Positions 1 to 64,000 are shown, counted from the stretch's first letter. The stretch: DNA of 64,000 nucleotides from an uncultured Flavobacteriales bacterium (GCA_905480125.1 CAJQPE010000076.1:3306-67305); one strand, 5' to 3'. The notes: a model not told the origin generated them from the letters alone. A program made the numbers and translations.

Positions 1-2
1 CT

Positions 3-1988
3 CACATTGATCCACACATGCTGTTCTTTGTCTTTTTACCTGTATTAATTTTTGAAGCTGCCTTTGCTATGGATTTGCATACCTTCAAAAAATCCGCTGC
101 TAACTCCGTTATTCTTGCCGTTCCAGGAATTATAGTTGCGCTATTGTTAACCGGTTTGCTCGTTTACGCTCTCGACTATTATGATCTAGGTCTTGAAGGT
201 TGGGGAAATTGGAGTTTGGCTTTCATGTTTGGCTCTGTAATTAGTGCAACTGACCCGGTTGCTGTTGTTGCTTTATTAAAAGATCTTGGGGCAAGTAAAA
301 AACTAGGTACCTTAATTGAAGGGGAATCGCTACTTAATGACGGAACTGCCATAGTATTATTTATGGTATTCTTCCTAGGCCTATCTATCGCCCCAGACGA
401 ACAAATTGCGACTAATGGATTTGTCGAATTTCTTAGAGTCGCCTTTGGCGGCATAGCAATTGGGGCTATTGTTGGAATTATCATATTGAAATGGATAAAG
501 AAAGTATTTAACGATGCAATGGTTGAAATTTCCCTTGTTGTTGCTGCGGCATACATAACATTCTATATAGCTGAACATTTCTTGGCCGTTTCTGGTGTGC
601 TGGCACTTGTTGCATTAGGTTTGATATTAGGTGGCCTAGGGCGGTCTAGTATTTCTCCTCAGGTGGAGCACTTTATGCATGAGTTCTGGGAACTTGCCGG
701 ATTTGTTGCTAACTGCTTAATTTTCTTAATTGTTGGATTTGTAATTGCAGAGAGAACCGAATTTACACGTAACGATTTTGCTATGCTAGGAATAATTTAT
801 GTTGGAATTCACATAGTACGGGCAATTGTAATCGCAATGCACTATCCATTTATGAAAAACACAGGGTATGGTCTTCCTATCAAAGACGCTATTGTTGTAT
901 GGTACGGTGCATTGAGAGGTGCCATTGGCCTTGCACTAGCACTTATAGTTATGGGCATTGATGCAACCATTATGTCAGACACTTTAAATAATTTAAACGA
1001 AACAGATACATATACGCCAGAACTTGCAGAAACCATTAAAAATCAATTCTTATTCCTCATTGCTGGCACAGTTACATTAACACTTTTGGTTAATGCCACA
1101 ACAATTAAATTTTTGGTAGAATATTTAGGCTTGCTTGATGTCGCTCCTGCAAAGCAGCAGATGATATACAACGCTAACCAAAATCTTAAGGAAAGTGTAG
1201 AAATGCAAATGGGATCGATTCAATCTGACAGATACCTAAAAAAAGCAGACTGGGAAAAAGTATCAGACTATATACCAAGTATTTCAGAAATCAGTGATGA
1301 TGTTAAAAACGCAAAGCTTGAAACTATTTCAGAAACAAGAAGAAGACTTCTTGAAAAAGAAAAAAGTAGTTATTGGCGACAGTTTAAAGATGGCCTTCTA
1401 GGAGGAGAAGCGGTTGAAGGTTTAAGTAATGGAATTAATGACTTACTTGATGCAGGTGGGAACAGGGCTCTTTCAGATAGAGATGATTTAGAAGAATCAT
1501 GGGAAGCCCCGAAATGGATGCAGAAAATTGCAAAAACACCGGGTTTAAAAAGCTGGGGAGAAAGTATGCTTTTAAATAGATTATCAAAAAGTTATGATTC
1601 GGCCGTAGGATTCATTACTGCCCAAAATGATTGTGGTGCTCTTCTCGAAAGTATTGGTAAAGGAAGTGAGGTTCCAACTGAAGAAATTGCAGCTATTGAA
1701 GAAGAAATTAACGAAAATAGGATTCATGGGCAAGCTTTCGTTAGAAACCTGAGAAAGAATTACCCGGACATTTACGTTGCTATTTCAACACAGCAAGCCA
1801 TTAGAAATCTTCTGAATTATGAAAAGTCATCTATTGATGGCCTGAAGAAAAAAGGAAGAATCGATGATGGAGAGGCTGATAAAATGCTTAATGATCTAAA
1901 AGAACGATCAAAAAGACTTATCGAATCTCCACCTAAAATTGAGCATACAGAGCCAAAGAAAAAAAAGAAAAACCCCATAGAAGAATAG
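3..1988 (+). CDS. CPA1 Na+/H+ antiporter, SOS1/NhaP-like with long cytoplasmic C-terminal domain (5' partial)
   Basis: Frame is open to the window edge (HIDPHMLFFVFLP...). Motifs SATDPVAV, EGESLLNDG and GALRGAIGLAL; about 12 TM helices followed by a roughly 290-aa hydrophilic helical tail. Confidence 0.9.
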   Translation, partial: HIDPHMLFFVFLPVLIFEAAFAMDLHTFKKSAANSVILAVPGIIVALLLTGLLVYALDYYDLGLEGWGNWSLAFMFGSVISATDPVAVVALLKDLGASKKLGTLIEGESLLNDGTAIVLFMVFFLGLSIAPDEQIATNGFVEFLRVAFGGIAIGAIVGIIILKWIKKVFNDAMVEISLVVAAAYITFYIAEHFLAVSGVLALVALGLILGGLGRSSISPQVEHFMHEFWELAGFVANCLIFLIVGFVIAERTEFTRNDFAMLGIIYVGIHIVRAIVIAMHYPFMKNTGYGLPIKDAIVVWYGALRGAIGLALALIVMGIDATIMSDTLNNLNETDTYTPELAETIKNQFLFLIAGTVTLTLLVNATTIKFLVEYLGLLDVAPAKQQMIYNANQNLKESVEMQMGSIQSDRYLKKADWEKVSDYIPSISEISDDVKNAKLETISETRRRLLEKEKSSYWRQFKDGLLGGEAVEGLSNGINDLLDAGGNRALSDRDDLEESWEAPKWMQKIAKTPGLKSWGESMLLNRLSKSYDSAVGFITAQNDCGALLESIGKGSEVPTEEIAAIEEEINENRIHGQAFVRNLRKNYPDIYVAISTQQAIRNLLNYEKSSIDGLKKKGRIDDGEADKMLNDLKERSKRLIESPPKIEHTEPKKKKKNPIEE

Positions 1989-2016
1989 GGATCCCAATAA
2001 ACAAAAAGACTGCTAA

Positions 2017-3240
2017 TTAGTTGTCTTTTTGTTTAAATACCTTTTTTATTATAAAATCCGTTGCACCAATCTTTTCCAGAACAAATTGAAGAGAGTATTG
2101 ACTTGTTTCAGAACAAAATAATTCGTCATTCAACAATCTCTTTGCGTACTTTTTAAAGTCCGTAAAGTTAGCAACACTTTTTCCTCCACCTGCATCTTCC
2201 AATTCTAATGCTTCTGGAAACTTAGCATGATTATTTCCATAAATAACAGGAACGCCATAAGCCGCCGGTTCTAAGATATTATGAAGTGCGTTAGTAAAAC
2301 CTCCGCCAACAAATGCAATATCTGCATATCGGTAAATTGACGACAACAAACCAATATTATCGACTAGCATTATATCAGACGCTTGGTTCGAATAATTAGT
2401 ATATCTTACAATAGACTTGTTAAATAACTGTTCTATTTCTAACAAATGTCTTTCTGAAATATCGTGAGGAGCAATTACTACTCTACAATTCAACAATAAG
2501 TCCGTTTCCATGATAAATTTTTTCATCATTTTTTCTTCCCTTTTCCATGAACTACCAAGTACTATCAACTTTTTAGCGCTCTTAAACTGCTCTATTTTGT
2601 GATTTACTCTTTCTTCTCTTGCGAATTTAAACACCCTATCGAATCTTGTATCTCCTGATAAGTGAATGTTATCGAATCCTACCCCAAGAAGCAAGTTTTT
2701 TGAACTTTCGTTTTGCACAAACATACCATCTGTAGACTTTAACACTGACCTGAATGACTTCGAAAATGAGCTAAATAAAAAGTGATTCTTTGTTACAGTA
2801 ACAGATATAAAATACGTTTTGATATTTCTATTTTTGAGCTCAATAAGGTGATTAAACCAAAACTCATACTTCACAAATATTGCAATTTCTGGATTTATTA
2901 GATCGATAAATTCGACTGCGTTCTTCTTCGTATCTAGAGGCAGATAAACGACATCATCAACAATATTTTTCTGACTGATAATATCATATCCACTAGGCGA
3001 AAAAAAACTGACAATAATGTTATTTGACGGAAACTGTTGTTGAACTTCTTCAATAACAGGCAAAGCCTGTTCAAACTCCCCCAACGAGGAGCAATGTATC
3101 CAAACACTTTTTTTGTCAGATCTATTTGTGTTTGTTCTTCTTCCGTTTATCCACTTTTTTGCCTTTTCATTTCCCAATAGGGCAGAAAGATTTATAGCCC
3201 AACCATAAATCTGAATAAAACATGAATAAACCGTTATCAT
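2017..3240 (-). CDS. waaA: 3-deoxy-D-manno-octulosonic acid (Kdo) transferase
   Basis: WIHCSSLGEF, YLPLD, GDTRFDRV, FVGGGF...HNILEPAAYG motifs. Confidence 0.93.
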   Translation of the reverse strand: MITVYSCFIQIYGWAINLSALLGNEKAKKWINGRRTNTNRSDKKSVWIHCSSLGEFEQALPVIEEVQQQFPSNNIIVSFFSPSGYDIISQKNIVDDVVYLPLDTKKNAVEFIDLINPEIAIFVKYEFWFNHLIELKNRNIKTYFISVTVTKNHFLFSSFSKSFRSVLKSTDGMFVQNESSKNLLLGVGFDNIHLSGDTRFDRVFKFAREERVNHKIEQFKSAKKLIVLGSSWKREEKMMKKFIMETDLLLNCRVVIAPHDISERHLLEIEQLFNKSIVRYTNYSNQASDIMLVDNIGLLSSIYRYADIAFVGGGFTNALHNILEPAAYGVPVIYGNNHAKFPEALELEDAGGGKSVANFTDFKKYAKRLLNDELFCSETSQYSLQFVLEKIGATDFIIKKVFKQKDN

Positions 3241-3998
3241 TAATAAAAATAATATTCCCTAGGTATTTTCTTATAAAGCGGAAAACTCCATCCAAATCGA
3301 AACCCAGTAAGCATATCGAACCTCTGTTCACTTTCTAATCCCATTAAATCAATATTGTATGACCTCCGATTTTTTGTATATGCTTCAACTATTTCGAGCT
3401 CCACAAAAAAATTAATCATTCGAGAATTACTTAATAAACGATAACCAATTGTTTGACTTATCGCCAAACCATTTGTTAATCTATCGTAACCATGCAAATA
3501 CTCATCTCTTAGCTGCGGAACATCATCATTCACAACATCAATTTTTATCTTATGCTGCAACATGCCTACTCCGCCCATAAAATAAAACCCACTATTATTA
3601 TTCGGAGACAAAACCGCAAACTGCTTTCCGAAGTGCAATTGCAAAGTATAACCTCTTTCGTATAATCTTACATCACTATATATTCCCTCATTATTTATGA
3701 TATAACCCTGTTCAGTAGTTACTTCGGATAAGATATTTGTTTCCTTTAAGCTATTTCCGAACAAAAAGTTACCGCTAATACCATATACAAAGCTTTGCCT
3801 GTCCTTTACAATAACTGAACCCCCAACAGCAGAATTATTACCAAACCTATTTTTTAGATCACCTTCTGGCAATTGAAATGTATAGGAAGCACTAATTAAT
3901 GGAGCAAAAATTATCGAATCTCTTACATTCGTTTGGCCCAATAAACCTAAAGAAAAGAATAGAAATAGAATCGCTAGAAAATTGAATTTTACCCCCAT
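3240..3998 (-). CDS. Hypothetical secreted protein, probable outer-membrane beta-barrel
   Basis: Signal peptide (MGVKFNFLAILFLFFSLGLLG), amphipathic beta-strand pattern, aromatic C-terminus. Start moved to ATG 3998 because a TATGTTTG -7 element at 4005-4012 overlaps the track start. Confidence 0.65.
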   Translation of the reverse strand: MGVKFNFLAILFLFFSLGLLGQTNVRDSIIFAPLISASYTFQLPEGDLKNRFGNNSAVGGSVIVKDRQSFVYGISGNFLFGNSLKETNILSEVTTEQGYIINNEGIYSDVRLYERGYTLQLHFGKQFAVLSPNNNSGFYFMGGVGMLQHKIKIDVVNDDVPQLRDEYLHGYDRLTNGLAISQTIGYRLLSNSRMINFFVELEIVEAYTKNRRSYNIDLMGLESEQRFDMLTGFRFGWSFPLYKKIPREYYFY

Positions 3999-4004
3999 AA
4001 GATG

Positions 4005-4012
4005 CAAACATA
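4005..4012 (-). promoter_or_regulatory. Bacteroidota sigma-A -7 element TATGTTTG
   Basis: Exact TAnnTTTG match just upstream of ATG 3998. Confidence 0.55.
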
Positions 4013-4073
4013 ATACCCTTAAATTTATTTACAAAATTAACTATATTCGCACACTTGCTAGATTTTGAATAAA

Positions 4074-5204
4074 ATGAGCGACATCCAAATGGTTGACCTA
4101 AAAGGTCAGTATAGTAAAATCCAACAACAGGTTGACACTTCGATCTTAAATGTGGTAAAATCTGGTGCTTTTATTAATGGCCCGCAGGTATCTGAATTTG
4201 CGATAGAATTACAAAACTACCTCTCCGTTAAACATGTAATCCCATGTGCTAACGGCACTGATGCGCTTCAAATTTCATTAATGGCACTTGGGCTTAAACC
4301 AGGGGATGAGGTTATTACTCCTAGCTTTACATACATTGCTACTGTTGAAGTTATGGCTCTTCTAGGTTTAGTTCCTAAATTTATTGAGGTAACCCCTGAA
4401 ACGTTTAACATTGATGTAAGTCAATTAGAAAGCTTAATCTCACCCAAAACGAAAGCAATAGTTCCTGTTCATTTATATGGGCAATGTGCCCACATGGAGG
4501 AAATATTAAAAATCGCTAATACTTATAATTTACCAGTTGTTGAGGACACCGCGCAGGCAATTGGTGCAGATTATACTTTCTCTAACGGAACTACAAAAAA
4601 AGCTGGAACCATCGGAACAATTGGCTGTACCTCATTTTTTCCATCTAAAAATTTAGGTTGTTATGGTGATGGGGGAGCGATTTTCACAAACGACAGCGAA
4701 TTAGCTAAAAAACTGAAAATGTGCGCAAACCACGGACAATCAATTAAATATCATCATGATATTATTGGCGTTAACTCACGATTAGATACTTTACAAGCTG
4801 CAATATTGAAAGTTAAGTTACCATATCTAGATGAATACACTGGTGCAAGAAATAAAGCAGCAAATTATTATACTAAAAGTCTAAGTAGCGTAAACAGAAT
4901 AATTACACCAAAAACTGCGGCTAACAGCACGCACGCCTTTCATCAATATACGCTAAAACTAGATGGAATTGACCAAACAGAACTAAGGAAGTATTTATCT
5001 TCGAAAGGAATTCCTACTAATGTTTATTACCCTATTCCTGTACATTTGCAAAAAGGGTATTCTTATTTAGGTTACAAAAAAGGAGATTTACCATTAACTG
5101 AGCATTTATGCCAAAATACTGTATCAATACCTATTCATACGGAAATGAATAATGATATCCAAGATACTATTTGTGGTGCAATCAAAGATTACTTACAGAA
5201 CTAA
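4074..5204 (+). CDS. DegT/DnrJ/EryC1/StrS PLP-dependent sugar aminotransferase (WbpE/PorR-like)
   Basis: ANGTDAL, PVHLYGQ, EDTAQA, SFFPSKNLGCYGDGG (PLP lysine), NSRLD. Confidence 0.92.
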   Translation: MSDIQMVDLKGQYSKIQQQVDTSILNVVKSGAFINGPQVSEFAIELQNYLSVKHVIPCANGTDALQISLMALGLKPGDEVITPSFTYIATVEVMALLGLVPKFIEVTPETFNIDVSQLESLISPKTKAIVPVHLYGQCAHMEEILKIANTYNLPVVEDTAQAIGADYTFSNGTTKKAGTIGTIGCTSFFPSKNLGCYGDGGAIFTNDSELAKKLKMCANHGQSIKYHHDIIGVNSRLDTLQAAILKVKLPYLDEYTGARNKAANYYTKSLSSVNRIITPKTAANSTHAFHQYTLKLDGIDQTELRKYLSSKGIPTNVYYPIPVHLQKGYSYLGYKKGDLPLTEHLCQNTVSIPIHTEMNNDIQDTICGAIKDYLQN

Positions 5205-5216
5205 AAAGACAAATTT

Positions 5217-6533
5217 ATGAAGTTTGCAGTTGTAGGAACAGGTTATGTTGGTTTAGTAACAGGAACTTGTTTTGCCGAAACAGGTGTAGATGTCGTGTGC
5301 GTTGACATTGACGAAGAAAAAGTTAATAAAATGAAAGCGGGCATTGTACCAATTTATGAACCTCACTTAGACGCTATATTCGAAAGAAACATAAAACAAG
5401 GTCGGCTAAAGTTTACCACTGAATTAAAAAGTGCTATTGAAGGTGCCAGTGTTGTTTTCTTAGCTTTACCAACGCCTCCTGGAGAAGACGGAAGCGCAGA
5501 TTTATCTTATATTTTGGGAGTAGCAGAGAAGCTTGGACCAATGTTAACTGATTATAAAGTTATTGTTAACAAGAGTACGGTGCCTGTTGGTACCGCCCAA
5601 AAAGTATCAGCAGCCATTAAAGCAAGTACTTCTACTGAATTTGATGTCGTGTCAAACCCGGAATTTCTTCGAGAAGGTTTTGCAGTAGATGACTTCATGA
5701 AACCCGACCGGGTTGTTATCGGAACAAGCTCTGATAGAGCAAGGAAGATTATGGAAGATATTTACAAGCCATTTGTTCGTCAAGGTAACCCAATAATTTG
5801 TATGGATGAAGCCTCCTCAGAATTAACTAAATATGCTGCAAATTCATTCCTCGCAACAAAAATCACATTTATGAACGAGATTGCCAATATTTGTGAAAAA
5901 GTAGGGGCTAATGTTGATCAGGTCCGTGCTGGAATTGGCTCCGACACACGTATCGGGAAACGATTTCTTTTCCCAGGAATTGGTTATGGCGGAAGTTGTT
6001 TTCCTAAAGATGTTCTAGCGTTAGAAAAATCCGCTTCTCAAGTGGGATATGATTTTAAAATTTTAAAATCGGTTATGGAAGTTAACTCCTACCAAAAAAC
6101 TGTAATTGTTCCCAAAATCAAAAATCATTTCAAAAACGATTTAAAAGGGAAAAAAATAGCGATATGGGGCTTAGCATTTAAACCCGATACAGATGATATT
6201 CGAGAAGCTCCTTCACTTTATATTATTAACGAATTACTTAAAGAAGGTGCCCATATCAAAGCTTACGACCCAGAAGCGATGAACAATGTTAAAGCACTTT
6301 TTGGAGATAAAATTAGCTACGCACTAAACCATTATGATGCTATTGAAAATGCAGACGCTTTGGTTATCAATACTGAATGGTCAGTTTTTAGAACGCCTGA
6401 TTTTTCATTAGTTTCTGAAAAACTGAACAACAAACTTATCTTTGATGGACGAAATTTATACGACACATCATCTATGAAAAAACTTGGTTACACTTATTAT
6501 AGTATTGGCCGAGAAAATGTTAGTAGCACATGA
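5217..6533 (+). CDS. ugd: UDP-glucose 6-dehydrogenase
   Basis: [44 protein letters not shown]. Confidence 0.95.
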
Positions 6534-7516
6534 AAAGAATACTTATAACTGGTGCCGCTGGTTTTTTGGGTTCTCACCTATGTGATTACTTTATAAAAAA
6601 AAACTACCATGTTATTGGCATGGACAATCTAATTACTGGGAAGCTAGAAAATATCGAACATCTATTTCCTTTGGAAAACTTTGAGTTTTATAATCACGAT
6701 GTTTCCAAATTTGTTCATGTTGCTGGGAAGCTAGATTATATTCTTCATTTTGCTTCGCCTGCAAGCCCAATAGATTATCTGAAAATCCCTATACAGACGT
6801 TAAAAGTTAGTTCTTTGGGTATCCATAATTTACTTGGATTAGCTAAAAACAAAAAAGCTAGAATTCTTATTGCCTCTACCTCAGAAGTATACGGTGATCC
6901 ACTTATTCACCCACAAACGGAAGAATATTGGGGTAATGTAAACCCAATTGGGCCAAGAGGTGTTTATGATGAGGCAAAACGTTTCCAAGAAGCAATTACA
7001 ATGGCCTATCACACCTATCACAATATCGAAACTAGAATTGTTAGAATCTTTAACACATATGGCCCGCGAATGAGATTAAATGATGGACGGGTTCTTCCTG
7101 CATTTATTGGCCAAGCTTTGAGAGGAGAAGACCTTACTATCTTTGGAGATGGGAAACAAACTCGTTCGTTTTGTTTCGTTGATGATTTGGTTGACGGGAT
7201 CTACAAATTACTTCATAGTGATTATCCATTACCAGTAAATATTGGAAATCCAGATGAAATAACAATTGGAGAATTTGCTGAAGAAATAATAAAACTTACC
7301 GGAACATCCCAAAAAGTGATTTACAAAGAATTACCTAAAGATGATCCCCTGCAGCGTCAGCCGCACATATCTAAAGCTCAAGAAATACTAAACTGGGAAC
7401 CGAAAATAGCTCGAGCAGAAGGGCTAAAAATAACCTACGATTATTTCAGATCACTTTCAGATGAAGAATTGTATCGAAAAGACCATAATAATTTCGAAAA
7501 ATACATAGTTAAATAA
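6530..7516 (+). CDS. uxs: UDP-glucuronate decarboxylase (UDP-xylose synthase)
   Basis: [55 protein letters not shown]. Confidence 0.93.
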
Positions 7517-8091
7517 TGGGGTATTTTGCACATGAATCGGCAATTATAGATGATGGATGCCACATCGAAAATGGAGTAAAAATTTGGCACTTCTCACATA
7601 TTATGACCAACTGTAAAATAGGTCAAAACTGTAATATTGGACAAAATTGCGTTATATCACCAGATGTCATTTTAGGAAAAAATGTTAAAATACAAAACAA
7701 CGTGTCAATATATACGGGCGTCACTTGTGAAGATGATGTTTTTTTGGGACCTTCAATGGTTTTTACCAATGTAATTAATCCTAGAAGCGCCATAAATAGA
7801 AGAGGTGACTATTCTGAAACTATTGTGCGAAAAGGAGTTAGTATTGGGGCAAATGCAACAATTGTATGCGGAAATAATATTGGTGAGTATGCATTTATTG
7901 GTGCGGGGGCCGTTGTTACCAAAGAAGTTCCTCCTTATGCACTCTTAGTAGGAAACCCTGCAAAACAAATTGGATGGATTAGCGAATATGGTCACAAATT
8001 AAATTTTAATGAAGATGGAATCGCGTATTGTCAGGAAAGTAAACAACAATATACTTTAAGTGAAAATTCCGTTAAAAAAATTAGTATATGA
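7516..8091 (+). CDS. wbpD: Hexapeptide-repeat N-acetyltransferase, WbpD-like
   Basis: KIWHFSHI, KIQNNVSIYTGV, FLGPSMVFTNVINPRS, VGNPAKQIGW. Confidence 0.85.
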   Translation: MGYFAHESAIIDDGCHIENGVKIWHFSHIMTNCKIGQNCNIGQNCVISPDVILGKNVKIQNNVSIYTGVTCEDDVFLGPSMVFTNVINPRSAINRRGDYSETIVRKGVSIGANATIVCGNNIGEYAFIGAGAVVTKEVPPYALLVGNPAKQIGWISEYGHKLNFNEDGIAYCQESKQQYTLSENSVKKISI

Positions 8092-9104
8092 GTAAAGAAA
8101 AAATAAAATTCGCCGTTGTTGGATGTGGTCATATTGGCAAAAGACACGCCACAATGATTTCTAACAATGCAGAATCAGAATTGGTTGCCTTATGCGATGT
8201 ACTCCCTAGGAAAGAATTAAATTTAGGTGACCTAAATGGCGTTGACTTATTTTCAAGTCTAGATGATTTATTAAACAGTGATTTAGAATTTGATGTCCTC
8301 AATATTTGTACGCCTAATGGACTTCATTCAGAGCAAGCGATATTGGCATTAGACAAAAACAAACATATAGTTGTAGAAAAACCAATTGGTTTATCTAAAG
8401 CCAAATGTGAGCACGTGATTTATAAGGCACTTCGAAATCATAAACAGGTGTTTGCTGTTATGCAAAATCGATACTCACCCCCATCAGTTTGGCTTAAAAA
8501 TATTGTGGAAGAAAAAATTATCGGTGATGTTTTTATTGTGCAAGTGAATTGCTATTGGAACAGAGACGCAAGGTATTACAAATCTGGAGGATGGAAAGGA
8601 ACTTCAGATTTAGATGGTGGAACTTTGTTTACTCAATTTTCTCATTTTATCGACATAATGTACTGGTTATGTGGTGACATAAATAACATTCAGGGTAAAT
8701 TTAACGACTTTACACATAAAGATTCTACTGCCTTTGAGGATTCGGGTCTAGTAACATTTGACTTTGTAGATGGAGGGATGGGGTGTTTAAATTATTCTAC
8801 GGCAATTTGGGATAAAAATTTGGAAAGCAGTATTACGATAATCGGAAGTAAAGGAAGCGTAAAAGTAGGTGGGCAATACATGAACGAGGTTGAATATTGT
8901 CACATTGATGGTTATGAAATGCCAGAACTTGAACCTAGCAACCCACCTAACGATTATGGGCAATACAAAGGTTCGGCCGCTAATCATCACTATATCATAG
9001 AGAATGTTGTCGACTCATTAAAAGGCAGAACTACAGCAACTACAAATGCTCTAGAAGGTTTGAAAGTTGTTGAAATTATTGAAAGAATTTACGCATTAAG
9101 ATAA
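8088..9104 (+). CDS. wbpB: Gfo/Idh/MocA oxidoreductase, WbpB-like sugar 3-dehydrogenase
   Basis: GCGHIG, CTPNGLH, VEKP, QNRY, WNRDARYY, and context with WbpD-like and WbpE-like genes. Confidence 0.8.
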   Translation: MSKEKIKFAVVGCGHIGKRHATMISNNAESELVALCDVLPRKELNLGDLNGVDLFSSLDDLLNSDLEFDVLNICTPNGLHSEQAILALDKNKHIVVEKPIGLSKAKCEHVIYKALRNHKQVFAVMQNRYSPPSVWLKNIVEEKIIGDVFIVQVNCYWNRDARYYKSGGWKGTSDLDGGTLFTQFSHFIDIMYWLCGDINNIQGKFNDFTHKDSTAFEDSGLVTFDFVDGGMGCLNYSTAIWDKNLESSITIIGSKGSVKVGGQYMNEVEYCHIDGYEMPELEPSNPPNDYGQYKGSAANHHYIIENVVDSLKGRTTATTNALEGLKVVEIIERIYALR

Positions 9105-10400
9105 ATGATTATGTACAAAAAATTGATAAATAAAGAGGCTAAATTAGCTGTTATCGGCCTAGGCTATGTAGGTTTACCCATAGCATTAGAATTTGCAAAA
9201 CATATAAATGTTGTGGGCTTTGACATCAATCAAAAAAGAGTTGATTTGATGAAAAGCAACATCGACCCTAGTAACGAGCTTGAGGCTAAAGACTTCGAAG
9301 GCTGCGATATACAATTTACATCCAATATTGACGACTTACGGGATGTGAAGTTTTTTATTGTTGCTGTTCCTACTCCAATTGACGGAAGTAACGAGCCTGA
9401 TATTAGACCTCTAATTGGTGCATCAACAACTGTTGGAAAGGTTCTAAAAAAAGGAGATTATGTTGTTTACGAATCTACAGTATATCCTGGGTGTACTGAA
9501 GATGATTGTATTCCTGTCTTAGAAAAAGTATCTGGATTGAAGTGGAAGGAAGATTTTAATATTGGTTATTCCCCTGAAAGAATAAACCCAGGTGACAAAG
9601 TCCATACCTTATCAAGCATTGTTAAAGTTGCGTCTGGAGACACCCCAGAATCTTTAGAAAATATTGCTAAAACGTATGAACTAGTTGTAAAGGCTGGAGT
9701 TCATAGAGCTGCTACTATTAAAGTGGCCGAAGCAGCTAAAATTATTGAAAATACACAACGTGATGTAAATATCGCACTAATGAATGAACTTTCAATAATT
9801 TTTGGGCGAATGGGCATCAATACGTTTGACGTACTTGAAGCTGCAGGCACGAAATGGAACTTCCTCAATTTTTTTCCTGGCCTAGTAGGTGGGCATTGTA
9901 TTGGTGTTGATCCTTACTACCTGACTCACAAAGCCAAATCTTTGGGTTATCACGCCAAAATCATCAATTCTGGAAGATATGTCAATGACACTATGGGTTT
10001 TTATGTTGCTAAATCTTGTGTTAAACGGATATTAGCCAAAGGAAAAAGTATTATTGACTCAAGAATATTAATAATGGGAGCTACCTTTAAAGAAGACGTT
10101 AGCGATATTAGGAACTCTAAAGTAATCGATGTAATTAAAGAATTTGAATCTTTTTCTTGCGATGTTGAAATAGTAGACGCCCATGCCAATAAAGATGAGT
10201 TCAAACATGAATACGGGTACGATTTAAAAGATGCGCCTACCGGCAAGTATGATGCCGTTATAGTTGCTGTTGACCACAAGGAATACAAAGGCTTAAAAGA
10301 GGACTATTTTATCAATATCTTAACCGATATCGGTGAATTTGTTGATTTAAAAGGTATTTACCGAGATAAATTCACCTCAGTTAACTATTGGAGCTTATAA
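9105..10400 (+). CDS. UDP-N-acetylhexosamine 6-dehydrogenase (WbpO/TviB/WbpA family)
   Basis: GLGYVGLP, YESTVYPG, YSPERINPGD, GLVGGHCIGVDPYYL. Confidence 0.9.
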   Translation: MIMYKKLINKEAKLAVIGLGYVGLPIALEFAKHINVVGFDINQKRVDLMKSNIDPSNELEAKDFEGCDIQFTSNIDDLRDVKFFIVAVPTPIDGSNEPDIRPLIGASTTVGKVLKKGDYVVYESTVYPGCTEDDCIPVLEKVSGLKWKEDFNIGYSPERINPGDKVHTLSSIVKVASGDTPESLENIAKTYELVVKAGVHRAATIKVAEAAKIIENTQRDVNIALMNELSIIFGRMGINTFDVLEAAGTKWNFLNFFPGLVGGHCIGVDPYYLTHKAKSLGYHAKIINSGRYVNDTMGFYVAKSCVKRILAKGKSIIDSRILIMGATFKEDVSDIRNSKVIDVIKEFESFSCDVEIVDAHANKDEFKHEYGYDLKDAPTGKYDAVIVAVDHKEYKGLKEDYFINILTDIGEFVDLKGIYRDKFTSVNYWSL

Positions 10401-10401
10401 T

Positions 10402-11454
10402 ATGAGCAAAACACTATTAATAACAGGAGGTGCTGGTTTTATAGGCTCACATGTCGTAAGGTTATTCGTAAATAAATATCCTGATTATAAGATAATCAAT
10501 TTAGATAAACTAACCTACGCTGGAAATTTGGAGAACTTAACAGACATAGAAGATAAAGACAATTACCGTTTTATTAAGGGCGATATTGTTAATTCAAGTT
10601 TTGTTGAAAATCTATTTCAAATTGAAAATATTGATGCTGTAATTCATTTAGCGGCTGAATCGCATGTTGATCGATCGATCTCAAACCCTATAGAGTTTGT
10701 CCAGACTAATGTCATTGGAACCGCGAATTTATTAAACTCAGCACGAAAGAGTTGGAAAGATTATTCAGAAAAGTGTTTTTACCACGTTTCAACCGATGAA
10801 GTATATGGTGCTCTTGGAGAAACAGGACTCTTTACTGAGGAAACTTCCTACGATCCCCACTCGCCTTATTCTGCTTCGAAGGCTAGCTCAGACCATTTTG
10901 TTCGGGCATACAACGATACATATGGACTACCAATAGTCATTTCAAATTGTTCTAATAACTACGGCCCGAACCAGTTTCCTGAGAAGCTATTACCACTGTT
11001 TTTTAACAACATCATTAACAATAAAGCACTACCAGTTTATGGTAATGGAAGTAATACTAGAGACTGGCTTTATGTTGTAGACCATGCAAAGGCAATAGAT
11101 GTTGTCTTTCACAAAGGAAAGGATGGTGAAACCTATAATATAGGTGGACACAATGAATGGAAAAACCTAGATCTAATCAAAATGATGTGTGCACTTATGG
11201 ATGAAAAGTTGAATAGAACAATAGGCACATCAGAGTCCCTGATAACATTCGTAACTGATCGTTCAGGTCATGATTTCAGATACGCTATAGATGCTTCAAA
11301 AATTGAGAAAGATTTGGGCTGGAAGCCGTCTTTACAATTTAAAGAAGGATTGTCAATTACATTAGACTGGTACATGGCTAATCAAAATTGGTTAGATAAC
11401 ATTACCAGTGGCGATTACAAAACATACTATCAACAGCAATATAGTAAGCGATAA
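10402..11454 (+). CDS. rfbB: dTDP-glucose 4,6-dehydratase
   Basis: TGGAGFIGS, DKLTYAGNL, HLAAESHVDRSI, STDEVYG, SPYSASKA, SNNYGPNQFPEK. Confidence 0.95.
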   Translation: MSKTLLITGGAGFIGSHVVRLFVNKYPDYKIINLDKLTYAGNLENLTDIEDKDNYRFIKGDIVNSSFVENLFQIENIDAVIHLAAESHVDRSISNPIEFVQTNVIGTANLLNSARKSWKDYSEKCFYHVSTDEVYGALGETGLFTEETSYDPHSPYSASKASSDHFVRAYNDTYGLPIVISNCSNNYGPNQFPEKLLPLFFNNIINNKALPVYGNGSNTRDWLYVVDHAKAIDVVFHKGKDGETYNIGGHNEWKNLDLIKMMCALMDEKLNRTIGTSESLITFVTDRSGHDFRYAIDASKIEKDLGWKPSLQFKEGLSITLDWYMANQNWLDNITSGDYKTYYQQQYSKR

Positions 11455-11493
11455 GATGAAATTTGCTTACTTTTGTTGCTTACTTTAAAAATT

Positions 11494-12882
11494 ATGCTAG
11501 TTAGACTGCAATATACCTTATCAATCGCATTATCACTGTGGTTTACTACAACGTTATGCCAAAATAAATCAACATCTGTACAGGATGATTGTATTACAGT
11601 ACAGGAAATAAAAATTCCGTTTGAAGGGAATCAATTTACTTTTACTGATGACGGATCTGAAAAATCAAATTATAATATTGTATACTATGCTGATATTGAT
11701 GAGTATACTTTTTGGTATAAACTCATAATTACAAGTAATTGTAGAATGAAATTTGCAGTCATGAGTGCTACTCCCGGTGACGATTACGACTTCATGCTGT
11801 ACAAATTTAACGCAAGCAATTTTTGTGAAGCACTAGTTGATAGTAGCCTTGTGCCACTAAACGATGCCGTCTACACATCAGATTACAATCAATCAGATTC
11901 TACTAAACAAGATTTATTTATGACGAGTCAAAATGAAATTGCCGTCAAAGCTGGAGAAATATATTATTTATCAATTATGAATCTTTACGGAGAAGATTGT
12001 GGTCATAGATTGCACATAGACGCATGTGACAAATCTATAGCAATTAATTCTGTTCATAAACCTTGCTTTTTGTTAAGCCAACCAAAAATTGCAGATCCAA
12101 TTGACGCAAAAGAAGATTCTAACAGGATTGATTCACCAGAAAAACTCGATGAAAATTATACAGATAGTACCATAGTAGATAATTATGTCACAATTAACGG
12201 CATGGTCTATGACAATGATAATGGTAATGCTATTAGTGCTAATATTACATTTACTGACGAAATTAATGGTGACGAATTTGTTACCCAAGCTAATGAAACT
12301 GAAGGGTATAAAATAGAACTTGAGAGAGGTAGACAATATCAAGTAAAATGTAAAGGATTTGGTTATTATGAAATAAAAGGAAATATTGAATTTTTAAAAC
12401 CATCAGTATACGATTATTATCTTCTTAAAATAAAGGAAGGTAAAACCTTCGTGATGGAACATATTCTATTTCATCCAAGTACTTATGCGCTTAAAGATAA
12501 TTCGTTTTCAGAATTAGATATTCTAGTACGCTACATGAAAAATAATCCGAAAATGAAAATTCAAATAGAAGGACATACTGCCGGTAATGCCCCTGTAACG
12601 GAACTAAATCCCGCATACAAGCACTTAGATGACCAATGGAATTTCACTGGAACTGCGAAAAAATTATCAAAATTAAGAGCGGAAACTGTTAAAAAATATC
12701 TTATTCAAAAAGGTATCAACTCATCTAGAGTTCTCTCCACTGGTTATGGTGCATCGCAAAAATTAATTACTAAACCGAAATCGAAAGATGAAAATGCACT
12801 AAACATGCGAGTAGAGGTGAAAATTATAAATAGTGGGGAGGCGAAAACTTATAGTATCGAGCCAAGATCACCTATAGATTAG
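11494..12882 (+). CDS. OmpA-like C-terminal domain protein with Cys-containing N-terminal beta domain and carboxypeptidase-regulatory-like domain
   Basis: Signal peptide from ATG 11494; -7 element TACTTTTG at 11468-11475. C-terminal I-E-G-H-T...LSxxRA..V..YL...GYG...NMRVEV. Confidence 0.8.
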   Translation: MLVRLQYTLSIALSLWFTTTLCQNKSTSVQDDCITVQEIKIPFEGNQFTFTDDGSEKSNYNIVYYADIDEYTFWYKLIITSNCRMKFAVMSATPGDDYDFMLYKFNASNFCEALVDSSLVPLNDAVYTSDYNQSDSTKQDLFMTSQNEIAVKAGEIYYLSIMNLYGEDCGHRLHIDACDKSIAINSVHKPCFLLSQPKIADPIDAKEDSNRIDSPEKLDENYTDSTIVDNYVTINGMVYDNDNGNAISANITFTDEINGDEFVTQANETEGYKIELERGRQYQVKCKGFGYYEIKGNIEFLKPSVYDYYLLKIKEGKTFVMEHILFHPSTYALKDNSFSELDILVRYMKNNPKMKIQIEGHTAGNAPVTELNPAYKHLDDQWNFTGTAKKLSKLRAETVKKYLIQKGINSSRVLSTGYGASQKLITKPKSKDENALNMRVEVKIINSGEAKTYSIEPRSPID

Positions 12883-12939
12883 GGATTTATAATAAAAAGA
12901 GGAATGGTTTTCTCATCCTCCTAAATCATATCCCAGTAT

Positions 12940-13788
12940 TTAGAAATGCCAAACGTCATGCTCTTGTAAAAAAAGCATTTCCTTAATCTTTTCAGCTTCT
13001 AAAAGAGCATCCAAGCCAGCCTTATATTCATTAATAAATCGGTCGTATACGTTGGACTCCTTTGTGATATAAGATCCAAATTGTCGAGACCATATTACAT
13101 CCTCTAATGTTCTTCTTTCAGAATCGTTCTGTCTATTATATACTTCTTGTTGGTTAAAAACATATCTCGCTTCTGGGTAATAAATCCAAAATAAAGCTTG
13201 CGGCCCCTGCGACTCACCAAAATCATTAAACTTTTCTTTCATTGGGCAGATTCCAATAATTCTAACATCCATCACAGATCTTTGACGATCAAAAAACCAT
13301 TCCTCTTTTATCTCATACCAAACAATCTCTGCAGATTCAACATCAACGTTCTGAACAACTAATTCAAGCTCTTCAGTAATTGGATCCTCAACATATTGCG
13401 AATCCACACTCGACAATATGCCTTTTACTTCCTCAACAGTCATAGGAGTTGTAAATTCATCATCTGTACCAATGGGCCCTGGACTATATGCAGTCATGGT
13501 CCCACTTTGTAATAAAGATTCTCTAATAACATCAAACATATTTTGTCTATCATTAATAGGTGTAGTAGGATAGTAAAGCGGATAGTTAATTTTTTCTCGG
13601 AGATCAATTCTTCGCCACACTCGGTGAAGCCACATTACATCTGCTTCACGAAGATGTGCATAAGGAATCACTCTGCGCTTAACCGTATGCTCTTTTTGAT
13701 AAACACCATCTAGAACATACTGCGCGTCAGAATTAGCCGAAAAAACAGTGATTAATATGCCTACTATAAGTAACTTAAGAATTTTCAT
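12940..13788 (-). CDS. gldN: Gliding motility / T9SS protein GldN (PorN)
   Basis: LREADVMW..RVWRRIDLREKINYPLYYP, KEEWFFDRQRS, LFWIYYPE; downstream of gldM. Confidence 0.95.
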   Translation of the reverse strand: MKILKLLIVGILITVFSANSDAQYVLDGVYQKEHTVKRRVIPYAHLREADVMWLHRVWRRIDLREKINYPLYYPTTPINDRQNMFDVIRESLLQSGTMTAYSPGPIGTDDEFTTPMTVEEVKGILSSVDSQYVEDPITEELELVVQNVDVESAEIVWYEIKEEWFFDRQRSVMDVRIIGICPMKEKFNDFGESQGPQALFWIYYPEARYVFNQQEVYNRQNDSERRTLEDVIWSRQFGSYITKESNVYDRFINEYKAGLDALLEAEKIKEMLFLQEHDVWHF

Positions 13789-13808
13789 AACTTAATGATT
13801 TAGTTAAA

Positions 13809-15491
13809 CTATATTACAGTAATTGCAATCGTACCGAGGTCACGAACAGTACCATCAGGCCCCTTCGCTTTAATCTTCTCCAAATATACTTTTTGACCTG
13901 GCTTTAAAGCTTTAAGAATAGCTTTCATATCCTTTGTAATCTTGTAGCCCTTTCCCTTTTGTTCCACAACTTTACCTTTAATTGTTGCAGACATAGTAAA
14001 TGAAACAACCATAAATTTTAAATCAAATTCAAAATTTTCCATCTTTGCAGCAACACCAGTAGCGGCAGTTAATTTAACTTTTTTAACCTTACCACCACTT
14101 ACACCAGCAAATTTAGGCTTTGGATCAGGTACATTTTTACATCTAAATGTTGCTTTACCAAAGTTCTTATTTACCCCATCGATAGTGGCAGAAACAGAAA
14201 CAACACATTCCTTTCCTTTCCCAGGTTTAACCTTAAATTTACCATTTGAACCAGACTGACCTACCTTATTAGAGATACTAACCTTCAATAGATCAGTGGG
14301 AACACCAGGCACAGAAACTTCAATCGGATTATCCAAGCCCCGATACATAACATTCATCGCAGTTGGTGAAACAACTAAAGCAGGTTTCGCAGCTGTGAAT
14401 GAATGCATAAAATCAAATGATTTATAAGTTCCGTCAGGTTTTTTAATCTTTATAACGCCACCCCAAGTAACATTTCCTTCAGAGGTAGGCACTAAGCTAA
14501 ATATCCCCATTCCGTCTCCAACAGAAATATTATCAGTCATAATTTCGCCCGCAACTTTTACAATCCCTCCAGTTGTATCTATCTCGGTTGATGCTTCCAA
14601 AACAGGCAACTGGGTTGTAGATAAGGCAGCAACTAGAACCTCTGCTTTAAAAGTATCTCCTAAGAATACATAATTAGTATTAGGAATAACCTTAACAGCT
14701 AACTTATCAAATTTAAAATCGTCAGCACTTACTTCCCCTAGTAATTCTTTAACAACATCTGCCTCTAAACTTCTAACATCTGCTTGCATTTTTGATAAAT
14801 TAGTTATTACTGCTGCAAGAGGCAAGTGATTAAACTGAGCAACTTCCCATTCTTCAAAAACATCTCCATGATCTTGACCCTTAAACTGAATTGCCTCTTC
14901 AATATCTTCTATAATAATCTTATTCTTTTCTGGATGCTCAATAAACAATTCAGTGAGTCGCTCTTTGTATTCTATTAGTTTACCCTTCAATTCCATTGAA
15001 GACCAAGGCCCCTCTTTAGGTGTAGTAGGCTCACCTCCAATCATAAGATTTGTTGGAATATCATAATTATCCAACTGTTCAACATGATGCAGGGTTAACA
15101 ACGAATCAGGATAACCTTGAGATGCTATTCCTTCCCAATCGATATCACTAGTAGTAACATCTATCTCAACCCATTTTTCAACGAACAAAATATTAATCTT
15201 CTTTAGGCTGTGTATATAATCAGATGCTTCATTAGCGTACTCCCTTACTAACTGCGCTTTATCCCAATAAGGACCTACTTTTTTCTCATCATTTAATTTT
15301 GCTTTGTCGAAAGCAGTATAAGTTCTCTCATTATTTTCAACAAAATGATGATTTGTCGTCTCAAGACCATTATCGATTAAAACAAATGCTTTTAGAATCG
15401 ACTTTGATACATTCATGGCCAATAATGCCATGAGCACCAAATACATCAATCCAACCATCTTCTGCCTTGGGGTTTCTTTTCCTCCGCCCAT
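13809..15491 (-). CDS. gldM: Gliding motility / T9SS motor protein GldM (PorM)
   Basis: MGGGKETPRQKMVGLMYLVLMALLAMNVS, MNVMYRGLDNPIEVSVPG. Confidence 0.96.
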   Translation of the reverse strand: MGGGKETPRQKMVGLMYLVLMALLAMNVSKSILKAFVLIDNGLETTNHHFVENNERTYTAFDKAKLNDEKKVGPYWDKAQLVREYANEASDYIHSLKKINILFVEKWVEIDVTTSDIDWEGIASQGYPDSLLTLHHVEQLDNYDIPTNLMIGGEPTTPKEGPWSSMELKGKLIEYKERLTELFIEHPEKNKIIIEDIEEAIQFKGQDHGDVFEEWEVAQFNHLPLAAVITNLSKMQADVRSLEADVVKELLGEVSADDFKFDKLAVKVIPNTNYVFLGDTFKAEVLVAALSTTQLPVLEASTEIDTTGGIVKVAGEIMTDNISVGDGMGIFSLVPTSEGNVTWGGVIKIKKPDGTYKSFDFMHSFTAAKPALVVSPTAMNVMYRGLDNPIEVSVPGVPTDLLKVSISNKVGQSGSNGKFKVKPGKGKECVVSVSATIDGVNKNFGKATFRCKNVPDPKPKFAGVSGGKVKKVKLTAATGVAAKMENFEFDLKFMVVSFTMSATIKGKVVEQKGKGYKITKDMKAILKALKPGQKVYLEKIKAKGPDGTVRDLGTIAITVI

Positions 15492-15529
15492 AATTAAATT
15501 TTTATAAGTTTTATGTAATTAATGGTGAG

Positions 15530-16375
15530 TTATTCTCCTCTATTTACGGACATCGCATTAAGCATATTTCCGTAGACAGTATTAAGTGAATTTAAGTTTT
15601 TCGATAGCTCTGCAATATTGTCTTTGTATGATTTAGTACTTTCAACTGAATCATTAAGATTTGAAACTAACTCTTCAATACCAGCATAGAAATTTCCAGA
15701 TGATTCGCTATTTGCCTCAGATGATTTAAGCTGCGCAGCATAAACATCATTTAATGAAGATAAATTACTTGTCAGTTTTTGAAATTGTTCACCTATTCCT
15801 GATGCAGATTCATTTGAATTAGATAAATTAGATAAAGAATCTGAAGCTTGTGAAGAGGTGTCAGATAATTTTGTGACACTCTGAGAAGCAGCTTTAAGAC
15901 TATCAGTATAATCGTTTGTTGCAACTGATGCATCTGTCATATCACCAAGTTGTTTCGTTTGATCTTTGAGACCCCTTAACCCATCTCCAAGGCTTGCAAT
16001 TAATTCAGGCTCTATTTTGGCTTCTTCAAGCATATTATCTAGCTGCTCAGTGATAGAACCATCATTAGCTTCAGAGCCTTCATCTATCGCATCATGAGTC
16101 TCTTCTTCAAAAGCGTGATCTGGATCTGGCACTTCTAATTCAGGGTAAGCTAAAGTCCAATCTAGTTCTGCATGAACAGGCTCAAAAGCTGATAAAATAA
16201 AAATTACAGCTTCAATTCCTAACCCACCAATCAATACTACTGATGCTCCTGGCCAGTGCTGAATTTTAAACATCGCTCCAACAATTACCAAAGCACCGCC
16301 CCAACCATAAACGAAGGCCATTACCTTCTTCCATTTCATGCTTCCTGGCTTAAATCCTGTAATTTCTTTACTCAT
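15530..16375 (-). CDS. gldL: Gliding motility / T9SS motor protein GldL (PorL)
   Basis: YGWGGALVIVGAMFKIQHWPG, IEAVIF..SAFEP, DWTLAYPEL, LNTVYGNMLNAM. Confidence 0.96.
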   Translation of the reverse strand: MSKEITGFKPGSMKWKKVMAFVYGWGGALVIVGAMFKIQHWPGASVVLIGGLGIEAVIFILSAFEPVHAELDWTLAYPELEVPDPDHAFEEETHDAIDEGSEANDGSITEQLDNMLEEAKIEPELIASLGDGLRGLKDQTKQLGDMTDASVATNDYTDSLKAASQSVTKLSDTSSQASDSLSNLSNSNESASGIGEQFQKLTSNLSSLNDVYAAQLKSSEANSESSGNFYAGIEELVSNLNDSVESTKSYKDNIAELSKNLNSLNTVYGNMLNAMSVNRGE

Positions 16376-16428
16376 CTTGTTTTAATTTTTAAATTTATTA
16401 TTTTTAATTTTCCCCGAATATATCTTAT

Positions 16429-17760
16429 TTATATGTCAGTATCACCTTCTGCCCTACCTAAGTAAGACATAACATTTCTAAAACCAATATATGCTTTAGC
16501 ACTATCTTTGTATTCAAAAGTTCTAACACCACACTGCATATAATATCCAATGTCTTTCCAAGAGCCTCCGCGTATAGCTTTACGTTTTAAAACTGGAGGA
16601 TCATCATTTGAAGCATGCCAATCTTCCCACCAATTTAAACCATAATCCATATTTAAATCATGGCCAAAATCGTAAGCAGATTCATCATAAGCATTACTAG
16701 TCCACTCTGAAACATTTCCTGCCATATTGTATAACCCCCATTCATTAGGAGAGTATGAAAATACATGAACAGTATGGAAACCTCCATCATCAACGTAGTT
16801 TCCTCTTAAAGGTTTAAAATTAGCTAAGAAACAACCTCTACTGTTTCTTGTGTAAGGACTACCCCATGGATAAGCTGCAATGTGCAAACCACCCCTTGAT
16901 GCATACTCCCACTCAGACTCTGTAGGCATTCTAAAATCTTGAACAAACGCTGATTGGTTTTGGCGTAAGTAACTATTATACAACTGTGTTCTCCAAATAC
17001 CAAATGCCCTTGATTGCTCCCAATCAACACCAACAACAGGATATTGATCATAAGCCGGATGCCAAAAATACATGTTTGTCATTGGCTCATTAAAAGAATA
17101 CGTAAAATCATGCACCCAACACAAGGTATCAGGATAAACATTAACTACATTTCTTTCAATAAACACAGAACGATCAGTTAATCCTCTTTGACGCAACGGA
17201 GCCCCTTGAGCTCCCTTTCTTGCAGCATCTTTTATATCTATCCAATAATATTCGAAATTTAATTTACGAGTGTCAACTTCCCTTCTCCTGTAAAATCTCT
17301 CGTGATCTGGAAGATAAATTTCGTCTTCCAATATTTCTCTAATCTCTGGATCCCACCAATCAATAGGTTCAAACCAGTTAATATTTGGCGGATCTATCTC
17401 CTCTCCGTATATATTTTCAGGTATTAAATGCTCATCGTATTCTTCTCCTAAAATTCTGTGCACAATCGAATCTTTAACCCAATACACAAACTGACGATAC
17501 TCATTATTAGAAATCTCAGTTTGATCCATATAAAAGGCCTGAATTGAGACTGTCTTAGCTTTAGATGTGTGAGCATAAGGAACGTCTTGATCATTAGGTC
17601 CCATAATAAAACTTCCCATTGGTATGGATAACATCCCAAAAGGTGTTGGCTGGTACCAAATTTGTCTATCTTGAACTCCAGTCAGCTGACCACCATCACC
17701 GTATTGGCATCCAGCAAGAACTGTTGATAATATCCCTATATATAAAAGTAACTTCTTCAT
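16429..17760 (-). CDS. gldK: Gliding motility / T9SS ring lipoprotein GldK (PorK)
   Basis: Lipobox LAGC; FGE-sulfatase-like domain (YFWHPAYDQYPVVGVDW, FRMPTESEWEYASRGG, GLYNMAGNVSEW). Confidence 0.95.
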   Translation of the reverse strand: MKKLLLYIGILSTVLAGCQYGDGGQLTGVQDRQIWYQPTPFGMLSIPMGSFIMGPNDQDVPYAHTSKAKTVSIQAFYMDQTEISNNEYRQFVYWVKDSIVHRILGEEYDEHLIPENIYGEEIDPPNINWFEPIDWWDPEIREILEDEIYLPDHERFYRRREVDTRKLNFEYYWIDIKDAARKGAQGAPLRQRGLTDRSVFIERNVVNVYPDTLCWVHDFTYSFNEPMTNMYFWHPAYDQYPVVGVDWEQSRAFGIWRTQLYNSYLRQNQSAFVQDFRMPTESEWEYASRGGLHIAAYPWGSPYTRNSRGCFLANFKPLRGNYVDDGGFHTVHVFSYSPNEWGLYNMAGNVSEWTSNAYDESAYDFGHDLNMDYGLNWWEDWHASNDDPPVLKRKAIRGGSWKDIGYYMQCGVRTFEYKDSAKAYIGFRNVMSYLGRAEGDTDI

Positions 17761-17855
17761 AGCTGTTCCTTTTTTTTCTCCTTAATTAAATAAGAGTAGA
17801 TTTCGATTTTTTTTCGTGTTAGGAAGGCTTTTAACGCTGGTTTGTTGATAAGGTT

Positions 17856-18797
17856 TCATTCTGCGTGCATAAATCTAGGATTTACATGCTTAGCGAGGTC
17901 TGCTGGGTTGTTTAAATTAAAGCAATACCCCAATAGGATCTCGTGTGAGCCACTGTTATAACTGCGTAATTGAGATGTGTTAATGTCATAAGCATACATT
18001 AGCCTAGCATTTCCAGGTCCCAGCGGCATTTTAATACCCCCCATTAACACAATCGCATCTTGATACCTATATGAAACGCCACCAACTATCATATTATTGA
18101 GTTCAGCTAATAAATTAATATCAATTTGCGCAGAGGCAGCATCAGATTTAACCCATACATTTGGTTTTAACACAAGGTTAGCACCAATTATCTTTTCATA
18201 ACCTGCGATTATATAATAGTGTCTTTTTACTTCGTAAACTACATCTAAATCTGCTTGATTCAAATGAGTGGAAGAAAAACCAACATATAACTGGTTTGGA
18301 ATCTTGTAAAATACACCTAAATCAAAATCACCTTTAACGGATGTTACTGCGGTCACAGGAATTGTAGGATCATTTGCCGGGTCGTCAATCGCTTCACCCG
18401 CGGAAAAAGCACCCAGCTTATAGCTAATTATGCCACCAGCAACTCCAATCCCAATAGTTCCAGGCCCTAATCCTTTTTGGTAAGCAACTGCCACTCTAGA
18501 GCCTAATGAAGTCGAACGACCTATCTGATCTTGGCTAACTGTTAAGCCTAATCCAATTGGAACACCAATTTGCGAAAGTGGCCCATGAACACTAAATTGG
18601 TACGTAGCAGGACGACCATCGAATTGAACCCACTGATTTCTACCTAAAAGGTTAGCGCATACTGCATTATTACTTCCTGCAGCCCCCGGATTAGTAGCCA
18701 CTCTGTTAAACGTATTTAATGACCACTGCGCATCTTGTTGCGCATATGCACCAGAGCTAAGCAATAAAATCGTAATTCCAAATAAAACTTTTTTCAT
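17856..18797 (-). CDS. porP: T9SS outer-membrane PorP/SprF family protein
   Basis: QQDAQWS..NPGAAG, RNQWV, YAYD, GSHEILLGY; canonical position upstream of gldK. Confidence 0.9.
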   Translation of the reverse strand: MKKVLFGITILLLSSGAYAQQDAQWSLNTFNRVATNPGAAGSNNAVCANLLGRNQWVQFDGRPATYQFSVHGPLSQIGVPIGLGLTVSQDQIGRSTSLGSRVAVAYQKGLGPGTIGIGVAGGIISYKLGAFSAGEAIDDPANDPTIPVTAVTSVKGDFDLGVFYKIPNQLYVGFSSTHLNQADLDVVYEVKRHYYIIAGYEKIIGANLVLKPNVWVKSDAASAQIDINLLAELNNMIVGGVSYRYQDAIVLMGGIKMPLGPGNARLMYAYDINTSQLRSYNSGSHEILLGYCFNLNNPADLAKHVNPRFMHAE

Positions 18798-18879
18798 AAT
18801 AAAATATAGTTTTCGACTATAACAAGTCGGCTAAAATACAGAAAAATAGCTGTATTAAAAATTATCTCCAACCGAATTG

Positions 18880-18887
18880 CAAATATA
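18880..18887 (-). promoter_or_regulatory. Sigma-A -7 element TATATTTG for porP-gldKLMN
   Basis: Exact TAnnTTTG(C) match about 80 nt upstream of porP. Confidence 0.55.
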
Positions 18888-18956
18888 CTATTGTAATTTT
18901 AACTAAAAAAAGACGAATTGACATAGTACAACGACTTTATTCGGCTTTTGTTACAG

Positions 18957-20117
18957 CTAAATAAGCTTCTGATATGTTTTCCACCAGCTATCGGGCATTT
19001 CATCCGCCAAGGCTTTTTCATATTGAGAATATGAACAAGGCACCAAATGGTGTCTTTCGAATTGAATTCTTTTATTTGGTGGGTACGGAATATCCATCCA
19101 CCAACGGTCACTTTTTTTGCTTTTGTAAAACAAAAGCTCATACTTATTATCTTCTAGCATCACTCGATACTTCAGATATTCATCACTATTACGAATAGGA
19201 AAATCATCTTTTCTTTGATAATATCCTTCTATAACGCACCATATCATCTGAGCTATGAGATGTGCTGTTTGGCCTCGATTATCAAAAGCTGGATTATAAT
19301 TATAAAACCCGATTGAACTTAATTTATCAGAAATTCCAGCATAACGAGCCATTTGGCAGGCTTCCTGAGCGTTGAAACCATTTGGAGATGTCTGTTTGCA
19401 ACCAGGGGCATCTGCCATTCGAATTGAAGATACATCGAAACTCAAAATATCCGCATTTCTGATAATTGGTTCTGACTCATGAACATTGCCCGATATTTCT
19501 CCCAAACGAAATGCATCAAAAAATAATTTTGACATTAGCTCTATTGATTCTTGATTAACAAAATAAGTTTGGTATCCCAAATTACTGAAGTTGAATAAAA
19601 AATTAGGTTGATGCAGAATTATTTTGCTTAAATAGGTCGTGTCACTAATCCCAGATTCAGAACTTCCTAGATCGAGTTGATTATCAATAGAGACTAGATT
19701 AACCGTCTGCTCCATTTTTTGATAGGCAGCATAGTTTGCAAATGTTAAATCTTGACTGCCTCCAATAATAATGGGTAGTATTTTTCTTTTTATTAATGTT
19801 TCAACTGTGCAAGTAAGAGCATAATAGGTGTCTTTAATTGTCTCTCCTGACTTTATATTTCCCAAATCAACAACTCTTGGAGAAAATCCTCCTACATTCA
19901 GTTTGTAAAGAAACCTGCGGACTTCATCAGGTCCTTCAGAACAACCTTCATTATCATTAGCTGCCCGTTCTTCTTCAACTCCAATTATGGCGATATCTAT
20001 ATCTTCTAAATCAGGAAAACTTGTCTCCAAAGCATGGATATCAAACGTTTTTTGAAACGAGTGTTTGTCAGATTCAAAACCAGCATCTACTGGTTTAAAA
20101 AAAATGGATAAATCCAT
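18957..20117 (-). CDS. Arginase / formimidoylglutamase-family protein with degenerate metal site
   Basis: Ureohydrolase-fold motifs DLGNI, GGSQDLT, SFDVSS, SPNGF; extra C-terminal domain. Confidence 0.8.
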   Translation of the reverse strand: MDLSIFFKPVDAGFESDKHSFQKTFDIHALETSFPDLEDIDIAIIGVEEERAANDNEGCSEGPDEVRRFLYKLNVGGFSPRVVDLGNIKSGETIKDTYYALTCTVETLIKRKILPIIIGGSQDLTFANYAAYQKMEQTVNLVSIDNQLDLGSSESGISDTTYLSKIILHQPNFLFNFSNLGYQTYFVNQESIELMSKLFFDAFRLGEISGNVHESEPIIRNADILSFDVSSIRMADAPGCKQTSPNGFNAQEACQMARYAGISDKLSSIGFYNYNPAFDNRGQTAHLIAQMIWCVIEGYYQRKDDFPIRNSDEYLKYRVMLEDNKYELLFYKSKKSDRWWMDIPYPPNKRIQFERHHLVPCSYSQYEKALADEMPDSWWKTYQKLI

Positions 20118-20120
20118 AAA

Positions 20121-22607
20121 CTACTTTTTCTTTTTTGCTTTTGGTTTAGGTTTTTTCTTTGGCGATCTTTCATCAATTATTTTCTCAACATCAGCAAGAG
20201 TCATCTCCTCAACATTAGTTCCCTTAGGTAATTCAATTTTAACTTTCCCTTTTATAATGTTGAATCTTCCCCAGCGCGCTTTTTGAAGTGAAATCCCCTT
20301 TTCGTCCCATCGATGTATGTATTTATCAATCTCCTTTTGTTTCTTGATTTCAATTAACTCAAAAATATCATCATTAGATAAGTTGTCGAAATCGTATTTT
20401 TTGCTAACATTTATAAACATTGAGTTCCACTTAATAAATGGGCCAAATCGGCCTGTTCCTTTTTGAACAGGCAAACCTTCGTATTCAGCAATTGGAGCAT
20501 CTGCTTTTTGCTTTTCTCTTATTAAATCGATTGAACGTTCAATATCTATTGAGGAAATGTCCTCTTCGCGCGGAATAGAAACAAACATTTCCTTAAATTT
20601 CACATAAGGTCCGAATCTCCCTTGCGCAACTACAACTTCTTCACCTTCATATTGCCCAACGGTTTTTGGGAAATCAAATAACTTCATTGCTTCTGCGAAA
20701 GTTACAGAACCCAAGGTCATTCCGTTCTGAAGCCCAGCAAAACGAGGCTTAACATCACCTTCTCCATCTCCAATTTGAATCATTGCACCAAACCTTCCTA
20801 TTCTTGCGACAACTGATTCACCTGTTTTTGGATCTTTACCTAAAACTCTTTCACCTTTCGCTCTCTCTGCATTTTCAAGTGTATGCTCAACTTTTTCGTG
20901 AAATGGAGAATAGAAATTTTTAATCATGTGACTCCAAGACTTTGTGCCCTCAGCAATTTCATCGAACTGTTTCTCTACACTTGCAGTGAAACTTAAATCC
21001 ATAATTTTTGAAAAATTTTCAACCAAGAAGTCATTAACTACGATCCCAATATCGGTAGGATACAACTTTCCCTTTTCGTGTCCTGTAATTTCAGTTTTTG
21101 TTAAAACAGATACTTTACCATTTTGTAAATCAAGTGATTGATAGTTACGCTTCTTTCCTTCGCGTTCCTCTTTAACAACATAGCCTCTCTTTTGCACCGT
21201 TGAAATTGTTGGTGCGTATGTTGAAGGTCTTCCGATACCATTTTCCTCTAGCTGCTTTACTAATGTTGCTTCCGAAAATCTTGCTGGGTGATGAGTAAAG
21301 CGCTCTGTTGCCTTAATCTTGTTGTAATCTAAAATTTCTCCTAATGCAATTGGTGGAATAATTCCACTATCTTTTTCTGAATTATCATCATCTCTAGATT
21401 CTAAATAAACTTTTAGAAAACCATCAAATTTTATTACTTCTCCTTTTGCCACAAAAGTTTCAGACCGACTAGAAACATCCACTTTTACTGTTGTTTTTTC
21501 TAATTGGGCATCAGCCATTTGAGAAGAGATAGTTCGTTTCCAAATTAAATCATACAAACGTTTTTGATCGCTATCGATTCCAGCCTCATGAACGTTAATG
21601 TATGTTGGACGAATGGCCTCGTGAGCTTCTTGCGCTCCTTTCGCCTTCGTTACATACTGTTTCGGGTTTGCGTACTCCGACCCATATGACTTGATGATCT
21701 CATCTTTTGCCGCACCCAAGGCTTGTTTTGATAAACTAACTGAATCAGTTCTCATATATGTTATATTCCCCGACTCATAAAGTCGTTGTGCAACCGTCAT
21801 TGTTCTAGAAACAGAATAACCAAGCTTCCTACTAGCCTCTTGCTGAAGAGTTGATGTTGTAAAAGGAGCTGTTGGAGATCTTTTTCCTGGCTTGACCTGA
21901 ACATCCGAAACATGAAATTGCGACGCCCCACAATTTTCTAAAAACTCGTATGCTTCTTTCTCTGTTTTAAACTTTTTATCCAATTCTGCTCGAAGAACTT
22001 TGTTTCCTGCAACAGAAAAATCAGCAATAACTTTATAACTAGATTGAGATTTAAAATTTTCAATCGCTCGTTCTCTCTCCACTATTATTCTTACCGCAAC
22101 AGATTGAACGCGTCCAGCGGATAATGAAGGCTTTACCTTTCTCCATAGAACCGGAGACAATTCAAACCCAACTAATCTATCTAAAATTCTGCGAGCTTGC
22201 TGGGCATCAACCAAATTATTGTCAATTTGACGAGGGTTTGCAACTGCATCTAATATTGCTATTTTCGTTATTTCATTAAAAACGATTCTTTTTGTCTCCT
22301 TTTTATCTAAATCTAGAACTTCATGCAAATGCCAAGAAATAGCCTCTCCTTCTCGGTCCTCATCAGTTGCTAACCAAACCGTTTTTGCGGCCTTTGCACT
22401 TTTTCTTAAATCCGCTACGACTGATTTTTTATCCGGAGAAATTTCGTAAGATGGGATAAAATCATTTTCTACATCAATCCCTAAACCTTTCTTTTTCAAA
22501 TCCCGCACGTGACCGAAACTTGATTTAACCTGAAAATCTTCTCCTAAAAAGCCTTCAATTGTCTTTGCTTTCGCAGGAGACTCAACAATTACTAAGTTTT
22601 TTGCCAT
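20121..22607 (-). CDS. topA: DNA topoisomerase I
   Basis: MAKNLVIVESPAKAKTI, LATDEDREGE, SAGRVQS, ITYMRTDS, GIGRPSTY, C-terminal GRFGPY repeats. Start moved to ATG 22607. Confidence 0.97.
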   Translation of the reverse strand: MAKNLVIVESPAKAKTIEGFLGEDFQVKSSFGHVRDLKKKGLGIDVENDFIPSYEISPDKKSVVADLRKSAKAAKTVWLATDEDREGEAISWHLHEVLDLDKKETKRIVFNEITKIAILDAVANPRQIDNNLVDAQQARRILDRLVGFELSPVLWRKVKPSLSAGRVQSVAVRIIVERERAIENFKSQSSYKVIADFSVAGNKVLRAELDKKFKTEKEAYEFLENCGASQFHVSDVQVKPGKRSPTAPFTTSTLQQEASRKLGYSVSRTMTVAQRLYESGNITYMRTDSVSLSKQALGAAKDEIIKSYGSEYANPKQYVTKAKGAQEAHEAIRPTYINVHEAGIDSDQKRLYDLIWKRTISSQMADAQLEKTTVKVDVSSRSETFVAKGEVIKFDGFLKVYLESRDDDNSEKDSGIIPPIALGEILDYNKIKATERFTHHPARFSEATLVKQLEENGIGRPSTYAPTISTVQKRGYVVKEEREGKKRNYQSLDLQNGKVSVLTKTEITGHEKGKLYPTDIGIVVNDFLVENFSKIMDLSFTASVEKQFDEIAEGTKSWSHMIKNFYSPFHEKVEHTLENAERAKGERVLGKDPKTGESVVARIGRFGAMIQIGDGEGDVKPRFAGLQNGMTLGSVTFAEAMKLFDFPKTVGQYEGEEVVVAQGRFGPYVKFKEMFVSIPREEDISSIDIERSIDLIREKQKADAPIAEYEGLPVQKGTGRFGPFIKWNSMFINVSKKYDFDNLSNDDIFELIEIKKQKEIDKYIHRWDEKGISLQKARWGRFNIIKGKVKIELPKGTNVEEMTLADVEKIIDERSPKKKPKPKAKKKK

Positions 22608-22772
22608 GGCACTAGAAAATTTAAATGAACACTTAAAATTTATGCAAATTAAATGAATTACATTTTGTTTTTCCAAATCGAATTTCGAGTTCGTTTTATA
22701 TAATACTATGTATTATGTTTTGATAAAAAAAATTAGTGGACCAAATTTAACACGTGGATAGCCGAATGACAT

Positions 22773-22803
22773 TTTGGCACTAAACCCAGTTTTGTTACTT
22801 TTG
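22773..22803 (+). promoter_or_regulatory. Consensus Bacteroidota sigma-A promoter TTTG-N19-TACTTTTG for the miaB operon
   Basis: -33 TTTG at 22773-22776, 19-nt spacer, -7 TACTTTTG at 22796-22803. Confidence 0.75.
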
Positions 22804-22816
22804 CAGCCACTTATAA

Positions 22817-24256
22817 ATGCAAATGGATACGGAAAAAAAAATAATAGATGAACATTCTCAGGGGAACTCAACATTGATTGAAAGTCCAATTTTGCAAAAC
22901 GGAAGAAAACTTTATATCGAGAGCTATGGCTGTCAAATGAATTTTTCAGATAGCGAGATCGTTGCATCTGTAATGGCTAAGGAAGGATACGCCACAACAA
23001 ATGACCAATATGAAGCAGATGTTGTTTTGTTAAATACCTGTTCGATAAGAGATAAGGCCGAACAAACTGTCAGATCTCGATTAAGGGATTTCAAAAAGAA
23101 AAAGAAAGAAAAACCAAATCTAGTCATTGGAGTTCTTGGATGTATGGCTGAACGTTTAAAAACTCAATTACTTGACGAGGAAAAGCTAGTTGACATTGTT
23201 GCAGGGCCTGATTCTTATAGGGACTTACCTAATCTAGTGAGCGAAGTTGACGGAGGACAAAAAGCAGTTAATGTTCTTCTTAGCCGAGAAGAAACTTATG
23301 CAGAAATTAGCCCCGTAAGATTAAATAGTAATGGCATCACAGCTTTTATCTCAATTATGAGAGGCTGTGACAACATGTGTGCATTTTGTGTAGTGCCTTT
23401 TACAAGGGGGCGTGAAAGAAGTAGAAATCCCAAATCTATTGTAAAAGAAGCACAAGAATTAGTTGCCCAAGGCTATAAAGAAGTAACCCTTCTTGGGCAA
23501 AATGTTGATTCTTATCGTTGGAACATTAATAATAAAGGTGAAATAAAAGACGTATCAAAACCTACAACCAATTTCTCGCAATTGATGGAAATGGTGGCTC
23601 TAGTTAGTCCTAATTTACGCATTCGTTTTTCAACTTCTCACCCGAAAGACATGACCGATGATGTTTTGCGTGTTATCTCGAAGTATGAAAACATCTGTAA
23701 TTATATACACCTTCCTGTTCAAAGTGGCAGTAGCGAAGTTCTAAAACGAATGAATCGAGGTTATACTCGTGAATGGTATTTAAATCGAATTAAAGCAATA
23801 CGAGAAATTATTCCAGGCTGTGCAATTTCTACAGATATCATTGCTGGATTTTGTGGAGAAACTGAGGAAGAACACAACGAAACTCTTTCACTTATGGAAG
23901 AAGTTCAATATGATTATGCCTTTAATTTCTTTTATTCTGAGCGTCCTAAAACATTAGCAGAAAGAAAATTTGAAGACGATGTAACACAAGAAGTAAAAAA
24001 AAGAAGATTGGCGGAAATAATTGTCGTTCAAAGAAAAAGTGCGGGAAAAATAAACGAAACTACACTCGGAAAGACCTATAAGGTGTTGGTCGAAGGATTC
24101 TCTAAAAAATCGAAGGAATATCTTTTCGGTCGAAACTCGCAGAACGCAGCGATAGTTTTTCCAAAAGAAAATTATAAATCAGGACAATATGTTAACGTGA
24201 AGGTGGATAATTGCACAACGGCAACCCTTCTTGGAACCGCTTTAAATTTAGCCTAA
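22817..24256 (+). CDS. miaB: tRNA-2-methylthio-N6-dimethylallyladenosine synthase
   Basis: [24 protein letters not shown], radical-SAM [10 protein letters not shown]-terminal TRAM domain. Confidence 0.97.
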
Positions 24257-24258
24257 TA

Positions 24259-25521
24259 ATGATGGATGTTCAAAAAGCAAAACAAAGGTTTGGTATTATT
24301 GGATCATCTCCTAGTTTAAACAGAGCTATTGAAACCGCAATGCAAGTAGCACCTACTGATTTATCTGTTCTTATAACTGGGGAAAGTGGCACAGGAAAAG
24401 AAGCTATGCCGCAAATAATTCACCAATTTAGTGTTCGTAAACATGGGCCATATATCGCGGTTAATTGCGGGGCAATACCTGACGGGACAATTGATTCAGA
24501 ACTATTTGGTCACGAAAAAGGATCATTTACGGGTGCTTCAGGAGAAAGAAAAGGATATTTTGAAGTTGCTAACGGAGGAACCATTTTCTTAGATGAGGTT
24601 GCTGAATTACCAATGCAAACACAAGTGCGATTGCTTAGAGTACTAGAAACAGGGGAATTCATGAAAGTAGGCTCGTCTAAAGTTCAGAAAACTGATGTTA
24701 GAATCGTTGCCGCTACGAACGTTAATGTTACGCAAGCAATATCGAAAAATAAATTTCGAGAAGATCTATTTTACAGATTAAACACTGTTCCTATTCAGAT
24801 ACCTGCCTTGCGTGAACGGAAAGCAGATATTTATCTTCTTTTTAGGAAATTCGCTTCTGACTTTGCAGAAAAATATAGAATGCCGTCTATACGTCTTGAT
24901 GAAGCGGCACAGCATGTTTTATCAAGCCATAGGTGGCCTGGAAACATACGTCAATTAAAAAATATTACAGAGCAAATTTCAATTATTGAGCAGGATAGAA
25001 ATGTTTCAAGTGATGTACTAATAAAGTATCTGCCGACTTATAATGAAAATAAACTCCCCGTTCTTTTTAGTGAAACCAATGAAGAATCAAACGTTACCGA
25101 TAGAGAGCTGCTTTACAAAGTTCTTTTTGATATGAAGAAAGACATGACTGATTTGAAAAAATTAGTTGCTGAAGTTATTAAGAATGGCGGTGAAATTGAT
25201 CTAGGAGGTGACAATGCTCGCATTGTTCAGAAATTGTATGATGATGAACCTCTTTCAGTTGCTCATGACACCACCTTGCATATACCAACAAGCCCTCCGT
25301 CAGATGGGGAAACAGTTGTAATGCCTTCCTCATACGGAAACGCAGATTACCATCAGCCTACTGAAATAATTGAAGAGTCACTTTCGTTAGAAGACCAAGA
25401 AATTGAATTAATAAAAAAGGCGTTAGAAAAATACAGAGGTAAACGAAAATATGCAGCTAAAGAACTAGGAATTTCGGAACGAACATTGTACCGGAAAATC
25501 AAAGAATATAACCTAAGTTGA
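24259..25521 (+). CDS. Sigma54-dependent enhancer-binding protein (AAA+ plus Fis HTH, no receiver domain)
   Basis: [58 protein letters not shown]. Start moved to the ATG following the miaB stop. Confidence 0.92.
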
Positions 25522-26030
25522 TTCGCTTCGCTAAAATATTATTTATTCTAATAACTTTATTTATTTTAAGTGGCTGTGCTGGTGGCAGATACTCTTTCAC
25601 GCAAGGTATACCAGACCCAAATATAAATACCGTTTCTATTCAATATTTCACAAATCAAGCGCCCTTGGCTAAGCCTACATTGAGTAATTCATTTACTGAA
25701 TCGTTAAAAGATTTGTTCCAAACACAAACTAAATTAGCTCTAGTTAGTAAATACGGTGATTTACAATTTGAAGGTTATGTTTCAGGATATAGAACAGCAC
25801 CGGTTGCTATTACAGGAAATGAAACTGCAGCTAAAAACAGATTAACAATTTCCGTTAAAGTGAAGTTTGTAAATACGCAACAACCAGAGAAAAATTATGA
25901 GCAAAGTTTTTCACGTTATTCGGAATACAATAGTAATTTAGATTTAACAGCTGTGGAAGATGAGTTGATTGTCGAAATTAATGACCAACTCGTTCAAGAT
26001 ATTTTTAACAAAGCTATGAGTAATTGGTAA
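25518..26030 (+). CDS. lptE: LptE-family LPS assembly lipoprotein
   Basis: Lipobox [27 protein letters not shown]; position typical of this Bacteroidota operon. Confidence 0.8.
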
Positions 26031-26842
26031 ACGTGAATAAATCTTCCTTTTATTACTCCTTAGAAAATCTGAACAAGATTGGCGACATCGAAAGTATCGT
26101 TAGTGAGTTTCCCTATTTTCAAACGGCACGATTGTTATTGTTAAAAAAAAAGTGCAATTCGGAGGATATTCATTTCTCTCAAGAGCTAAAAAAAACGGCT
26201 ATTTATGCAGGAAATCGAAAAATTCTTTATTATCTAATTCTCTACAAAGCATTTACCGAAAAATTAGTAGAAATAGATAAATCTATTTCTGATGAAGATA
26301 AAGTATCCGAAAATATACTCAAGCCTGACAAGAAAAATGAAGATTCTTCAAATGAACAACCATCCAAATCAAATTTAGATAAACAAATTATTGAACAAGC
26401 TGTCGCTTATTCAATCGAAAAAGATGTTCTAGAAATTAGTGAGAAAGAAACTATTTCTAAGGATTCTTTAGCACTGCCCGAAATCGTTGAAATTGACATC
26501 TCAAACCTTTCTTTTACCGAATGGTTAAGATACAGTTCAGAAAATGATGAAAAAATCGTTAAGCAGAAGTCAATTGAAACTTTAATTGAAAATTTTATTG
26601 AAAACGAGCCTAAGGTTAATACCTCCAAAACGAAATTCTTCTCTCCCTCAGAATTAGCAAGGCAGAGCATACAAGACAACGAAGATTTTATTACTGAAAC
26701 TTTAGCGAAAATATACGTTGCTCAGGGCAACTACGCTAAGGCAATTAAAGCTTTTGAACGATTAAGCTTGAATTATCCCGAAAAAAGCATTTATTTTGCC
26801 GACCAAATTAAATCCGTAGAGGATCTTATTAAAGAAAAGTAA
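26024..26842 (+). CDS. Conserved hypothetical protein with C-terminal TPR
   Basis: [39 protein letters not shown]. Confidence 0.75.
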
Positions 26843-26844
26843 TC

Positions 26845-27171
26845 ATGATTTTAATTAGCGTATTAATAACAATAGTTTGCTTACTCCTTATAGGGGTAGT
26901 GTTAATTCAGAATTCTAAGGGTGGCGGTTTATCTTCGTCATTTGGTCAAGGAAACCAAGTAATGGGTGTAAGAAAAACTACCGATTTTCTTGAAAAAGCA
27001 ACCTGGGGATTGGCAATTGGTTTATTGGTCCTATGCTTAGCTTCTGCTGCTACAATTGGCGGTATAGGTGAAACAGAAATAAAACAAAGTAAAATTCAAA
27101 ATCAAATTAACAACGTACAACTTCCTCAACAGGAAACTCAGCAGCAACCTGTTTCAGCTCCAACGGAATAG
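26845..27171 (+). CDS. secG: Preprotein translocase subunit SecG
   Basis: VLIQNSKGGGLSSSFG, GVRKTTDFLEKATW. Confidence 0.93.
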   Translation: MILISVLITIVCLLLIGVVLIQNSKGGGLSSSFGQGNQVMGVRKTTDFLEKATWGLAIGLLVLCLASAATIGGIGETEIKQSKIQNQINNVQLPQQETQQQPVSAPTE

Positions 27172-27195
27172 CACTTTAGATAAAAAAGCTTTTAG

Positions 27196-27229
27196 AATGT
27201 CAGTTTGTCTATCTTACTGACATTTTTTT
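27196..27229 (+). terminator. Inverted repeat AATGTCAGT-N11-ACTGACATT plus T-run after secG (terminator and/or operator)
   Basis: 9-bp perfect arms at 27196-27204 and 27216-27224 followed by T residues. Confidence 0.55.
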
Positions 27230-27284
27230 ATTCAAAACATTCCTAAACTGCAATATTGTCGCTGAATAAGCTACAATAATGTAA

Positions 27285-27299
27285 TGGCATAGAATATGT
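27285..27299 (+). promoter_or_regulatory. Putative sigma54 (-24/-12) promoter of groESL
   Basis: TGGCATAGAATATGT: GG-N10-GT against the consensus GG-N10-GC, 55 nt upstream of groES. Confidence 0.45.
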
Positions 27300-27354
27300 A
27301 ATTCCATTCGTAACAACAATTAGAATTATAACTTAATTACATAAATACAAAAAC

Positions 27355-27630
27355 ATGGCAATAAATGTTAAACCATTAGCAGACAGAGTAATTGTAGAAC
27401 CTGCTGCAGCTGAGTTAAAAACAGCAGGCGGAATCATCATCCCTGATACAGCAAAAGAAAAACCACAAAAAGGAAAGGTACTTGCTGTTGGAACTGGTAA
27501 AATTGATGAGCCAATGACAGTAACAATTGGTGATGAAGTGCTTTACGGTAAATATTCTGGGACAGAAGTTACGATTGAAGGTCAAGACCTTCTTATCATG
27601 AGAGAATCTGATTTGTACGCGATTATCTAA
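27355..27630 (+). CDS. groES: Co-chaperonin GroES
   Basis: [32 protein letters not shown]. Confidence 0.98.
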
Positions 27631-27653
27631 TCGCAATTTTTAAAAAAACTTAA

Positions 27654-29315
<1,662 letters not shown>

Positions 29316-29336
29316 GCGTATTAATTATAATACTTT

Positions 29337-29367
29337 AAAGCCCTACTCTCAAAAGAGTGGGGCTTTT
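29337..29367 (+). terminator. Rho-independent terminator of groESL
   Basis: AAAGCCCTACTCT-CAAA-AGAGTGGGGCTTT followed by T. Confidence 0.85.
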
Positions 29368-29408
29368 AGTTTCCAAAAAAAATTACCTTTAGCTTTGCAA
29401 AATAACCC

Positions 29409-29852
29409 ATGAAATTAGACAAAAACGCCAATGACCAAGAAAAATTGGAAAAGGCAAACATCTCTAATGACATGTTTGCCGGAAGAGAAAAACGTTTCAT
29501 TAATCTAATTATCGACACAATTATGTACTACCTTATAGCTACATTAATTATGTTAATAATCAATGTCTTAGGAGAAGATATGAAAGAAAATACTTTCTAC
29601 ACTTACCTTATAATGTATGGTTCGCATTTCACATATTATTCTTTACTGGAACACTTTGCCAGAGGAAAAACTGTTGGTAAATTTATTACTAAGACTCGTG
29701 TTTTAACTAAAACCCGAGAATTACCCTCTTTACACACGACCATGCTTCGATCTTTTTGCAGGTTTATTCCCTTTGAAGCCTTCTCTAACCTAGGGAAGCC
29801 CCCAAGAGGATGGCATGACTCATTTTCAAAAACATATGTAATCAACGACTAA
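29409..29852 (+). CDS. RDD family membrane protein
   Basis: KRFINLIID, YYSLLE, GKTVGKFITKTRV, LRSFCRFIPFE, WHD; -7 element TAGCTTTG at 29390-29397. Confidence 0.88.
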   Translation: MKLDKNANDQEKLEKANISNDMFAGREKRFINLIIDTIMYYLIATLIMLIINVLGEDMKENTFYTYLIMYGSHFTYYSLLEHFARGKTVGKFITKTRVLTKTRELPSLHTTMLRSFCRFIPFEAFSNLGKPPRGWHDSFSKTYVIND

Positions 29853-30275
29853 ATGAGTATCTGGTTTCAAGAATATAAACTGAAAGATTTTGAACAGTTC
29901 AACACGAAGAATATTCACCATTCTTTAGGAATAGAGTTTACCAAAATAGGCCACAAATCATTAATTGCAACGATGCCCGTTGATGAGCGTACCATCCAAC
30001 CAGCTGGAATACTTCATGGAGGTGCATCCGTTGTTTTGGCCGAATCTTTAGGCAGTGTCGGATCTAATTTAATTGTAGACCCTTCCCTGTTTTACTGTGT
30101 TGGTCAATCGATTAACGCTAATCACATTCGCCCTACGCAATCAGGAAAAGTTACTGGGACTGCTTTACCAATACACCTTGGAAAAGCAAGCCACATTTGG
30201 TCCATCGAAATTAAAAATGAGAAAGGAAAATTAGTCTGTGTTTGTAGACTGACAATGGCGATTATCAAGAAATAA
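29853..30275 (+). CDS. Hotdog-fold thioesterase (PaaI/MenI-like, possible DHNA-CoA hydrolase)
   Basis: MPVDERTIQPAGILHGGASVVLAESLGS, INANHIR. Confidence 0.88.
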   Translation: MSIWFQEYKLKDFEQFNTKNIHHSLGIEFTKIGHKSLIATMPVDERTIQPAGILHGGASVVLAESLGSVGSNLIVDPSLFYCVGQSINANHIRPTQSGKVTGTALPIHLGKASHIWSIEIKNEKGKLVCVCRLTMAIIKK

Positions 30276-30316
30276 ATCCTTGCCTCGTTAAAGCAATAGA
30301 GTATTTAAGCTATGTT

Positions 30317-30751
30317 TTAAACTAATTCCCAGCCCCAAACTACCAGCAAATAACGCATCAACTTACCTAAAAACATTATAGCTAGCACAAGCGTAACTTT
30401 TGCTCTAAAAACCCCTAGAGCAATAGCAAGTACATCCCCTACAAAAGGCAGCCAGCAAAAAAAAGCAGTCAGACTTCCATACTTGTCTATCCATGATTTA
30501 AAACGAAAGACTTTCTCTTGATGCACTCTAAGTTTACTTTCAATCCAGCTCCATTTACCTAAATAGCCAAGATAGAATGAACTCATACCACCCATGGTGT
30601 TGCCAACTGCTGCCACAGCTACGATACCAAAACCATCAAAGCCTGCTACAAGCATTCCTGCTACTACTACTTCAGAACTAAACGGCACAATCGTCGCTGC
30701 TAAAAAAGTGGCTACAAATAATCCGAAATACCCTAGTTCAACATAGTCCAT
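30317..30751 (-). CDS. YqaA / DedA (VTT) family membrane protein
   Basis: FLAATIVPFSSE, GNTMGG, WLPFVGD, GKLMRY. Confidence 0.88.
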   Translation of the reverse strand: MDYVELGYFGLFVATFLAATIVPFSSEVVVAGMLVAGFDGFGIVAVAAVGNTMGGMSSFYLGYLGKWSWIESKLRVHQEKVFRFKSWIDKYGSLTAFFCWLPFVGDVLAIALGVFRAKVTLVLAIMFLGKLMRYLLVVWGWELV

Positions 30752-30859
30752 AATAGAATTGCAAGTTTAAAGGTTAAAGTCTAAAGAAATTAGAACTATT
30801 GAAATATTTCAGTATCAGCTTTACGTTTCCCTTTGCGCTTTTTACTTTATCACCTCTAC

Positions 30860-30891
30860 CTTATCAACAAAAAATAACACTTATCAACAAA
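30860..30891 (+). repeat. Direct repeat CTTATCAACAAA x2 (20-nt period), DnaA-box-like, upstream of purH
   Basis: Copies at 30860-30871 and 30880-30891; TTATCAACA differs by one base from TTATCCACA. Confidence 0.5.
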
Positions 30892-30964
30892 GCGTTTCTC
30901 AAGGTAAAACGAACCTTTAATATCGTTAAAATTGCATGTTATAGACATTTAGAAACCCAATAGA

Positions 30965-32485
30965 GTGATTAAAATTAAAAACGCATTAGTTTCTGTATTT
31001 TACAAGGATAACCTTGAACCGATAATTCAAAAACTGAATGAACTCGGTGTGAAAATATACTCTACCGGAGGTACTCAGAAATTTATTGAATCTAAAGGTG
31101 TAGCTGTTACACCTGTTGAAAAACTTACTTCGTACCCTTCTATTTTAGGTGGAAGGGTAAAAACATTACATCCAAAAGTATTTGGCGGTATCTTGGCCAG
31201 AAGAGAATTAGATAGTGATCGAGAGCAATTAGCAGAATATGAAATTCCTGAATTGGATTTAGTGATTGTAGACCTCTACCCATTCGAAGAAACAGTTTCA
31301 TCTGATGCTAGCGAGCAAGATATTATTGAAAAAATTGACATAGGTGGCATCTCCTTGATTCGCGCAGCTGCTAAAAACTTCAAAGATGTAACTATCATTT
31401 CATCAAAAAATCAGTACGAAGTTCTTTTAGAAATTTTGACTGCAAAAGAAGGGGTTACAACTATTTCTGAACGTAAGAAATTTGCAACAGAAGCATTCAA
31501 TATTTCATCGCATTACGATAGTGCGATTTTTAATTATTTCTGTGATAGAGATGCCCATGCTTTTAAGTCTAGTATTCAGAATTCTCAAGTCTTGAGATAC
31601 GGAGAAAACCCACATCAAAAAGGTGTTTTCTATGGTAATCTCAATGAAATGTTTGAGAAGCTTCACGGTAAAGAATTATCTTACAACAACCTTTTAGATA
31701 TTGACGCTGCGGTTAATTTGATAGATGAATTTAATACCGATAAACCAACATTCGCTGTTCTAAAACATAATAATGCTTGTGGCCTTGCAACTCGCGATAC
31801 ATTAGTGGATGCATGGAAAGATGCCTTAGCTGGTGACCCAACTTCTGCTTTTGGCGGAATTTTAATAACCAATAAAACAATAGACAAAGCAACCGCTGAG
31901 GAAGTAAACAAGTTATTCTGTGAAGTTGTCATTTCAACTGGCTATGATACAGATGCAGAAGAGATTCTAAAGTCTAAAAAAAACCGAGTGCTTCTAAAAA
32001 GAAAAAAAGCTTCACTTCCAGCTAAGCAATTCAGAACTATTTTGAATGGTGTATTAGAGCAAGACAAAGACTTAAAAGTTGAAACCTCAGCTGATTTGAC
32101 AACCGTAACCATTAAAGAACCTACTGAAAGCGAAATTGCAGATATGCTCTTCGCTAATAAACTAGTAAAGCATACTAAGTCTAACACTATTGTTTTTGCA
32201 AGAAACAACCAGTTATTGTCAAGTGGAACTGGACAAACATCGCGAGTTGATGCACTAAATCAAGCAATTGAAAAAGCCAATAAATTTGGATTCGATCTAA
32301 AAGGTGCCTCAATGGCTTCTGATGCATTTTTTCCTTTTCCAGATTGTGTAGAAATAGCCGACAAAGTTGGAATAACTGCAGTTATTCAGCCCGGAGGATC
32401 AATTAAAGATCAGCAGTCGATTGACTACTGCAACAACAACAATCTTGCTATGGTTCTTACAGGAACTCGACATTTTAAACATTAA
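30965..32485 (+). CDS. purH: Bifunctional AICAR transformylase / IMP cyclohydrolase
   Basis: STGGT, GGRVKTLHP, IDIGGISL.RAAAKN, LRYGENPHQ, ASDAFFPF, TGTRHFKH; GTG start. Confidence 0.97.
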   Translation: MIKIKNALVSVFYKDNLEPIIQKLNELGVKIYSTGGTQKFIESKGVAVTPVEKLTSYPSILGGRVKTLHPKVFGGILARRELDSDREQLAEYEIPELDLVIVDLYPFEETVSSDASEQDIIEKIDIGGISLIRAAAKNFKDVTIISSKNQYEVLLEILTAKEGVTTISERKKFATEAFNISSHYDSAIFNYFCDRDAHAFKSSIQNSQVLRYGENPHQKGVFYGNLNEMFEKLHGKELSYNNLLDIDAAVNLIDEFNTDKPTFAVLKHNNACGLATRDTLVDAWKDALAGDPTSAFGGILITNKTIDKATAEEVNKLFCEVVISTGYDTDAEEILKSKKNRVLLKRKKASLPAKQFRTILNGVLEQDKDLKVETSADLTTVTIKEPTESEIADMLFANKLVKHTKSNTIVFARNNQLLSSGTGQTSRVDALNQAIEKANKFGFDLKGASMASDAFFPFPDCVEIADKVGITAVIQPGGSIKDQQSIDYCNNNNLAMVLTGTRHFKH

Positions 32486-32491
32486 TAAATT

Positions 32492-33517
32492 ATGGGATTA
32501 TTCGATTTTTTCACACAAGAAATTGCTATCGATTTAGGAACGGCAAACACGTTAATCATACATAACGACAAAGTAGTTGTTGATGAGCCATCGATTGTTG
32601 CCGTAGATAGGGCTTCAGGAAAAGTAATTGCAGTTGGTCGAAGAGCACAGCAAATGCATGGAAAAACTCATGAAGACATCAAGACCATTAGACCACTAAA
32701 AGATGGAGTAATTGCCGATTTCTATGCTGCAGAGCACATGATTCGTGAGATGATTAAAATGATTAATCCAGGTCGCAAATTAATACAACCATCACACAAA
32801 ATGGTTATTTGCATCCCTTCAGGTATTACGGAAGTTGAAAAACGTGCTGTACATGATTCTGCAGAGCATGCTGGTGCAAAAGATGTCTACTTAATTCATG
32901 AGCCGATGGCTGCTGCTATTGGCATAGGGATTGATGTTTTGGAGCCGATGGGAAATATGATTATAGACATAGGTGGCGGCACCAGTGAAATTGCAGTTAT
33001 CGCGCTTGGAGGAATCGTATGTGATAAATCTATCCGGGTGGCTGGTGATGAATTTACTGGTGATATTGAAGATTATATGCGGCGTCAGCATAATATTTTG
33101 ATTGGTGAGCGTTCTGCTGAATGTATTAAAATAGAAGTTGGTTCTGCAATGACAGATTTGGACGAAGTGCCACCAGATTATGCAGTTCACGGTAGAGATT
33201 TAATGACCGGTATTCCTAAAGAAATTCATGTATCAGCCAATGAAATTGCTCATGCCTTAGACAAATCAATTGCAAAAATTGAAGAGGCAATAATGAGTGC
33301 ATTAGAAATGACACCTCCCGAGTTATCTGCCGATATTTACAAAACTGGGATATACTTAGCTGGCGGAGGGTCGATGCTTAGGGGTTTAGATAAACGCATT
33401 TCGCTAAAAACGAAATTACCTGTTCATGTTGCCGAAGATCCATTAAGAGCTGTGGCTAGAGGAACGGGAATAGCGCTTAAAAATGCCGATCGTTTCCCTT
33501 TCCTTATTCGTAGATAA
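32492..33517 (+). CDS. mreB: Rod shape-determining protein MreB
   Basis: IDLGTANT, RPLKDGVIADF, EPMAAAIG, DIGGGT, GGGSMLRG. Confidence 0.97.
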   Translation: MGLFDFFTQEIAIDLGTANTLIIHNDKVVVDEPSIVAVDRASGKVIAVGRRAQQMHGKTHEDIKTIRPLKDGVIADFYAAEHMIREMIKMINPGRKLIQPSHKMVICIPSGITEVEKRAVHDSAEHAGAKDVYLIHEPMAAAIGIGIDVLEPMGNMIIDIGGGTSEIAVIALGGIVCDKSIRVAGDEFTGDIEDYMRRQHNILIGERSAECIKIEVGSAMTDLDEVPPDYAVHGRDLMTGIPKEIHVSANEIAHALDKSIAKIEEAIMSALEMTPPELSADIYKTGIYLAGGGSMLRGLDKRISLKTKLPVHVAEDPLRAVARGTGIALKNADRFPFLIRR

Positions 33518-33533
33518 AAACGAGCTAAATTGA

Positions 33534-34373
33534 ATGCGAAATATTGTAAACTTTTTATGGAAGAACAATTTCACTATTTTATTCCTCATTTTAGAGTTTA
33601 TAGCTTTCACTCTCCTTATTCAAACAAACCGCTTTCACAAAGCTAGTTTTATTAGTAATACCAATGCCATGTCTGGTGGGGTATATTCTGCGTATTCAAG
33701 TGTAACTGATTATCTTCAGCTTAAAAGTGTTAGCCAAGAAGTTGCTGCAGAAAATGCCAAACTCAAATCTGCATCTAGTTTATCTTTTATTAAGATGCGC
33801 GGAAGCCATGTATATATTGATGATACTCTTTACTTTCAGCAATACAAATACCTTAGCGCCAAGGTGGTAAACAATTCAGTCTACAAAAGAAACAACCACA
33901 TCATAATTAATCAAGGTGCAGAACAAGGTATTAAGCCAGGAATGGGTGTAATTAGTTCTAAAGGATTGGTTGGTTTGGTAAAAGATGTATCTGCGCATTA
34001 CTCTGCTGTGGTTTCAGTTTTAAATGGAAATACACAAATTAGCGTTAAACTTAAAAAGAATAATTATTTTGGAATAATGAGCTGGGAGAGTGATGATAAT
34101 TCAACCACAGCTACTGTAAATAAAATTCCTAGCCACGTTGATTTACAAATTGGTGATACTATTATATCTAAAGGAGCATCTACAATTTTTCCTGAAGGAA
34201 TTCTAGCAGGTACTGTTAGCGATTTTAAGGCAATTCCCGGAAGTGATTTTTACAACATAAAAATAGAGTTGACTACCAATTTCAGCAATCTATCATACGT
34301 CTATATTGTGAAAAATCTGCTCAAAACGGAGCAACAGGAACTGGAGGAAAAAATAGAGGAGAACAATGATTAA
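33534..34373 (+). CDS. mreC: Rod shape-determining protein MreC
   Basis: N-terminal TM, coiled coil, G..G..PGMGVIS..GLVG, IFPEG; operon context. Confidence 0.93.
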   Translation: MRNIVNFLWKNNFTILFLILEFIAFTLLIQTNRFHKASFISNTNAMSGGVYSAYSSVTDYLQLKSVSQEVAAENAKLKSASSLSFIKMRGSHVYIDDTLYFQQYKYLSAKVVNNSVYKRNNHIIINQGAEQGIKPGMGVISSKGLVGLVKDVSAHYSAVVSVLNGNTQISVKLKKNNYFGIMSWESDDNSTTATVNKIPSHVDLQIGDTIISKGASTIFPEGILAGTVSDFKAIPGSDFYNIKIELTTNFSNLSYVYIVKNLLKTEQQELEEKIEENND

Positions 34374-34875
34374 TGATCTTCCTAAAATAGCAATACGCTT
34401 TTTAGCACTTATACTCCTGCAAGTTCTCGTGCTTAATAACGTTGCGTTTAGTGGCAGCATTAACCCGTACTTGTATATATTGTTCATCCTCATGCTTCCC
34501 TTTGATACTCCAAAGTGGCTAATTCTAGTTTTGTCATTTTTCCTTGGTTTATCGATTGATGTTTTTACCAGTACTATAGGCATGCACGCTGCAGCTAGTT
34601 TATTTATGGCCTATGCTAGAAACTATTTACTTAAATTATTTGCTCCAAGAGACGGATACGACCCTATTCTCGCGCCAACGATTCAAGACATGGGGTTAGT
34701 TTGGTTTTTGGCTTACTGTAGTATTTTAACATTTTTCCACCACGCCTTCTTATTTACTATCGAAATATTTCGGTTTACTGAGTTTTTTCCAACGCTAGGT
34801 AGGGCTATTCTAAGTTCAATATTCACGATTATTTTGATACTTATTAGTCAGCTACTAATTTACCGTAAAAATTAG
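34366..34875 (+). CDS. mreD: Rod shape-determining protein MreD
   Basis: Hydrophobic, INPYLYILFILMLP, GLSID, GMHAAA; lies between mreC and mrdA. Confidence 0.9.
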   Translation: MINDLPKIAIRFLALILLQVLVLNNVAFSGSINPYLYILFILMLPFDTPKWLILVLSFFLGLSIDVFTSTIGMHAAASLFMAYARNYLLKLFAPRDGYDPILAPTIQDMGLVWFLAYCSILTFFHHAFLFTIEIFRFTEFFPTLGRAILSSIFTIILILISQLLIYRKN

Positions 34876-34877
34876 CG

Positions 34878-36704
34878 ATGAACGACTATCAAGATCGAAG
34901 ATACATACTCATTGCCATCTTTTTAGTAGTCGCAATAACCTATATTTTTAGATTGTTTTATATCCAAGTAATTGATGATTCCTATAAATTATCTGCGAAT
35001 AACCTTGCGCTAAAACATGTGACACTGTATCCTCCAAGAGGCTTAATTTACGACCGAAATAACAAGCTATTAGTTTATAATGAAGCTGCTTACAATCTAA
35101 TGGTCATTCCACGTGAGGTAAAAAATATTGACACCAACGAATTCTGCAAACTCATTAATTTAACTCGAGAAGAATTTGACAAGCGTATGGTGAAAATTCG
35201 GAAGCATTCGACACGCAAAGCCTCAGTCATATCCGAAAGTATAACGGCTGAAGAATGGTCAAAAATAGTTGAAAGTTTATCTCAATTCAATGGCTTTTAT
35301 GGAGAAGAACGCACTGTGCGAAAATATTCTTCATCAATGGCTGGTCATGCTTTAGGCTATTTAAATGAGGTAAGCCCATCAATTCTAGATCGCCTTCCAT
35401 ATTACCAACGTGGAGATAAAATTGGTGCCTCTGGAATAGAAAAACAATACGAAAAAGAGCTCCGTGGCACAAGAGGAATAGCGATAAAAATGCGCGATAA
35501 TCATATGCGAATTAAAGGTAGTTATAAAGGAGGAAAGTATGATACGATTCCAAAAGCGGGATTCGAAATAAAACTCACACTCGATGGTAATTTGCAAGCT
35601 TACGGGGAACGGCTCATGCAAAACAAAACTGGAAGTATCGTTGCTATTGAGCCTTCAACAGGCGAAATTCTTGCATTGGTAACGAGCCCAAGTTATGACC
35701 CCAACAAATTAGTTGGCCGCGGGAGGTCAGAATATTACAACTCCATTTCGAACAATGACTCGCTGTCCCCATGGTTTAATCGTGCGTTGGAAGCGCAATA
35801 CCCCCCGGGTTCAATCTTTAAATTGGTGCAAGCTTTAATTGGTTTAGAGGAGGGTGTAATAAAAAAAAGTACTGGTTTTATTTGTGACAAAAAACCAATG
35901 AATTGTCATAACCACCCAGCACCAACGAACTTGTTAAAAGCCATTCAATTCTCCTGTAATCCCTACTTTCATGATGCAGTAAAACTAATCATACAACAAG
36001 GAAAAAGCCGCAGTATTTTTACTGATAGTCAACTAGGCCTAGCAAAATGGGAGAACCACATTGCTAGTTTTGGGCTAGGACACAAGTTAGATGTCGATTT
36101 TCCGTTGATGAAGTCTGGTAACATCCCTGGAGTAGATTTTTACAACAAACTATACGGAAAACGAAGATGGGCCTATAGCACAATTTATTCATTAAGTATT
36201 GGTCAAGGTGAGGTGCTTGTTGTTCCCTTGCAAATGGCAAATTTAGCTGCGATATTTGCCAATCGAGGATATTATTATACTCCTCACCTCATTAAGTCGA
36301 TTGGCAAGAATGATTCTATTCCAGAGAAGTATTTAGTTAAAAACGAAACGACCGTTGCCACCGAGCATTATGATGCTGTTATAGATGCTATGCAACAAGT
36401 TGTTGAAGCGGATCACGGTACCGCAAGAAGTGGCAGAATTGATAGCGTAGAAGTCTGCGGAAAAACAGGAACCGTTCAAAATCCACATGGCGAAGATCAT
36501 TCCGTTTTTATGGCTTTCGCTCCAAAAAATAATCCAGAAATTTCAATTATCGTTTATGTAGAAAATTCTGGGTTTGGTGGAACATGGGCTGCACCAATTG
36601 CAAGCCTCATGATGGAACAGTACCTTAAAGGAGGAATAACCGATACTTTAAAAGAGGAACGCATTTTAGCTGCAGATTTTATTCATGGGATCAATATCAA
36701 GTGA
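34878..36704 (+). CDS. mrdA: Penicillin-binding protein 2
   Basis: PPRGLIYDRN, YPPGSIFK (SxxK), SCN, KTGT. Confidence 0.95.
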   Translation: MNDYQDRRYILIAIFLVVAITYIFRLFYIQVIDDSYKLSANNLALKHVTLYPPRGLIYDRNNKLLVYNEAAYNLMVIPREVKNIDTNEFCKLINLTREEFDKRMVKIRKHSTRKASVISESITAEEWSKIVESLSQFNGFYGEERTVRKYSSSMAGHALGYLNEVSPSILDRLPYYQRGDKIGASGIEKQYEKELRGTRGIAIKMRDNHMRIKGSYKGGKYDTIPKAGFEIKLTLDGNLQAYGERLMQNKTGSIVAIEPSTGEILALVTSPSYDPNKLVGRGRSEYYNSISNNDSLSPWFNRALEAQYPPGSIFKLVQALIGLEEGVIKKSTGFICDKKPMNCHNHPAPTNLLKAIQFSCNPYFHDAVKLIIQQGKSRSIFTDSQLGLAKWENHIASFGLGHKLDVDFPLMKSGNIPGVDFYNKLYGKRRWAYSTIYSLSIGQGEVLVVPLQMANLAAIFANRGYYYTPHLIKSIGKNDSIPEKYLVKNETTVATEHYDAVIDAMQQVVEADHGTARSGRIDSVEVCGKTGTVQNPHGEDHSVFMAFAPKNNPEISIIVYVENSGFGGTWAAPIASLMMEQYLKGGITDTLKEERILAADFIHGINIK

Positions 36705-38008
36705 GAAATAGAATTAACATATTTCAAAATGTAGATTGGGCACTTATTATAATCTTTCTAATCCTAATGATGATGGGCTGGTTGAACATCTATGCGGCAA
36801 CTTATAGTGAAGATCATCAGAGCTTATTCGACTTCTCGCAAAGCTATGGAAAACAACTACTTTGGATTGGCACCGCTCTTGGTCTAGGTTTAGTTATACT
36901 CATGCTTGAAGAACGCTTTTTTAGCACGTTTTCAAATCTTATATACTTTGGTGGCGTACTTTTACTTATTGCTGTCCTTATTTTTGGGAAAGAGATAAAA
37001 GGAGCAAAATCGTGGTTCGTAATTGCCAATACAATAAGCCTACAGCCTTCAGAAATAGCTAAGTATGGCACGGCATTAGCACTTTCTAAATTTGTAGGCG
37101 AGTATAACGTAAAAATGCAGTCATTTAAAAGTCAATTTCAAGCTGCAGCGATTTTAATCATTCCGATAATTTTGATATTACTTCAGCCTGATCCTGGATC
37201 AGTACTCGTTTTTTGCTCTTTTATATTTGCCATGTACCGAGAAGGCCTTTCAGGGAACATTTTACTAATCGGATTGGGCGCTATTGTGCTTTTTATGTTG
37301 GCAATAATCCTCCGAGTATCGTCAATAGATTTACCGTTCGAATTGATTCTTGATGGTAAATACATTTTAATAATTGCTCTAACCGCCATTGCTGGAATTG
37401 TGTTTTGGCTTATCAAGAATTATAAGCAAGCCAAGTTCATTGTTTTTGGAGTGCTTCTTATTTGCATTGGATATATTATGAGTATAGATTACATTTTCGA
37501 AAATGTATTAAAATCCCATCATCAAGATAGAATTAATGACCTGCTCGGAGTAACGTTCGACCCCAGTGGAGCAGGTTATAATGTTAATCAATCTAAAATA
37601 GCAATAGGTTCTGGAGGATTCTATGGCAAAGGTTTTTTGCAAGGAACACAGACCAAGCTAGATTTTGTACCTGAGCAAAGTACCGATTTTATATTCTGCA
37701 CAATTGGCGAAGAATGGGGATTTATTGGAAGCTTTGTAGTCATTAGTTTATTTATGTTCTTGATTATTAAAATAATCACCATTGCAGAGCGCCAAAAAGC
37801 AAAATTTAGTAGAGTATTCTGTTATTGTGCTGCTTCAATTTTCTTCTTACACTTTATGATTAATCTGGGTATGACAATAGGATTAGCCCCTGTAATTGGC
37901 ATCCCTTTGCCTTTCTTTAGTTATGGAGGTTCATCTTTATGGTCATTTACTATCCTTATTTTTACTGTAATAAGATTAGATAGCGAACGGAAATATTTAT
38001 TAGGTTAG
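36701..38008 (+). CDS. rodA: SEDS peptidoglycan polymerase RodA
   Basis: GAKSW, LQPSEIAK, LQPDPGS, GYNVNQSKIAIGSGG, PEQSTDFIF, GIPLPFFSYGGSS. Confidence 0.95.
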   Translation: MRNRINIFQNVDWALIIIFLILMMMGWLNIYAATYSEDHQSLFDFSQSYGKQLLWIGTALGLGLVILMLEERFFSTFSNLIYFGGVLLLIAVLIFGKEIKGAKSWFVIANTISLQPSEIAKYGTALALSKFVGEYNVKMQSFKSQFQAAAILIIPIILILLQPDPGSVLVFCSFIFAMYREGLSGNILLIGLGAIVLFMLAIILRVSSIDLPFELILDGKYILIIALTAIAGIVFWLIKNYKQAKFIVFGVLLICIGYIMSIDYIFENVLKSHHQDRINDLLGVTFDPSGAGYNVNQSKIAIGSGGFYGKGFLQGTQTKLDFVPEQSTDFIFCTIGEEWGFIGSFVVISLFMFLIIKIITIAERQKAKFSRVFCYCAASIFFLHFMINLGMTIGLAPVIGIPLPFFSYGGSSLWSFTILIFTVIRLDSERKYLLG

Positions 38009-38402
38009 TTACTTTGGTGTTGAATTAATAGTGAATGACTCCATAATACCTATTAAAATAAAACTTAAAGGCAACTAGACTGACCGCATCATGACAAATA
38101 AAGGGTCATTAAGAATAACAATGATAAAAGGTTGCCTTTTTAATGGAATGGCTAATTTTTCAATCCAAAATCCCTAGACAAAAAGCTATTTGATGATTGG
38201 TTTCTGAGGAAAGTATTCATCATGGAAAAGGCAATGACTAATCGATTCGAATTTGCAAATGTTTCAATAAATGGTGAAAATATAGATCAAGATAAACTCA
38301 TTGCCTAGTCATATTCTATTTCACAGCTAATGAAAAGGAGAACTATAAGGTAAAAAATTATTCCTTGGCCGCATCGCAATAAAAATTAAATAAATAGAAA
38401 TA

Positions 38403-39044
38403 TTAGAGTTTTTCTTCTAACTGACTGAGAGTAAAAGTTCGGAACCGAACAAAATAATAAGCTGGAAATATATAGAGAGCTATAGCTATAGTGTAGGTAC
38501 TAAAAGTAAGCCCCAATTGAGGAATAAAAAGGAATCCGAATAAAAAAGTCGTAATAATGCCACCAAGAGTAGATATAGAATAAATGGTACCCACAGAATT
38601 ACCCACTTCCTTTACTTCCCTAGAAATCAGCTGTATAATAAGCGGTGAAACCATTCCAAAACACACCAAAGGAGGAAATACAAAGCAGAGGCTTGAAATA
38701 ACAATACCCAGTTTTAGATTCATCCCCAGCGTTGCAGTCATTATCATTGAGGATGTAAAAGGCATGATTGTAACGAAAATTGCTGAGGCTAAAATTATAT
38801 AATGTAAAATAAGTTTATGGGGATACTTTTCTGAAATTACCCCACCTAGAAGATATCCAGTAGTAAGACCTCCCATAGTAACAGCCAAGGTTGTGGCCCA
38901 GACATACAAAGAAGCCCCATATGAAGGTGCTATAAGTTTAGCACCTAATAATTCAACGGCCATTACGGCACCTCCTTCGATTATTGATATGGATATTAGG
39001 TACCAGAAAGATGTGGGATATTTACTTTTTCTATTTAGATTCAT
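38403..39044 (-). CDS. Stand-alone 6-TM membrane domain of the fused MFS/spermidine-synthase family
   Basis: EGGAVMAVELLGAKLIAPSYGASLYVW, GYLLGG, GTIYSISTLGG; clearly paralogous to the N-terminal part of the upstream gene. Confidence 0.8.
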   Translation of the reverse strand: MNLNRKSKYPTSFWYLISISIIEGGAVMAVELLGAKLIAPSYGASLYVWATTLAVTMGGLTTGYLLGGVISEKYPHKLILHYIILASAIFVTIMPFTSSMIMTATLGMNLKLGIVISSLCFVFPPLVCFGMVSPLIIQLISREVKEVGNSVGTIYSISTLGGIITTFLFGFLFIPQLGLTFSTYTIAIALYIFPAYYFVRFRTFTLSQLEEKL

Positions 39045-39052
39045 TGTTTCAA

Positions 39053-40708
39053 TTATTTAAACAGCCGTACCCCTTCTTCTAAGCTCTTGTTTGTAGTGTT
39101 ATCAATCATGTTAGTTCGCCACTCTACTATCGATTTAAGATTTATATGCTCCAAAATAGGAAGATCATCAGTAAAAACAATAGCATCGCCTTTTCCCACA
39201 TTATTTTCCAACCCTCTATTACCAAGCAATAAATCCTGAACAAAGCCTTCGACTATACAACAATTATTGATTCTGTTTCCATCAAATGCAATATCAGGAA
39301 CATCAACAGAACCAATAATAATAAAATCACAGGGACTATCAGGTTCGCAATTTTCTACATGAAATACGGTATTGGAAAAACCGGCTGCTTTCAATGTTGC
39401 GACAATTGAACGGAATGGCAAACCTTCTACTTCATCAAAATGACCTTGGAAGTTAACTAGCAAAAGCCCTCCGGGTTTTAATATCTTTAAGGCTTCTTCA
39501 AAGCTTTCTTTGGTTAGAACATATGGCGGTTGTACCTCTCCTTTGAGCATATCGAAAACGATGACATCATATTTCTTAGTTGTAGTTTTTAAATAATGTC
39601 TGGCATCATCAATTATAAAATTCGTGTTCTTAGAATCGAATAAAAAATAATCTTTAGATAATTGATACATGCGTTTATCTATTTCGATTGCATCTATATT
39701 CAAGTCCAGTCGTGTTAATTCACTTGCTACGCTTCCTCCGCCAAAACCTAATAATAAAATGTCACTTCCAATTGGCTTAGTTGAGCATATAGTTGAAATC
39801 ATGTGAACATAATACCAATATGAATAGCCGTTAGCGGAATTCACAAATGTTTGCGGAATAGCATTTACCAACATAGAGCGATCTGTCACTTCTACATCCG
39901 GATAATACTCATCGAGCACTCTTAACTGACCCAATAATCCTTCACTTTCATAGCGGATATTATATTTACTCGAATTAACCGAATTATGAATATTTGACTT
40001 GTAAACAGAATTAGATTCAAAAAGAAAAATCACTGCGATAACAATGATAAAAATCATTCTCGAATTGCGATACAACAATAATGCAGTCGTAATTAACAAT
40101 ACCCCTGAAACAAACATATTAGGGACGGTAATACCATATTCCTCAATGATGAAAAATCCAAGAAGAAATGTCATGAAAATACCCCCAATAGTAGATATCG
40201 AGTATACAAACCCAGCATTTTTTCCAGATTTTTTTACGTCTGCTGTTGCCAATAAAATAATTACAGGCGAAGTGCTACCCAAGAATACAAGAGGAAATCC
40301 AAATAGCAAAACAGCGGATAATACCGCACCAACATAGAAGTTAAAATCACCTGTAAATTTTAGAATAGTATGGGCAATGATGGGCATAAACCCAATCAGT
40401 ACCCCGCTAACCATTAATTGCACAAAAACTAAATTTTGCGGTTTATACTTCATGGATAATCGCCCACCCAAATAGTACCCAACGGTAAGACACAATAGAG
40501 TAATACCTATTACTGTAGTCCAAACAATGAGTGATGAGCCATAATAAGGCGTCATCATCTTTGCCCCAACTAATTCCACCGCCATTACAGTGGCCCCTTC
40601 AACAAAAGCTAGTAAAAAATATGGCCAGATAGATGTATGCTCATATTGTGAGGCTGAAGAAGATTTGGTGCTAATGACTCTAATACTATTCGATTTCTTC
40701 TTCCCCAC
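39053..40708 (-). CDS. Fused MFS-like membrane domain / spermidine-synthase-like SAM-dependent transferase
   Basis: Seven TM helices, then LLLGFGGGS, DAIEID, DDARHYL, YDVIVFD, LKPGGLLLVN. GTG start at 40708 chosen because a -7 element TAATTTTG (40754-40761) overlaps the track start. Confidence 0.85.
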   Translation of the reverse strand: MGKKKSNSIRVISTKSSSASQYEHTSIWPYFLLAFVEGATVMAVELVGAKMMTPYYGSSLIVWTTVIGITLLCLTVGYYLGGRLSMKYKPQNLVFVQLMVSGVLIGFMPIIAHTILKFTGDFNFYVGAVLSAVLLFGFPLVFLGSTSPVIILLATADVKKSGKNAGFVYSISTIGGIFMTFLLGFFIIEEYGITVPNMFVSGVLLITTALLLYRNSRMIFIIVIAVIFLFESNSVYKSNIHNSVNSSKYNIRYESEGLLGQLRVLDEYYPDVEVTDRSMLVNAIPQTFVNSANGYSYWYYVHMISTICSTKPIGSDILLLGFGGGSVASELTRLDLNIDAIEIDKRMYQLSKDYFLFDSKNTNFIIDDARHYLKTTTKKYDVIVFDMLKGEVQPPYVLTKESFEEALKILKPGGLLLVNFQGHFDEVEGLPFRSIVATLKAAGFSNTVFHVENCEPDSPCDFIIIGSVDVPDIAFDGNRINNCCIVEGFVQDLLLGNRGLENNVGKGDAIVFTDDLPILEHINLKSIVEWRTNMIDNTTNKSLEEGVRLFK

Positions 40709-41066
40709 TTTTTTATATATTAAGATGCAATTTAAATAGATTTTTAATGCTATCAAAATTAGTTGTCAATAAAACCAAGGCCTGGAATTTTACCTCGAAA
40801 AAAATAGTTTTACATGAACAAGTATTTCTGATAAGAATATTATTAAAGCTCATGAAAAATTGGAATGCATAGGAAATTAAAATAGGAAGATTACTAATTT
40901 AACTGATTAAAATATAAAATTGAATGGTCTAGCAAATTATTTACCCCTCAAAAAATATCAACACCTTTGTCAAACAAAACCTAAACTGCATTAAAACAAA
41001 GCAAGTGATTCGTTAAGGCCAAAATGAAATATTTGGCGATGAATTGAATGATAATTTTAGAATGTT

Positions 41067-41504
41067 ATGGACTATATTAAGTTAGGGCTACTTTTTTCCG
41101 CGTTTGGATGTTTTTTTGAGGTGATTTTCACAGCAGCTTATGATAGTGTCGAACAATATATCAAAGAGGGTAAAAAAAAAGTTGATGTGCGATTCTATGG
41201 GTACTGGAGTTTTTTATACATACTTGTTTATGGCATTGCCCTGCCCGCCTTTTGGATACTTATAGCTGTTCCATTTATATATCCTCTTTATTGGGGGCTG
41301 CGGGGGCTGATATATGGGGTCTCTTTCCATATTGGGGAATACATCTGCATGTATATATTACACCTTATTTTCGGGCAATCCCCATCTGAAGGGCATTATA
41401 AAGGCAAATATGATTCCATTAATAATTTTATCCGACTTAGCTATTTTCCAATTTTTATAATTGAAGCTTTTGCCTTTGAAAAGGTATACGAATGGTTCAT
41501 TTAA
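41067..41504 (+). CDS. TMEM229 / putative ABC-permease-like small membrane protein
   Basis: GCFFEVIFTA, G.WS...VYG, LRGLIY, GEY, IRLSYFP resemble the TMEM229 pattern as recalled. Confidence 0.6.
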   Translation: MDYIKLGLLFSAFGCFFEVIFTAAYDSVEQYIKEGKKKVDVRFYGYWSFLYILVYGIALPAFWILIAVPFIYPLYWGLRGLIYGVSFHIGEYICMYILHLIFGQSPSEGHYKGKYDSINNFIRLSYFPIFIIEAFAFEKVYEWFI

Positions 41505-41598
41505 ACGAAAGCCCCTGAACAAAATAACGATTACGAAAAGAAATTAAAATACCGACTAAACCTCACGGAGTGTTTTAATTTTAATATTTTTTCAACCA

Positions 41599-42777
41599 TT
41601 ATTCGAAAGCAGGAATACCTGTTATATCCATTCCGGTAATTAACAGGTGAATATCATACGTGCCTTCATAAGTAATTACCGATTCTAAATTTGCCATATG
41701 GCGCATCATTGGGTACTCGTTAGAAATTCCCATAGCACCGTGCATTTGTCTCGCTTCGCGAGCAATTCTTAATGCCATATCAACATTATTACGTTTCGCC
41801 ATAGAAATTTGAGAGGAAGTCGCTTTATCATCATTTTTAAGTTGACCTAATCTAAAAGTCAATAATTGTGCTTTTGTAATTTCAGTAATCATTTCAGCTA
41901 ATTTCTTTTGCTGTAATTGGAAACTACCAATTGGTTTTCCAAACTGAATACGCTCTTTAGAATAACGTAAAGCAGCGTCATAGCAATCAAGTGCGGCACC
42001 GATTGCCCCCCAAGCAATTCCATAACGAGCAGAATCTAAACATTGAAGTGGAGCACCTAAACCATCTTTATTGGGTAATATATTTTCTTTAGGAACTTTA
42101 ACATTATTAAAAATTAGCTCCCCTGTAGAAGATGCCCTAAGGGAATGTTTTCCATGCATTTCAGGCGTTTCGAATCCTTCCATACCTCTTTCGACAATAA
42201 GCCCCTTTATTCTTCCCTCATCATTTTTTGCCCATACCACAGCGCAGTCCGCAAATGGAGCGTTAGATATCCACATTTTAGCCCCATTAAGAATGTAGTG
42301 ATCTCCAGCATCTTTAATGTTAGTAACCATTCCTCCTGGATTAGAACCAAAATCTGGCTCTGTTAACCCGAAACATCCAATAATCTCACCTGTTGCTAAC
42401 TTTGGTAAATATTTTTGTTTCTGCTCTTCGCTCCCAAATTTCCAAATTGGGTACATGACCAAAGAGCTTTGAACAGATGAAGTAGAGCGCAAGCCAGAAT
42501 CGCATCTCTCCAATTCTTGCATAATTAAACCGTAAGAAATCTGGTCTAAACCTGGTCCTCCATATTCTTCTGGTATATAAGGTCCGAAACCCCCAATTGC
42601 ACCTAAGCCCGGAATAATTTGCTTAGGAAATTCAGCTCTTTCATAATAGTCTTCTATTATGGGGCTAACCTCTTGCTTTACCCATGCCCTCGCTGAGTCT
42701 CGTATAAGTTTATGTTCATCACTAAGCAAATCATCCATCAAATAATAATCATGTGCTTCGTATCTATCGTCTGCCAT
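41599..42777 (-). CDS. gcdH: Glutaryl-CoA dehydrogenase family acyl-CoA dehydrogenase
   Basis: YGLIMQELERCDSGLRS, CFGLTEPDFGSNPGGM, LRASSTG, ARYGIAWGA, TYEGTYDIH; -7 element TATTTTTG at 42796-42803. Confidence 0.88.
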   Translation of the reverse strand: MADDRYEAHDYYLMDDLLSDEHKLIRDSARAWVKQEVSPIIEDYYERAEFPKQIIPGLGAIGGFGPYIPEEYGGPGLDQISYGLIMQELERCDSGLRSTSSVQSSLVMYPIWKFGSEEQKQKYLPKLATGEIIGCFGLTEPDFGSNPGGMVTNIKDAGDHYILNGAKMWISNAPFADCAVVWAKNDEGRIKGLIVERGMEGFETPEMHGKHSLRASSTGELIFNNVKVPKENILPNKDGLGAPLQCLDSARYGIAWGAIGAALDCYDAALRYSKERIQFGKPIGSFQLQQKKLAEMITEITKAQLLTFRLGQLKNDDKATSSQISMAKRNNVDMALRIAREARQMHGAMGISNEYPMMRHMANLESVITYEGTYDIHLLITGMDITGIPAFE

Positions 42778-42876
42778 TTGTTCTATTTTGGGGAGCAAAA
42801 ATAGCAAATAAGTTTCGTTCGAAGCTCAAACAAGTTTGTCTTAGCAAGTATTTTAGTTGAAATTATTTTAGTTTGT

Positions 42877-42884
42877 TATATTTG
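42877..42884 (+). promoter_or_regulatory. Sigma-A -7 element TATATTTG for the Reeler-cytochrome-YceI-DUF5777 operon
   Basis: Exact TAnnTTTG match 21 nt upstream of ATG 42906. Confidence 0.55.
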
Positions 42885-42905
42885 AGCTATAAAATCTTAA
42901 CTATT

Positions 42906-43694
42906 ATGAAAAAAACAGTACTTTCTATATTCGCATTAGCCGTATTCGCAATAATTTTAACATCTAGTTCTGGGGGTCGTACAGATGGGAGATCAGGATC
43001 TCCTGGTGATGCAAACCTAGATTGTGGACAATGTCATGGCGCTTCAACAGCTTCATCAACAAGCATGATAACAACTGACATCCCTGCTTCAGGTTATGTT
43101 GGCGGAAGCACATATAACGTTACTGTTTCCGTTGCAGAAACAGGCGCGAGCATGTTTGGATTTCAAATTACCGCAGAGCACTCTTCGAACGCGAAAGCAG
43201 GTACATTTGCTACAGGTGGAAACAGTGAGATTTATACCGTTACTGCTGACCACGCAGTTACTCATAATACATCAGGCACATTTGGCACTGATTCAAAAAG
43301 TTGGACCATGACCTGGACTGCACCATCTTCTGGTTCGGGCGATGTTACTTTTTATGTTGCCGGAAACGGTGCTAATGGCACGGGTGATGCAACAGGAGAT
43401 GTGATTTACACAGATTCACAAGCTGCTGCTGAAGATGTTGCCAATGGTATTGCGATAAATGAATTTGCTAATGCAGATGTAAATATTTATCCAAATCCTA
43501 CGTCCGACTACTTTACCATTAAAGGAGTTGACAAAAGGGCAACTATTACTTTATTTGACCTTAAAGGTTTTGAAGTAAAAAGCTTTGCAAATTCTGTAAA
43601 TCAATTTGACGTTTCGGATATAGAGCGAGGTACGTATCTATTATATATAAATATTGATGGTGCACCAACCCTTGAAAAGCTGATTATACAGTAA
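42906..43694 (+). CDS. Reeler-like (choice-of-anchor V) protein with CxxCH motif and T9SS type A sorting domain
   Basis: Signal peptide; GSPGD...CGQCH; Y..G.TY.VTV, FGFQITA, WTAP..GSG.VTFY.AGN; CTD IYPNP...G.Y...KLII. Confidence 0.82.
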   Translation: MKKTVLSIFALAVFAIILTSSSGGRTDGRSGSPGDANLDCGQCHGASTASSTSMITTDIPASGYVGGSTYNVTVSVAETGASMFGFQITAEHSSNAKAGTFATGGNSEIYTVTADHAVTHNTSGTFGTDSKSWTMTWTAPSSGSGDVTFYVAGNGANGTGDATGDVIYTDSQAAAEDVANGIAINEFANADVNIYPNPTSDYFTIKGVDKRATITLFDLKGFEVKSFANSVNQFDVSDIERGTYLLYINIDGAPTLEKLIIQ

Positions 43695-43710
43695 GTTAAA
43701 TTTACTTAAT

Positions 43711-44112
43711 ATGGGAAAGAGACTAATTGTACCTGTTGCTTTCTGCTTCATGATATTGTTCTCCTGTACTGCAGACAAATTGGAGCTTGAACCGCCTCCT
43801 ATTGTAATAATTGATACTGGAGGAGTTACCGACACTACAACTATAGACACAACAGGTTCAGATACGTGCAAATATTTAACCCATATTCAGCCCATTATTA
43901 ATCAAAATTGTGCATTTGCAGGTTGTCATTCAACTGGATTCGGCTCTGGCGATTTCACTGCTTACTCTGGCTTATTTGCCAAAATTGATAATGGCGGGCC
44001 ATTTGAAAATCGAGTGTTAATTCTTCAAGATATGCCTCCTGGCGGACCTCTTTCGGTATCCGACAGAGACTTGATACAATGTTGGCTCGATAATGGTGCA
44101 ACAAACAACTAA
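43711..44112 (+). CDS. Lipoprotein with planctomycete-type monoheme cytochrome c-like domain (CX4CH)
   Basis: Lipobox LFSC; IQPII..NCAFAGCH ... MPP...LS...I.CW...GA. Confidence 0.75.
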   Translation: MGKRLIVPVAFCFMILFSCTADKLELEPPPIVIIDTGGVTDTTTIDTTGSDTCKYLTHIQPIINQNCAFAGCHSTGFGSGDFTAYSGLFAKIDNGGPFENRVLILQDMPPGGPLSVSDRDLIQCWLDNGATNN

Positions 44113-44122
44113 AAATTAAATT

Positions 44123-44668
44123 ATGAAAACTATTCTAGCGATTTTATCATTTTCAATGGTAACTTTTTCAATTTCAGCTCAAGACCTATATGCGGTTACA
44201 GAATCTGAGATCCAATTTTATTCTGATTCGCCTTTGGAAAAAATTGAAGCCATTAACAAAAAAACGAAATCATTTTTCAAAATATCTACTAAAACATTAA
44301 TGTTTGTTATTCCTGTAATTTCGTTCAAATTTGAAAAGCCTTTAATGGAAGAGCACTTCAATGAAAATTATCTTGAGACTGAGAAATTTCCTACTGCTAA
44401 ATTCTCAGGGACAATTAATGAAGAACTCGACTACACAAAAAACGGAACTTATGATGCATCTGCAACTGGAAAACTAACAATCCACGGAGTTGAGCAAGAA
44501 AGATCAATTAATGGAACCATTACCGTAAAAGATAGTCAGTTAATTTTCGAAGGAAAGTTCCAAATTAAGCTTAAAGATCATGATATTGATATCCCATCCA
44601 TTGTTGTGAAAAATATTGCTGAAGTGGTTGATGTAACCGCTAAATTGGTTTACGAACCAAAAAAATAA
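44123..44668 (+). CDS. YceI family periplasmic polyisoprenoid-binding protein
   Basis: Signal peptide; F.S..PLE.IEA, LMEEHFNENYLET.KFP.A.F.G, GKLTIHGV. Confidence 0.9.
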   Translation: MKTILAILSFSMVTFSISAQDLYAVTESEIQFYSDSPLEKIEAINKKTKSFFKISTKTLMFVIPVISFKFEKPLMEEHFNENYLETEKFPTAKFSGTINEELDYTKNGTYDASATGKLTIHGVEQERSINGTITVKDSQLIFEGKFQIKLKDHDIDIPSIVVKNIAEVVDVTAKLVYEPKK

Positions 44669-44679
44669 ACATTTCATAT

Positions 44680-45603
44680 ATGTTGAAGATAAATTGTCTT
44701 TTAGCTTTCTTTCTTATTGCTTTTTCTCTGGTTTCATTTTCCCAGGATGATCTCATGGACATGTTAGAAGCCGAAGCGACCGAAGAATTAGGTAACGAAA
44801 AAGTACAAGCAACCTTTAAAACTCAGAGACTAATCAATTTACATTCTAATGAAACCGTAAAAAAAAAGACATTAGATTTTAGGGTTACGCATCGGTTTGG
44901 GAGTGTTGGACTATATAAAGCCCACGATTTATTCGGAATGGACAATGTAAACGATATTCGTATTTCTTTCGATTATGGAATTACTGAAAACTTGCAGGTA
45001 GGAATAGCTCGTAGTAAAAGACAAGAATTAATTGATGGGAGCTTTAAATTTAGACCTTTAACTCAAACAACAAACAATAAAATTCCCTTTTCTTTAGTCT
45101 TGCTTGGTCAAGTTGGTTTCACTCCTCAAAAAGATCCAGATAGCCTTTATTTAAAAACTGCGCATAGATTTAATTATACCTACCAACTTATAATTGCTCG
45201 GAAATTTGGGCCTAGTGTTTCTCTTGAAATTGCTCCTACTTTAACGCACCGAAACATTATTAGACGTTACGTTAATCCTGAAAATGAAGCAGAAGAACAA
45301 AACACAATATTTGCTTTAGGAGCAGGCGGTAGATTTAAAATCACGCAGCGTACTGCTATTTTAATCGACTACTTCTATGTTTTCTCACAATACAGGCAAA
45401 ATAATACAGCGACACCATTCTATAATCCGCTTGGTATTGGTATAGAAATAGAAACTGGCGGCCACGTATTTCATTTAGTTGCTACTAACGCAGCAGGTAT
45501 TGTTGCAGGGAATTATCTTCCCTACAATAATGAATCATGGAGAGGTTTAGGAATCAAAACAGGTTTTAATATTTCTCGAGTATTCAATGTAGGAAAACGG
45601 TAG
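44680..45603 (+). CDS. DUF5777 family outer-membrane beta-barrel protein
   Basis: Signal peptide; TFK..RLIN, DFRVTHRFG, LFGMD, IETGGHVF.L..TN, GFNISRVF. Confidence 0.82.
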   Translation: MLKINCLLAFFLIAFSLVSFSQDDLMDMLEAEATEELGNEKVQATFKTQRLINLHSNETVKKKTLDFRVTHRFGSVGLYKAHDLFGMDNVNDIRISFDYGITENLQVGIARSKRQELIDGSFKFRPLTQTTNNKIPFSLVLLGQVGFTPQKDPDSLYLKTAHRFNYTYQLIIARKFGPSVSLEIAPTLTHRNIIRRYVNPENEAEEQNTIFALGAGGRFKITQRTAILIDYFYVFSQYRQNNTATPFYNPLGIGIEIETGGHVFHLVATNAAGIVAGNYLPYNNESWRGLGIKTGFNISRVFNVGKR

Positions 45604-45612
45604 TTTTAAATC

Positions 45613-46326
45613 GTGAGTTTCGAACCGACATTTACTTCTAAAACTAGCTCAGAAGCTGTTATTATATATCACTCTTCTTCTATTGCTACTAATAATATTG
45701 CAATCATAATTATCTTGTTTACCATTTCTCTGATTGGGGTTGTTATAGCTACAGATAAAAACAAAATACGTTTAGTCTTCGAAGCTATTGTGAGTAATAG
45801 AAGTATGAACCAAAGCTTTAAGGACAAAACTGCTTTTGTCAGCAAGAGCACCTTAATACTTTTCGTGAATTACGTACTATGCTTTTCAATGCTCGTGTTT
45901 GCAGCAAATAACAAATACTTTTTTATCTCATGGAACTCATCAAAACTTATTCTCACTAGTTGCGGAATTATTATTGCACTATTTGTGATTAAGCGGGGTT
46001 CCATTCTATTCTTTGGAAAATTATCGGGGTTAAAAAATGAAGTTCAGGAATACCTATTTAATCATACCATTTTCACATTAGCAGCTGGAGTTTCTATAAT
46101 TCCGCTCCTTATCATCGTGAATTTTATTGATGTACATAGTCAGATAGTCATACAGTCTTCATTTGTATTTGTACTTCTTTTTATGATACTAAGACTTGTA
46201 AAATCGGCCACAACAGCAATTAAGCATAAAGTCGGTAGTTTATTCTACTTATTTTTGTACATTTGCACCCTTGAAATTTTACCGCTAGTCATCCTATACA
46301 AAGCTTTTCCAAGTAAAATAGGCTGA
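45613..46326 (+). CDS. DUF4271 family membrane protein
   Basis: Multi-TM, C-terminal YLFLYICTLEILP; sits directly before hemD. Confidence 0.78.
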   Translation: MSFEPTFTSKTSSEAVIIYHSSSIATNNIAIIIILFTISLIGVVIATDKNKIRLVFEAIVSNRSMNQSFKDKTAFVSKSTLILFVNYVLCFSMLVFAANNKYFFISWNSSKLILTSCGIIIALFVIKRGSILFFGKLSGLKNEVQEYLFNHTIFTLAAGVSIIPLLIIVNFIDVHSQIVIQSSFVFVLLFMILRLVKSATTAIKHKVGSLFYLFLYICTLEILPLVILYKAFPSKIG

Positions 46327-46379
46327 TTAAAGAGTGATTTCATTAAAATTCAAATATTAACTACCAAATTGGGGTATAG

Positions 46380-47132
46380 ATGAGTAAGGTAAAATCAATT
46401 TTAGTTTCTCAACCAAAACCAGAATCAGAAAGATCGCCTTATTTTGATTTAGCTGATAAACACAATCTAAAAATTGACTTCAGGCCTTTTATTCATGTAG
46501 AGGGAATTGGAGCGCAAGAATTTCGAAAAACTAGGATCAACATCCTCAAGCATGGTGCTGTAATTTTTACCAGTCGAAATGCTGTTGACCATTATTTTAG
46601 AATAGCAGAGGAGATGAGAGTAAGTATTCCTAGCACCATGAAATACTTTTGTTTGTCTGAATCTACTGCATTTTATTTACAGAAATACGTAGTATTTAGA
46701 AAACGGAAAATTTTTCACGGAAAAACAACTTTTAAGGACTTGTTGGATGTAATGAAAAAGCATAAAGATGAAAATTTTATTTTTCCTTGTTCTGATATTT
46801 TAAAAGCAGAGTATCCAAAATTACTAGAAGAAAATGGATTTAAATATTCAAAAGCAACCCTTTATAGGACCGTGTGCAGTGATCTTTCAGACTTAGCTGA
46901 AATAAAGTACGATATGCTTGTGTTTTTTAGTCCTTCTGGTATAAAATCATTATTCCAAAATTTTCCGCAGTTTGTGCAAAATGGAACTAAAATTGCGGCA
47001 TTTGGATCTACTACAACTAAAGCAGTTGAGCACCATGGACTTAGTTTAAATGTTCAAGCACCAACGCCTGAAACACCATCTATGACAATGGCTATTGAAA
47101 GGTTCATTAAGGCCTCTAACAAAAAGAAATAG
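46380..47132 (+). CDS. hemD: Uroporphyrinogen-III synthase (Bacteroidota type)
   Basis: ILVSQPKP..SPY, IDFRPFIHVEG, IFTSRNAVDHYF, LYRTVCSDLSDL, VFFSPSGI. Confidence 0.88.
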   Translation: MSKVKSILVSQPKPESERSPYFDLADKHNLKIDFRPFIHVEGIGAQEFRKTRINILKHGAVIFTSRNAVDHYFRIAEEMRVSIPSTMKYFCLSESTAFYLQKYVVFRKRKIFHGKTTFKDLLDVMKKHKDENFIFPCSDILKAEYPKLLEENGFKYSKATLYRTVCSDLSDLAEIKYDMLVFFSPSGIKSLFQNFPQFVQNGTKIAAFGSTTTKAVEHHGLSLNVQAPTPETPSMTMAIERFIKASNKKK

Positions 47133-47190
47133 ACTGAGAAAGGTAACGACTCGGTTACAATTCAGCTCCGCTCTACTCAATGCAATAGCA

Positions 47191-47604
47191 GTGACATCTA
47201 GTTTCAACAAAAGAGAAAAACTATCTAGCACAAAGGCTACTGAGTTTCTTTTCAATAATGGAAACTCATTTACCGAGTTTCCATTTCGAATCATTCATTC
47301 ACTTTATGAAATAGAAAGTGAATATCCCGTTCAGGTATTAATTACTGTCCCTAAAAAAAGATTCAATAAAGCAGTTGACCGAAACCGAATCAAAAGGCAA
47401 ATATCTGCGGCTTATCGGCTATCTAAATCTGAACTTTACAAAAACATTAGCAAGCTAAATCAAACATTAACAATTGCAATAGTTTACACAAGCTCAAAGC
47501 AAGAATCCTACGACAAAATCTGCTCTAAAATAATTTTATCTTTACAACGTTTAGCAAAGGCATACGAGCAAAAAAATGAGTTGGATTTTGATACAAATAA
47601 TTAA
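47191..47604 (+). CDS. rnpA: Ribonuclease P protein component
   Basis: [31 protein letters not shown] (RNR motif). GTG start at 47191 avoids the overlap with hemD. Confidence 0.9.
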
Positions 47605-47785
47605 GTTTTATCAAGCTGCCCTGTCACCGCTTCTTCCTGCTACTTGCCGCTATACGCCAACTTGCTCTGAATATGGTATTCAGGCAATTAAAAAACATGG
47701 CACATTAAAAGGATTATATTTAACAATTAAAAGAATCGGATCTTGTCACCCTTTTGGAGGTAATGGATATGATCCTGTTCCATAA
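47576..47785 (+). CDS. yidD: Membrane protein insertion efficiency factor YidD
   Basis: [34 protein letters not shown]. Confidence 0.95.
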
Positions 47786-47794
47786 ATAATTATA

Positions 47795-49462
47795 ATGAAA
47801 AGAATAAAACTTTTACTAATAATTGCTATAACTGCAGTTATCTCTATAGTATCATTCAATTTTACCGATGGTTATTTCGAGCACTCTAAAAACATAGATA
47901 TTTTCACTACCCTATATGGAAAATTAAATGTTTACTATGTTGATGATACTGAGCCAGGAAAATTGATGAAAACTGGTATCGATGCGATGCTCAAATCACT
48001 CGATCCATATACGGTTTACTACCCAGAATCTGATATTGAAGATTACCGATTTATGACTACTGGTCAATATGGCGGAATCGGCTCATTGATTACTAAAAAA
48101 GATAGTTTTGTAGTCATTTCTGAACCTTACGAAGGTTTTGCTGCACAAAAAGGAGGACTAATGGCAGGAGATGTTATCATAGAAGTTGACGGAAAATCAA
48201 CGCTTAACAAAACCACTAGTGAACTCAGTAAAATTTTAAAAGGAGAACCAGGCACTATGCTAGTCATGAAAATTCAAAGACCTGGGACAGAAGATATTCT
48301 TACTAAAGAAATAGTAAGAGAAGAAGTTACACTCGATGCGGTGCCTTATTTCGGGATGCTTGAAAACAACATTGGATACATCAAACTAAATACATTTACA
48401 GAAACTGCTAGCAGGGATGTAAAAGCTGCATTTAACACCTTAAAGGACTCTTTAGGAATGGAAACATTGGTTTTTGATCTAAGGGGAAACGGAGGAGGGT
48501 TACTTATAGAAGCGGTAGAAATTGTTAATATTTTTGTGCCCAAAGGTCAAGAAGTTGTCACCACAAGAGGTAAGATTACCGATTGGAATAAAACTTATAA
48601 TACACGAAATTCTCCTCTTGACGCCGAAATTCCATTAATTGTCTTAATTGATCCTTACTCAGCTTCTGCATCGGAAATTGTTTCGGGCACGCTGCAAGAT
48701 CTGGACAGAGCGGTAATTATTGGTCAAAATTCTTTCGGGAAAGGCCTTGTTCAGCAAACGATGCCCCTCAGCTATAACTCGAAACTTAAAGTAACTGTTG
48801 CCAAATACTATACCCCGAGTGGAAGATGTATTCAGCGATTAGACTATAATGACAAAGATGAGAAAGGAAAAGCAAAAGAAGTTGCTGATTCATCTATAAC
48901 TCAATTCGAAACTGTTAACGGAAGACCTGTTTTTGATGGAGCAGGCATTGAACCCGACCTTAAAGTAGAAGTAAATGAGTTGCCTCAAATTATTGGTAGT
49001 TTATTACGAAATACAATATTCTTTGATTATGCAACTAATTACAGGCTATCCCATGATTCGATTATTCCTGCTAAATTATTTTCTCTTTCAGATGAGGAAT
49101 ATAATGAATTTGTGAACTACACTAAATCAAAAGATTTTGAACATGAAACTCAAACGGAAAGAATTCTTGACGGGCTAAAAGAAGTTGCAAAAAACGAAAA
49201 ATGTACTGAAGCCACGATGAAACAAATTGAAGTATTAGAGAAGCAATTGGCTGCAGAAAAAGACAATGACATCATTAAGCATAAAAAAGAGCTGGAGCTC
49301 ATTTTAAGAAACGAAATAGTATCCCGATACTATTACCAGGCTGGGAGAATTGAGGCCAACTTAACTTCCGATGAGGAAATAAAAAAGGCGTTTGAAGTAT
49401 TATCAGATACAAGCATGTATAGGACTATTCTAAACGGCAGTTTTATGCCTGTAGCTGAGTAA
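47795..49462 (+). CDS. S41 family C-terminal processing peptidase (PDZ)
   Basis: LDPYT, GGIG, DLRGNGGGLL, SASASEIVSG, SFGKGLVQ, YYTPSGRCIQ. Confidence 0.93.
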   Translation: MKRIKLLLIIAITAVISIVSFNFTDGYFEHSKNIDIFTTLYGKLNVYYVDDTEPGKLMKTGIDAMLKSLDPYTVYYPESDIEDYRFMTTGQYGGIGSLITKKDSFVVISEPYEGFAAQKGGLMAGDVIIEVDGKSTLNKTTSELSKILKGEPGTMLVMKIQRPGTEDILTKEIVREEVTLDAVPYFGMLENNIGYIKLNTFTETASRDVKAAFNTLKDSLGMETLVFDLRGNGGGLLIEAVEIVNIFVPKGQEVVTTRGKITDWNKTYNTRNSPLDAEIPLIVLIDPYSASASEIVSGTLQDLDRAVIIGQNSFGKGLVQQTMPLSYNSKLKVTVAKYYTPSGRCIQRLDYNDKDEKGKAKEVADSSITQFETVNGRPVFDGAGIEPDLKVEVNELPQIIGSLLRNTIFFDYATNYRLSHDSIIPAKLFSLSDEEYNEFVNYTKSKDFEHETQTERILDGLKEVAKNEKCTEATMKQIEVLEKQLAAEKDNDIIKHKKELELILRNEIVSRYYYQAGRIEANLTSDEEIKKAFEVLSDTSMYRTILNGSFMPVAE

Positions 49463-49465
49463 TTC

Positions 49466-51034
49466 ATGTTCTCGGCGGGTTTTCATCGTTTAATATACCT
49501 TGTAGGTATAGCTATGTTATTAGTGGGTATGCCTTTAAGCCCTGCGATGATGAGTATTTCGCAATTCATATTACTCATAAACTGGATAGCGGAAGCAAAC
49601 TATAAAACAAAATTAGATACTCTAAAGCAAAACAAAAGCGTTCTGATGGTGCTCGGGTTATTTGCTCTGCATTTAATTTGGCTATTTAATACAACAGACT
49701 TTGTTTACGGGTTAAGTGATATAAAATTGAAGCTTCCACTGCTTATTATTCCATTTGTTTTAGGATCCGCAATCAAAATTTCAACTCAAGAATTAAATCG
49801 ATTTTTACTTCTTTTCATTAGTGGAATTATTGTGGCAAGCATCTGTTGCATATTCAAACTTTGGGGATGGATTGGGGAACCTATTGATGATATTAGAAAA
49901 ATGTCTTTTATCATTTCTCACATTCGTTTTGGGCTGATGATTTCATTGGCCATTTTTGCATCAGCTTTCTTAGTCATAAAAGGGGATTATCAACTCACTA
50001 GTAAATTTTTGCTTGGAACAGTTATATTGTGGCTATTGCTTTTCCTTATTATTATGAGCGCAATGACAGCCTTGTTAATTACCGGATTAATTAGTATCGG
50101 TGGAGTTATTATTGTCGCAAAAAAGAAAAGCTCAATTGCTGTTTTTACAGGAATATCAATTGCCTGTATATTTTCAATTGTTGGCTTTTTGTATTGGACT
50201 TCTTATCTCTACAATAAACAGTTCTCCTTGGTTGAAGAAGCAGACATCAGTAAGCTAGACAAAAAAACTGCTGAGGGAAATAATTACTATCACTCTCCTA
50301 ACTCTATTTCGATTGAAAATGGAATGTATGTCTACCACCATATTTGCGAAAATGAAATCGCAGAGTCATGGAAAATCAGATCTTCAATTCCTTGGAATGG
50401 AAAAAATACAAAAGGAAAAAATATTCAAGGTGCAATGTATCGATTCTTAACATCTAAGGGTTTGAGAAAAGACAAAGCAGGTATTAATGCACTTTCTGCT
50501 GAAGAAATCACCGCGATAGAAAATGGTGTAACCAGTATTGACCTCTTCAACAAAAGTGCTCTGTTTAAAAGAATTCACCAAACTATATGGGAATTGGGCA
50601 ATTATCGAATGGGTATTCCTGCAGGAGGAAACTCATTAACACAGCGTTTCGAATTTTGGAAAGCTGCACTAATTATTAGTAAAGAAAATTTGTTTTTTGG
50701 TGTAGGCACAGGTGATGTTAAACAAGCCTACATAGATCTCTACAACAAAGATGATTTTGGTCTAGGAACCAAATACCGCAAAAGAGCACACAACCAATAC
50801 CTTACGTTTTTAGTGACATTTGGACTATTTGGTTTTGCGTTCTTTCTTGTTTCTATAATTTATCCGTTTATGATAAAACAACATCCGCTATTTTATGTTT
50901 TTATAGCAATTGTACTCATTTCTTTCCTTAACGAAGACACATTAGAAAGCCAAGCAGGCGCAACTTTTTTTGCAGGGTTTTATGGATTGTTGTTAAGTGG
51001 GCGAGCAATCACTCCCAAAAATACACCCGTTTAA
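49466..51034 (+). CDS. O-antigen ligase (WaaL/Wzy_C) family membrane protein
   Basis: Multi-TM; SHIRF, S...R.EFWK, FGVGTGD, AHNQYL. Confidence 0.8.
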   Translation: MFSAGFHRLIYLVGIAMLLVGMPLSPAMMSISQFILLINWIAEANYKTKLDTLKQNKSVLMVLGLFALHLIWLFNTTDFVYGLSDIKLKLPLLIIPFVLGSAIKISTQELNRFLLLFISGIIVASICCIFKLWGWIGEPIDDIRKMSFIISHIRFGLMISLAIFASAFLVIKGDYQLTSKFLLGTVILWLLLFLIIMSAMTALLITGLISIGGVIIVAKKKSSIAVFTGISIACIFSIVGFLYWTSYLYNKQFSLVEEADISKLDKKTAEGNNYYHSPNSISIENGMYVYHHICENEIAESWKIRSSIPWNGKNTKGKNIQGAMYRFLTSKGLRKDKAGINALSAEEITAIENGVTSIDLFNKSALFKRIHQTIWELGNYRMGIPAGGNSLTQRFEFWKAALIISKENLFFGVGTGDVKQAYIDLYNKDDFGLGTKYRKRAHNQYLTFLVTFGLFGFAFFLVSIIYPFMIKQHPLFYVFIAIVLISFLNEDTLESQAGATFFAGFYGLLLSGRAITPKNTPV

Positions 51035-53486
51035 CACGCTGCGAAATACTAGTTAATACTTCGTAAGGTATTGTATCTAGATCTATAGCTATATTGAGAA
51101 GAGAGTAATTTGGATCACCAAATATCACAACAGTATCACCTTCCTTACAATCAATACTTGACACATCGAGCATACACATGTCCATGCAGACATCACCAAC
51201 CACGGTTGCTGATGTTCCATTAACAATCATGTAACCATTTCCGTTTCCTAAGCTTCTCGAATACCCATCTGCATAGCCAATCGCGACAGTTGCTATTCTC
51301 ATGTTTTGGTCTGCAATTCCAGAACGATTGTAGCCTACAGTTTCGCCCTTTTTAACATTTCGTATTTGAGAAATACTAGACTTCAAAGTCCCTACTTGCT
51401 CTATGTTTCTTTGTGCTTTTGGAGTTGCGCCTATTCCATGAATTCCTATTCCTATTCGAACCATATCGTATTGTGAATCAGGAAATCTCTCAACACCAGA
51501 AGAGTTTAAAATATGCCTATCAAATTGATAAGACAAACTCGTTTCAATGCTTAGCGCCATTGCATCAAACTTGGAAAGCTGAGACATAGTGTACTCGTCA
51601 TGTTTTTTATATCCACTTCCAACTAAATGAGAAAATACCGATTGAACTTTAATAAGCGTATTATTCTCTAATACAGCTAGAAGAGCTAATAGTTCTTCCT
51701 CTTCAAAACCCAAGCGCCGCATTCCTGTATCCAACTTAATATGTATAGGGAAAACAGAGCCATCAGAAAGCAAACTTGTCTTGAGAATTCCAATGAAGTC
51801 ATTCAATAATTCTAAATTATATATTTCTGGTTCCAGCTCATATTTTATCATAGAATGAAATGCCTCCCTCTCAGGATTCATAACCATAATTGGAATCTTA
51901 ATTCCAGCTTTTCTAAGAGCAACACCTTCATCAGCATAAGCCACACCTAAATAATCCACATTGTTAAATTGCATGATACTAGCAATTTCATGAGTTCCGC
52001 TACCGTAAGAAAAGGCTTTGACCATTACCATAACTTTAGTTGATGGTTTTAGCAATGAACGGTAATAATTGAGGTTGTTTTGAATGGCCGTTAGATTAAT
52101 TTCCAAAACCGTTTCATGACTTTTCTGCTCGAGTGCCCTACTAATTTTTTCGAATTGAAATTGCCTAGATCCTTTAATCAAGATAGCCTCATTTTCAAAT
52201 TGAAGCGCGTGTAATTCTGCTAAAACATGTTCAGTTGATTCGAAAAAATGTGCATCCATCAACTCAAAACAATCTTGATTCTGTAACAGCTGATTACCTA
52301 CACCAATGATTCGCTCAATATTTTTAGATTTTACTAGCTGAGCAATTTCCTTATATAACGCACTCGAGACTTGACCAGATTCGTATATATCAGATAAAAT
52401 TAAAGCCTTCTTCGAATGCTGATGCTGTTGATTCAGTAAATCCAGAGCGATGCCCAAAGACGCAATATCAGAATTATATGAATCATTGATTAGTGTGTTT
52501 CCGTTTATTCCCGCCTTTAACTCTAATCGCATAGTTACGGCAACTAACCCAATCATCCGTTCAGCTATTAAGGAATTTTTATACCCATTTTCTAGTAGGT
52601 AAAGCCAACAATGAATTGCATTTTCTATTGAAGCGTTATCGGTAAACGGAATTTCAATTTTTATTTCATTTTTTGCATAAATTGCATCTATTTTGCTGTT
52701 TTTTCCTGTTTTTTTAACTTTTTTGACATAAAAGTCACATTTTTCATCATTTACCGACCATGAAATTTTCTTAATATTTGCAAGTTTTGAAACACCATGT
52801 GCTATCTCCGTATAATCAGAACAATAAAAAATACGCTCAGCATCCTTAGCTAAGGAAAGTTTCTCTTTTGCTTTATCAAATCTGTCTGTAAAATTTTCGT
52901 CATGTGCCTCATGTATATTCGTCAGGATAACGTCATTTGGTCTAATAATTTTCTCCAACAAGACCATCTCTCCAACTTTTGAAATCCCTGCTTCAATCAA
53001 GGCTAATTCATTATCTTTACTCATCTTCCATACTGAAAGAGGAACTCCAATTTGGGAATTGTAACTCTTTGGGCTTCTAACCACATTTAGATCGGCTTGA
53101 AGTAATTGAAACAACCATTCTTTAACAACCGTTTTCCCGTTACTTCCTGTAATACCGATAAGGGAATAATTAAACTTTTGCCGATGAATCTTTGCAACTT
53201 CTTGCAATGCAACTAATGTATCGCTAACTATAACTTGGCAACAATCATTAGGTAATTCGAGTTCTCTAGAAACCAAAAAACTTTTAAAACCTCGCTGAAC
53301 TAACTGACCAACATATTTGTGCCCGTCATGCTGATCGCCAATAATGGCAATGAAAAGTGCTGTACTTGGTTCAACTACTCTTCTGCTATCGATAAGCAAT
53401 ACACTAATATGGTTTACACTTGATGGGCCAACTATTTTTCCATTAACTAACTTGGCAATGGATGCAATATGATAGGAAACATCCAT
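51009..53486 (-). CDS. alr: Bifunctional MurF-like ligase / alanine racemase
   Basis: GITGSNGKT, SYNSQIGVP, INDSYNSD, then VMVKAFSYGSG (PLP lysine), HIKLDTGMRRLG, GYADG, CMDM, TIPYE. Confidence 0.93.
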   Translation of the reverse strand: MDVSYHIASIAKLVNGKIVGPSSVNHISVLLIDSRRVVEPSTALFIAIIGDQHDGHKYVGQLVQRGFKSFLVSRELELPNDCCQVIVSDTLVALQEVAKIHRQKFNYSLIGITGSNGKTVVKEWLFQLLQADLNVVRSPKSYNSQIGVPLSVWKMSKDNELALIEAGISKVGEMVLLEKIIRPNDVILTNIHEAHDENFTDRFDKAKEKLSLAKDAERIFYCSDYTEIAHGVSKLANIKKISWSVNDEKCDFYVKKVKKTGKNSKIDAIYAKNEIKIEIPFTDNASIENAIHCWLYLLENGYKNSLIAERMIGLVAVTMRLELKAGINGNTLINDSYNSDIASLGIALDLLNQQHQHSKKALILSDIYESGQVSSALYKEIAQLVKSKNIERIIGVGNQLLQNQDCFELMDAHFFESTEHVLAELHALQFENEAILIKGSRQFQFEKISRALEQKSHETVLEINLTAIQNNLNYYRSLLKPSTKVMVMVKAFSYGSGTHEIASIMQFNNVDYLGVAYADEGVALRKAGIKIPIMVMNPEREAFHSMIKYELEPEIYNLELLNDFIGILKTSLLSDGSVFPIHIKLDTGMRRLGFEEEELLALLAVLENNTLIKVQSVFSHLVGSGYKKHDEYTMSQLSKFDAMALSIETSLSYQFDRHILNSSGVERFPDSQYDMVRIGIGIHGIGATPKAQRNIEQVGTLKSSISQIRNVKKGETVGYNRSGIADQNMRIATVAIGYADGYSRSLGNGNGYMIVNGTSATVVGDVCMDMCMLDVSSIDCKEGDTVVIFGDPNYSLLNIAIDLDTIPYEVLTSISQRVKRVYFWE

Positions 53487-53487
53487 C

Positions 53488-54081
53488 CTAGGATAATTCT
53501 CTGTCTAATTCTCTATTTTTACTAAAGCAGGCTCTGCATAAAGGTTCATACTCCTCAGTTTCTCCTAGTAAAACTAAGGACTCATTTTTGCCAAAACGAT
53601 GCGAATTTTGAGCCAGATTACCACATCTCATGCATATTGCATGAACTTTTGTTACATATTCTGCTGTGGCTAGAAGACCTGGTATTGGCCCAAAAGGTTT
53701 TCCTGCATAATCCATATCCAATCCAGCAACTATGACCCGTATTCCCATATTTGCCAAATCGTTACAGACGTTTATTAACTCGTTATCAAAAAACTGTGCC
53801 TCGTCAATTCCAATAACATCAACATTTTGAGCTAATATTCTGATATTTGAAGAGGATGGAACTGGGGTAGATTTGATGGTAGTCGAATCATGAGAAACAA
53901 CTTCTTCCTCATCGTATCTAATGTCGATAGACGGTTTAAAAATCTCAACACTTTGTTTAGCGAATTCTGCTCGTTTCAATCTCCTTATTAGCTCCTCCGT
54001 TTTTCCTGAAAACATAGAGCCACAAATTACCTCAATCCAACCTTTAGAAGGAATTTCAGTAATGGAATTTTCTAAAAACAT
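53488..54081 (-). CDS. tdk: Thymidine kinase
   Basis: [27 protein letters not shown], zinc-binding CMRC/CRAC. Confidence 0.96.
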
Positions 54082-54161
54082 CTAGCTAATAATTCTTCTT
54101 AAGTCAACATACAAATCTAAAGAATTTGTCATTACTTTTGAGAACTTCAAAGCCGAAAATA

Positions 54162-54812
54162 ATGACCGATAAAGAAATAGAGCTAGCTCAAGAAATGTTG
54201 ATCTTAATTGACACGATAAAGAATAATACAGATTCTCTAAGTGCTGACAATAGAATTCCTAATTTACAGCTAGAAATAATTCTTTCTAAAATTGAAGAAC
54301 TTCATCAAAAGACTATCGGTCTCAAATACTTAAATCAACATGCTGATGAAGTAAGCTCATCAATATATTCTAGCCAGCAAGAAGTAGATGAACAAATATC
54401 AGCTGCAAAGACTCAAGAAATGATTGGGCAGCAGACCGCAGCTCAAAAGGAGGTTGTCATAAATATGGATCCTATAATAGAACAACCTCAAATTATTAAA
54501 CAAAAAGACATAAAAATTGAAAAAATCAAAAACGATCTTTCTGCCATTGGCGCTTCAGCAGAAGATATTGGCGAAAAGCTACAATTGCAACCCTTGGCAG
54601 ACATCAAAAGTGCCATAGGAATTAACGATAAGTTTTTATTTATCAATGAACTTTTTAGCGGAAGTTCTGGCGAATTTGAAGCAACAGTTGGCTTACTAAA
54701 TCAATTATCTTCTATGGAAGAAGCTCAACAGAGTCTCGAAAAATATGGGTGGGAAAGAGAAAATGAGACTGCGCAATCATTTATCAAATTAGTAAGTAGA
54801 AGATACCTATAA
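54162..54812 (+). CDS. Conserved hypothetical protein (Bacteroidota, IGINDKFLFINELF motif)
   Basis: Long ORF with coiled-coil N-terminus and conserved-looking C-terminus; -7 element TACTTTTG at 54133-54140 supports ATG 54162. Confidence 0.7.
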   Translation: MTDKEIELAQEMLILIDTIKNNTDSLSADNRIPNLQLEIILSKIEELHQKTIGLKYLNQHADEVSSSIYSSQQEVDEQISAAKTQEMIGQQTAAQKEVVINMDPIIEQPQIIKQKDIKIEKIKNDLSAIGASAEDIGEKLQLQPLADIKSAIGINDKFLFINELFSGSSGEFEATVGLLNQLSSMEEAQQSLEKYGWERENETAQSFIKLVSRRYL

Positions 54813-55475
54813 ATGCTCTACATCATTCCAACACCAATTGGTAATTTAAAAGACATTACTGTTCGTGCATTAGATGTTCTTAAAGAGGTTGATTTAATAT
54901 TAGCGGAAGACACCAGACAGACTAAAAAATTACTTAATCATTATGAGATTACCACCACCATTGACTCTCTTCATCAGCACAATGAGCATAAAAAAGTTGA
55001 GTCTATTGTTGATAAATTATCAGCTGGAATTACAATAGCACAAGTTAGTGATGCGGGGACTCCTGGGATTTCTGACCCAGGATTTTTATTAATTCGTGAG
55101 TGTCTTAAATATGATATTAGAGTAGAATGTTTACCCGGTGCAACGGCTTTCGTTCCCGCATTAGTTAAATCCGGATTACCTTGTGATAAGTTCGTTTTCG
55201 AAGGGTTTTTACCTCACAAAAAGGGTAGGCAAACACGATTAAAAGAGTTAGCCACTGAAACCAGAACAATCGTGTTTTATGAGTCACCATACAGACTGGT
55301 GAAAACACTTAAACAATTTGCTGAATTTATAGATCCTGAAAGACAAGTATCTGTTTCTCGCGAGCTTACCAAAATCTACGAAGAGACAAAGAATGGAACA
55401 GTCTCAGATGTTGCGGATTACTTTATGCAAAAGGGAGTAAAAGGTGAAATAGTAATCATTTTAAAAGGAGCATAA
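54813..55475 (+). CDS. rsmI: 16S rRNA (cytidine1402-2'-O)-methyltransferase
   Basis: PTPIGNL.DIT.RA, AEDTR, SDAGTPGISDPG, FYESPYR, RELTK.YEE. Confidence 0.96.
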   Translation: MLYIIPTPIGNLKDITVRALDVLKEVDLILAEDTRQTKKLLNHYEITTTIDSLHQHNEHKKVESIVDKLSAGITIAQVSDAGTPGISDPGFLLIRECLKYDIRVECLPGATAFVPALVKSGLPCDKFVFEGFLPHKKGRQTRLKELATETRTIVFYESPYRLVKTLKQFAEFIDPERQVSVSRELTKIYEETKNGTVSDVADYFMQKGVKGEIVIILKGA

Positions 55476-56485
55476 TGAAAGTAATACAACTTGTAAAAAA
55501 CGGTAGCGCATCTTCGGCATTCGAGGTGAAAGATATTGAAAAACCATCACCAAAATCTGAGGAAGTACTAATTAAAGTTGCAGCTTTCGGGTTAAATTAT
55601 GCAGATGTAATGGCAAGAAATGGTCTATATGCTGATGCCCCGCCTCTTCCTTCAGTTTTGGGATATGAAGCTGTAGGAACAATTAACAAGCTTGGAGCGA
55701 ATGTTCAAGGTTTTGAAATTGGACAAAAAGTAGTCGCCTTTACTCGATTTGGAGCTTATGCTGAATATTGCATTGCAGATCACAGGGCCATTGCCATTCT
55801 TCCAGAAACCATATCTAATGGGGAAGCTGTAGCTCTTGCCACGCAATATTGTACTGCGTATTTCTCTGCCCTTGAAATGGTTAATTTGCACGAAGGCGAT
55901 AACATATTAATTCATGCTGCTGCTGGCGGCGTTGGTACCGCTTTAATCCAGTTAGCAAAAGAAAAAAGCTGTAATATTTATGGCACAGCAGGGTCTCAAC
56001 ACAAATTGGATTATCTCAAACAACAAGGTGTCGATTTCCCAATAAACTATAGAAAAGAGGACTTTGCTGAGCACATTCAAAAGCTAAATGTAAGTATGGA
56101 TGTCATTTTCGATCCAGTTGGTGGCTCTTCTTTTAAACGTGACAAAACAATTCTCGCTCATGGTGGCAGAATAATTTGTTTTGGTGGATCTGAGCGTTCT
56201 TCTGGAAGTATAATTCAAACACTTAAGTTTGTTCTAGGTTTTGGCTTTATGTCTCCCATTGGTTTATTAATGAAGTCGCAAGGAGTAATCGGAGTAAATA
56301 TGCTTCGTATTGCAGACCACAAACCAAAAGTTTTACAGCGCATAATAAAAAGCGTAATAGCACTATTTAATCAAGGAAAAATTAAACCACACGTTGGGGG
56401 AAGTTTTAAAGCAGATAAAATTGCAGAAGCCCACGACTTTTTAGAGAACAGAAAATCGATGGGTAAGATTGTCGTTGAGTGGTAA
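55475..56485 (+). CDS. MDR-family NAD(P)H:quinone oxidoreductase (VAT-1-like)
   Basis: GLNYADVMARNGLY..PPLP..LGYE, IHAAAGGVG, GKIVV. Confidence 0.88.
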   Translation: MKVIQLVKNGSASSAFEVKDIEKPSPKSEEVLIKVAAFGLNYADVMARNGLYADAPPLPSVLGYEAVGTINKLGANVQGFEIGQKVVAFTRFGAYAEYCIADHRAIAILPETISNGEAVALATQYCTAYFSALEMVNLHEGDNILIHAAAGGVGTALIQLAKEKSCNIYGTAGSQHKLDYLKQQGVDFPINYRKEDFAEHIQKLNVSMDVIFDPVGGSSFKRDKTILAHGGRIICFGGSERSSGSIIQTLKFVLGFGFMSPIGLLMKSQGVIGVNMLRIADHKPKVLQRIIKSVIALFNQGKIKPHVGGSFKADKIAEAHDFLENRKSMGKIVVEW

Positions 56486-56503
56486 TACACTAGCTTTGCA
56501 ATT

Positions 56504-57595
56504 ATGGATTTTAGTAAAATAAAAGATTGGAATAATTTCAAAACACGTCCATTTTTAATTAGTGGTCCATGCAGCGCTGAGACTGAAGAGCAAATGCAAA
56601 CCACTTGTCAGCAGCTCGCTCAATCAGGAAAAGTAAATGTATTGCGTGCCGGGATTTGGAAACCGAGAACTCGTCCAAACGCTTTTGAAGGGGTTGGTAA
56701 AGAGGCCCTTGTTTGGCTTAAGCAAGCTGGAATTGACAACAAGTTACCTGTTGCAACTGAAGTAGCTAATGCCCAACATGTAGAAGCTTGTCTAAAAGCA
56801 GAAGTTGATATTTTATGGATAGGGGCCAGAACAACTGTAAACCCATTTTCAGTCCAAGAAGTGGCAGACGCACTTAAAGGCGTTGATATTCCTATATTGG
56901 TTAAAAACCCAGTTAATCCAGATTTACAACTATGGATAGGAGCTTTAGAAAGGATTCATCAAGCTGGTATTACAAAACTAGGGGCTATTCATCGAGGTTT
57001 TTCTTCGTTTCAAAAAACGGCTTATCGCAATGTTCCCAAATGGGAAATCCCTATCGAATTAAAAGCAACATTTCCTGAGATTGACATAATTTGTGACCCG
57101 AGTCATATTGCTGGAAACCGTTCACTACTGGCAACCGTAGCACAAAAGGCAATGGACTTAGAGATGACTGGCTTAATGATTGAGTCACATATTAATCCTG
57201 ATGAAGCTTGGAGTGATGCGAAGCAACAAATCAACCCAAAAAGTCTTAATGAACTAGTTGAAAATTTAACGATACGGTCAACCGAAGCTTCATCATTTGA
57301 AACTTCAAGTGAATTAACGGCTTTTCGAAAAATCATCGATGAAATTGACGAGTCGCTCATTCAAACCTTGGTGAGTAGAATGGCATTATCTGAAAAAATT
57401 GGTCAGTATAAGTTAGACAATAATGTTACTATTCTTCAAATAAAGCGTTGGGAAGAAATAAAGAAAACTAGAATGGAACATGGTCAGAGCGAGGGATTAA
57501 ATAATGAATTCGTAAAAAATTTACTCCAATTAATTCATAAAGAATCTATTCGTCAACAAACAGATGTAATGAATAAATCTGTTACAGTTGGGTAA
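56504..57595 (+). CDS. Bifunctional DAHP synthase (I-beta) / chorismate mutase
   Basis: GPCSAETEEQ, RAGIWKPRTRP, WIGARTTVNPF, CDPSH, AWSDAKQQ, C-terminal AroQ domain; -7 element TAGCTTTG at 56491-56498. Confidence 0.92.
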   Translation: MDFSKIKDWNNFKTRPFLISGPCSAETEEQMQTTCQQLAQSGKVNVLRAGIWKPRTRPNAFEGVGKEALVWLKQAGIDNKLPVATEVANAQHVEACLKAEVDILWIGARTTVNPFSVQEVADALKGVDIPILVKNPVNPDLQLWIGALERIHQAGITKLGAIHRGFSSFQKTAYRNVPKWEIPIELKATFPEIDIICDPSHIAGNRSLLATVAQKAMDLEMTGLMIESHINPDEAWSDAKQQINPKSLNELVENLTIRSTEASSFETSSELTAFRKIIDEIDESLIQTLVSRMALSEKIGQYKLDNNVTILQIKRWEEIKKTRMEHGQSEGLNNEFVKNLLQLIHKESIRQQTDVMNKSVTVG

Positions 57596-59312
57596 GAATA
57601 TTAGATGGGATATCAAGTCTGTTGAAGACGAAAAAACTGCCTTAGAACTTGCAAAAGAGCTCACAATATCTAACTCGCTAGCATCAATACTTGTTCAGCG
57701 AAAAATTGACACTTTTGACAAGGCAAAAAAATATTTTAGACCAAGCTTAGATGACATTCATGATCCTTTTTTGATGAAGGATATGGATAAAGCAATAGAG
57801 AGGATTGAACGAGCACTTGGTCAAGGTGAACGAATTCTTGTTTATGGGGATTATGATGTAGATGGAACAACAGCGGTATCTCTAGTTTACTCATTTTTGG
57901 CGAAATTCACCGATAATATTGATTATTACATTCCTGACCGATACACAGAGGGTTATGGTATATCCTATAAAGGAATTGATTACGCTTGCAAAAATGAAAT
58001 CTCGTTAATCATTGCCCTAGACTGCGGTATAAAAGCAAATGACAAAGTTGATTACGCAAATGAAAAAAATATTGACTTTATAATTTGTGATCACCACCGC
58101 CCTAGTGAAAACCTTCCCTCTGCTATAGCGATTCTAGACCCAAAAAGAAATGACTGCGACTACCCTTATGACGAACTTTGTGGTTGTGGAATTGGCTTTA
58201 AACTTATTCAAGCTTTTTCTCAAAAAAATGATTTTCCCTTCGATGATTTACTGCAATATTTAGATTTAGTAGCAATAAGTATTGGGTGCGATATTGTTCC
58301 TGTTACTGGAGAAAATAGAATTTTGGCCTATTATGGTTTAAAGCAAGTAAACCTGAGTAAAAGAACTGGTATTCGTTGTATGCTAGAACTGTTAGAGTTA
58401 AAAAAAGACCTAACAATAACCGATTTGGTGTTTGTAATCGGACCTAGAATAAACGCTGCTGGCAGAATTGACCATGCTAAAAAAGCCGTTCAATTACTCA
58501 TTTCCGACACTGAAGATACCGCTTTTGAAATTAGTAAAAGAATTAATGAAGATAATAAAAATCGAAGGGAGTTAGATAAAGCAATTACACAAGAAGCACT
58601 TGGAATGATTGAAGATGTTAATTTCCTTAAAGATTCTAAATCATTCGTTCTGCATAGCTCAAATTGGCATAAAGGTGTTGTTGGGATTGTGGCTTCAAGA
58701 GTTATTGAGACTTATTACCGCCCAACAATAATTCTTACTAGCGATGGCGCAACTGCATCTGGAAGTGCAAGGTCTGTAAAAGGTTTTGATATATACAAAG
58801 CCATTAGTGCTTGTCAAAATATGATAACACAATTTGGTGGACATAAATATGCTGCAGGACTAACCCTGCCGACTGAAAATATTAATAGATTTCGTGAAAA
58901 ATTTGAAGAGGCGGTATCTAGGACGATTACGAAAGAGCAGCTGACCCCAAATATTGAAATTGATGCAAAACTTACCCTTACCGAAATAACAGCAAAATTC
59001 TACAGAATTCTCGAACAACTTGCTCCTTTTGGACCTCAAAACATGAGACCTGTGTTTGTAACAGTCGGTGTATTAGATACTGGTTATTCAAAAACTGTTG
59101 GCACAGAAGATTTACATCTCAAATTAAGTGTCTATCAAAAGGGTAATACTAACTTTAAACTGAATGGTATCGCATTTAATATGGGATATCATTATGCCAA
59201 AATTTCTCAGGGAATACCGTTTGATATTGTTTACAGCATTGAAGAAAACAATTGGAGAGGAAATGTATCAATTCAGCTAAAAATTAAAGATATTCGATTT
59301 TCCTCTAATTAG
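57588..59312 (+). CDS. recJ: Single-stranded-DNA-specific exonuclease RecJ
   Basis: YGDYDVDG, DCG, DHH, PRINAAGR, GSARS, FGGHKYAAGL, PFG. Confidence 0.96.
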   Translation: MGKNIRWDIKSVEDEKTALELAKELTISNSLASILVQRKIDTFDKAKKYFRPSLDDIHDPFLMKDMDKAIERIERALGQGERILVYGDYDVDGTTAVSLVYSFLAKFTDNIDYYIPDRYTEGYGISYKGIDYACKNEISLIIALDCGIKANDKVDYANEKNIDFIICDHHRPSENLPSAIAILDPKRNDCDYPYDELCGCGIGFKLIQAFSQKNDFPFDDLLQYLDLVAISIGCDIVPVTGENRILAYYGLKQVNLSKRTGIRCMLELLELKKDLTITDLVFVIGPRINAAGRIDHAKKAVQLLISDTEDTAFEISKRINEDNKNRRELDKAITQEALGMIEDVNFLKDSKSFVLHSSNWHKGVVGIVASRVIETYYRPTIILTSDGATASGSARSVKGFDIYKAISACQNMITQFGGHKYAAGLTLPTENINRFREKFEEAVSRTITKEQLTPNIEIDAKLTLTEITAKFYRILEQLAPFGPQNMRPVFVTVGVLDTGYSKTVGTEDLHLKLSVYQKGNTNFKLNGIAFNMGYHYAKISQGIPFDIVYSIEENNWRGNVSIQLKIKDIRFSSN

Positions 59313-59727
59313 TTAGGTTTTTATAAATCTTTATAGAACTAAATTCAATCCAAACATTTTTAGAAAGCTTCACTTTTAACAACGCATATTTAAGGCCACT
59401 AAAACATAAAAACCATTCATAATAGATGCTTGAGTGCCCATTATTAATGAAACTTTATCAAGCTTAATTTAGATGAAATATCTGGAAACCGTAAAGATGA
59501 CGAAAACAATGGAGACATTGAACTTATTAAAATTCAGAATTTTCTTGGCAATTCAAAAAGCGAGAATATTAATGAAATAAATCTAGCAACAGCAAGAATA
59601 TTCAGGAATTATAGCTGGCAATTTAAAGGTAAGGCTGCCTCTGAAATCGATAGTCAAACTTTTTGATTTATCCTTTAGAGCAAACTGGTGTAAGATGCAA
59701 TTAGGAATAAATAACAGAAGAAAAATT

Positions 59728-61662
59728 TTAATTGACTACTATTCTGCCCATAGAAGCGGAAAGTTTCTTTTTTAAATCTGTCAATCTCTTTTGCTCTTTA
59801 AGCAGATCTATTATTGCAGCAGAATTACTAGAGACACTTTTTAATTTTTCTTGATTCTCATGCCACATCATCCTAACGCGCTTTTCCAGATAAGAATGCA
59901 GAGCACCTTCTACTGCGCGTTTTAATTTATGCTCCTCCGTTTCAACATCAATTAATTTCGACTTCCAATCGTGTAATTCATATTTACTAGTAACCAGATC
60001 TATTGCCAAAGCTCTAACTTCTGGCGTATGGTGATTCAAAAAGTGCTGTTGAGACAGAATAGTCTCATCTTCCAGAGCCTGATTATATTCTTGAATAATT
60101 ATCCTACACCATTCATTGGTCATTTCAATATCGTCTTGCTGAAGTTTATAGACCAAGAAGGCAACAATAGCAACATTTTGATCTTCTTCACCAACTTTAA
60201 ATGTTATGGTCTTGTCACTATATATTAGTAAAAGTCGAATAATATTTCGTTCTTGTATATCAAGCGTATCAGTTAACTTTGGTATAGATTTCTCCTGTTG
60301 AAAGGGGACGACAGGTATTTGATTTTGCGGAACTGCTCCTTGCTTTTTGCTGTTATATTGTTTCTTGCGAATTACTTTATTGAGTTCAATAATCAATAAA
60401 CTTTCTTCTATATCCAATAAACGACTACATTCCTTAATATAAACCGAACGAGAAATATCATCTGGTATGAGTGCAATAGAATCAACAATGTCATGAATTA
60501 GCTTCGCCTTTTTGATTGGATCACCTTCTGTTTCGGCATAAAGTAAATCTGTTTTAAAAACTATGAAGTCTTTCGCTTTGTCTTTAACAAAATCTTCTAG
60601 CTCGCCGGGAACAGAATTTTTAGCAAACGAATCAGGGTCTTCCCCATCTGGAAACAACACAACTTTTACGTTCATGCCTTGTTCTAGAATCAAGTCGATT
60701 CCTCTAAAAGATGCTTTGATACCTGCGGCATCACCATCATAAAGAATTGTAATATTCTTGGTAAATCGACTAATTAATGCTATTTGCTGAACCGTAAGCG
60801 AAGTCCCCGAAGAAGAAACAACGTTCTGCACTCCTGCCTGAAACATTGAAATAACATCTGTATAACCCTCAACTAAAAAGCAATTATCATTTTGAATGAT
60901 AGACTTTTTAGCTGTATACAACCCATATAAAACACGGCTCTTATCATAAATCGCATTCTGTGGAGAGTTTACATATTTAGGTGTTTTTTTATCGGTTCGA
61001 AGAGTTCTCCCTCCAAAACCAATTGGTCGTCCGGAAAGATTGTGAATCGGGAATATTACGCGGCCACGGTAACCATCATATTGTTTGCCATTCTTCTCTT
61101 TAGTCAGGCCCGAATCAACCAAGAAACTTTGCTTATATCCATTTGTGGTTGCTGCTGAAGTAAATGCTTCAAAACTATCGATTGCATATCCTAATTTAAA
61201 TTTACCGATTGTTTCATCAGAAAAACCACGCTCTTTAAAATAGCTCAACCCAATTGCTTTTCCTTCGTTTGAATCAAGCAGATTATCGACAAAATGTTTT
61301 TCAGCATAATTTGCAACAACATATAGGCTCTCTTTCTCACTCTGTTCTTTAACCATTTCAGGAGTTACCTCCTCTTCTTCTACCTCAATACCATATTTAT
61401 TTGCCAAATACCGCAGAGCCTCTGGATAGGTATAGTGCTCATGCGCCATGATAAAGTTTACAGAGTTACCTCCTTCTCCACAACCAAAACATTTGTAAAT
61501 ACCCTTAGCTGGAGACACCGTAAAAGAAGGAGTTTTTTCATCATGAAAGGGGCAATTACCTAAAAGATTCACTCCTCTCTTTTTAAGACTTACAAAATCT
61601 CCTACAACTTCCTCAATCCTGGCGGATTCAAAAATATCGTCTATAGTATCCTTTGGTATCAA
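59728..61662 (-). CDS. dnaG: DNA primase
   Basis: CPFHDEKTPSF, KCFGC, FGGR, KYVNSP, VEGYTD, YDGDAAG, DPD; TTG start. Confidence 0.97.
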   Translation of the reverse strand: MIPKDTIDDIFESARIEEVVGDFVSLKKRGVNLLGNCPFHDEKTPSFTVSPAKGIYKCFGCGEGGNSVNFIMAHEHYTYPEALRYLANKYGIEVEEEEVTPEMVKEQSEKESLYVVANYAEKHFVDNLLDSNEGKAIGLSYFKERGFSDETIGKFKLGYAIDSFEAFTSAATTNGYKQSFLVDSGLTKEKNGKQYDGYRGRVIFPIHNLSGRPIGFGGRTLRTDKKTPKYVNSPQNAIYDKSRVLYGLYTAKKSIIQNDNCFLVEGYTDVISMFQAGVQNVVSSSGTSLTVQQIALISRFTKNITILYDGDAAGIKASFRGIDLILEQGMNVKVVLFPDGEDPDSFAKNSVPGELEDFVKDKAKDFIVFKTDLLYAETEGDPIKKAKLIHDIVDSIALIPDDISRSVYIKECSRLLDIEESLLIIELNKVIRKKQYNSKKQGAVPQNQIPVVPFQQEKSIPKLTDTLDIQERNIIRLLLIYSDKTITFKVGEEDQNVAIVAFLVYKLQQDDIEMTNEWCRIIIQEYNQALEDETILSQQHFLNHHTPEVRALAIDLVTSKYELHDWKSKLIDVETEEHKLKRAVEGALHSYLEKRVRMMWHENQEKLKSVSSNSAAIIDLLKEQKRLTDLKKKLSASMGRIVVN

Positions 61663-62073
61663 TTAGTAATCTTTCTCATTGTCAATTGAACCATCTCCAT
61701 TATAAAAAATCCAATGACCTGCTTGATTATCATCTGCATAATTTCCTTGGTAGCGCTTGTTTCCATTTTCGAAATAAGTAACGATATTTCCATTTCTTAT
61801 CCCAGAAGAATATTCGCACTCACTCCATTTATTGCCGTTTTCGTAGTAATAAATCCATTTACCGCTTCGTTTAGCATTTGCATCAAATTGACCCGTAACT
61901 TCAACTTGGCCGCCTAAATAATAACTCTTTTGCCCCACAACTTTTCCATCGGAGCCCTCGTATATCATCACAATTTTTTTGTTGCCGTTCGGGTATGTTT
62001 GTTCAACTACTTCTTCTCTATTTCCACATGAGAATAATAACATAGCTGAACACAGAACAAATAACCTTTTCAT
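61663..62073 (-). CDS. MORN-variant repeat lipoprotein (YwqK-like)
   Basis: Lipobox LFSC; repeats Y.NG...G...G.W..YYENG; -7 element TAAATTTG at 62093-62100. Confidence 0.8.
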   Translation of the reverse strand: MKRLFVLCSAMLLFSCGNREEVVEQTYPNGNKKIVMIYEGSDGKVVGQKSYYLGGQVEVTGQFDANAKRSGKWIYYYENGNKWSECEYSSGIRNGNIVTYFENGNKRYQGNYADDNQAGHWIFYNGDGSIDNEKDY

Positions 62074-62259
62074 AAATTAAGTTTGGGACTTTCAAATTTA
62101 CAAAAGAAAGCTCATTTAGCAACAGACTTCCGTTAAGGACTTTCTTAACAAAATTACCCCATAATTATTAAATCTAAACAGTATCAATTGGAATTATTGG
62201 CGCGCTAAAGTACTTGCCCATTTTAAAGCCTAACCTAGTAAATATTTAAATTTATAATT

Positions 62260-62450
62260 ATGCTAAACGGAACGGTAAAGTTTTAAAGAATTCAAAAGGA
62301 TTTGAATTCATCACTCCAGAAGAAGATGATAAAAATATATTTGTAAATGCAAATGGAATTAGTTGATGAAATTAACGAAAGTTAGAAAGTAACTAGGATT
62401 TAGAAGAAAGTCTTAAAGGATTATACGCAACAAATATTAAAATAATCTAG
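62260..62450 (+). pseudogene. Cold-shock protein (CspA family) pseudogene
   Basis: Across frames reads MLNGTVKF / SKGFEFITPEEDDKNIFVNANG / LVDEINES*KVT / DLEESLKGLYATNIKII*: three frameshifts plus an internal TAG. Confidence 0.85.
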
Positions 62451-62663
62451 AAATTACTTTCAACTTATTTTTTGTAAAAAGCCTATCTTCATTGATTGGA
62501 ATTTTTTATTTAGGCGTAGGCTCAAAATTAGCTAATTTCAGACTGCTAAAATAATGAACATATTAAATTGTTCATATAGTAAACCTATTATTTAGGTTCA
62601 AAAAATCGGCCACAATAGTTTTAGCTCCTGGACGTTCGATTAATTCTGTTAAATGCAAAGCAT

Positions 62664-62691
62664 AAAAAAGCCCCGCTTTAATGCGAGGCTT
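62664..62691 (-). terminator. Rho-independent terminator of the sigma-factor gene
   Basis: Minus strand AAGCCUCGC-AUUAAA-GCGGGGCUU-UUUU. Confidence 0.8.
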
Positions 62692-62714
62692 AATTTTTTG
62701 AAGCAATACCCTTT

Positions 62715-63575
62715 TTATAGATAATGCTTAAGTAATTTTGAATTTGATTTTTTACGTAACACACGCAATGCTTTTTCACGAATCTGACGAATTCTTTCTC
62801 TCGTTAAATCCATACGGTTAGCAATTTCTTCTAATGTCATTGGCGGCTCGCTGTTTAAGCCAAACGAATACTTAACAACGTCAGCTTCACGCGATTTAAG
62901 CGTAACCAAAATGCGATTTATGTCGTCACATAATGATTCATGCATTAATTTATCGTTTGGTGTACCAATATTGTTGTTACTTAAAACATTATATAAGCTA
63001 TTGTCCTCACCTTCAATTAAAGGTGCATCCATAGAAACTTGCTTTTGAGAGTATGAGAATAAATCTGCCACACTCTCTGAGTTTGTTTCCATTAGCTTAC
63101 TAATTTCCTCATTAGTCGGAGGTCTCTCGAACTGCTGCTCAAGCTTACTAAAAGCACCTGAAATTTTTTGAATGGCACTTACCTTATTTAATGGCAAACG
63201 CACAACTCTTGAATTTTCTGCAATTGCTTGCATAATGCTCTGGCGAATCCACCAAACAGCATAAGAGATAAATTTAAATCCTTTCGTTTCATCGAAACGT
63301 TTCGCCGCAGTTATTAGCCCAATATTACCTTCGGCAATCAAATCTTCTAGAGTAAGTCCATGACCTTGGTATTGTTTTGCCACTGAAATAACAAAACGGA
63401 GGTTTGCGCTTACCATTTTATTTAATGCTCTAGCATCTCCCTGCTTAATTTTAACGGCTAAGTTTACTTCCTCCTCTGCGTTAATCATCGATTCCTTAGA
63501 CACATCACTAAGGTATTTGTCGATAGACTTACTATCTCTGTTTGTTAGCTGTTTGGTAATTTTCAGTTGTCTCAT
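62715..63575 (-). CDS. RNA polymerase sigma-70 factor, Bacteroidota RpoD/SigA type (probably a diverged paralogue)
   Basis: MRQLKITK, ANLRFVISVAKQY, GFKFISYAVWWIRQ, LTRERIRQI; no region 1.1; -7 element TACATTTG at 63630-63637. Confidence 0.92.
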   Translation of the reverse strand: MRQLKITKQLTNRDSKSIDKYLSDVSKESMINAEEEVNLAVKIKQGDARALNKMVSANLRFVISVAKQYQGHGLTLEDLIAEGNIGLITAAKRFDETKGFKFISYAVWWIRQSIMQAIAENSRVVRLPLNKVSAIQKISGAFSKLEQQFERPPTNEEISKLMETNSESVADLFSYSQKQVSMDAPLIEGEDNSLYNVLSNNNIGTPNDKLMHESLCDDINRILVTLKSREADVVKYSFGLNSEPPMTLEEIANRMDLTRERIRQIREKALRVLRKKSNSKLLKHYL

Positions 63576-63684
63576 ATAACTTTTTTTTTCAACTACTTAC
63601 AAATTCAATTCACGAATTTTTCGGAAGTGCAAATGTACGTCATTTTTTCGATGGACACCTTTAGACGAAGGAATTACAAAAAGG

Positions 63685-63999
63685 TTATACTTTTTGTCGT
63701 AATTCTAATAAAGTTATTTCCGGAGAAATTCCAACACGACCAGCAAAGCCAATGTAGCCGAAGCCACGATTAACATATAAATGTTGCTTGTTTTCGGTAT
63801 AAAGGCCCGCCCATCTATGATAACGAAACTGGACAGGACTGAACTGAAAGGTCCCAATTTTCACCCCATATTGCATTCCATGTGTATGTCCTGCAAGGGC
63901 TAAATTAATATCTGTTTTTTCTAAAACTTGCTCATCCCAATGGGAAGGATCATGAGACATTAGTATTTTAAACGAATTAGAAACACTATTTTTCATTGT
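63685..63999 (-). CDS. Metallophosphoesterase (YkuE-like), C-terminal part (5' partial)
   Basis: MSHDPSHW, LAGHTHGMQYG, LYVNRGFG...RVG..PEIT; frame is open to the window edge. Confidence 0.88.
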   Translation of the reverse strand, partial: TMKNSVSNSFKILMSHDPSHWDEQVLEKTDINLALAGHTHGMQYGVKIGTFQFSPVQFRYHRWAGLYTENKQHLYVNRGFGYIGFAGRVGISPEITLLELRQKV

Positions 64000-64000
64000 T

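Follow-up and report, generated by a model that had tools for sequence, protein, structure and literature searches.

A locus of four genes (P1-P4) at positions 42906-45603 of the window, i.e., of the whole 64,000-nucleotide stretch of DNA from an uncultured Flavobacteriales bacterium that was analyzed, is a real and conserved module of the Bacteroidota. We tentatively suggest, rating the idea somewhat short of an even chance, that the module might be an envelope redox system with a YceI protein and a DUF5777 barrel as its core and a one-electron lipoprotein beside them, serving lipid-radical quenching or another redox task. The swapping of one electron carrier for another at this locus, the conserved Cys, His and Met-Pro residues of P2, the tight gene spacing and the precedents of YceI proteins coupled to cytochromes favor a redox module as the best explanation.

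As read from the translations, the four genes stand in a row, separated by 16, 10 and 11 nt, and all carry export signals, just as the earlier note had described them (Table 1); the family matches given below agree. Since P1, P2 and P4 have relatives in numbers (88, 2013 cluster representatives and 2481, respectively), they are real genes and not chance ORFs; for P2, a word-index search returned 7 close relatives, and the 2013 representatives came from an exhaustive search.

Table 1. Features of the P1-P4 locus and its flanks (window coordinates).
Feature	Position	Strand	Description
TATATTTG (TAnnTTTG)	42877..42884	+	Bacteroidota-type -7 promoter-like motif, 22 nt upstream of the P1 ATG
P1	42906..43694	+	262 aa; signal peptide, Reeler / choice-of-anchor-V beta-sandwich, T9SS type A C-terminal sorting domain
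CGQCH of P1	43023..43037	+	Residues 40-44, candidate covalent heme site (from translation)
P2	43711..44112	+	133 aa; lipoprotein, class-I / PSCyt1-like cytochrome c domain (residues about 50-133)
CAFAGCH of P2	43909..43929	+	CX4CH motif (from translation)
P3	44123..44668	+	181 aa; secreted (signal peptidase I type) YceI-family lipocalin-like protein
P4	44680..45603	+	307 aa; DUF5777 outer-membrane beta-barrel, 12 strands in model
P5	45613..46326	+	DUF4271 membrane protein (97.1 bits), 9 nt past P4
hemD	46380..47132	+	Uroporphyrinogen-III synthase (HEM4 117.7 bits), 53 nt past DUF4271

The TAnnTTTG promoter proposed ahead of P1 is present as a motif, and what backs TATATTTG is its position, since such motifs occur in the window at chance frequency (85 observed vs. 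92.1 expected, i.e., no enrichment). The absence of a further plus-strand copy between 43209 and 46250 fits a single transcript through P4 and P5, and the next copies, at 46250 and 46258, could constitute a promoter of hemD's own. Scans of 41400-47800 for sigma-70 promoters (20 found vs. 23.8 expected) and for terminators (4 vs. 4.3) stayed at chance level, and Rfam and tRNA scans over the whole window were empty.

The evidence that carries most weight comes from the best 80 of at least 565 DUF5777 loci, all from other Bacteroidota genomes, whose barrels are 43-56% identical to P4 except for a single one (L001, 92%); more distant DUF5777 members may differ. Within this best-80 set, YceI adjoins the barrel in 70 of 77 loci, with a median YceI-to-barrel gap of 6 nt, and 59 of 72 loci encode a small redox lipoprotein upstream (53 cytochrome-c-like proteins, 5 cupredoxins and a Rieske protein in L044), so that the co-occurrence of DUF5777 with YceI and a CXnCH protein, on which the earlier note had made its proposal depend, is borne out as a conserved unit across Bacteroidota. 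All five cupredoxins score above the PF00127 cut-off, and the Rieske protein, at 51.4 bits, is well past its own of 20.3. Mapping the cupredoxin state onto the barrel tree takes four changes, at least three of which are forced by well-supported branches, which means that the carrier was swapped repeatedly. That electron carriers of another type fill the P2 slot is the strongest argument for a part in electron transfer, and, together with relatives that match class-I, PSCyt1 and PccH cytochromes, it upholds the electron-transfer character that had been ascribed to P2. No single three-part stoichiometry is obligatory, as, among the same best 80, the slot is without a redox gene in 13 of 72 loci, and a cytochrome occurs without YceI in 5.

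P2 itself has its lipobox Cys at position 19, followed by C67-AFAG-C72-H73 and M108-P109-P110, and C19, C67, C72, H73, M108, P109, W125 and G129 are invariant over 44 sequences of the family, which thus combines a proximal His after the second Cys (C72-H73) with a conserved distal Met (M108-P109). Its layout (hydrophobic-P-I-x3-C...CH...M-P...W-[IL]-x2-G-A) is that of PSCyt1, class I cytochrome c and PccH, from which P2 differs in having CX4CH instead of the canonical CXXCH, in the variable spacer of its family and in matching no Pfam family at E<=0.1, hence no cytochrome model. Its orthologues and relatives do match Cytochrome_CBB3 (L010, 67.7 bits), PSCyt1 (P0149, 88.9 bits) and PccH. Single-sequence PDB searches with P2 and with P3 gave nothing useful, whereas profiles did find matches, which for the P2 family were the hydrazine synthase alpha chain (8.6e-4, in a CxxCH-bearing segment), PccH (3.2e-3) and FoxE (0.028). 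An Atlas search, useful as a lead only, returned Bacteroidota clusters without names and one PSCyt1-containing cluster. The residues after the lipobox Cys in the family (e.g., CTADK, CTFEKGE and CKKEVFD) are not decisive for a surface-export signal.

The 260 CXnCH motifs of the 150 best P2 relatives have n=2 in 91 cases, n=3 in 2, n=4 in 149, n=5 in 15 and n=6 in 3, and the Cys spacer of orthologues in the same gene slot ranges from 2 to about 9, such variability being unusual among orthologous c-type cytochromes. An N-terminal CXnCH is likewise found in 87 of the 88 P1 relatives, its place conserved and its spacing not (n=2 in 80, n=3 in 2, n=4 in 5). As the spacing varies in both motifs, covalent heme on P1 and P2 is plausible rather than proven, and the two families leave room for a disulfide-plus-His or a metal site.

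P1 matches the NCBIfam choice-of-anchor V family (NF041895; 106.9 bits, cut-off 42) and Pfam Reeler (PF02014; 38 bits, cut-off 21), and ends in a sorting domain (residues about 194-262) recognized by PF18962 (47.7 bits, cut-off 27) and TIGR04183 (35.2 bits). Its structure model (pLDDT 89.4) lies closest in the PDB to the F-spondin reeler domain 2zot (target-normalized TM 0.65, 21% identity), and a profile search found Spondin-1 at 3.5e-5 as well as T9SS CTDs; judging by these profiles and the model, the N-terminal domain is a true Reeler homologue. Homologous in this domain to eukaryotic Reeler proteins (F-spondin; FRRS1/SDR2), P1 differs from them by its N-terminal CXnCH (read from the translation as C40-G-Q-C43-H44) and its T9SS sorting domain, and we know of no heme c on a eukaryotic Reeler domain. 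Invariant across its relatives are P33, C40, C43, H44, Y70, G85, F86 and W137. P1 can be exported, since T9SS core genes (GldL, GldM, GldN, a GldK-like protein of the FGE-sulfatase family and PorP/SprF) are encoded in the same window at 12940-18797. In all 16 loci in which it occurs, P1 is directly upstream of the cytochrome gene; these are, however, 16 of 56 loci among the best 80 of at least 565, with at least eight changes of presence and absence on the barrel tree, and P1 is therefore an accessory part and not the obligatory end point of a chain that the earlier note had made of it. A literature search found no paper on bacterial heme-Reeler proteins, its Reeler-plus-heme matches being tick and insect work only, and the matches listed for choice-of-anchor held nothing on type V.

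Few bacterial proteins whose role is unclear are as widespread as those of the YceI family. P3 belongs to this family by its match to PF04264 (60.8 bits, cut-off 23.7), and its profile finds the solved YceI structures 5ixg (6.7e-5, the best, which we take to be BcnA, the PDB entry name giving YceI only), 1y0g (8.5e-5) and 5w2x. Its ligand would, as in its family, be a polyisoprenoid or quinone: passages of PMC9113575 and PMC5350466 have YceI proteins binding polyisoprenoids and BcnA binding hydrophobic antibiotics. Literature searches found nothing relevant on YceI in Flavobacterium and, on YceI with cytochrome c and the outer membrane in Bacteroidetes, nothing beyond Riemerella iron-limitation RNA-seq work, an excerpted table of which has a YceI-like gene (not equated with P3) at 1.16 in an unnamed column.

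P4 matches DUF5777 (PF19089) at 283.3 bits against a cut-off of 23.1, and 19 of its residues, including H71, D88, R111, E256 and T259-G-G-H262, are invariant over 78 orthologues. Its AlphaFold model, of moderate confidence (pLDDT 71.5), is a closed barrel of 12 strands with a conserved N-terminal helix or segment. Foldseek returned outer-membrane barrels only (FapF, OmpG, the COG4313 channel of P. putida and NanC; TM 0.43-0.62), and, these being generic barrels, no function can be read from them; the P4 profile had no match among PDB sequences, and no paper on DUF5777 was found. Docking of YceI on the barrel is weakly supported by a complex prediction scoring 0.44 (best control 0.11), whose runs share at least 85% of their contacts with partner pLDDT of at least 81. 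It passes a mark that 58 of 80 solved complexes and 2 of 110 mismatched pairs attain, only 7 of the 80 solved complexes passing at <=0.60 along with both of those mismatches, and these calibration counts apply roughly, as custom alignments were supplied for the prediction. Of the complex that the earlier note had put forward for modeling, the YceI-barrel contact thus stood out from its controls, whereas the tool's own calibration keeps the support weak.

Put together, these parts suggest the following mechanism. A soluble periplasmic lipocalin of the YceI type (P3) and the 12-strand barrel (P4), on which it is probably docked, form the invariant core; in most genomes this pair follows a one-electron lipoprotein, here P2 with its CX4CH and distal Met and elsewhere a cupredoxin or Rieske protein; and a minority of loci, the present one included, have the T9SS-exported Reeler protein with its CXnCH at the front. 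YceI might hold a lipid of the menaquinone type at the outer membrane's inner face, single electrons might be exchanged, in whichever direction they would flow, between this lipid and the lipoprotein carrier, and the barrel might open the lipids of the outer membrane or the surface to the lipocalin. By analogy with the BcnA/LcoA pair discussed below, such a system would serve to quench lipid radicals or provide some other redox service to the outer membrane and surface, the heme-Reeler protein, where present, carrying the chain to the outside. The cluster contains no quinone-reducing enzyme, and neither cytochrome b561 nor cytochrome c biogenesis families were found in 44 further ORFs of the window (E<=1e-5; all but one of at least 150 aa). 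The literature yielded no experimental work on any cluster member and no description of the module itself. A bolder version, to which we give a small chance, makes the barrel a novel type of outer-membrane redox gate that dispenses with multi-heme wires: menaquinol, or some other carrier soluble in lipid, would be brought by YceI into the 12-strand barrel, whose invariant His, Glu and Arg side chains (among them H71, E256 and H262) would serve as the binding site of this carrier or of a cofactor, and reducing equivalents would cross to T9SS-anchored heme-Reeler proteins or outer-leaflet lipids, with each lineage's own one-electron lipoprotein (cytochrome c, cupredoxin or Rieske) serving the periplasmic side.

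The alternatives differ in what they make of the barrel and of the carrier slot. Were the barrel a channel for a hydrophobic compound (a quinone, a carotenoid or flexirubin-type pigment, a fatty compound or a lipophilic toxin) and YceI its periplasmic carrier, the redox lipoprotein would merely reduce or oxidize the cargo or be loosely associated. This explanation, which takes in the uptake of a redox cofactor that the earlier note had offered as its own alternative, draws upon the hydrophobic ligands of the YceI family cited above, the likeness of the P4 model to 12- to 14-strand channels such as the COG4313 one, the constancy of the YceI-barrel pair next to a redox gene that may be absent and the weak complex prediction, but it leaves unexplained why three unrelated kinds of one-electron carrier occupy the upstream slot and why five loci have cytochrome and barrel without YceI, and the barrel matches it invokes are generic; we consider it rather unlikely. 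A trans-outer-membrane conduit, the main idea of the earlier note, in which YceI would pass quinol electrons to a lipoprotein cytochrome at the barrel and onward to the heme-Reeler protein for iron, other metals or surface enzymes, would suit export signals that place all four parts in different envelope layers, the position of P1 directly before the cytochrome gene and the occurrence of Reeler domains in eukaryotic ferric-chelate reductases (FRRS1/SDR2). The porin-cytochrome conduits upon which it was patterned (MtrAB/C, Geobacter Pcc) have barrels of 20 or more strands around multi-heme cytochromes, and the likeness lies in a barrel gene beside candidate periplasmic and surface c-type cytochromes; here, however, P1 and P2 have one CXnCH each, multi-heme proteins being absent, and the 12-strand modeled barrel is too small to sheath a cytochrome domain of 80 residues, so the analogy fails. 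As carriers of the kinds seen at these loci (His/Met mono-heme cytochromes, cupredoxins, Rieske proteins) are as a rule acceptors of high potential and not Fe(III) reductases, the metal or iron reduction that had been suggested as the purpose fits poorly, and with P1 missing from 40 of 56 loci the conduit seems improbable.

The same carrier potentials would suit the opposite chemistry, with electrons taken from Fe(II), Cu(I) or other reduced species entering a polar barrel lined with His, Glu and Arg, in the manner of a Cyc2/rusticyanin or FoxE-type periplasmic oxidation chain. Chains of this kind typically have cytochromes and cupredoxins in each other's place, FoxE (0.028) and PccH (0.0032) are weak matches of the P2 profile, and H71, D88, R111, E256 and H262 of the barrel are invariant, but the PDB matches are marginal, neither an oxidase nor a metal transporter is seen in the conserved neighborhood, and YceI, the most constant partner, is given no role, all of which makes metal oxidation highly improbable. 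Heme or porphyrin trafficking, or co-regulation with heme synthesis, might be read from DUF4271 lying directly downstream of the barrel, always with hemD, in 37 of 69 loci of the best-80 set and from L016, in which a HemC-HemD fusion and HemB are directly upstream of YceI and barrel. The earlier observation that the cluster runs on into DUF4271-hemD therefore stands as adjacency; its heme link is weakened by the sharing of a long synteny block with rnpA (38 loci), an S41 peptidase (33) and a Wzy_C protein (22), i.e., by housekeeping synteny, and coupling through hemD was downgraded accordingly. DUF4271 is probably not part of the module, DUF4271-hemD is not downstream in four of the five cupredoxin loci or in the Rieske locus, and no TonB-dependent receptor or heme-binding family is seen, which leaves the tetrapyrrole link with a very slight chance. 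Scarcely any more credit is due to the idea of genes that are mere neighbors, their Cys motifs being structural disulfides or metal sites: variable Cys spacing and a P2 without a Pfam match speak for it, but adjacency is kept across several orders at about 45-55% protein identity, the His and Met-Pro of the P2 family are invariant, P2 is homologous to real cytochromes, and cupredoxin or Rieske proteins replace the cytochrome.

To our knowledge, the sole mechanistic models for YceI couple it to a cytochrome, which is b561 in the case of Proteobacteria and consists of fused c-type domains in that of Cellvibrio, and the redox module favored here extends this theme to Bacteroidota with different parts. 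The closest characterized systems, neither of them named in the earlier note, are the BcnA/LcoA pair and the secreted Cbp2D/E proteins. According to passages of PMC9113575, BcnA/LcoA of Burkholderia cenocepacia and other Proteobacteria joins a YceI-family lipocalin to a cytochrome b561 in lipid-peroxyl detoxification, the cytochrome re-reducing a lipocalin-bound quinone that quenches lipid radicals of the envelope. The present locus likewise has a secreted YceI-family lipocalin genetically coupled to a (candidate) cytochrome; unlike that pair, it adds a candidate T9SS surface hemoprotein and combines YceI with an outer-membrane barrel and a lipoprotein (c-type cytochrome, cupredoxin or Rieske) instead of an inner-membrane b561, none of which is found in the cluster or the scanned ORFs of the window. 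Cbp2D and Cbp2E of Cellvibrio japonicus and relatives, as described in parts of PMC8981238 and PMC12542752, unite a YceI-like, UQ-8-binding X158 domain with c-type cytochrome domains in large secreted polypeptides of many domains, which also bear CBM2 modules and are linked to cellulose and the action of LPMOs, whereas the locus has separate small genes, no CBM match and an additional outer-membrane barrel.

DUF5777, a family of thousands, thereby gains its first functional context, as do a large family of CXnCH lipoproteins and the T9SS-exported bacterial heme-Reeler candidates, and from the natural cytochrome/cupredoxin/Rieske swaps follows the clear, testable expectation that electrons are transferred at the outer membrane, with possible relevance to oxidative-stress tolerance, surface enzyme chemistry and the ecology of marine or soil Bacteroidota. 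A polyprenyl synthetase gene is furthermore located within about 2.5 kb upstream in 17 of the 80 loci, a proximity that may be due to synteny alone and that lends the module some weak support.

The four plus-strand ORFs that the earlier note had singled out as a tightly spaced set (P1, a Reeler/choice-of-anchor-V protein with a CGQCH motif and a T9SS sorting domain; P2, a lipoprotein with CAFAGCH; P3, a YceI-family protein; and P4, a DUF5777 outer-membrane beta-barrel) are separated by gaps of 16, 10 and 11 nt, and the CGQCH, CAFAGCH and MPP motifs it had described are all present in the P1 and P2 translations. Upstream, the cluster is flanked by a divergently oriented acyl-CoA dehydrogenase gene, and P4 is followed by DUF4271 after 9 nt and then by hemD after 53 nt. 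The proposal that a single TAnnTTTG promoter serves the cluster fits the placement of TATATTTG 22 nt 5' of the P1 start, but the motif occurs in the window at chance frequency (85 copies found vs 92.1 expected), so TATATTTG is meaningful by its placement alone; the next plus-strand copies, at 46250 and 46258, are just 5' of hemD.

The cluster is real and widely conserved. A barrel profile search of species-representative genomes yielded at least 565 encoding loci, of which the best 80 were kept; every named genome among these best 80 belongs to the Bacteroidota, and barrel identity to the window's protein lies at 43-56%, except for one locus (L001, 92%). Neighbouring ORFs were called at these loci and labelled by iterative profile searches that started from the window's proteins, with every feature counted over those of the best 80 loci having enough flank. 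The association of DUF5777 with YceI and CXnCH proteins anticipated by the earlier note was borne out: YceI is immediately 5' of the barrel at 70/77 loci, and the slot preceding YceI (or the barrel), which P2 occupies in the window, is filled at 58/72 loci, 53 times by a cytochrome-like gene and five times by a cupredoxin. YceI and the barrel form the invariant pair, and the Reeler gene, found immediately 5' of the cytochrome gene at 16/56 loci, is optional.

All five exceptional slot proteins are cupredoxin lipoproteins of the plastocyanin/azurin family that score above the Pfam cut-off and carry the H...C...H...M copper ligands. At one further locus (L044) the slot is occupied by a Rieske lipoprotein whose leader is of twin-arginine type (TAT_signal match below cut-off), which brings the redox lipoproteins to 59/72 loci; the other 13 have no redox gene there, and in five loci a cytochrome and the barrel occur but YceI does not. 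Two Pontibacter loci, L059 and L066, have all three of the cytochrome, YceI and barrel genes. A quick maximum-likelihood tree built from the barrels requires four changes in the cupredoxin state, at least three of them forced by supported branches, and eight in Reeler gene presence; as this is an unrooted gene tree, it shows repeated swaps and not their direction. The slot families are three unrelated small one-electron carriers, all lipoproteins, in the same place beside YceI and the barrel, and this non-orthologous replacement is the strongest argument for electron transfer.

P2 itself (lipobox Cys19, C67-AFAG-C72-H73 and M108-P-P) has an extensive family of relatives (2013 cluster representatives at E<=1e-3), whose domain of ~80 residues is found singly in ~120-aa lipoproteins or in several tandem copies, with up to five CXnCH motifs in one protein and up to eight matched stretches. 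Across 44 family sequences there is no variation in the lipobox Cys, the two Cys and the His of the motif, Met-Pro, W125 or G129; CX2CH-bearing relatives match the Cytochrome_CBB3, Cytochrom_C, PSCyt1 and PccH models, and the family profile matches a CxxCH-bearing segment of the hydrazine synthase alpha chain (8.6e-4), PccH (3.2e-3), FoxE and small c551/c5 cytochromes. The Cys-Cys spacer is not fixed: among 260 motifs in the 150 best relatives n is 2 in 91, 3 in 2, 4 in 149, 5 in 15 and 6 in 3, and it extends to ~9 in orthologues from the same slot. Taken together, these matches, invariant residues and variable spacers point to a cytochrome-c-like domain whose attachment motif is non-canonical and to which heme would likely bind covalently. 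A second pair of Cys is also retained in many P2 orthologues, one in C-D-T/S close to the domain's start and the other in C-W close to its end (C53 and C124 in P2), and could form a disulfide that clamps the domain. In one Flavobacteriales clade the slot cytochrome has tandem CX2CH domains, two or three of them, rather than a single one.

The confident model of P1 (pLDDT 89.4) places its N-domain closest to the F-spondin reeler domain 2zot (TM 0.65 normalised to the target, 21% identity; profile E 3.5e-5), and its C-terminus matches T9SS sorting domain profiles; since GldL, GldM, GldN, a GldK-like protein and PorP/SprF are encoded in a row within the window, a T9SS is available for it. Within the N-domain, P33, C40, C43, H44, Y70, G85, F86, G99, W137 and P140 are invariant over 36 aligned relatives, the motif being C40-GQ-C43-H44, and an N-terminal Cys-Xn-Cys-His is kept in 87 of 88 relatives (n=2 in 80, n=3 in 2, n=4 in 5). 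No conserved Met or second His that might serve as a distal ligand is seen in the relatives' alignment.

P3 has a signal-peptidase-I type leader and a profile matching the solved YceI proteins 5ixg, 1y0g and 5w2x. P4 is modelled as a 12-strand barrel after a conserved helix and segment (pLDDT 71.5), its Foldseek matches being generic barrels alone (FapF, OmpG, a COG4313 channel and NanC; TM 0.43-0.62), and 19 of its positions are invariant over 78 orthologues (including H71, D88, R111, N192, R218, E256 and T259-G-G-H262), a level that appears high for an outer-membrane barrel. Of the barrel-lipoprotein-YceI complex that the earlier note suggested modelling, the barrel-YceI pair was predicted from the mature proteins, each given as an alignment, and scored 0.44 against 0.11 for the best of three controls, with contacts agreeing at >=85% between runs and partner pLDDT >=81. 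Of 80 solved complexes 58 pass the mark used, as do 2 of 110 mismatched pairs; scores at 0.60 or under comprise just seven of those 80 complexes and both passing mismatches, and these counts hold only roughly here because the alignments were self-built. This weakly supportive result raises the odds of YceI docking on the barrel a little.

The functional interpretation given in the earlier note is supported in part. A porin-cytochrome conduit of the Mtr kind is not supported by a 12-strand barrel and mono-heme proteins, and metal reduction is disfavoured because cytochrome, cupredoxin and Rieske carriers of these types are usually high-potential; electron transfer itself is favoured by the carrier swaps. 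A functional link to the adjoining DUF4271-hemD, found immediately 3' at 37/69 loci, is not favoured either: in unbiased clustering of neighbouring ORFs with Pfam checks, the pair was accompanied by rnpA at 38 loci, an S41 peptidase at 33 and a Wzy_C protein at 22, arranged as they are in the window, and the adjacency is therefore read as long-range synteny. One locus (L016) is exceptional in having a HemC-HemD fusion (519 aa) and HemB directly 5' of YceI and the barrel, with DUF4271 and hemD after the latter, and hence heme-synthesis genes on both sides of the pair.

YceI proteins bind quinones and isoprenoids. In Burkholderia and many Proteobacteria, the YceI lipocalin gene bcnA is either linked to lcoA (cytochrome b561) or fused with it, mutants of the system show increased membrane lipid peroxidation, and the cytochrome is proposed to re-reduce a lipocalin-bound quinone that quenches lipid peroxyl radicals (PMC9113575); the secreted Cellvibrio Cbp2D/E proteins join a YceI-like UQ-8-binding domain to c-type cytochrome domains and are proposed electron donors (PMC8981238, PMC12542752). 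With YceI tied twice to cytochromes, and given the carrier swaps, we tentatively read the cluster as the Bacteroidota counterpart of an envelope redox module centred on YceI and sited at the outer membrane, in which, at a barrel of its own, the lipocalin's ligand would trade electrons with the lipoprotein carrier and the surface heme-Reeler protein would be an optional extension. What the data show directly are the genes, how well they are conserved, the exchange of carriers and the folds; heme attachment, a quinone ligand, docking, a direction of electron flow and an antioxidant or surface-redox purpose are inferred. Searches of the literature on DUF5777, YceI in Bacteroidota, bacterial Reeler and choice-of-anchor V found no description of the cluster among the papers listed. 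It looks most like the known pairing of YceI with a cytochrome, here joined by partners new to that theme, namely the DUF5777 barrel, CXnCH lipoproteins and a putative T9SS heme-Reeler protein. A polyprenyl synthetase gene within ~2.5 kb upstream (17 loci) and a MORN-variant-repeat lipoprotein gene (~150 aa) immediately 5' of the carrier slot (13 loci) offer no more than a hint of isoprenoid-quinone metabolism.

Elsewhere in the window, Rfam and tRNA scans of all 64 kb found nothing, the two stretches devoid of longer ORFs included. Two adjacent membrane proteins have N-terminal regions alike in translation, the longer (567 aa) with a spermine/spermidine synthase-like domain at its C-terminal end and the other (213 aa) having no Pfam match. 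An 825-aa ORF encodes Mur ligase domains together with an entire alanine racemase.

Coordinates of the features discussed, in the window or in the numbered barrel loci (L) of other Bacteroidota
Feature	Location	Strand	Basis or remark
P1	window 42906-43694	+	NCBIfam choice-of-anchor V 106.9 bits; Pfam Reeler 38 bits; T9SS C-terminal sorting domain 47.7 bits
P2	window 43711-44112	+	Pfam: no family at E<=0.1
P2 C53 and C124	window 43765-44082		translation and slot orthologues
P3	window 44123-44668	+	YceI 60.8 bits
P4	window 44680-45603	+	DUF5777 283 bits
T9SS/gliding genes	window 12940-18797	-	the five genes below
GldN	window 12940-13788	-	window family scan
GldM	window 13809-15491	-	window family scan
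GldL	window 15530-16375	-	window family scan
GldK-like FGE-sulfatase-family protein	window 16429-17760	-	window family scan
PorP/SprF	window 17856-18797	-	window family scan
Cupredoxin slot genes	L005 541-975; L011 6987-7412; L014 7033-7440; L037 6934-7335; L048 6994-7401		
Rieske lipoprotein slot gene	L044 6892-7317		Rieske 51.4 bits
Tandem-CX2CH slot genes	L010 6574-7440; also L015, L018, L029, L035		
HemC-HemD fusion and HemB, 5' of YceI and barrel	L016 4825-7354		
Polyprenyl synthetase (example)	L017 4460-5434		
MORN-variant-repeat lipoprotein (example)	L011 6496-6945		
Stretches without longer ORFs	window 26842-27666; 29315-30965		no ORF >=150 aa
Membrane protein pair	window 38403-40756	-	
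Mur ligase-alanine racemase ORF	window 51009-53486	-
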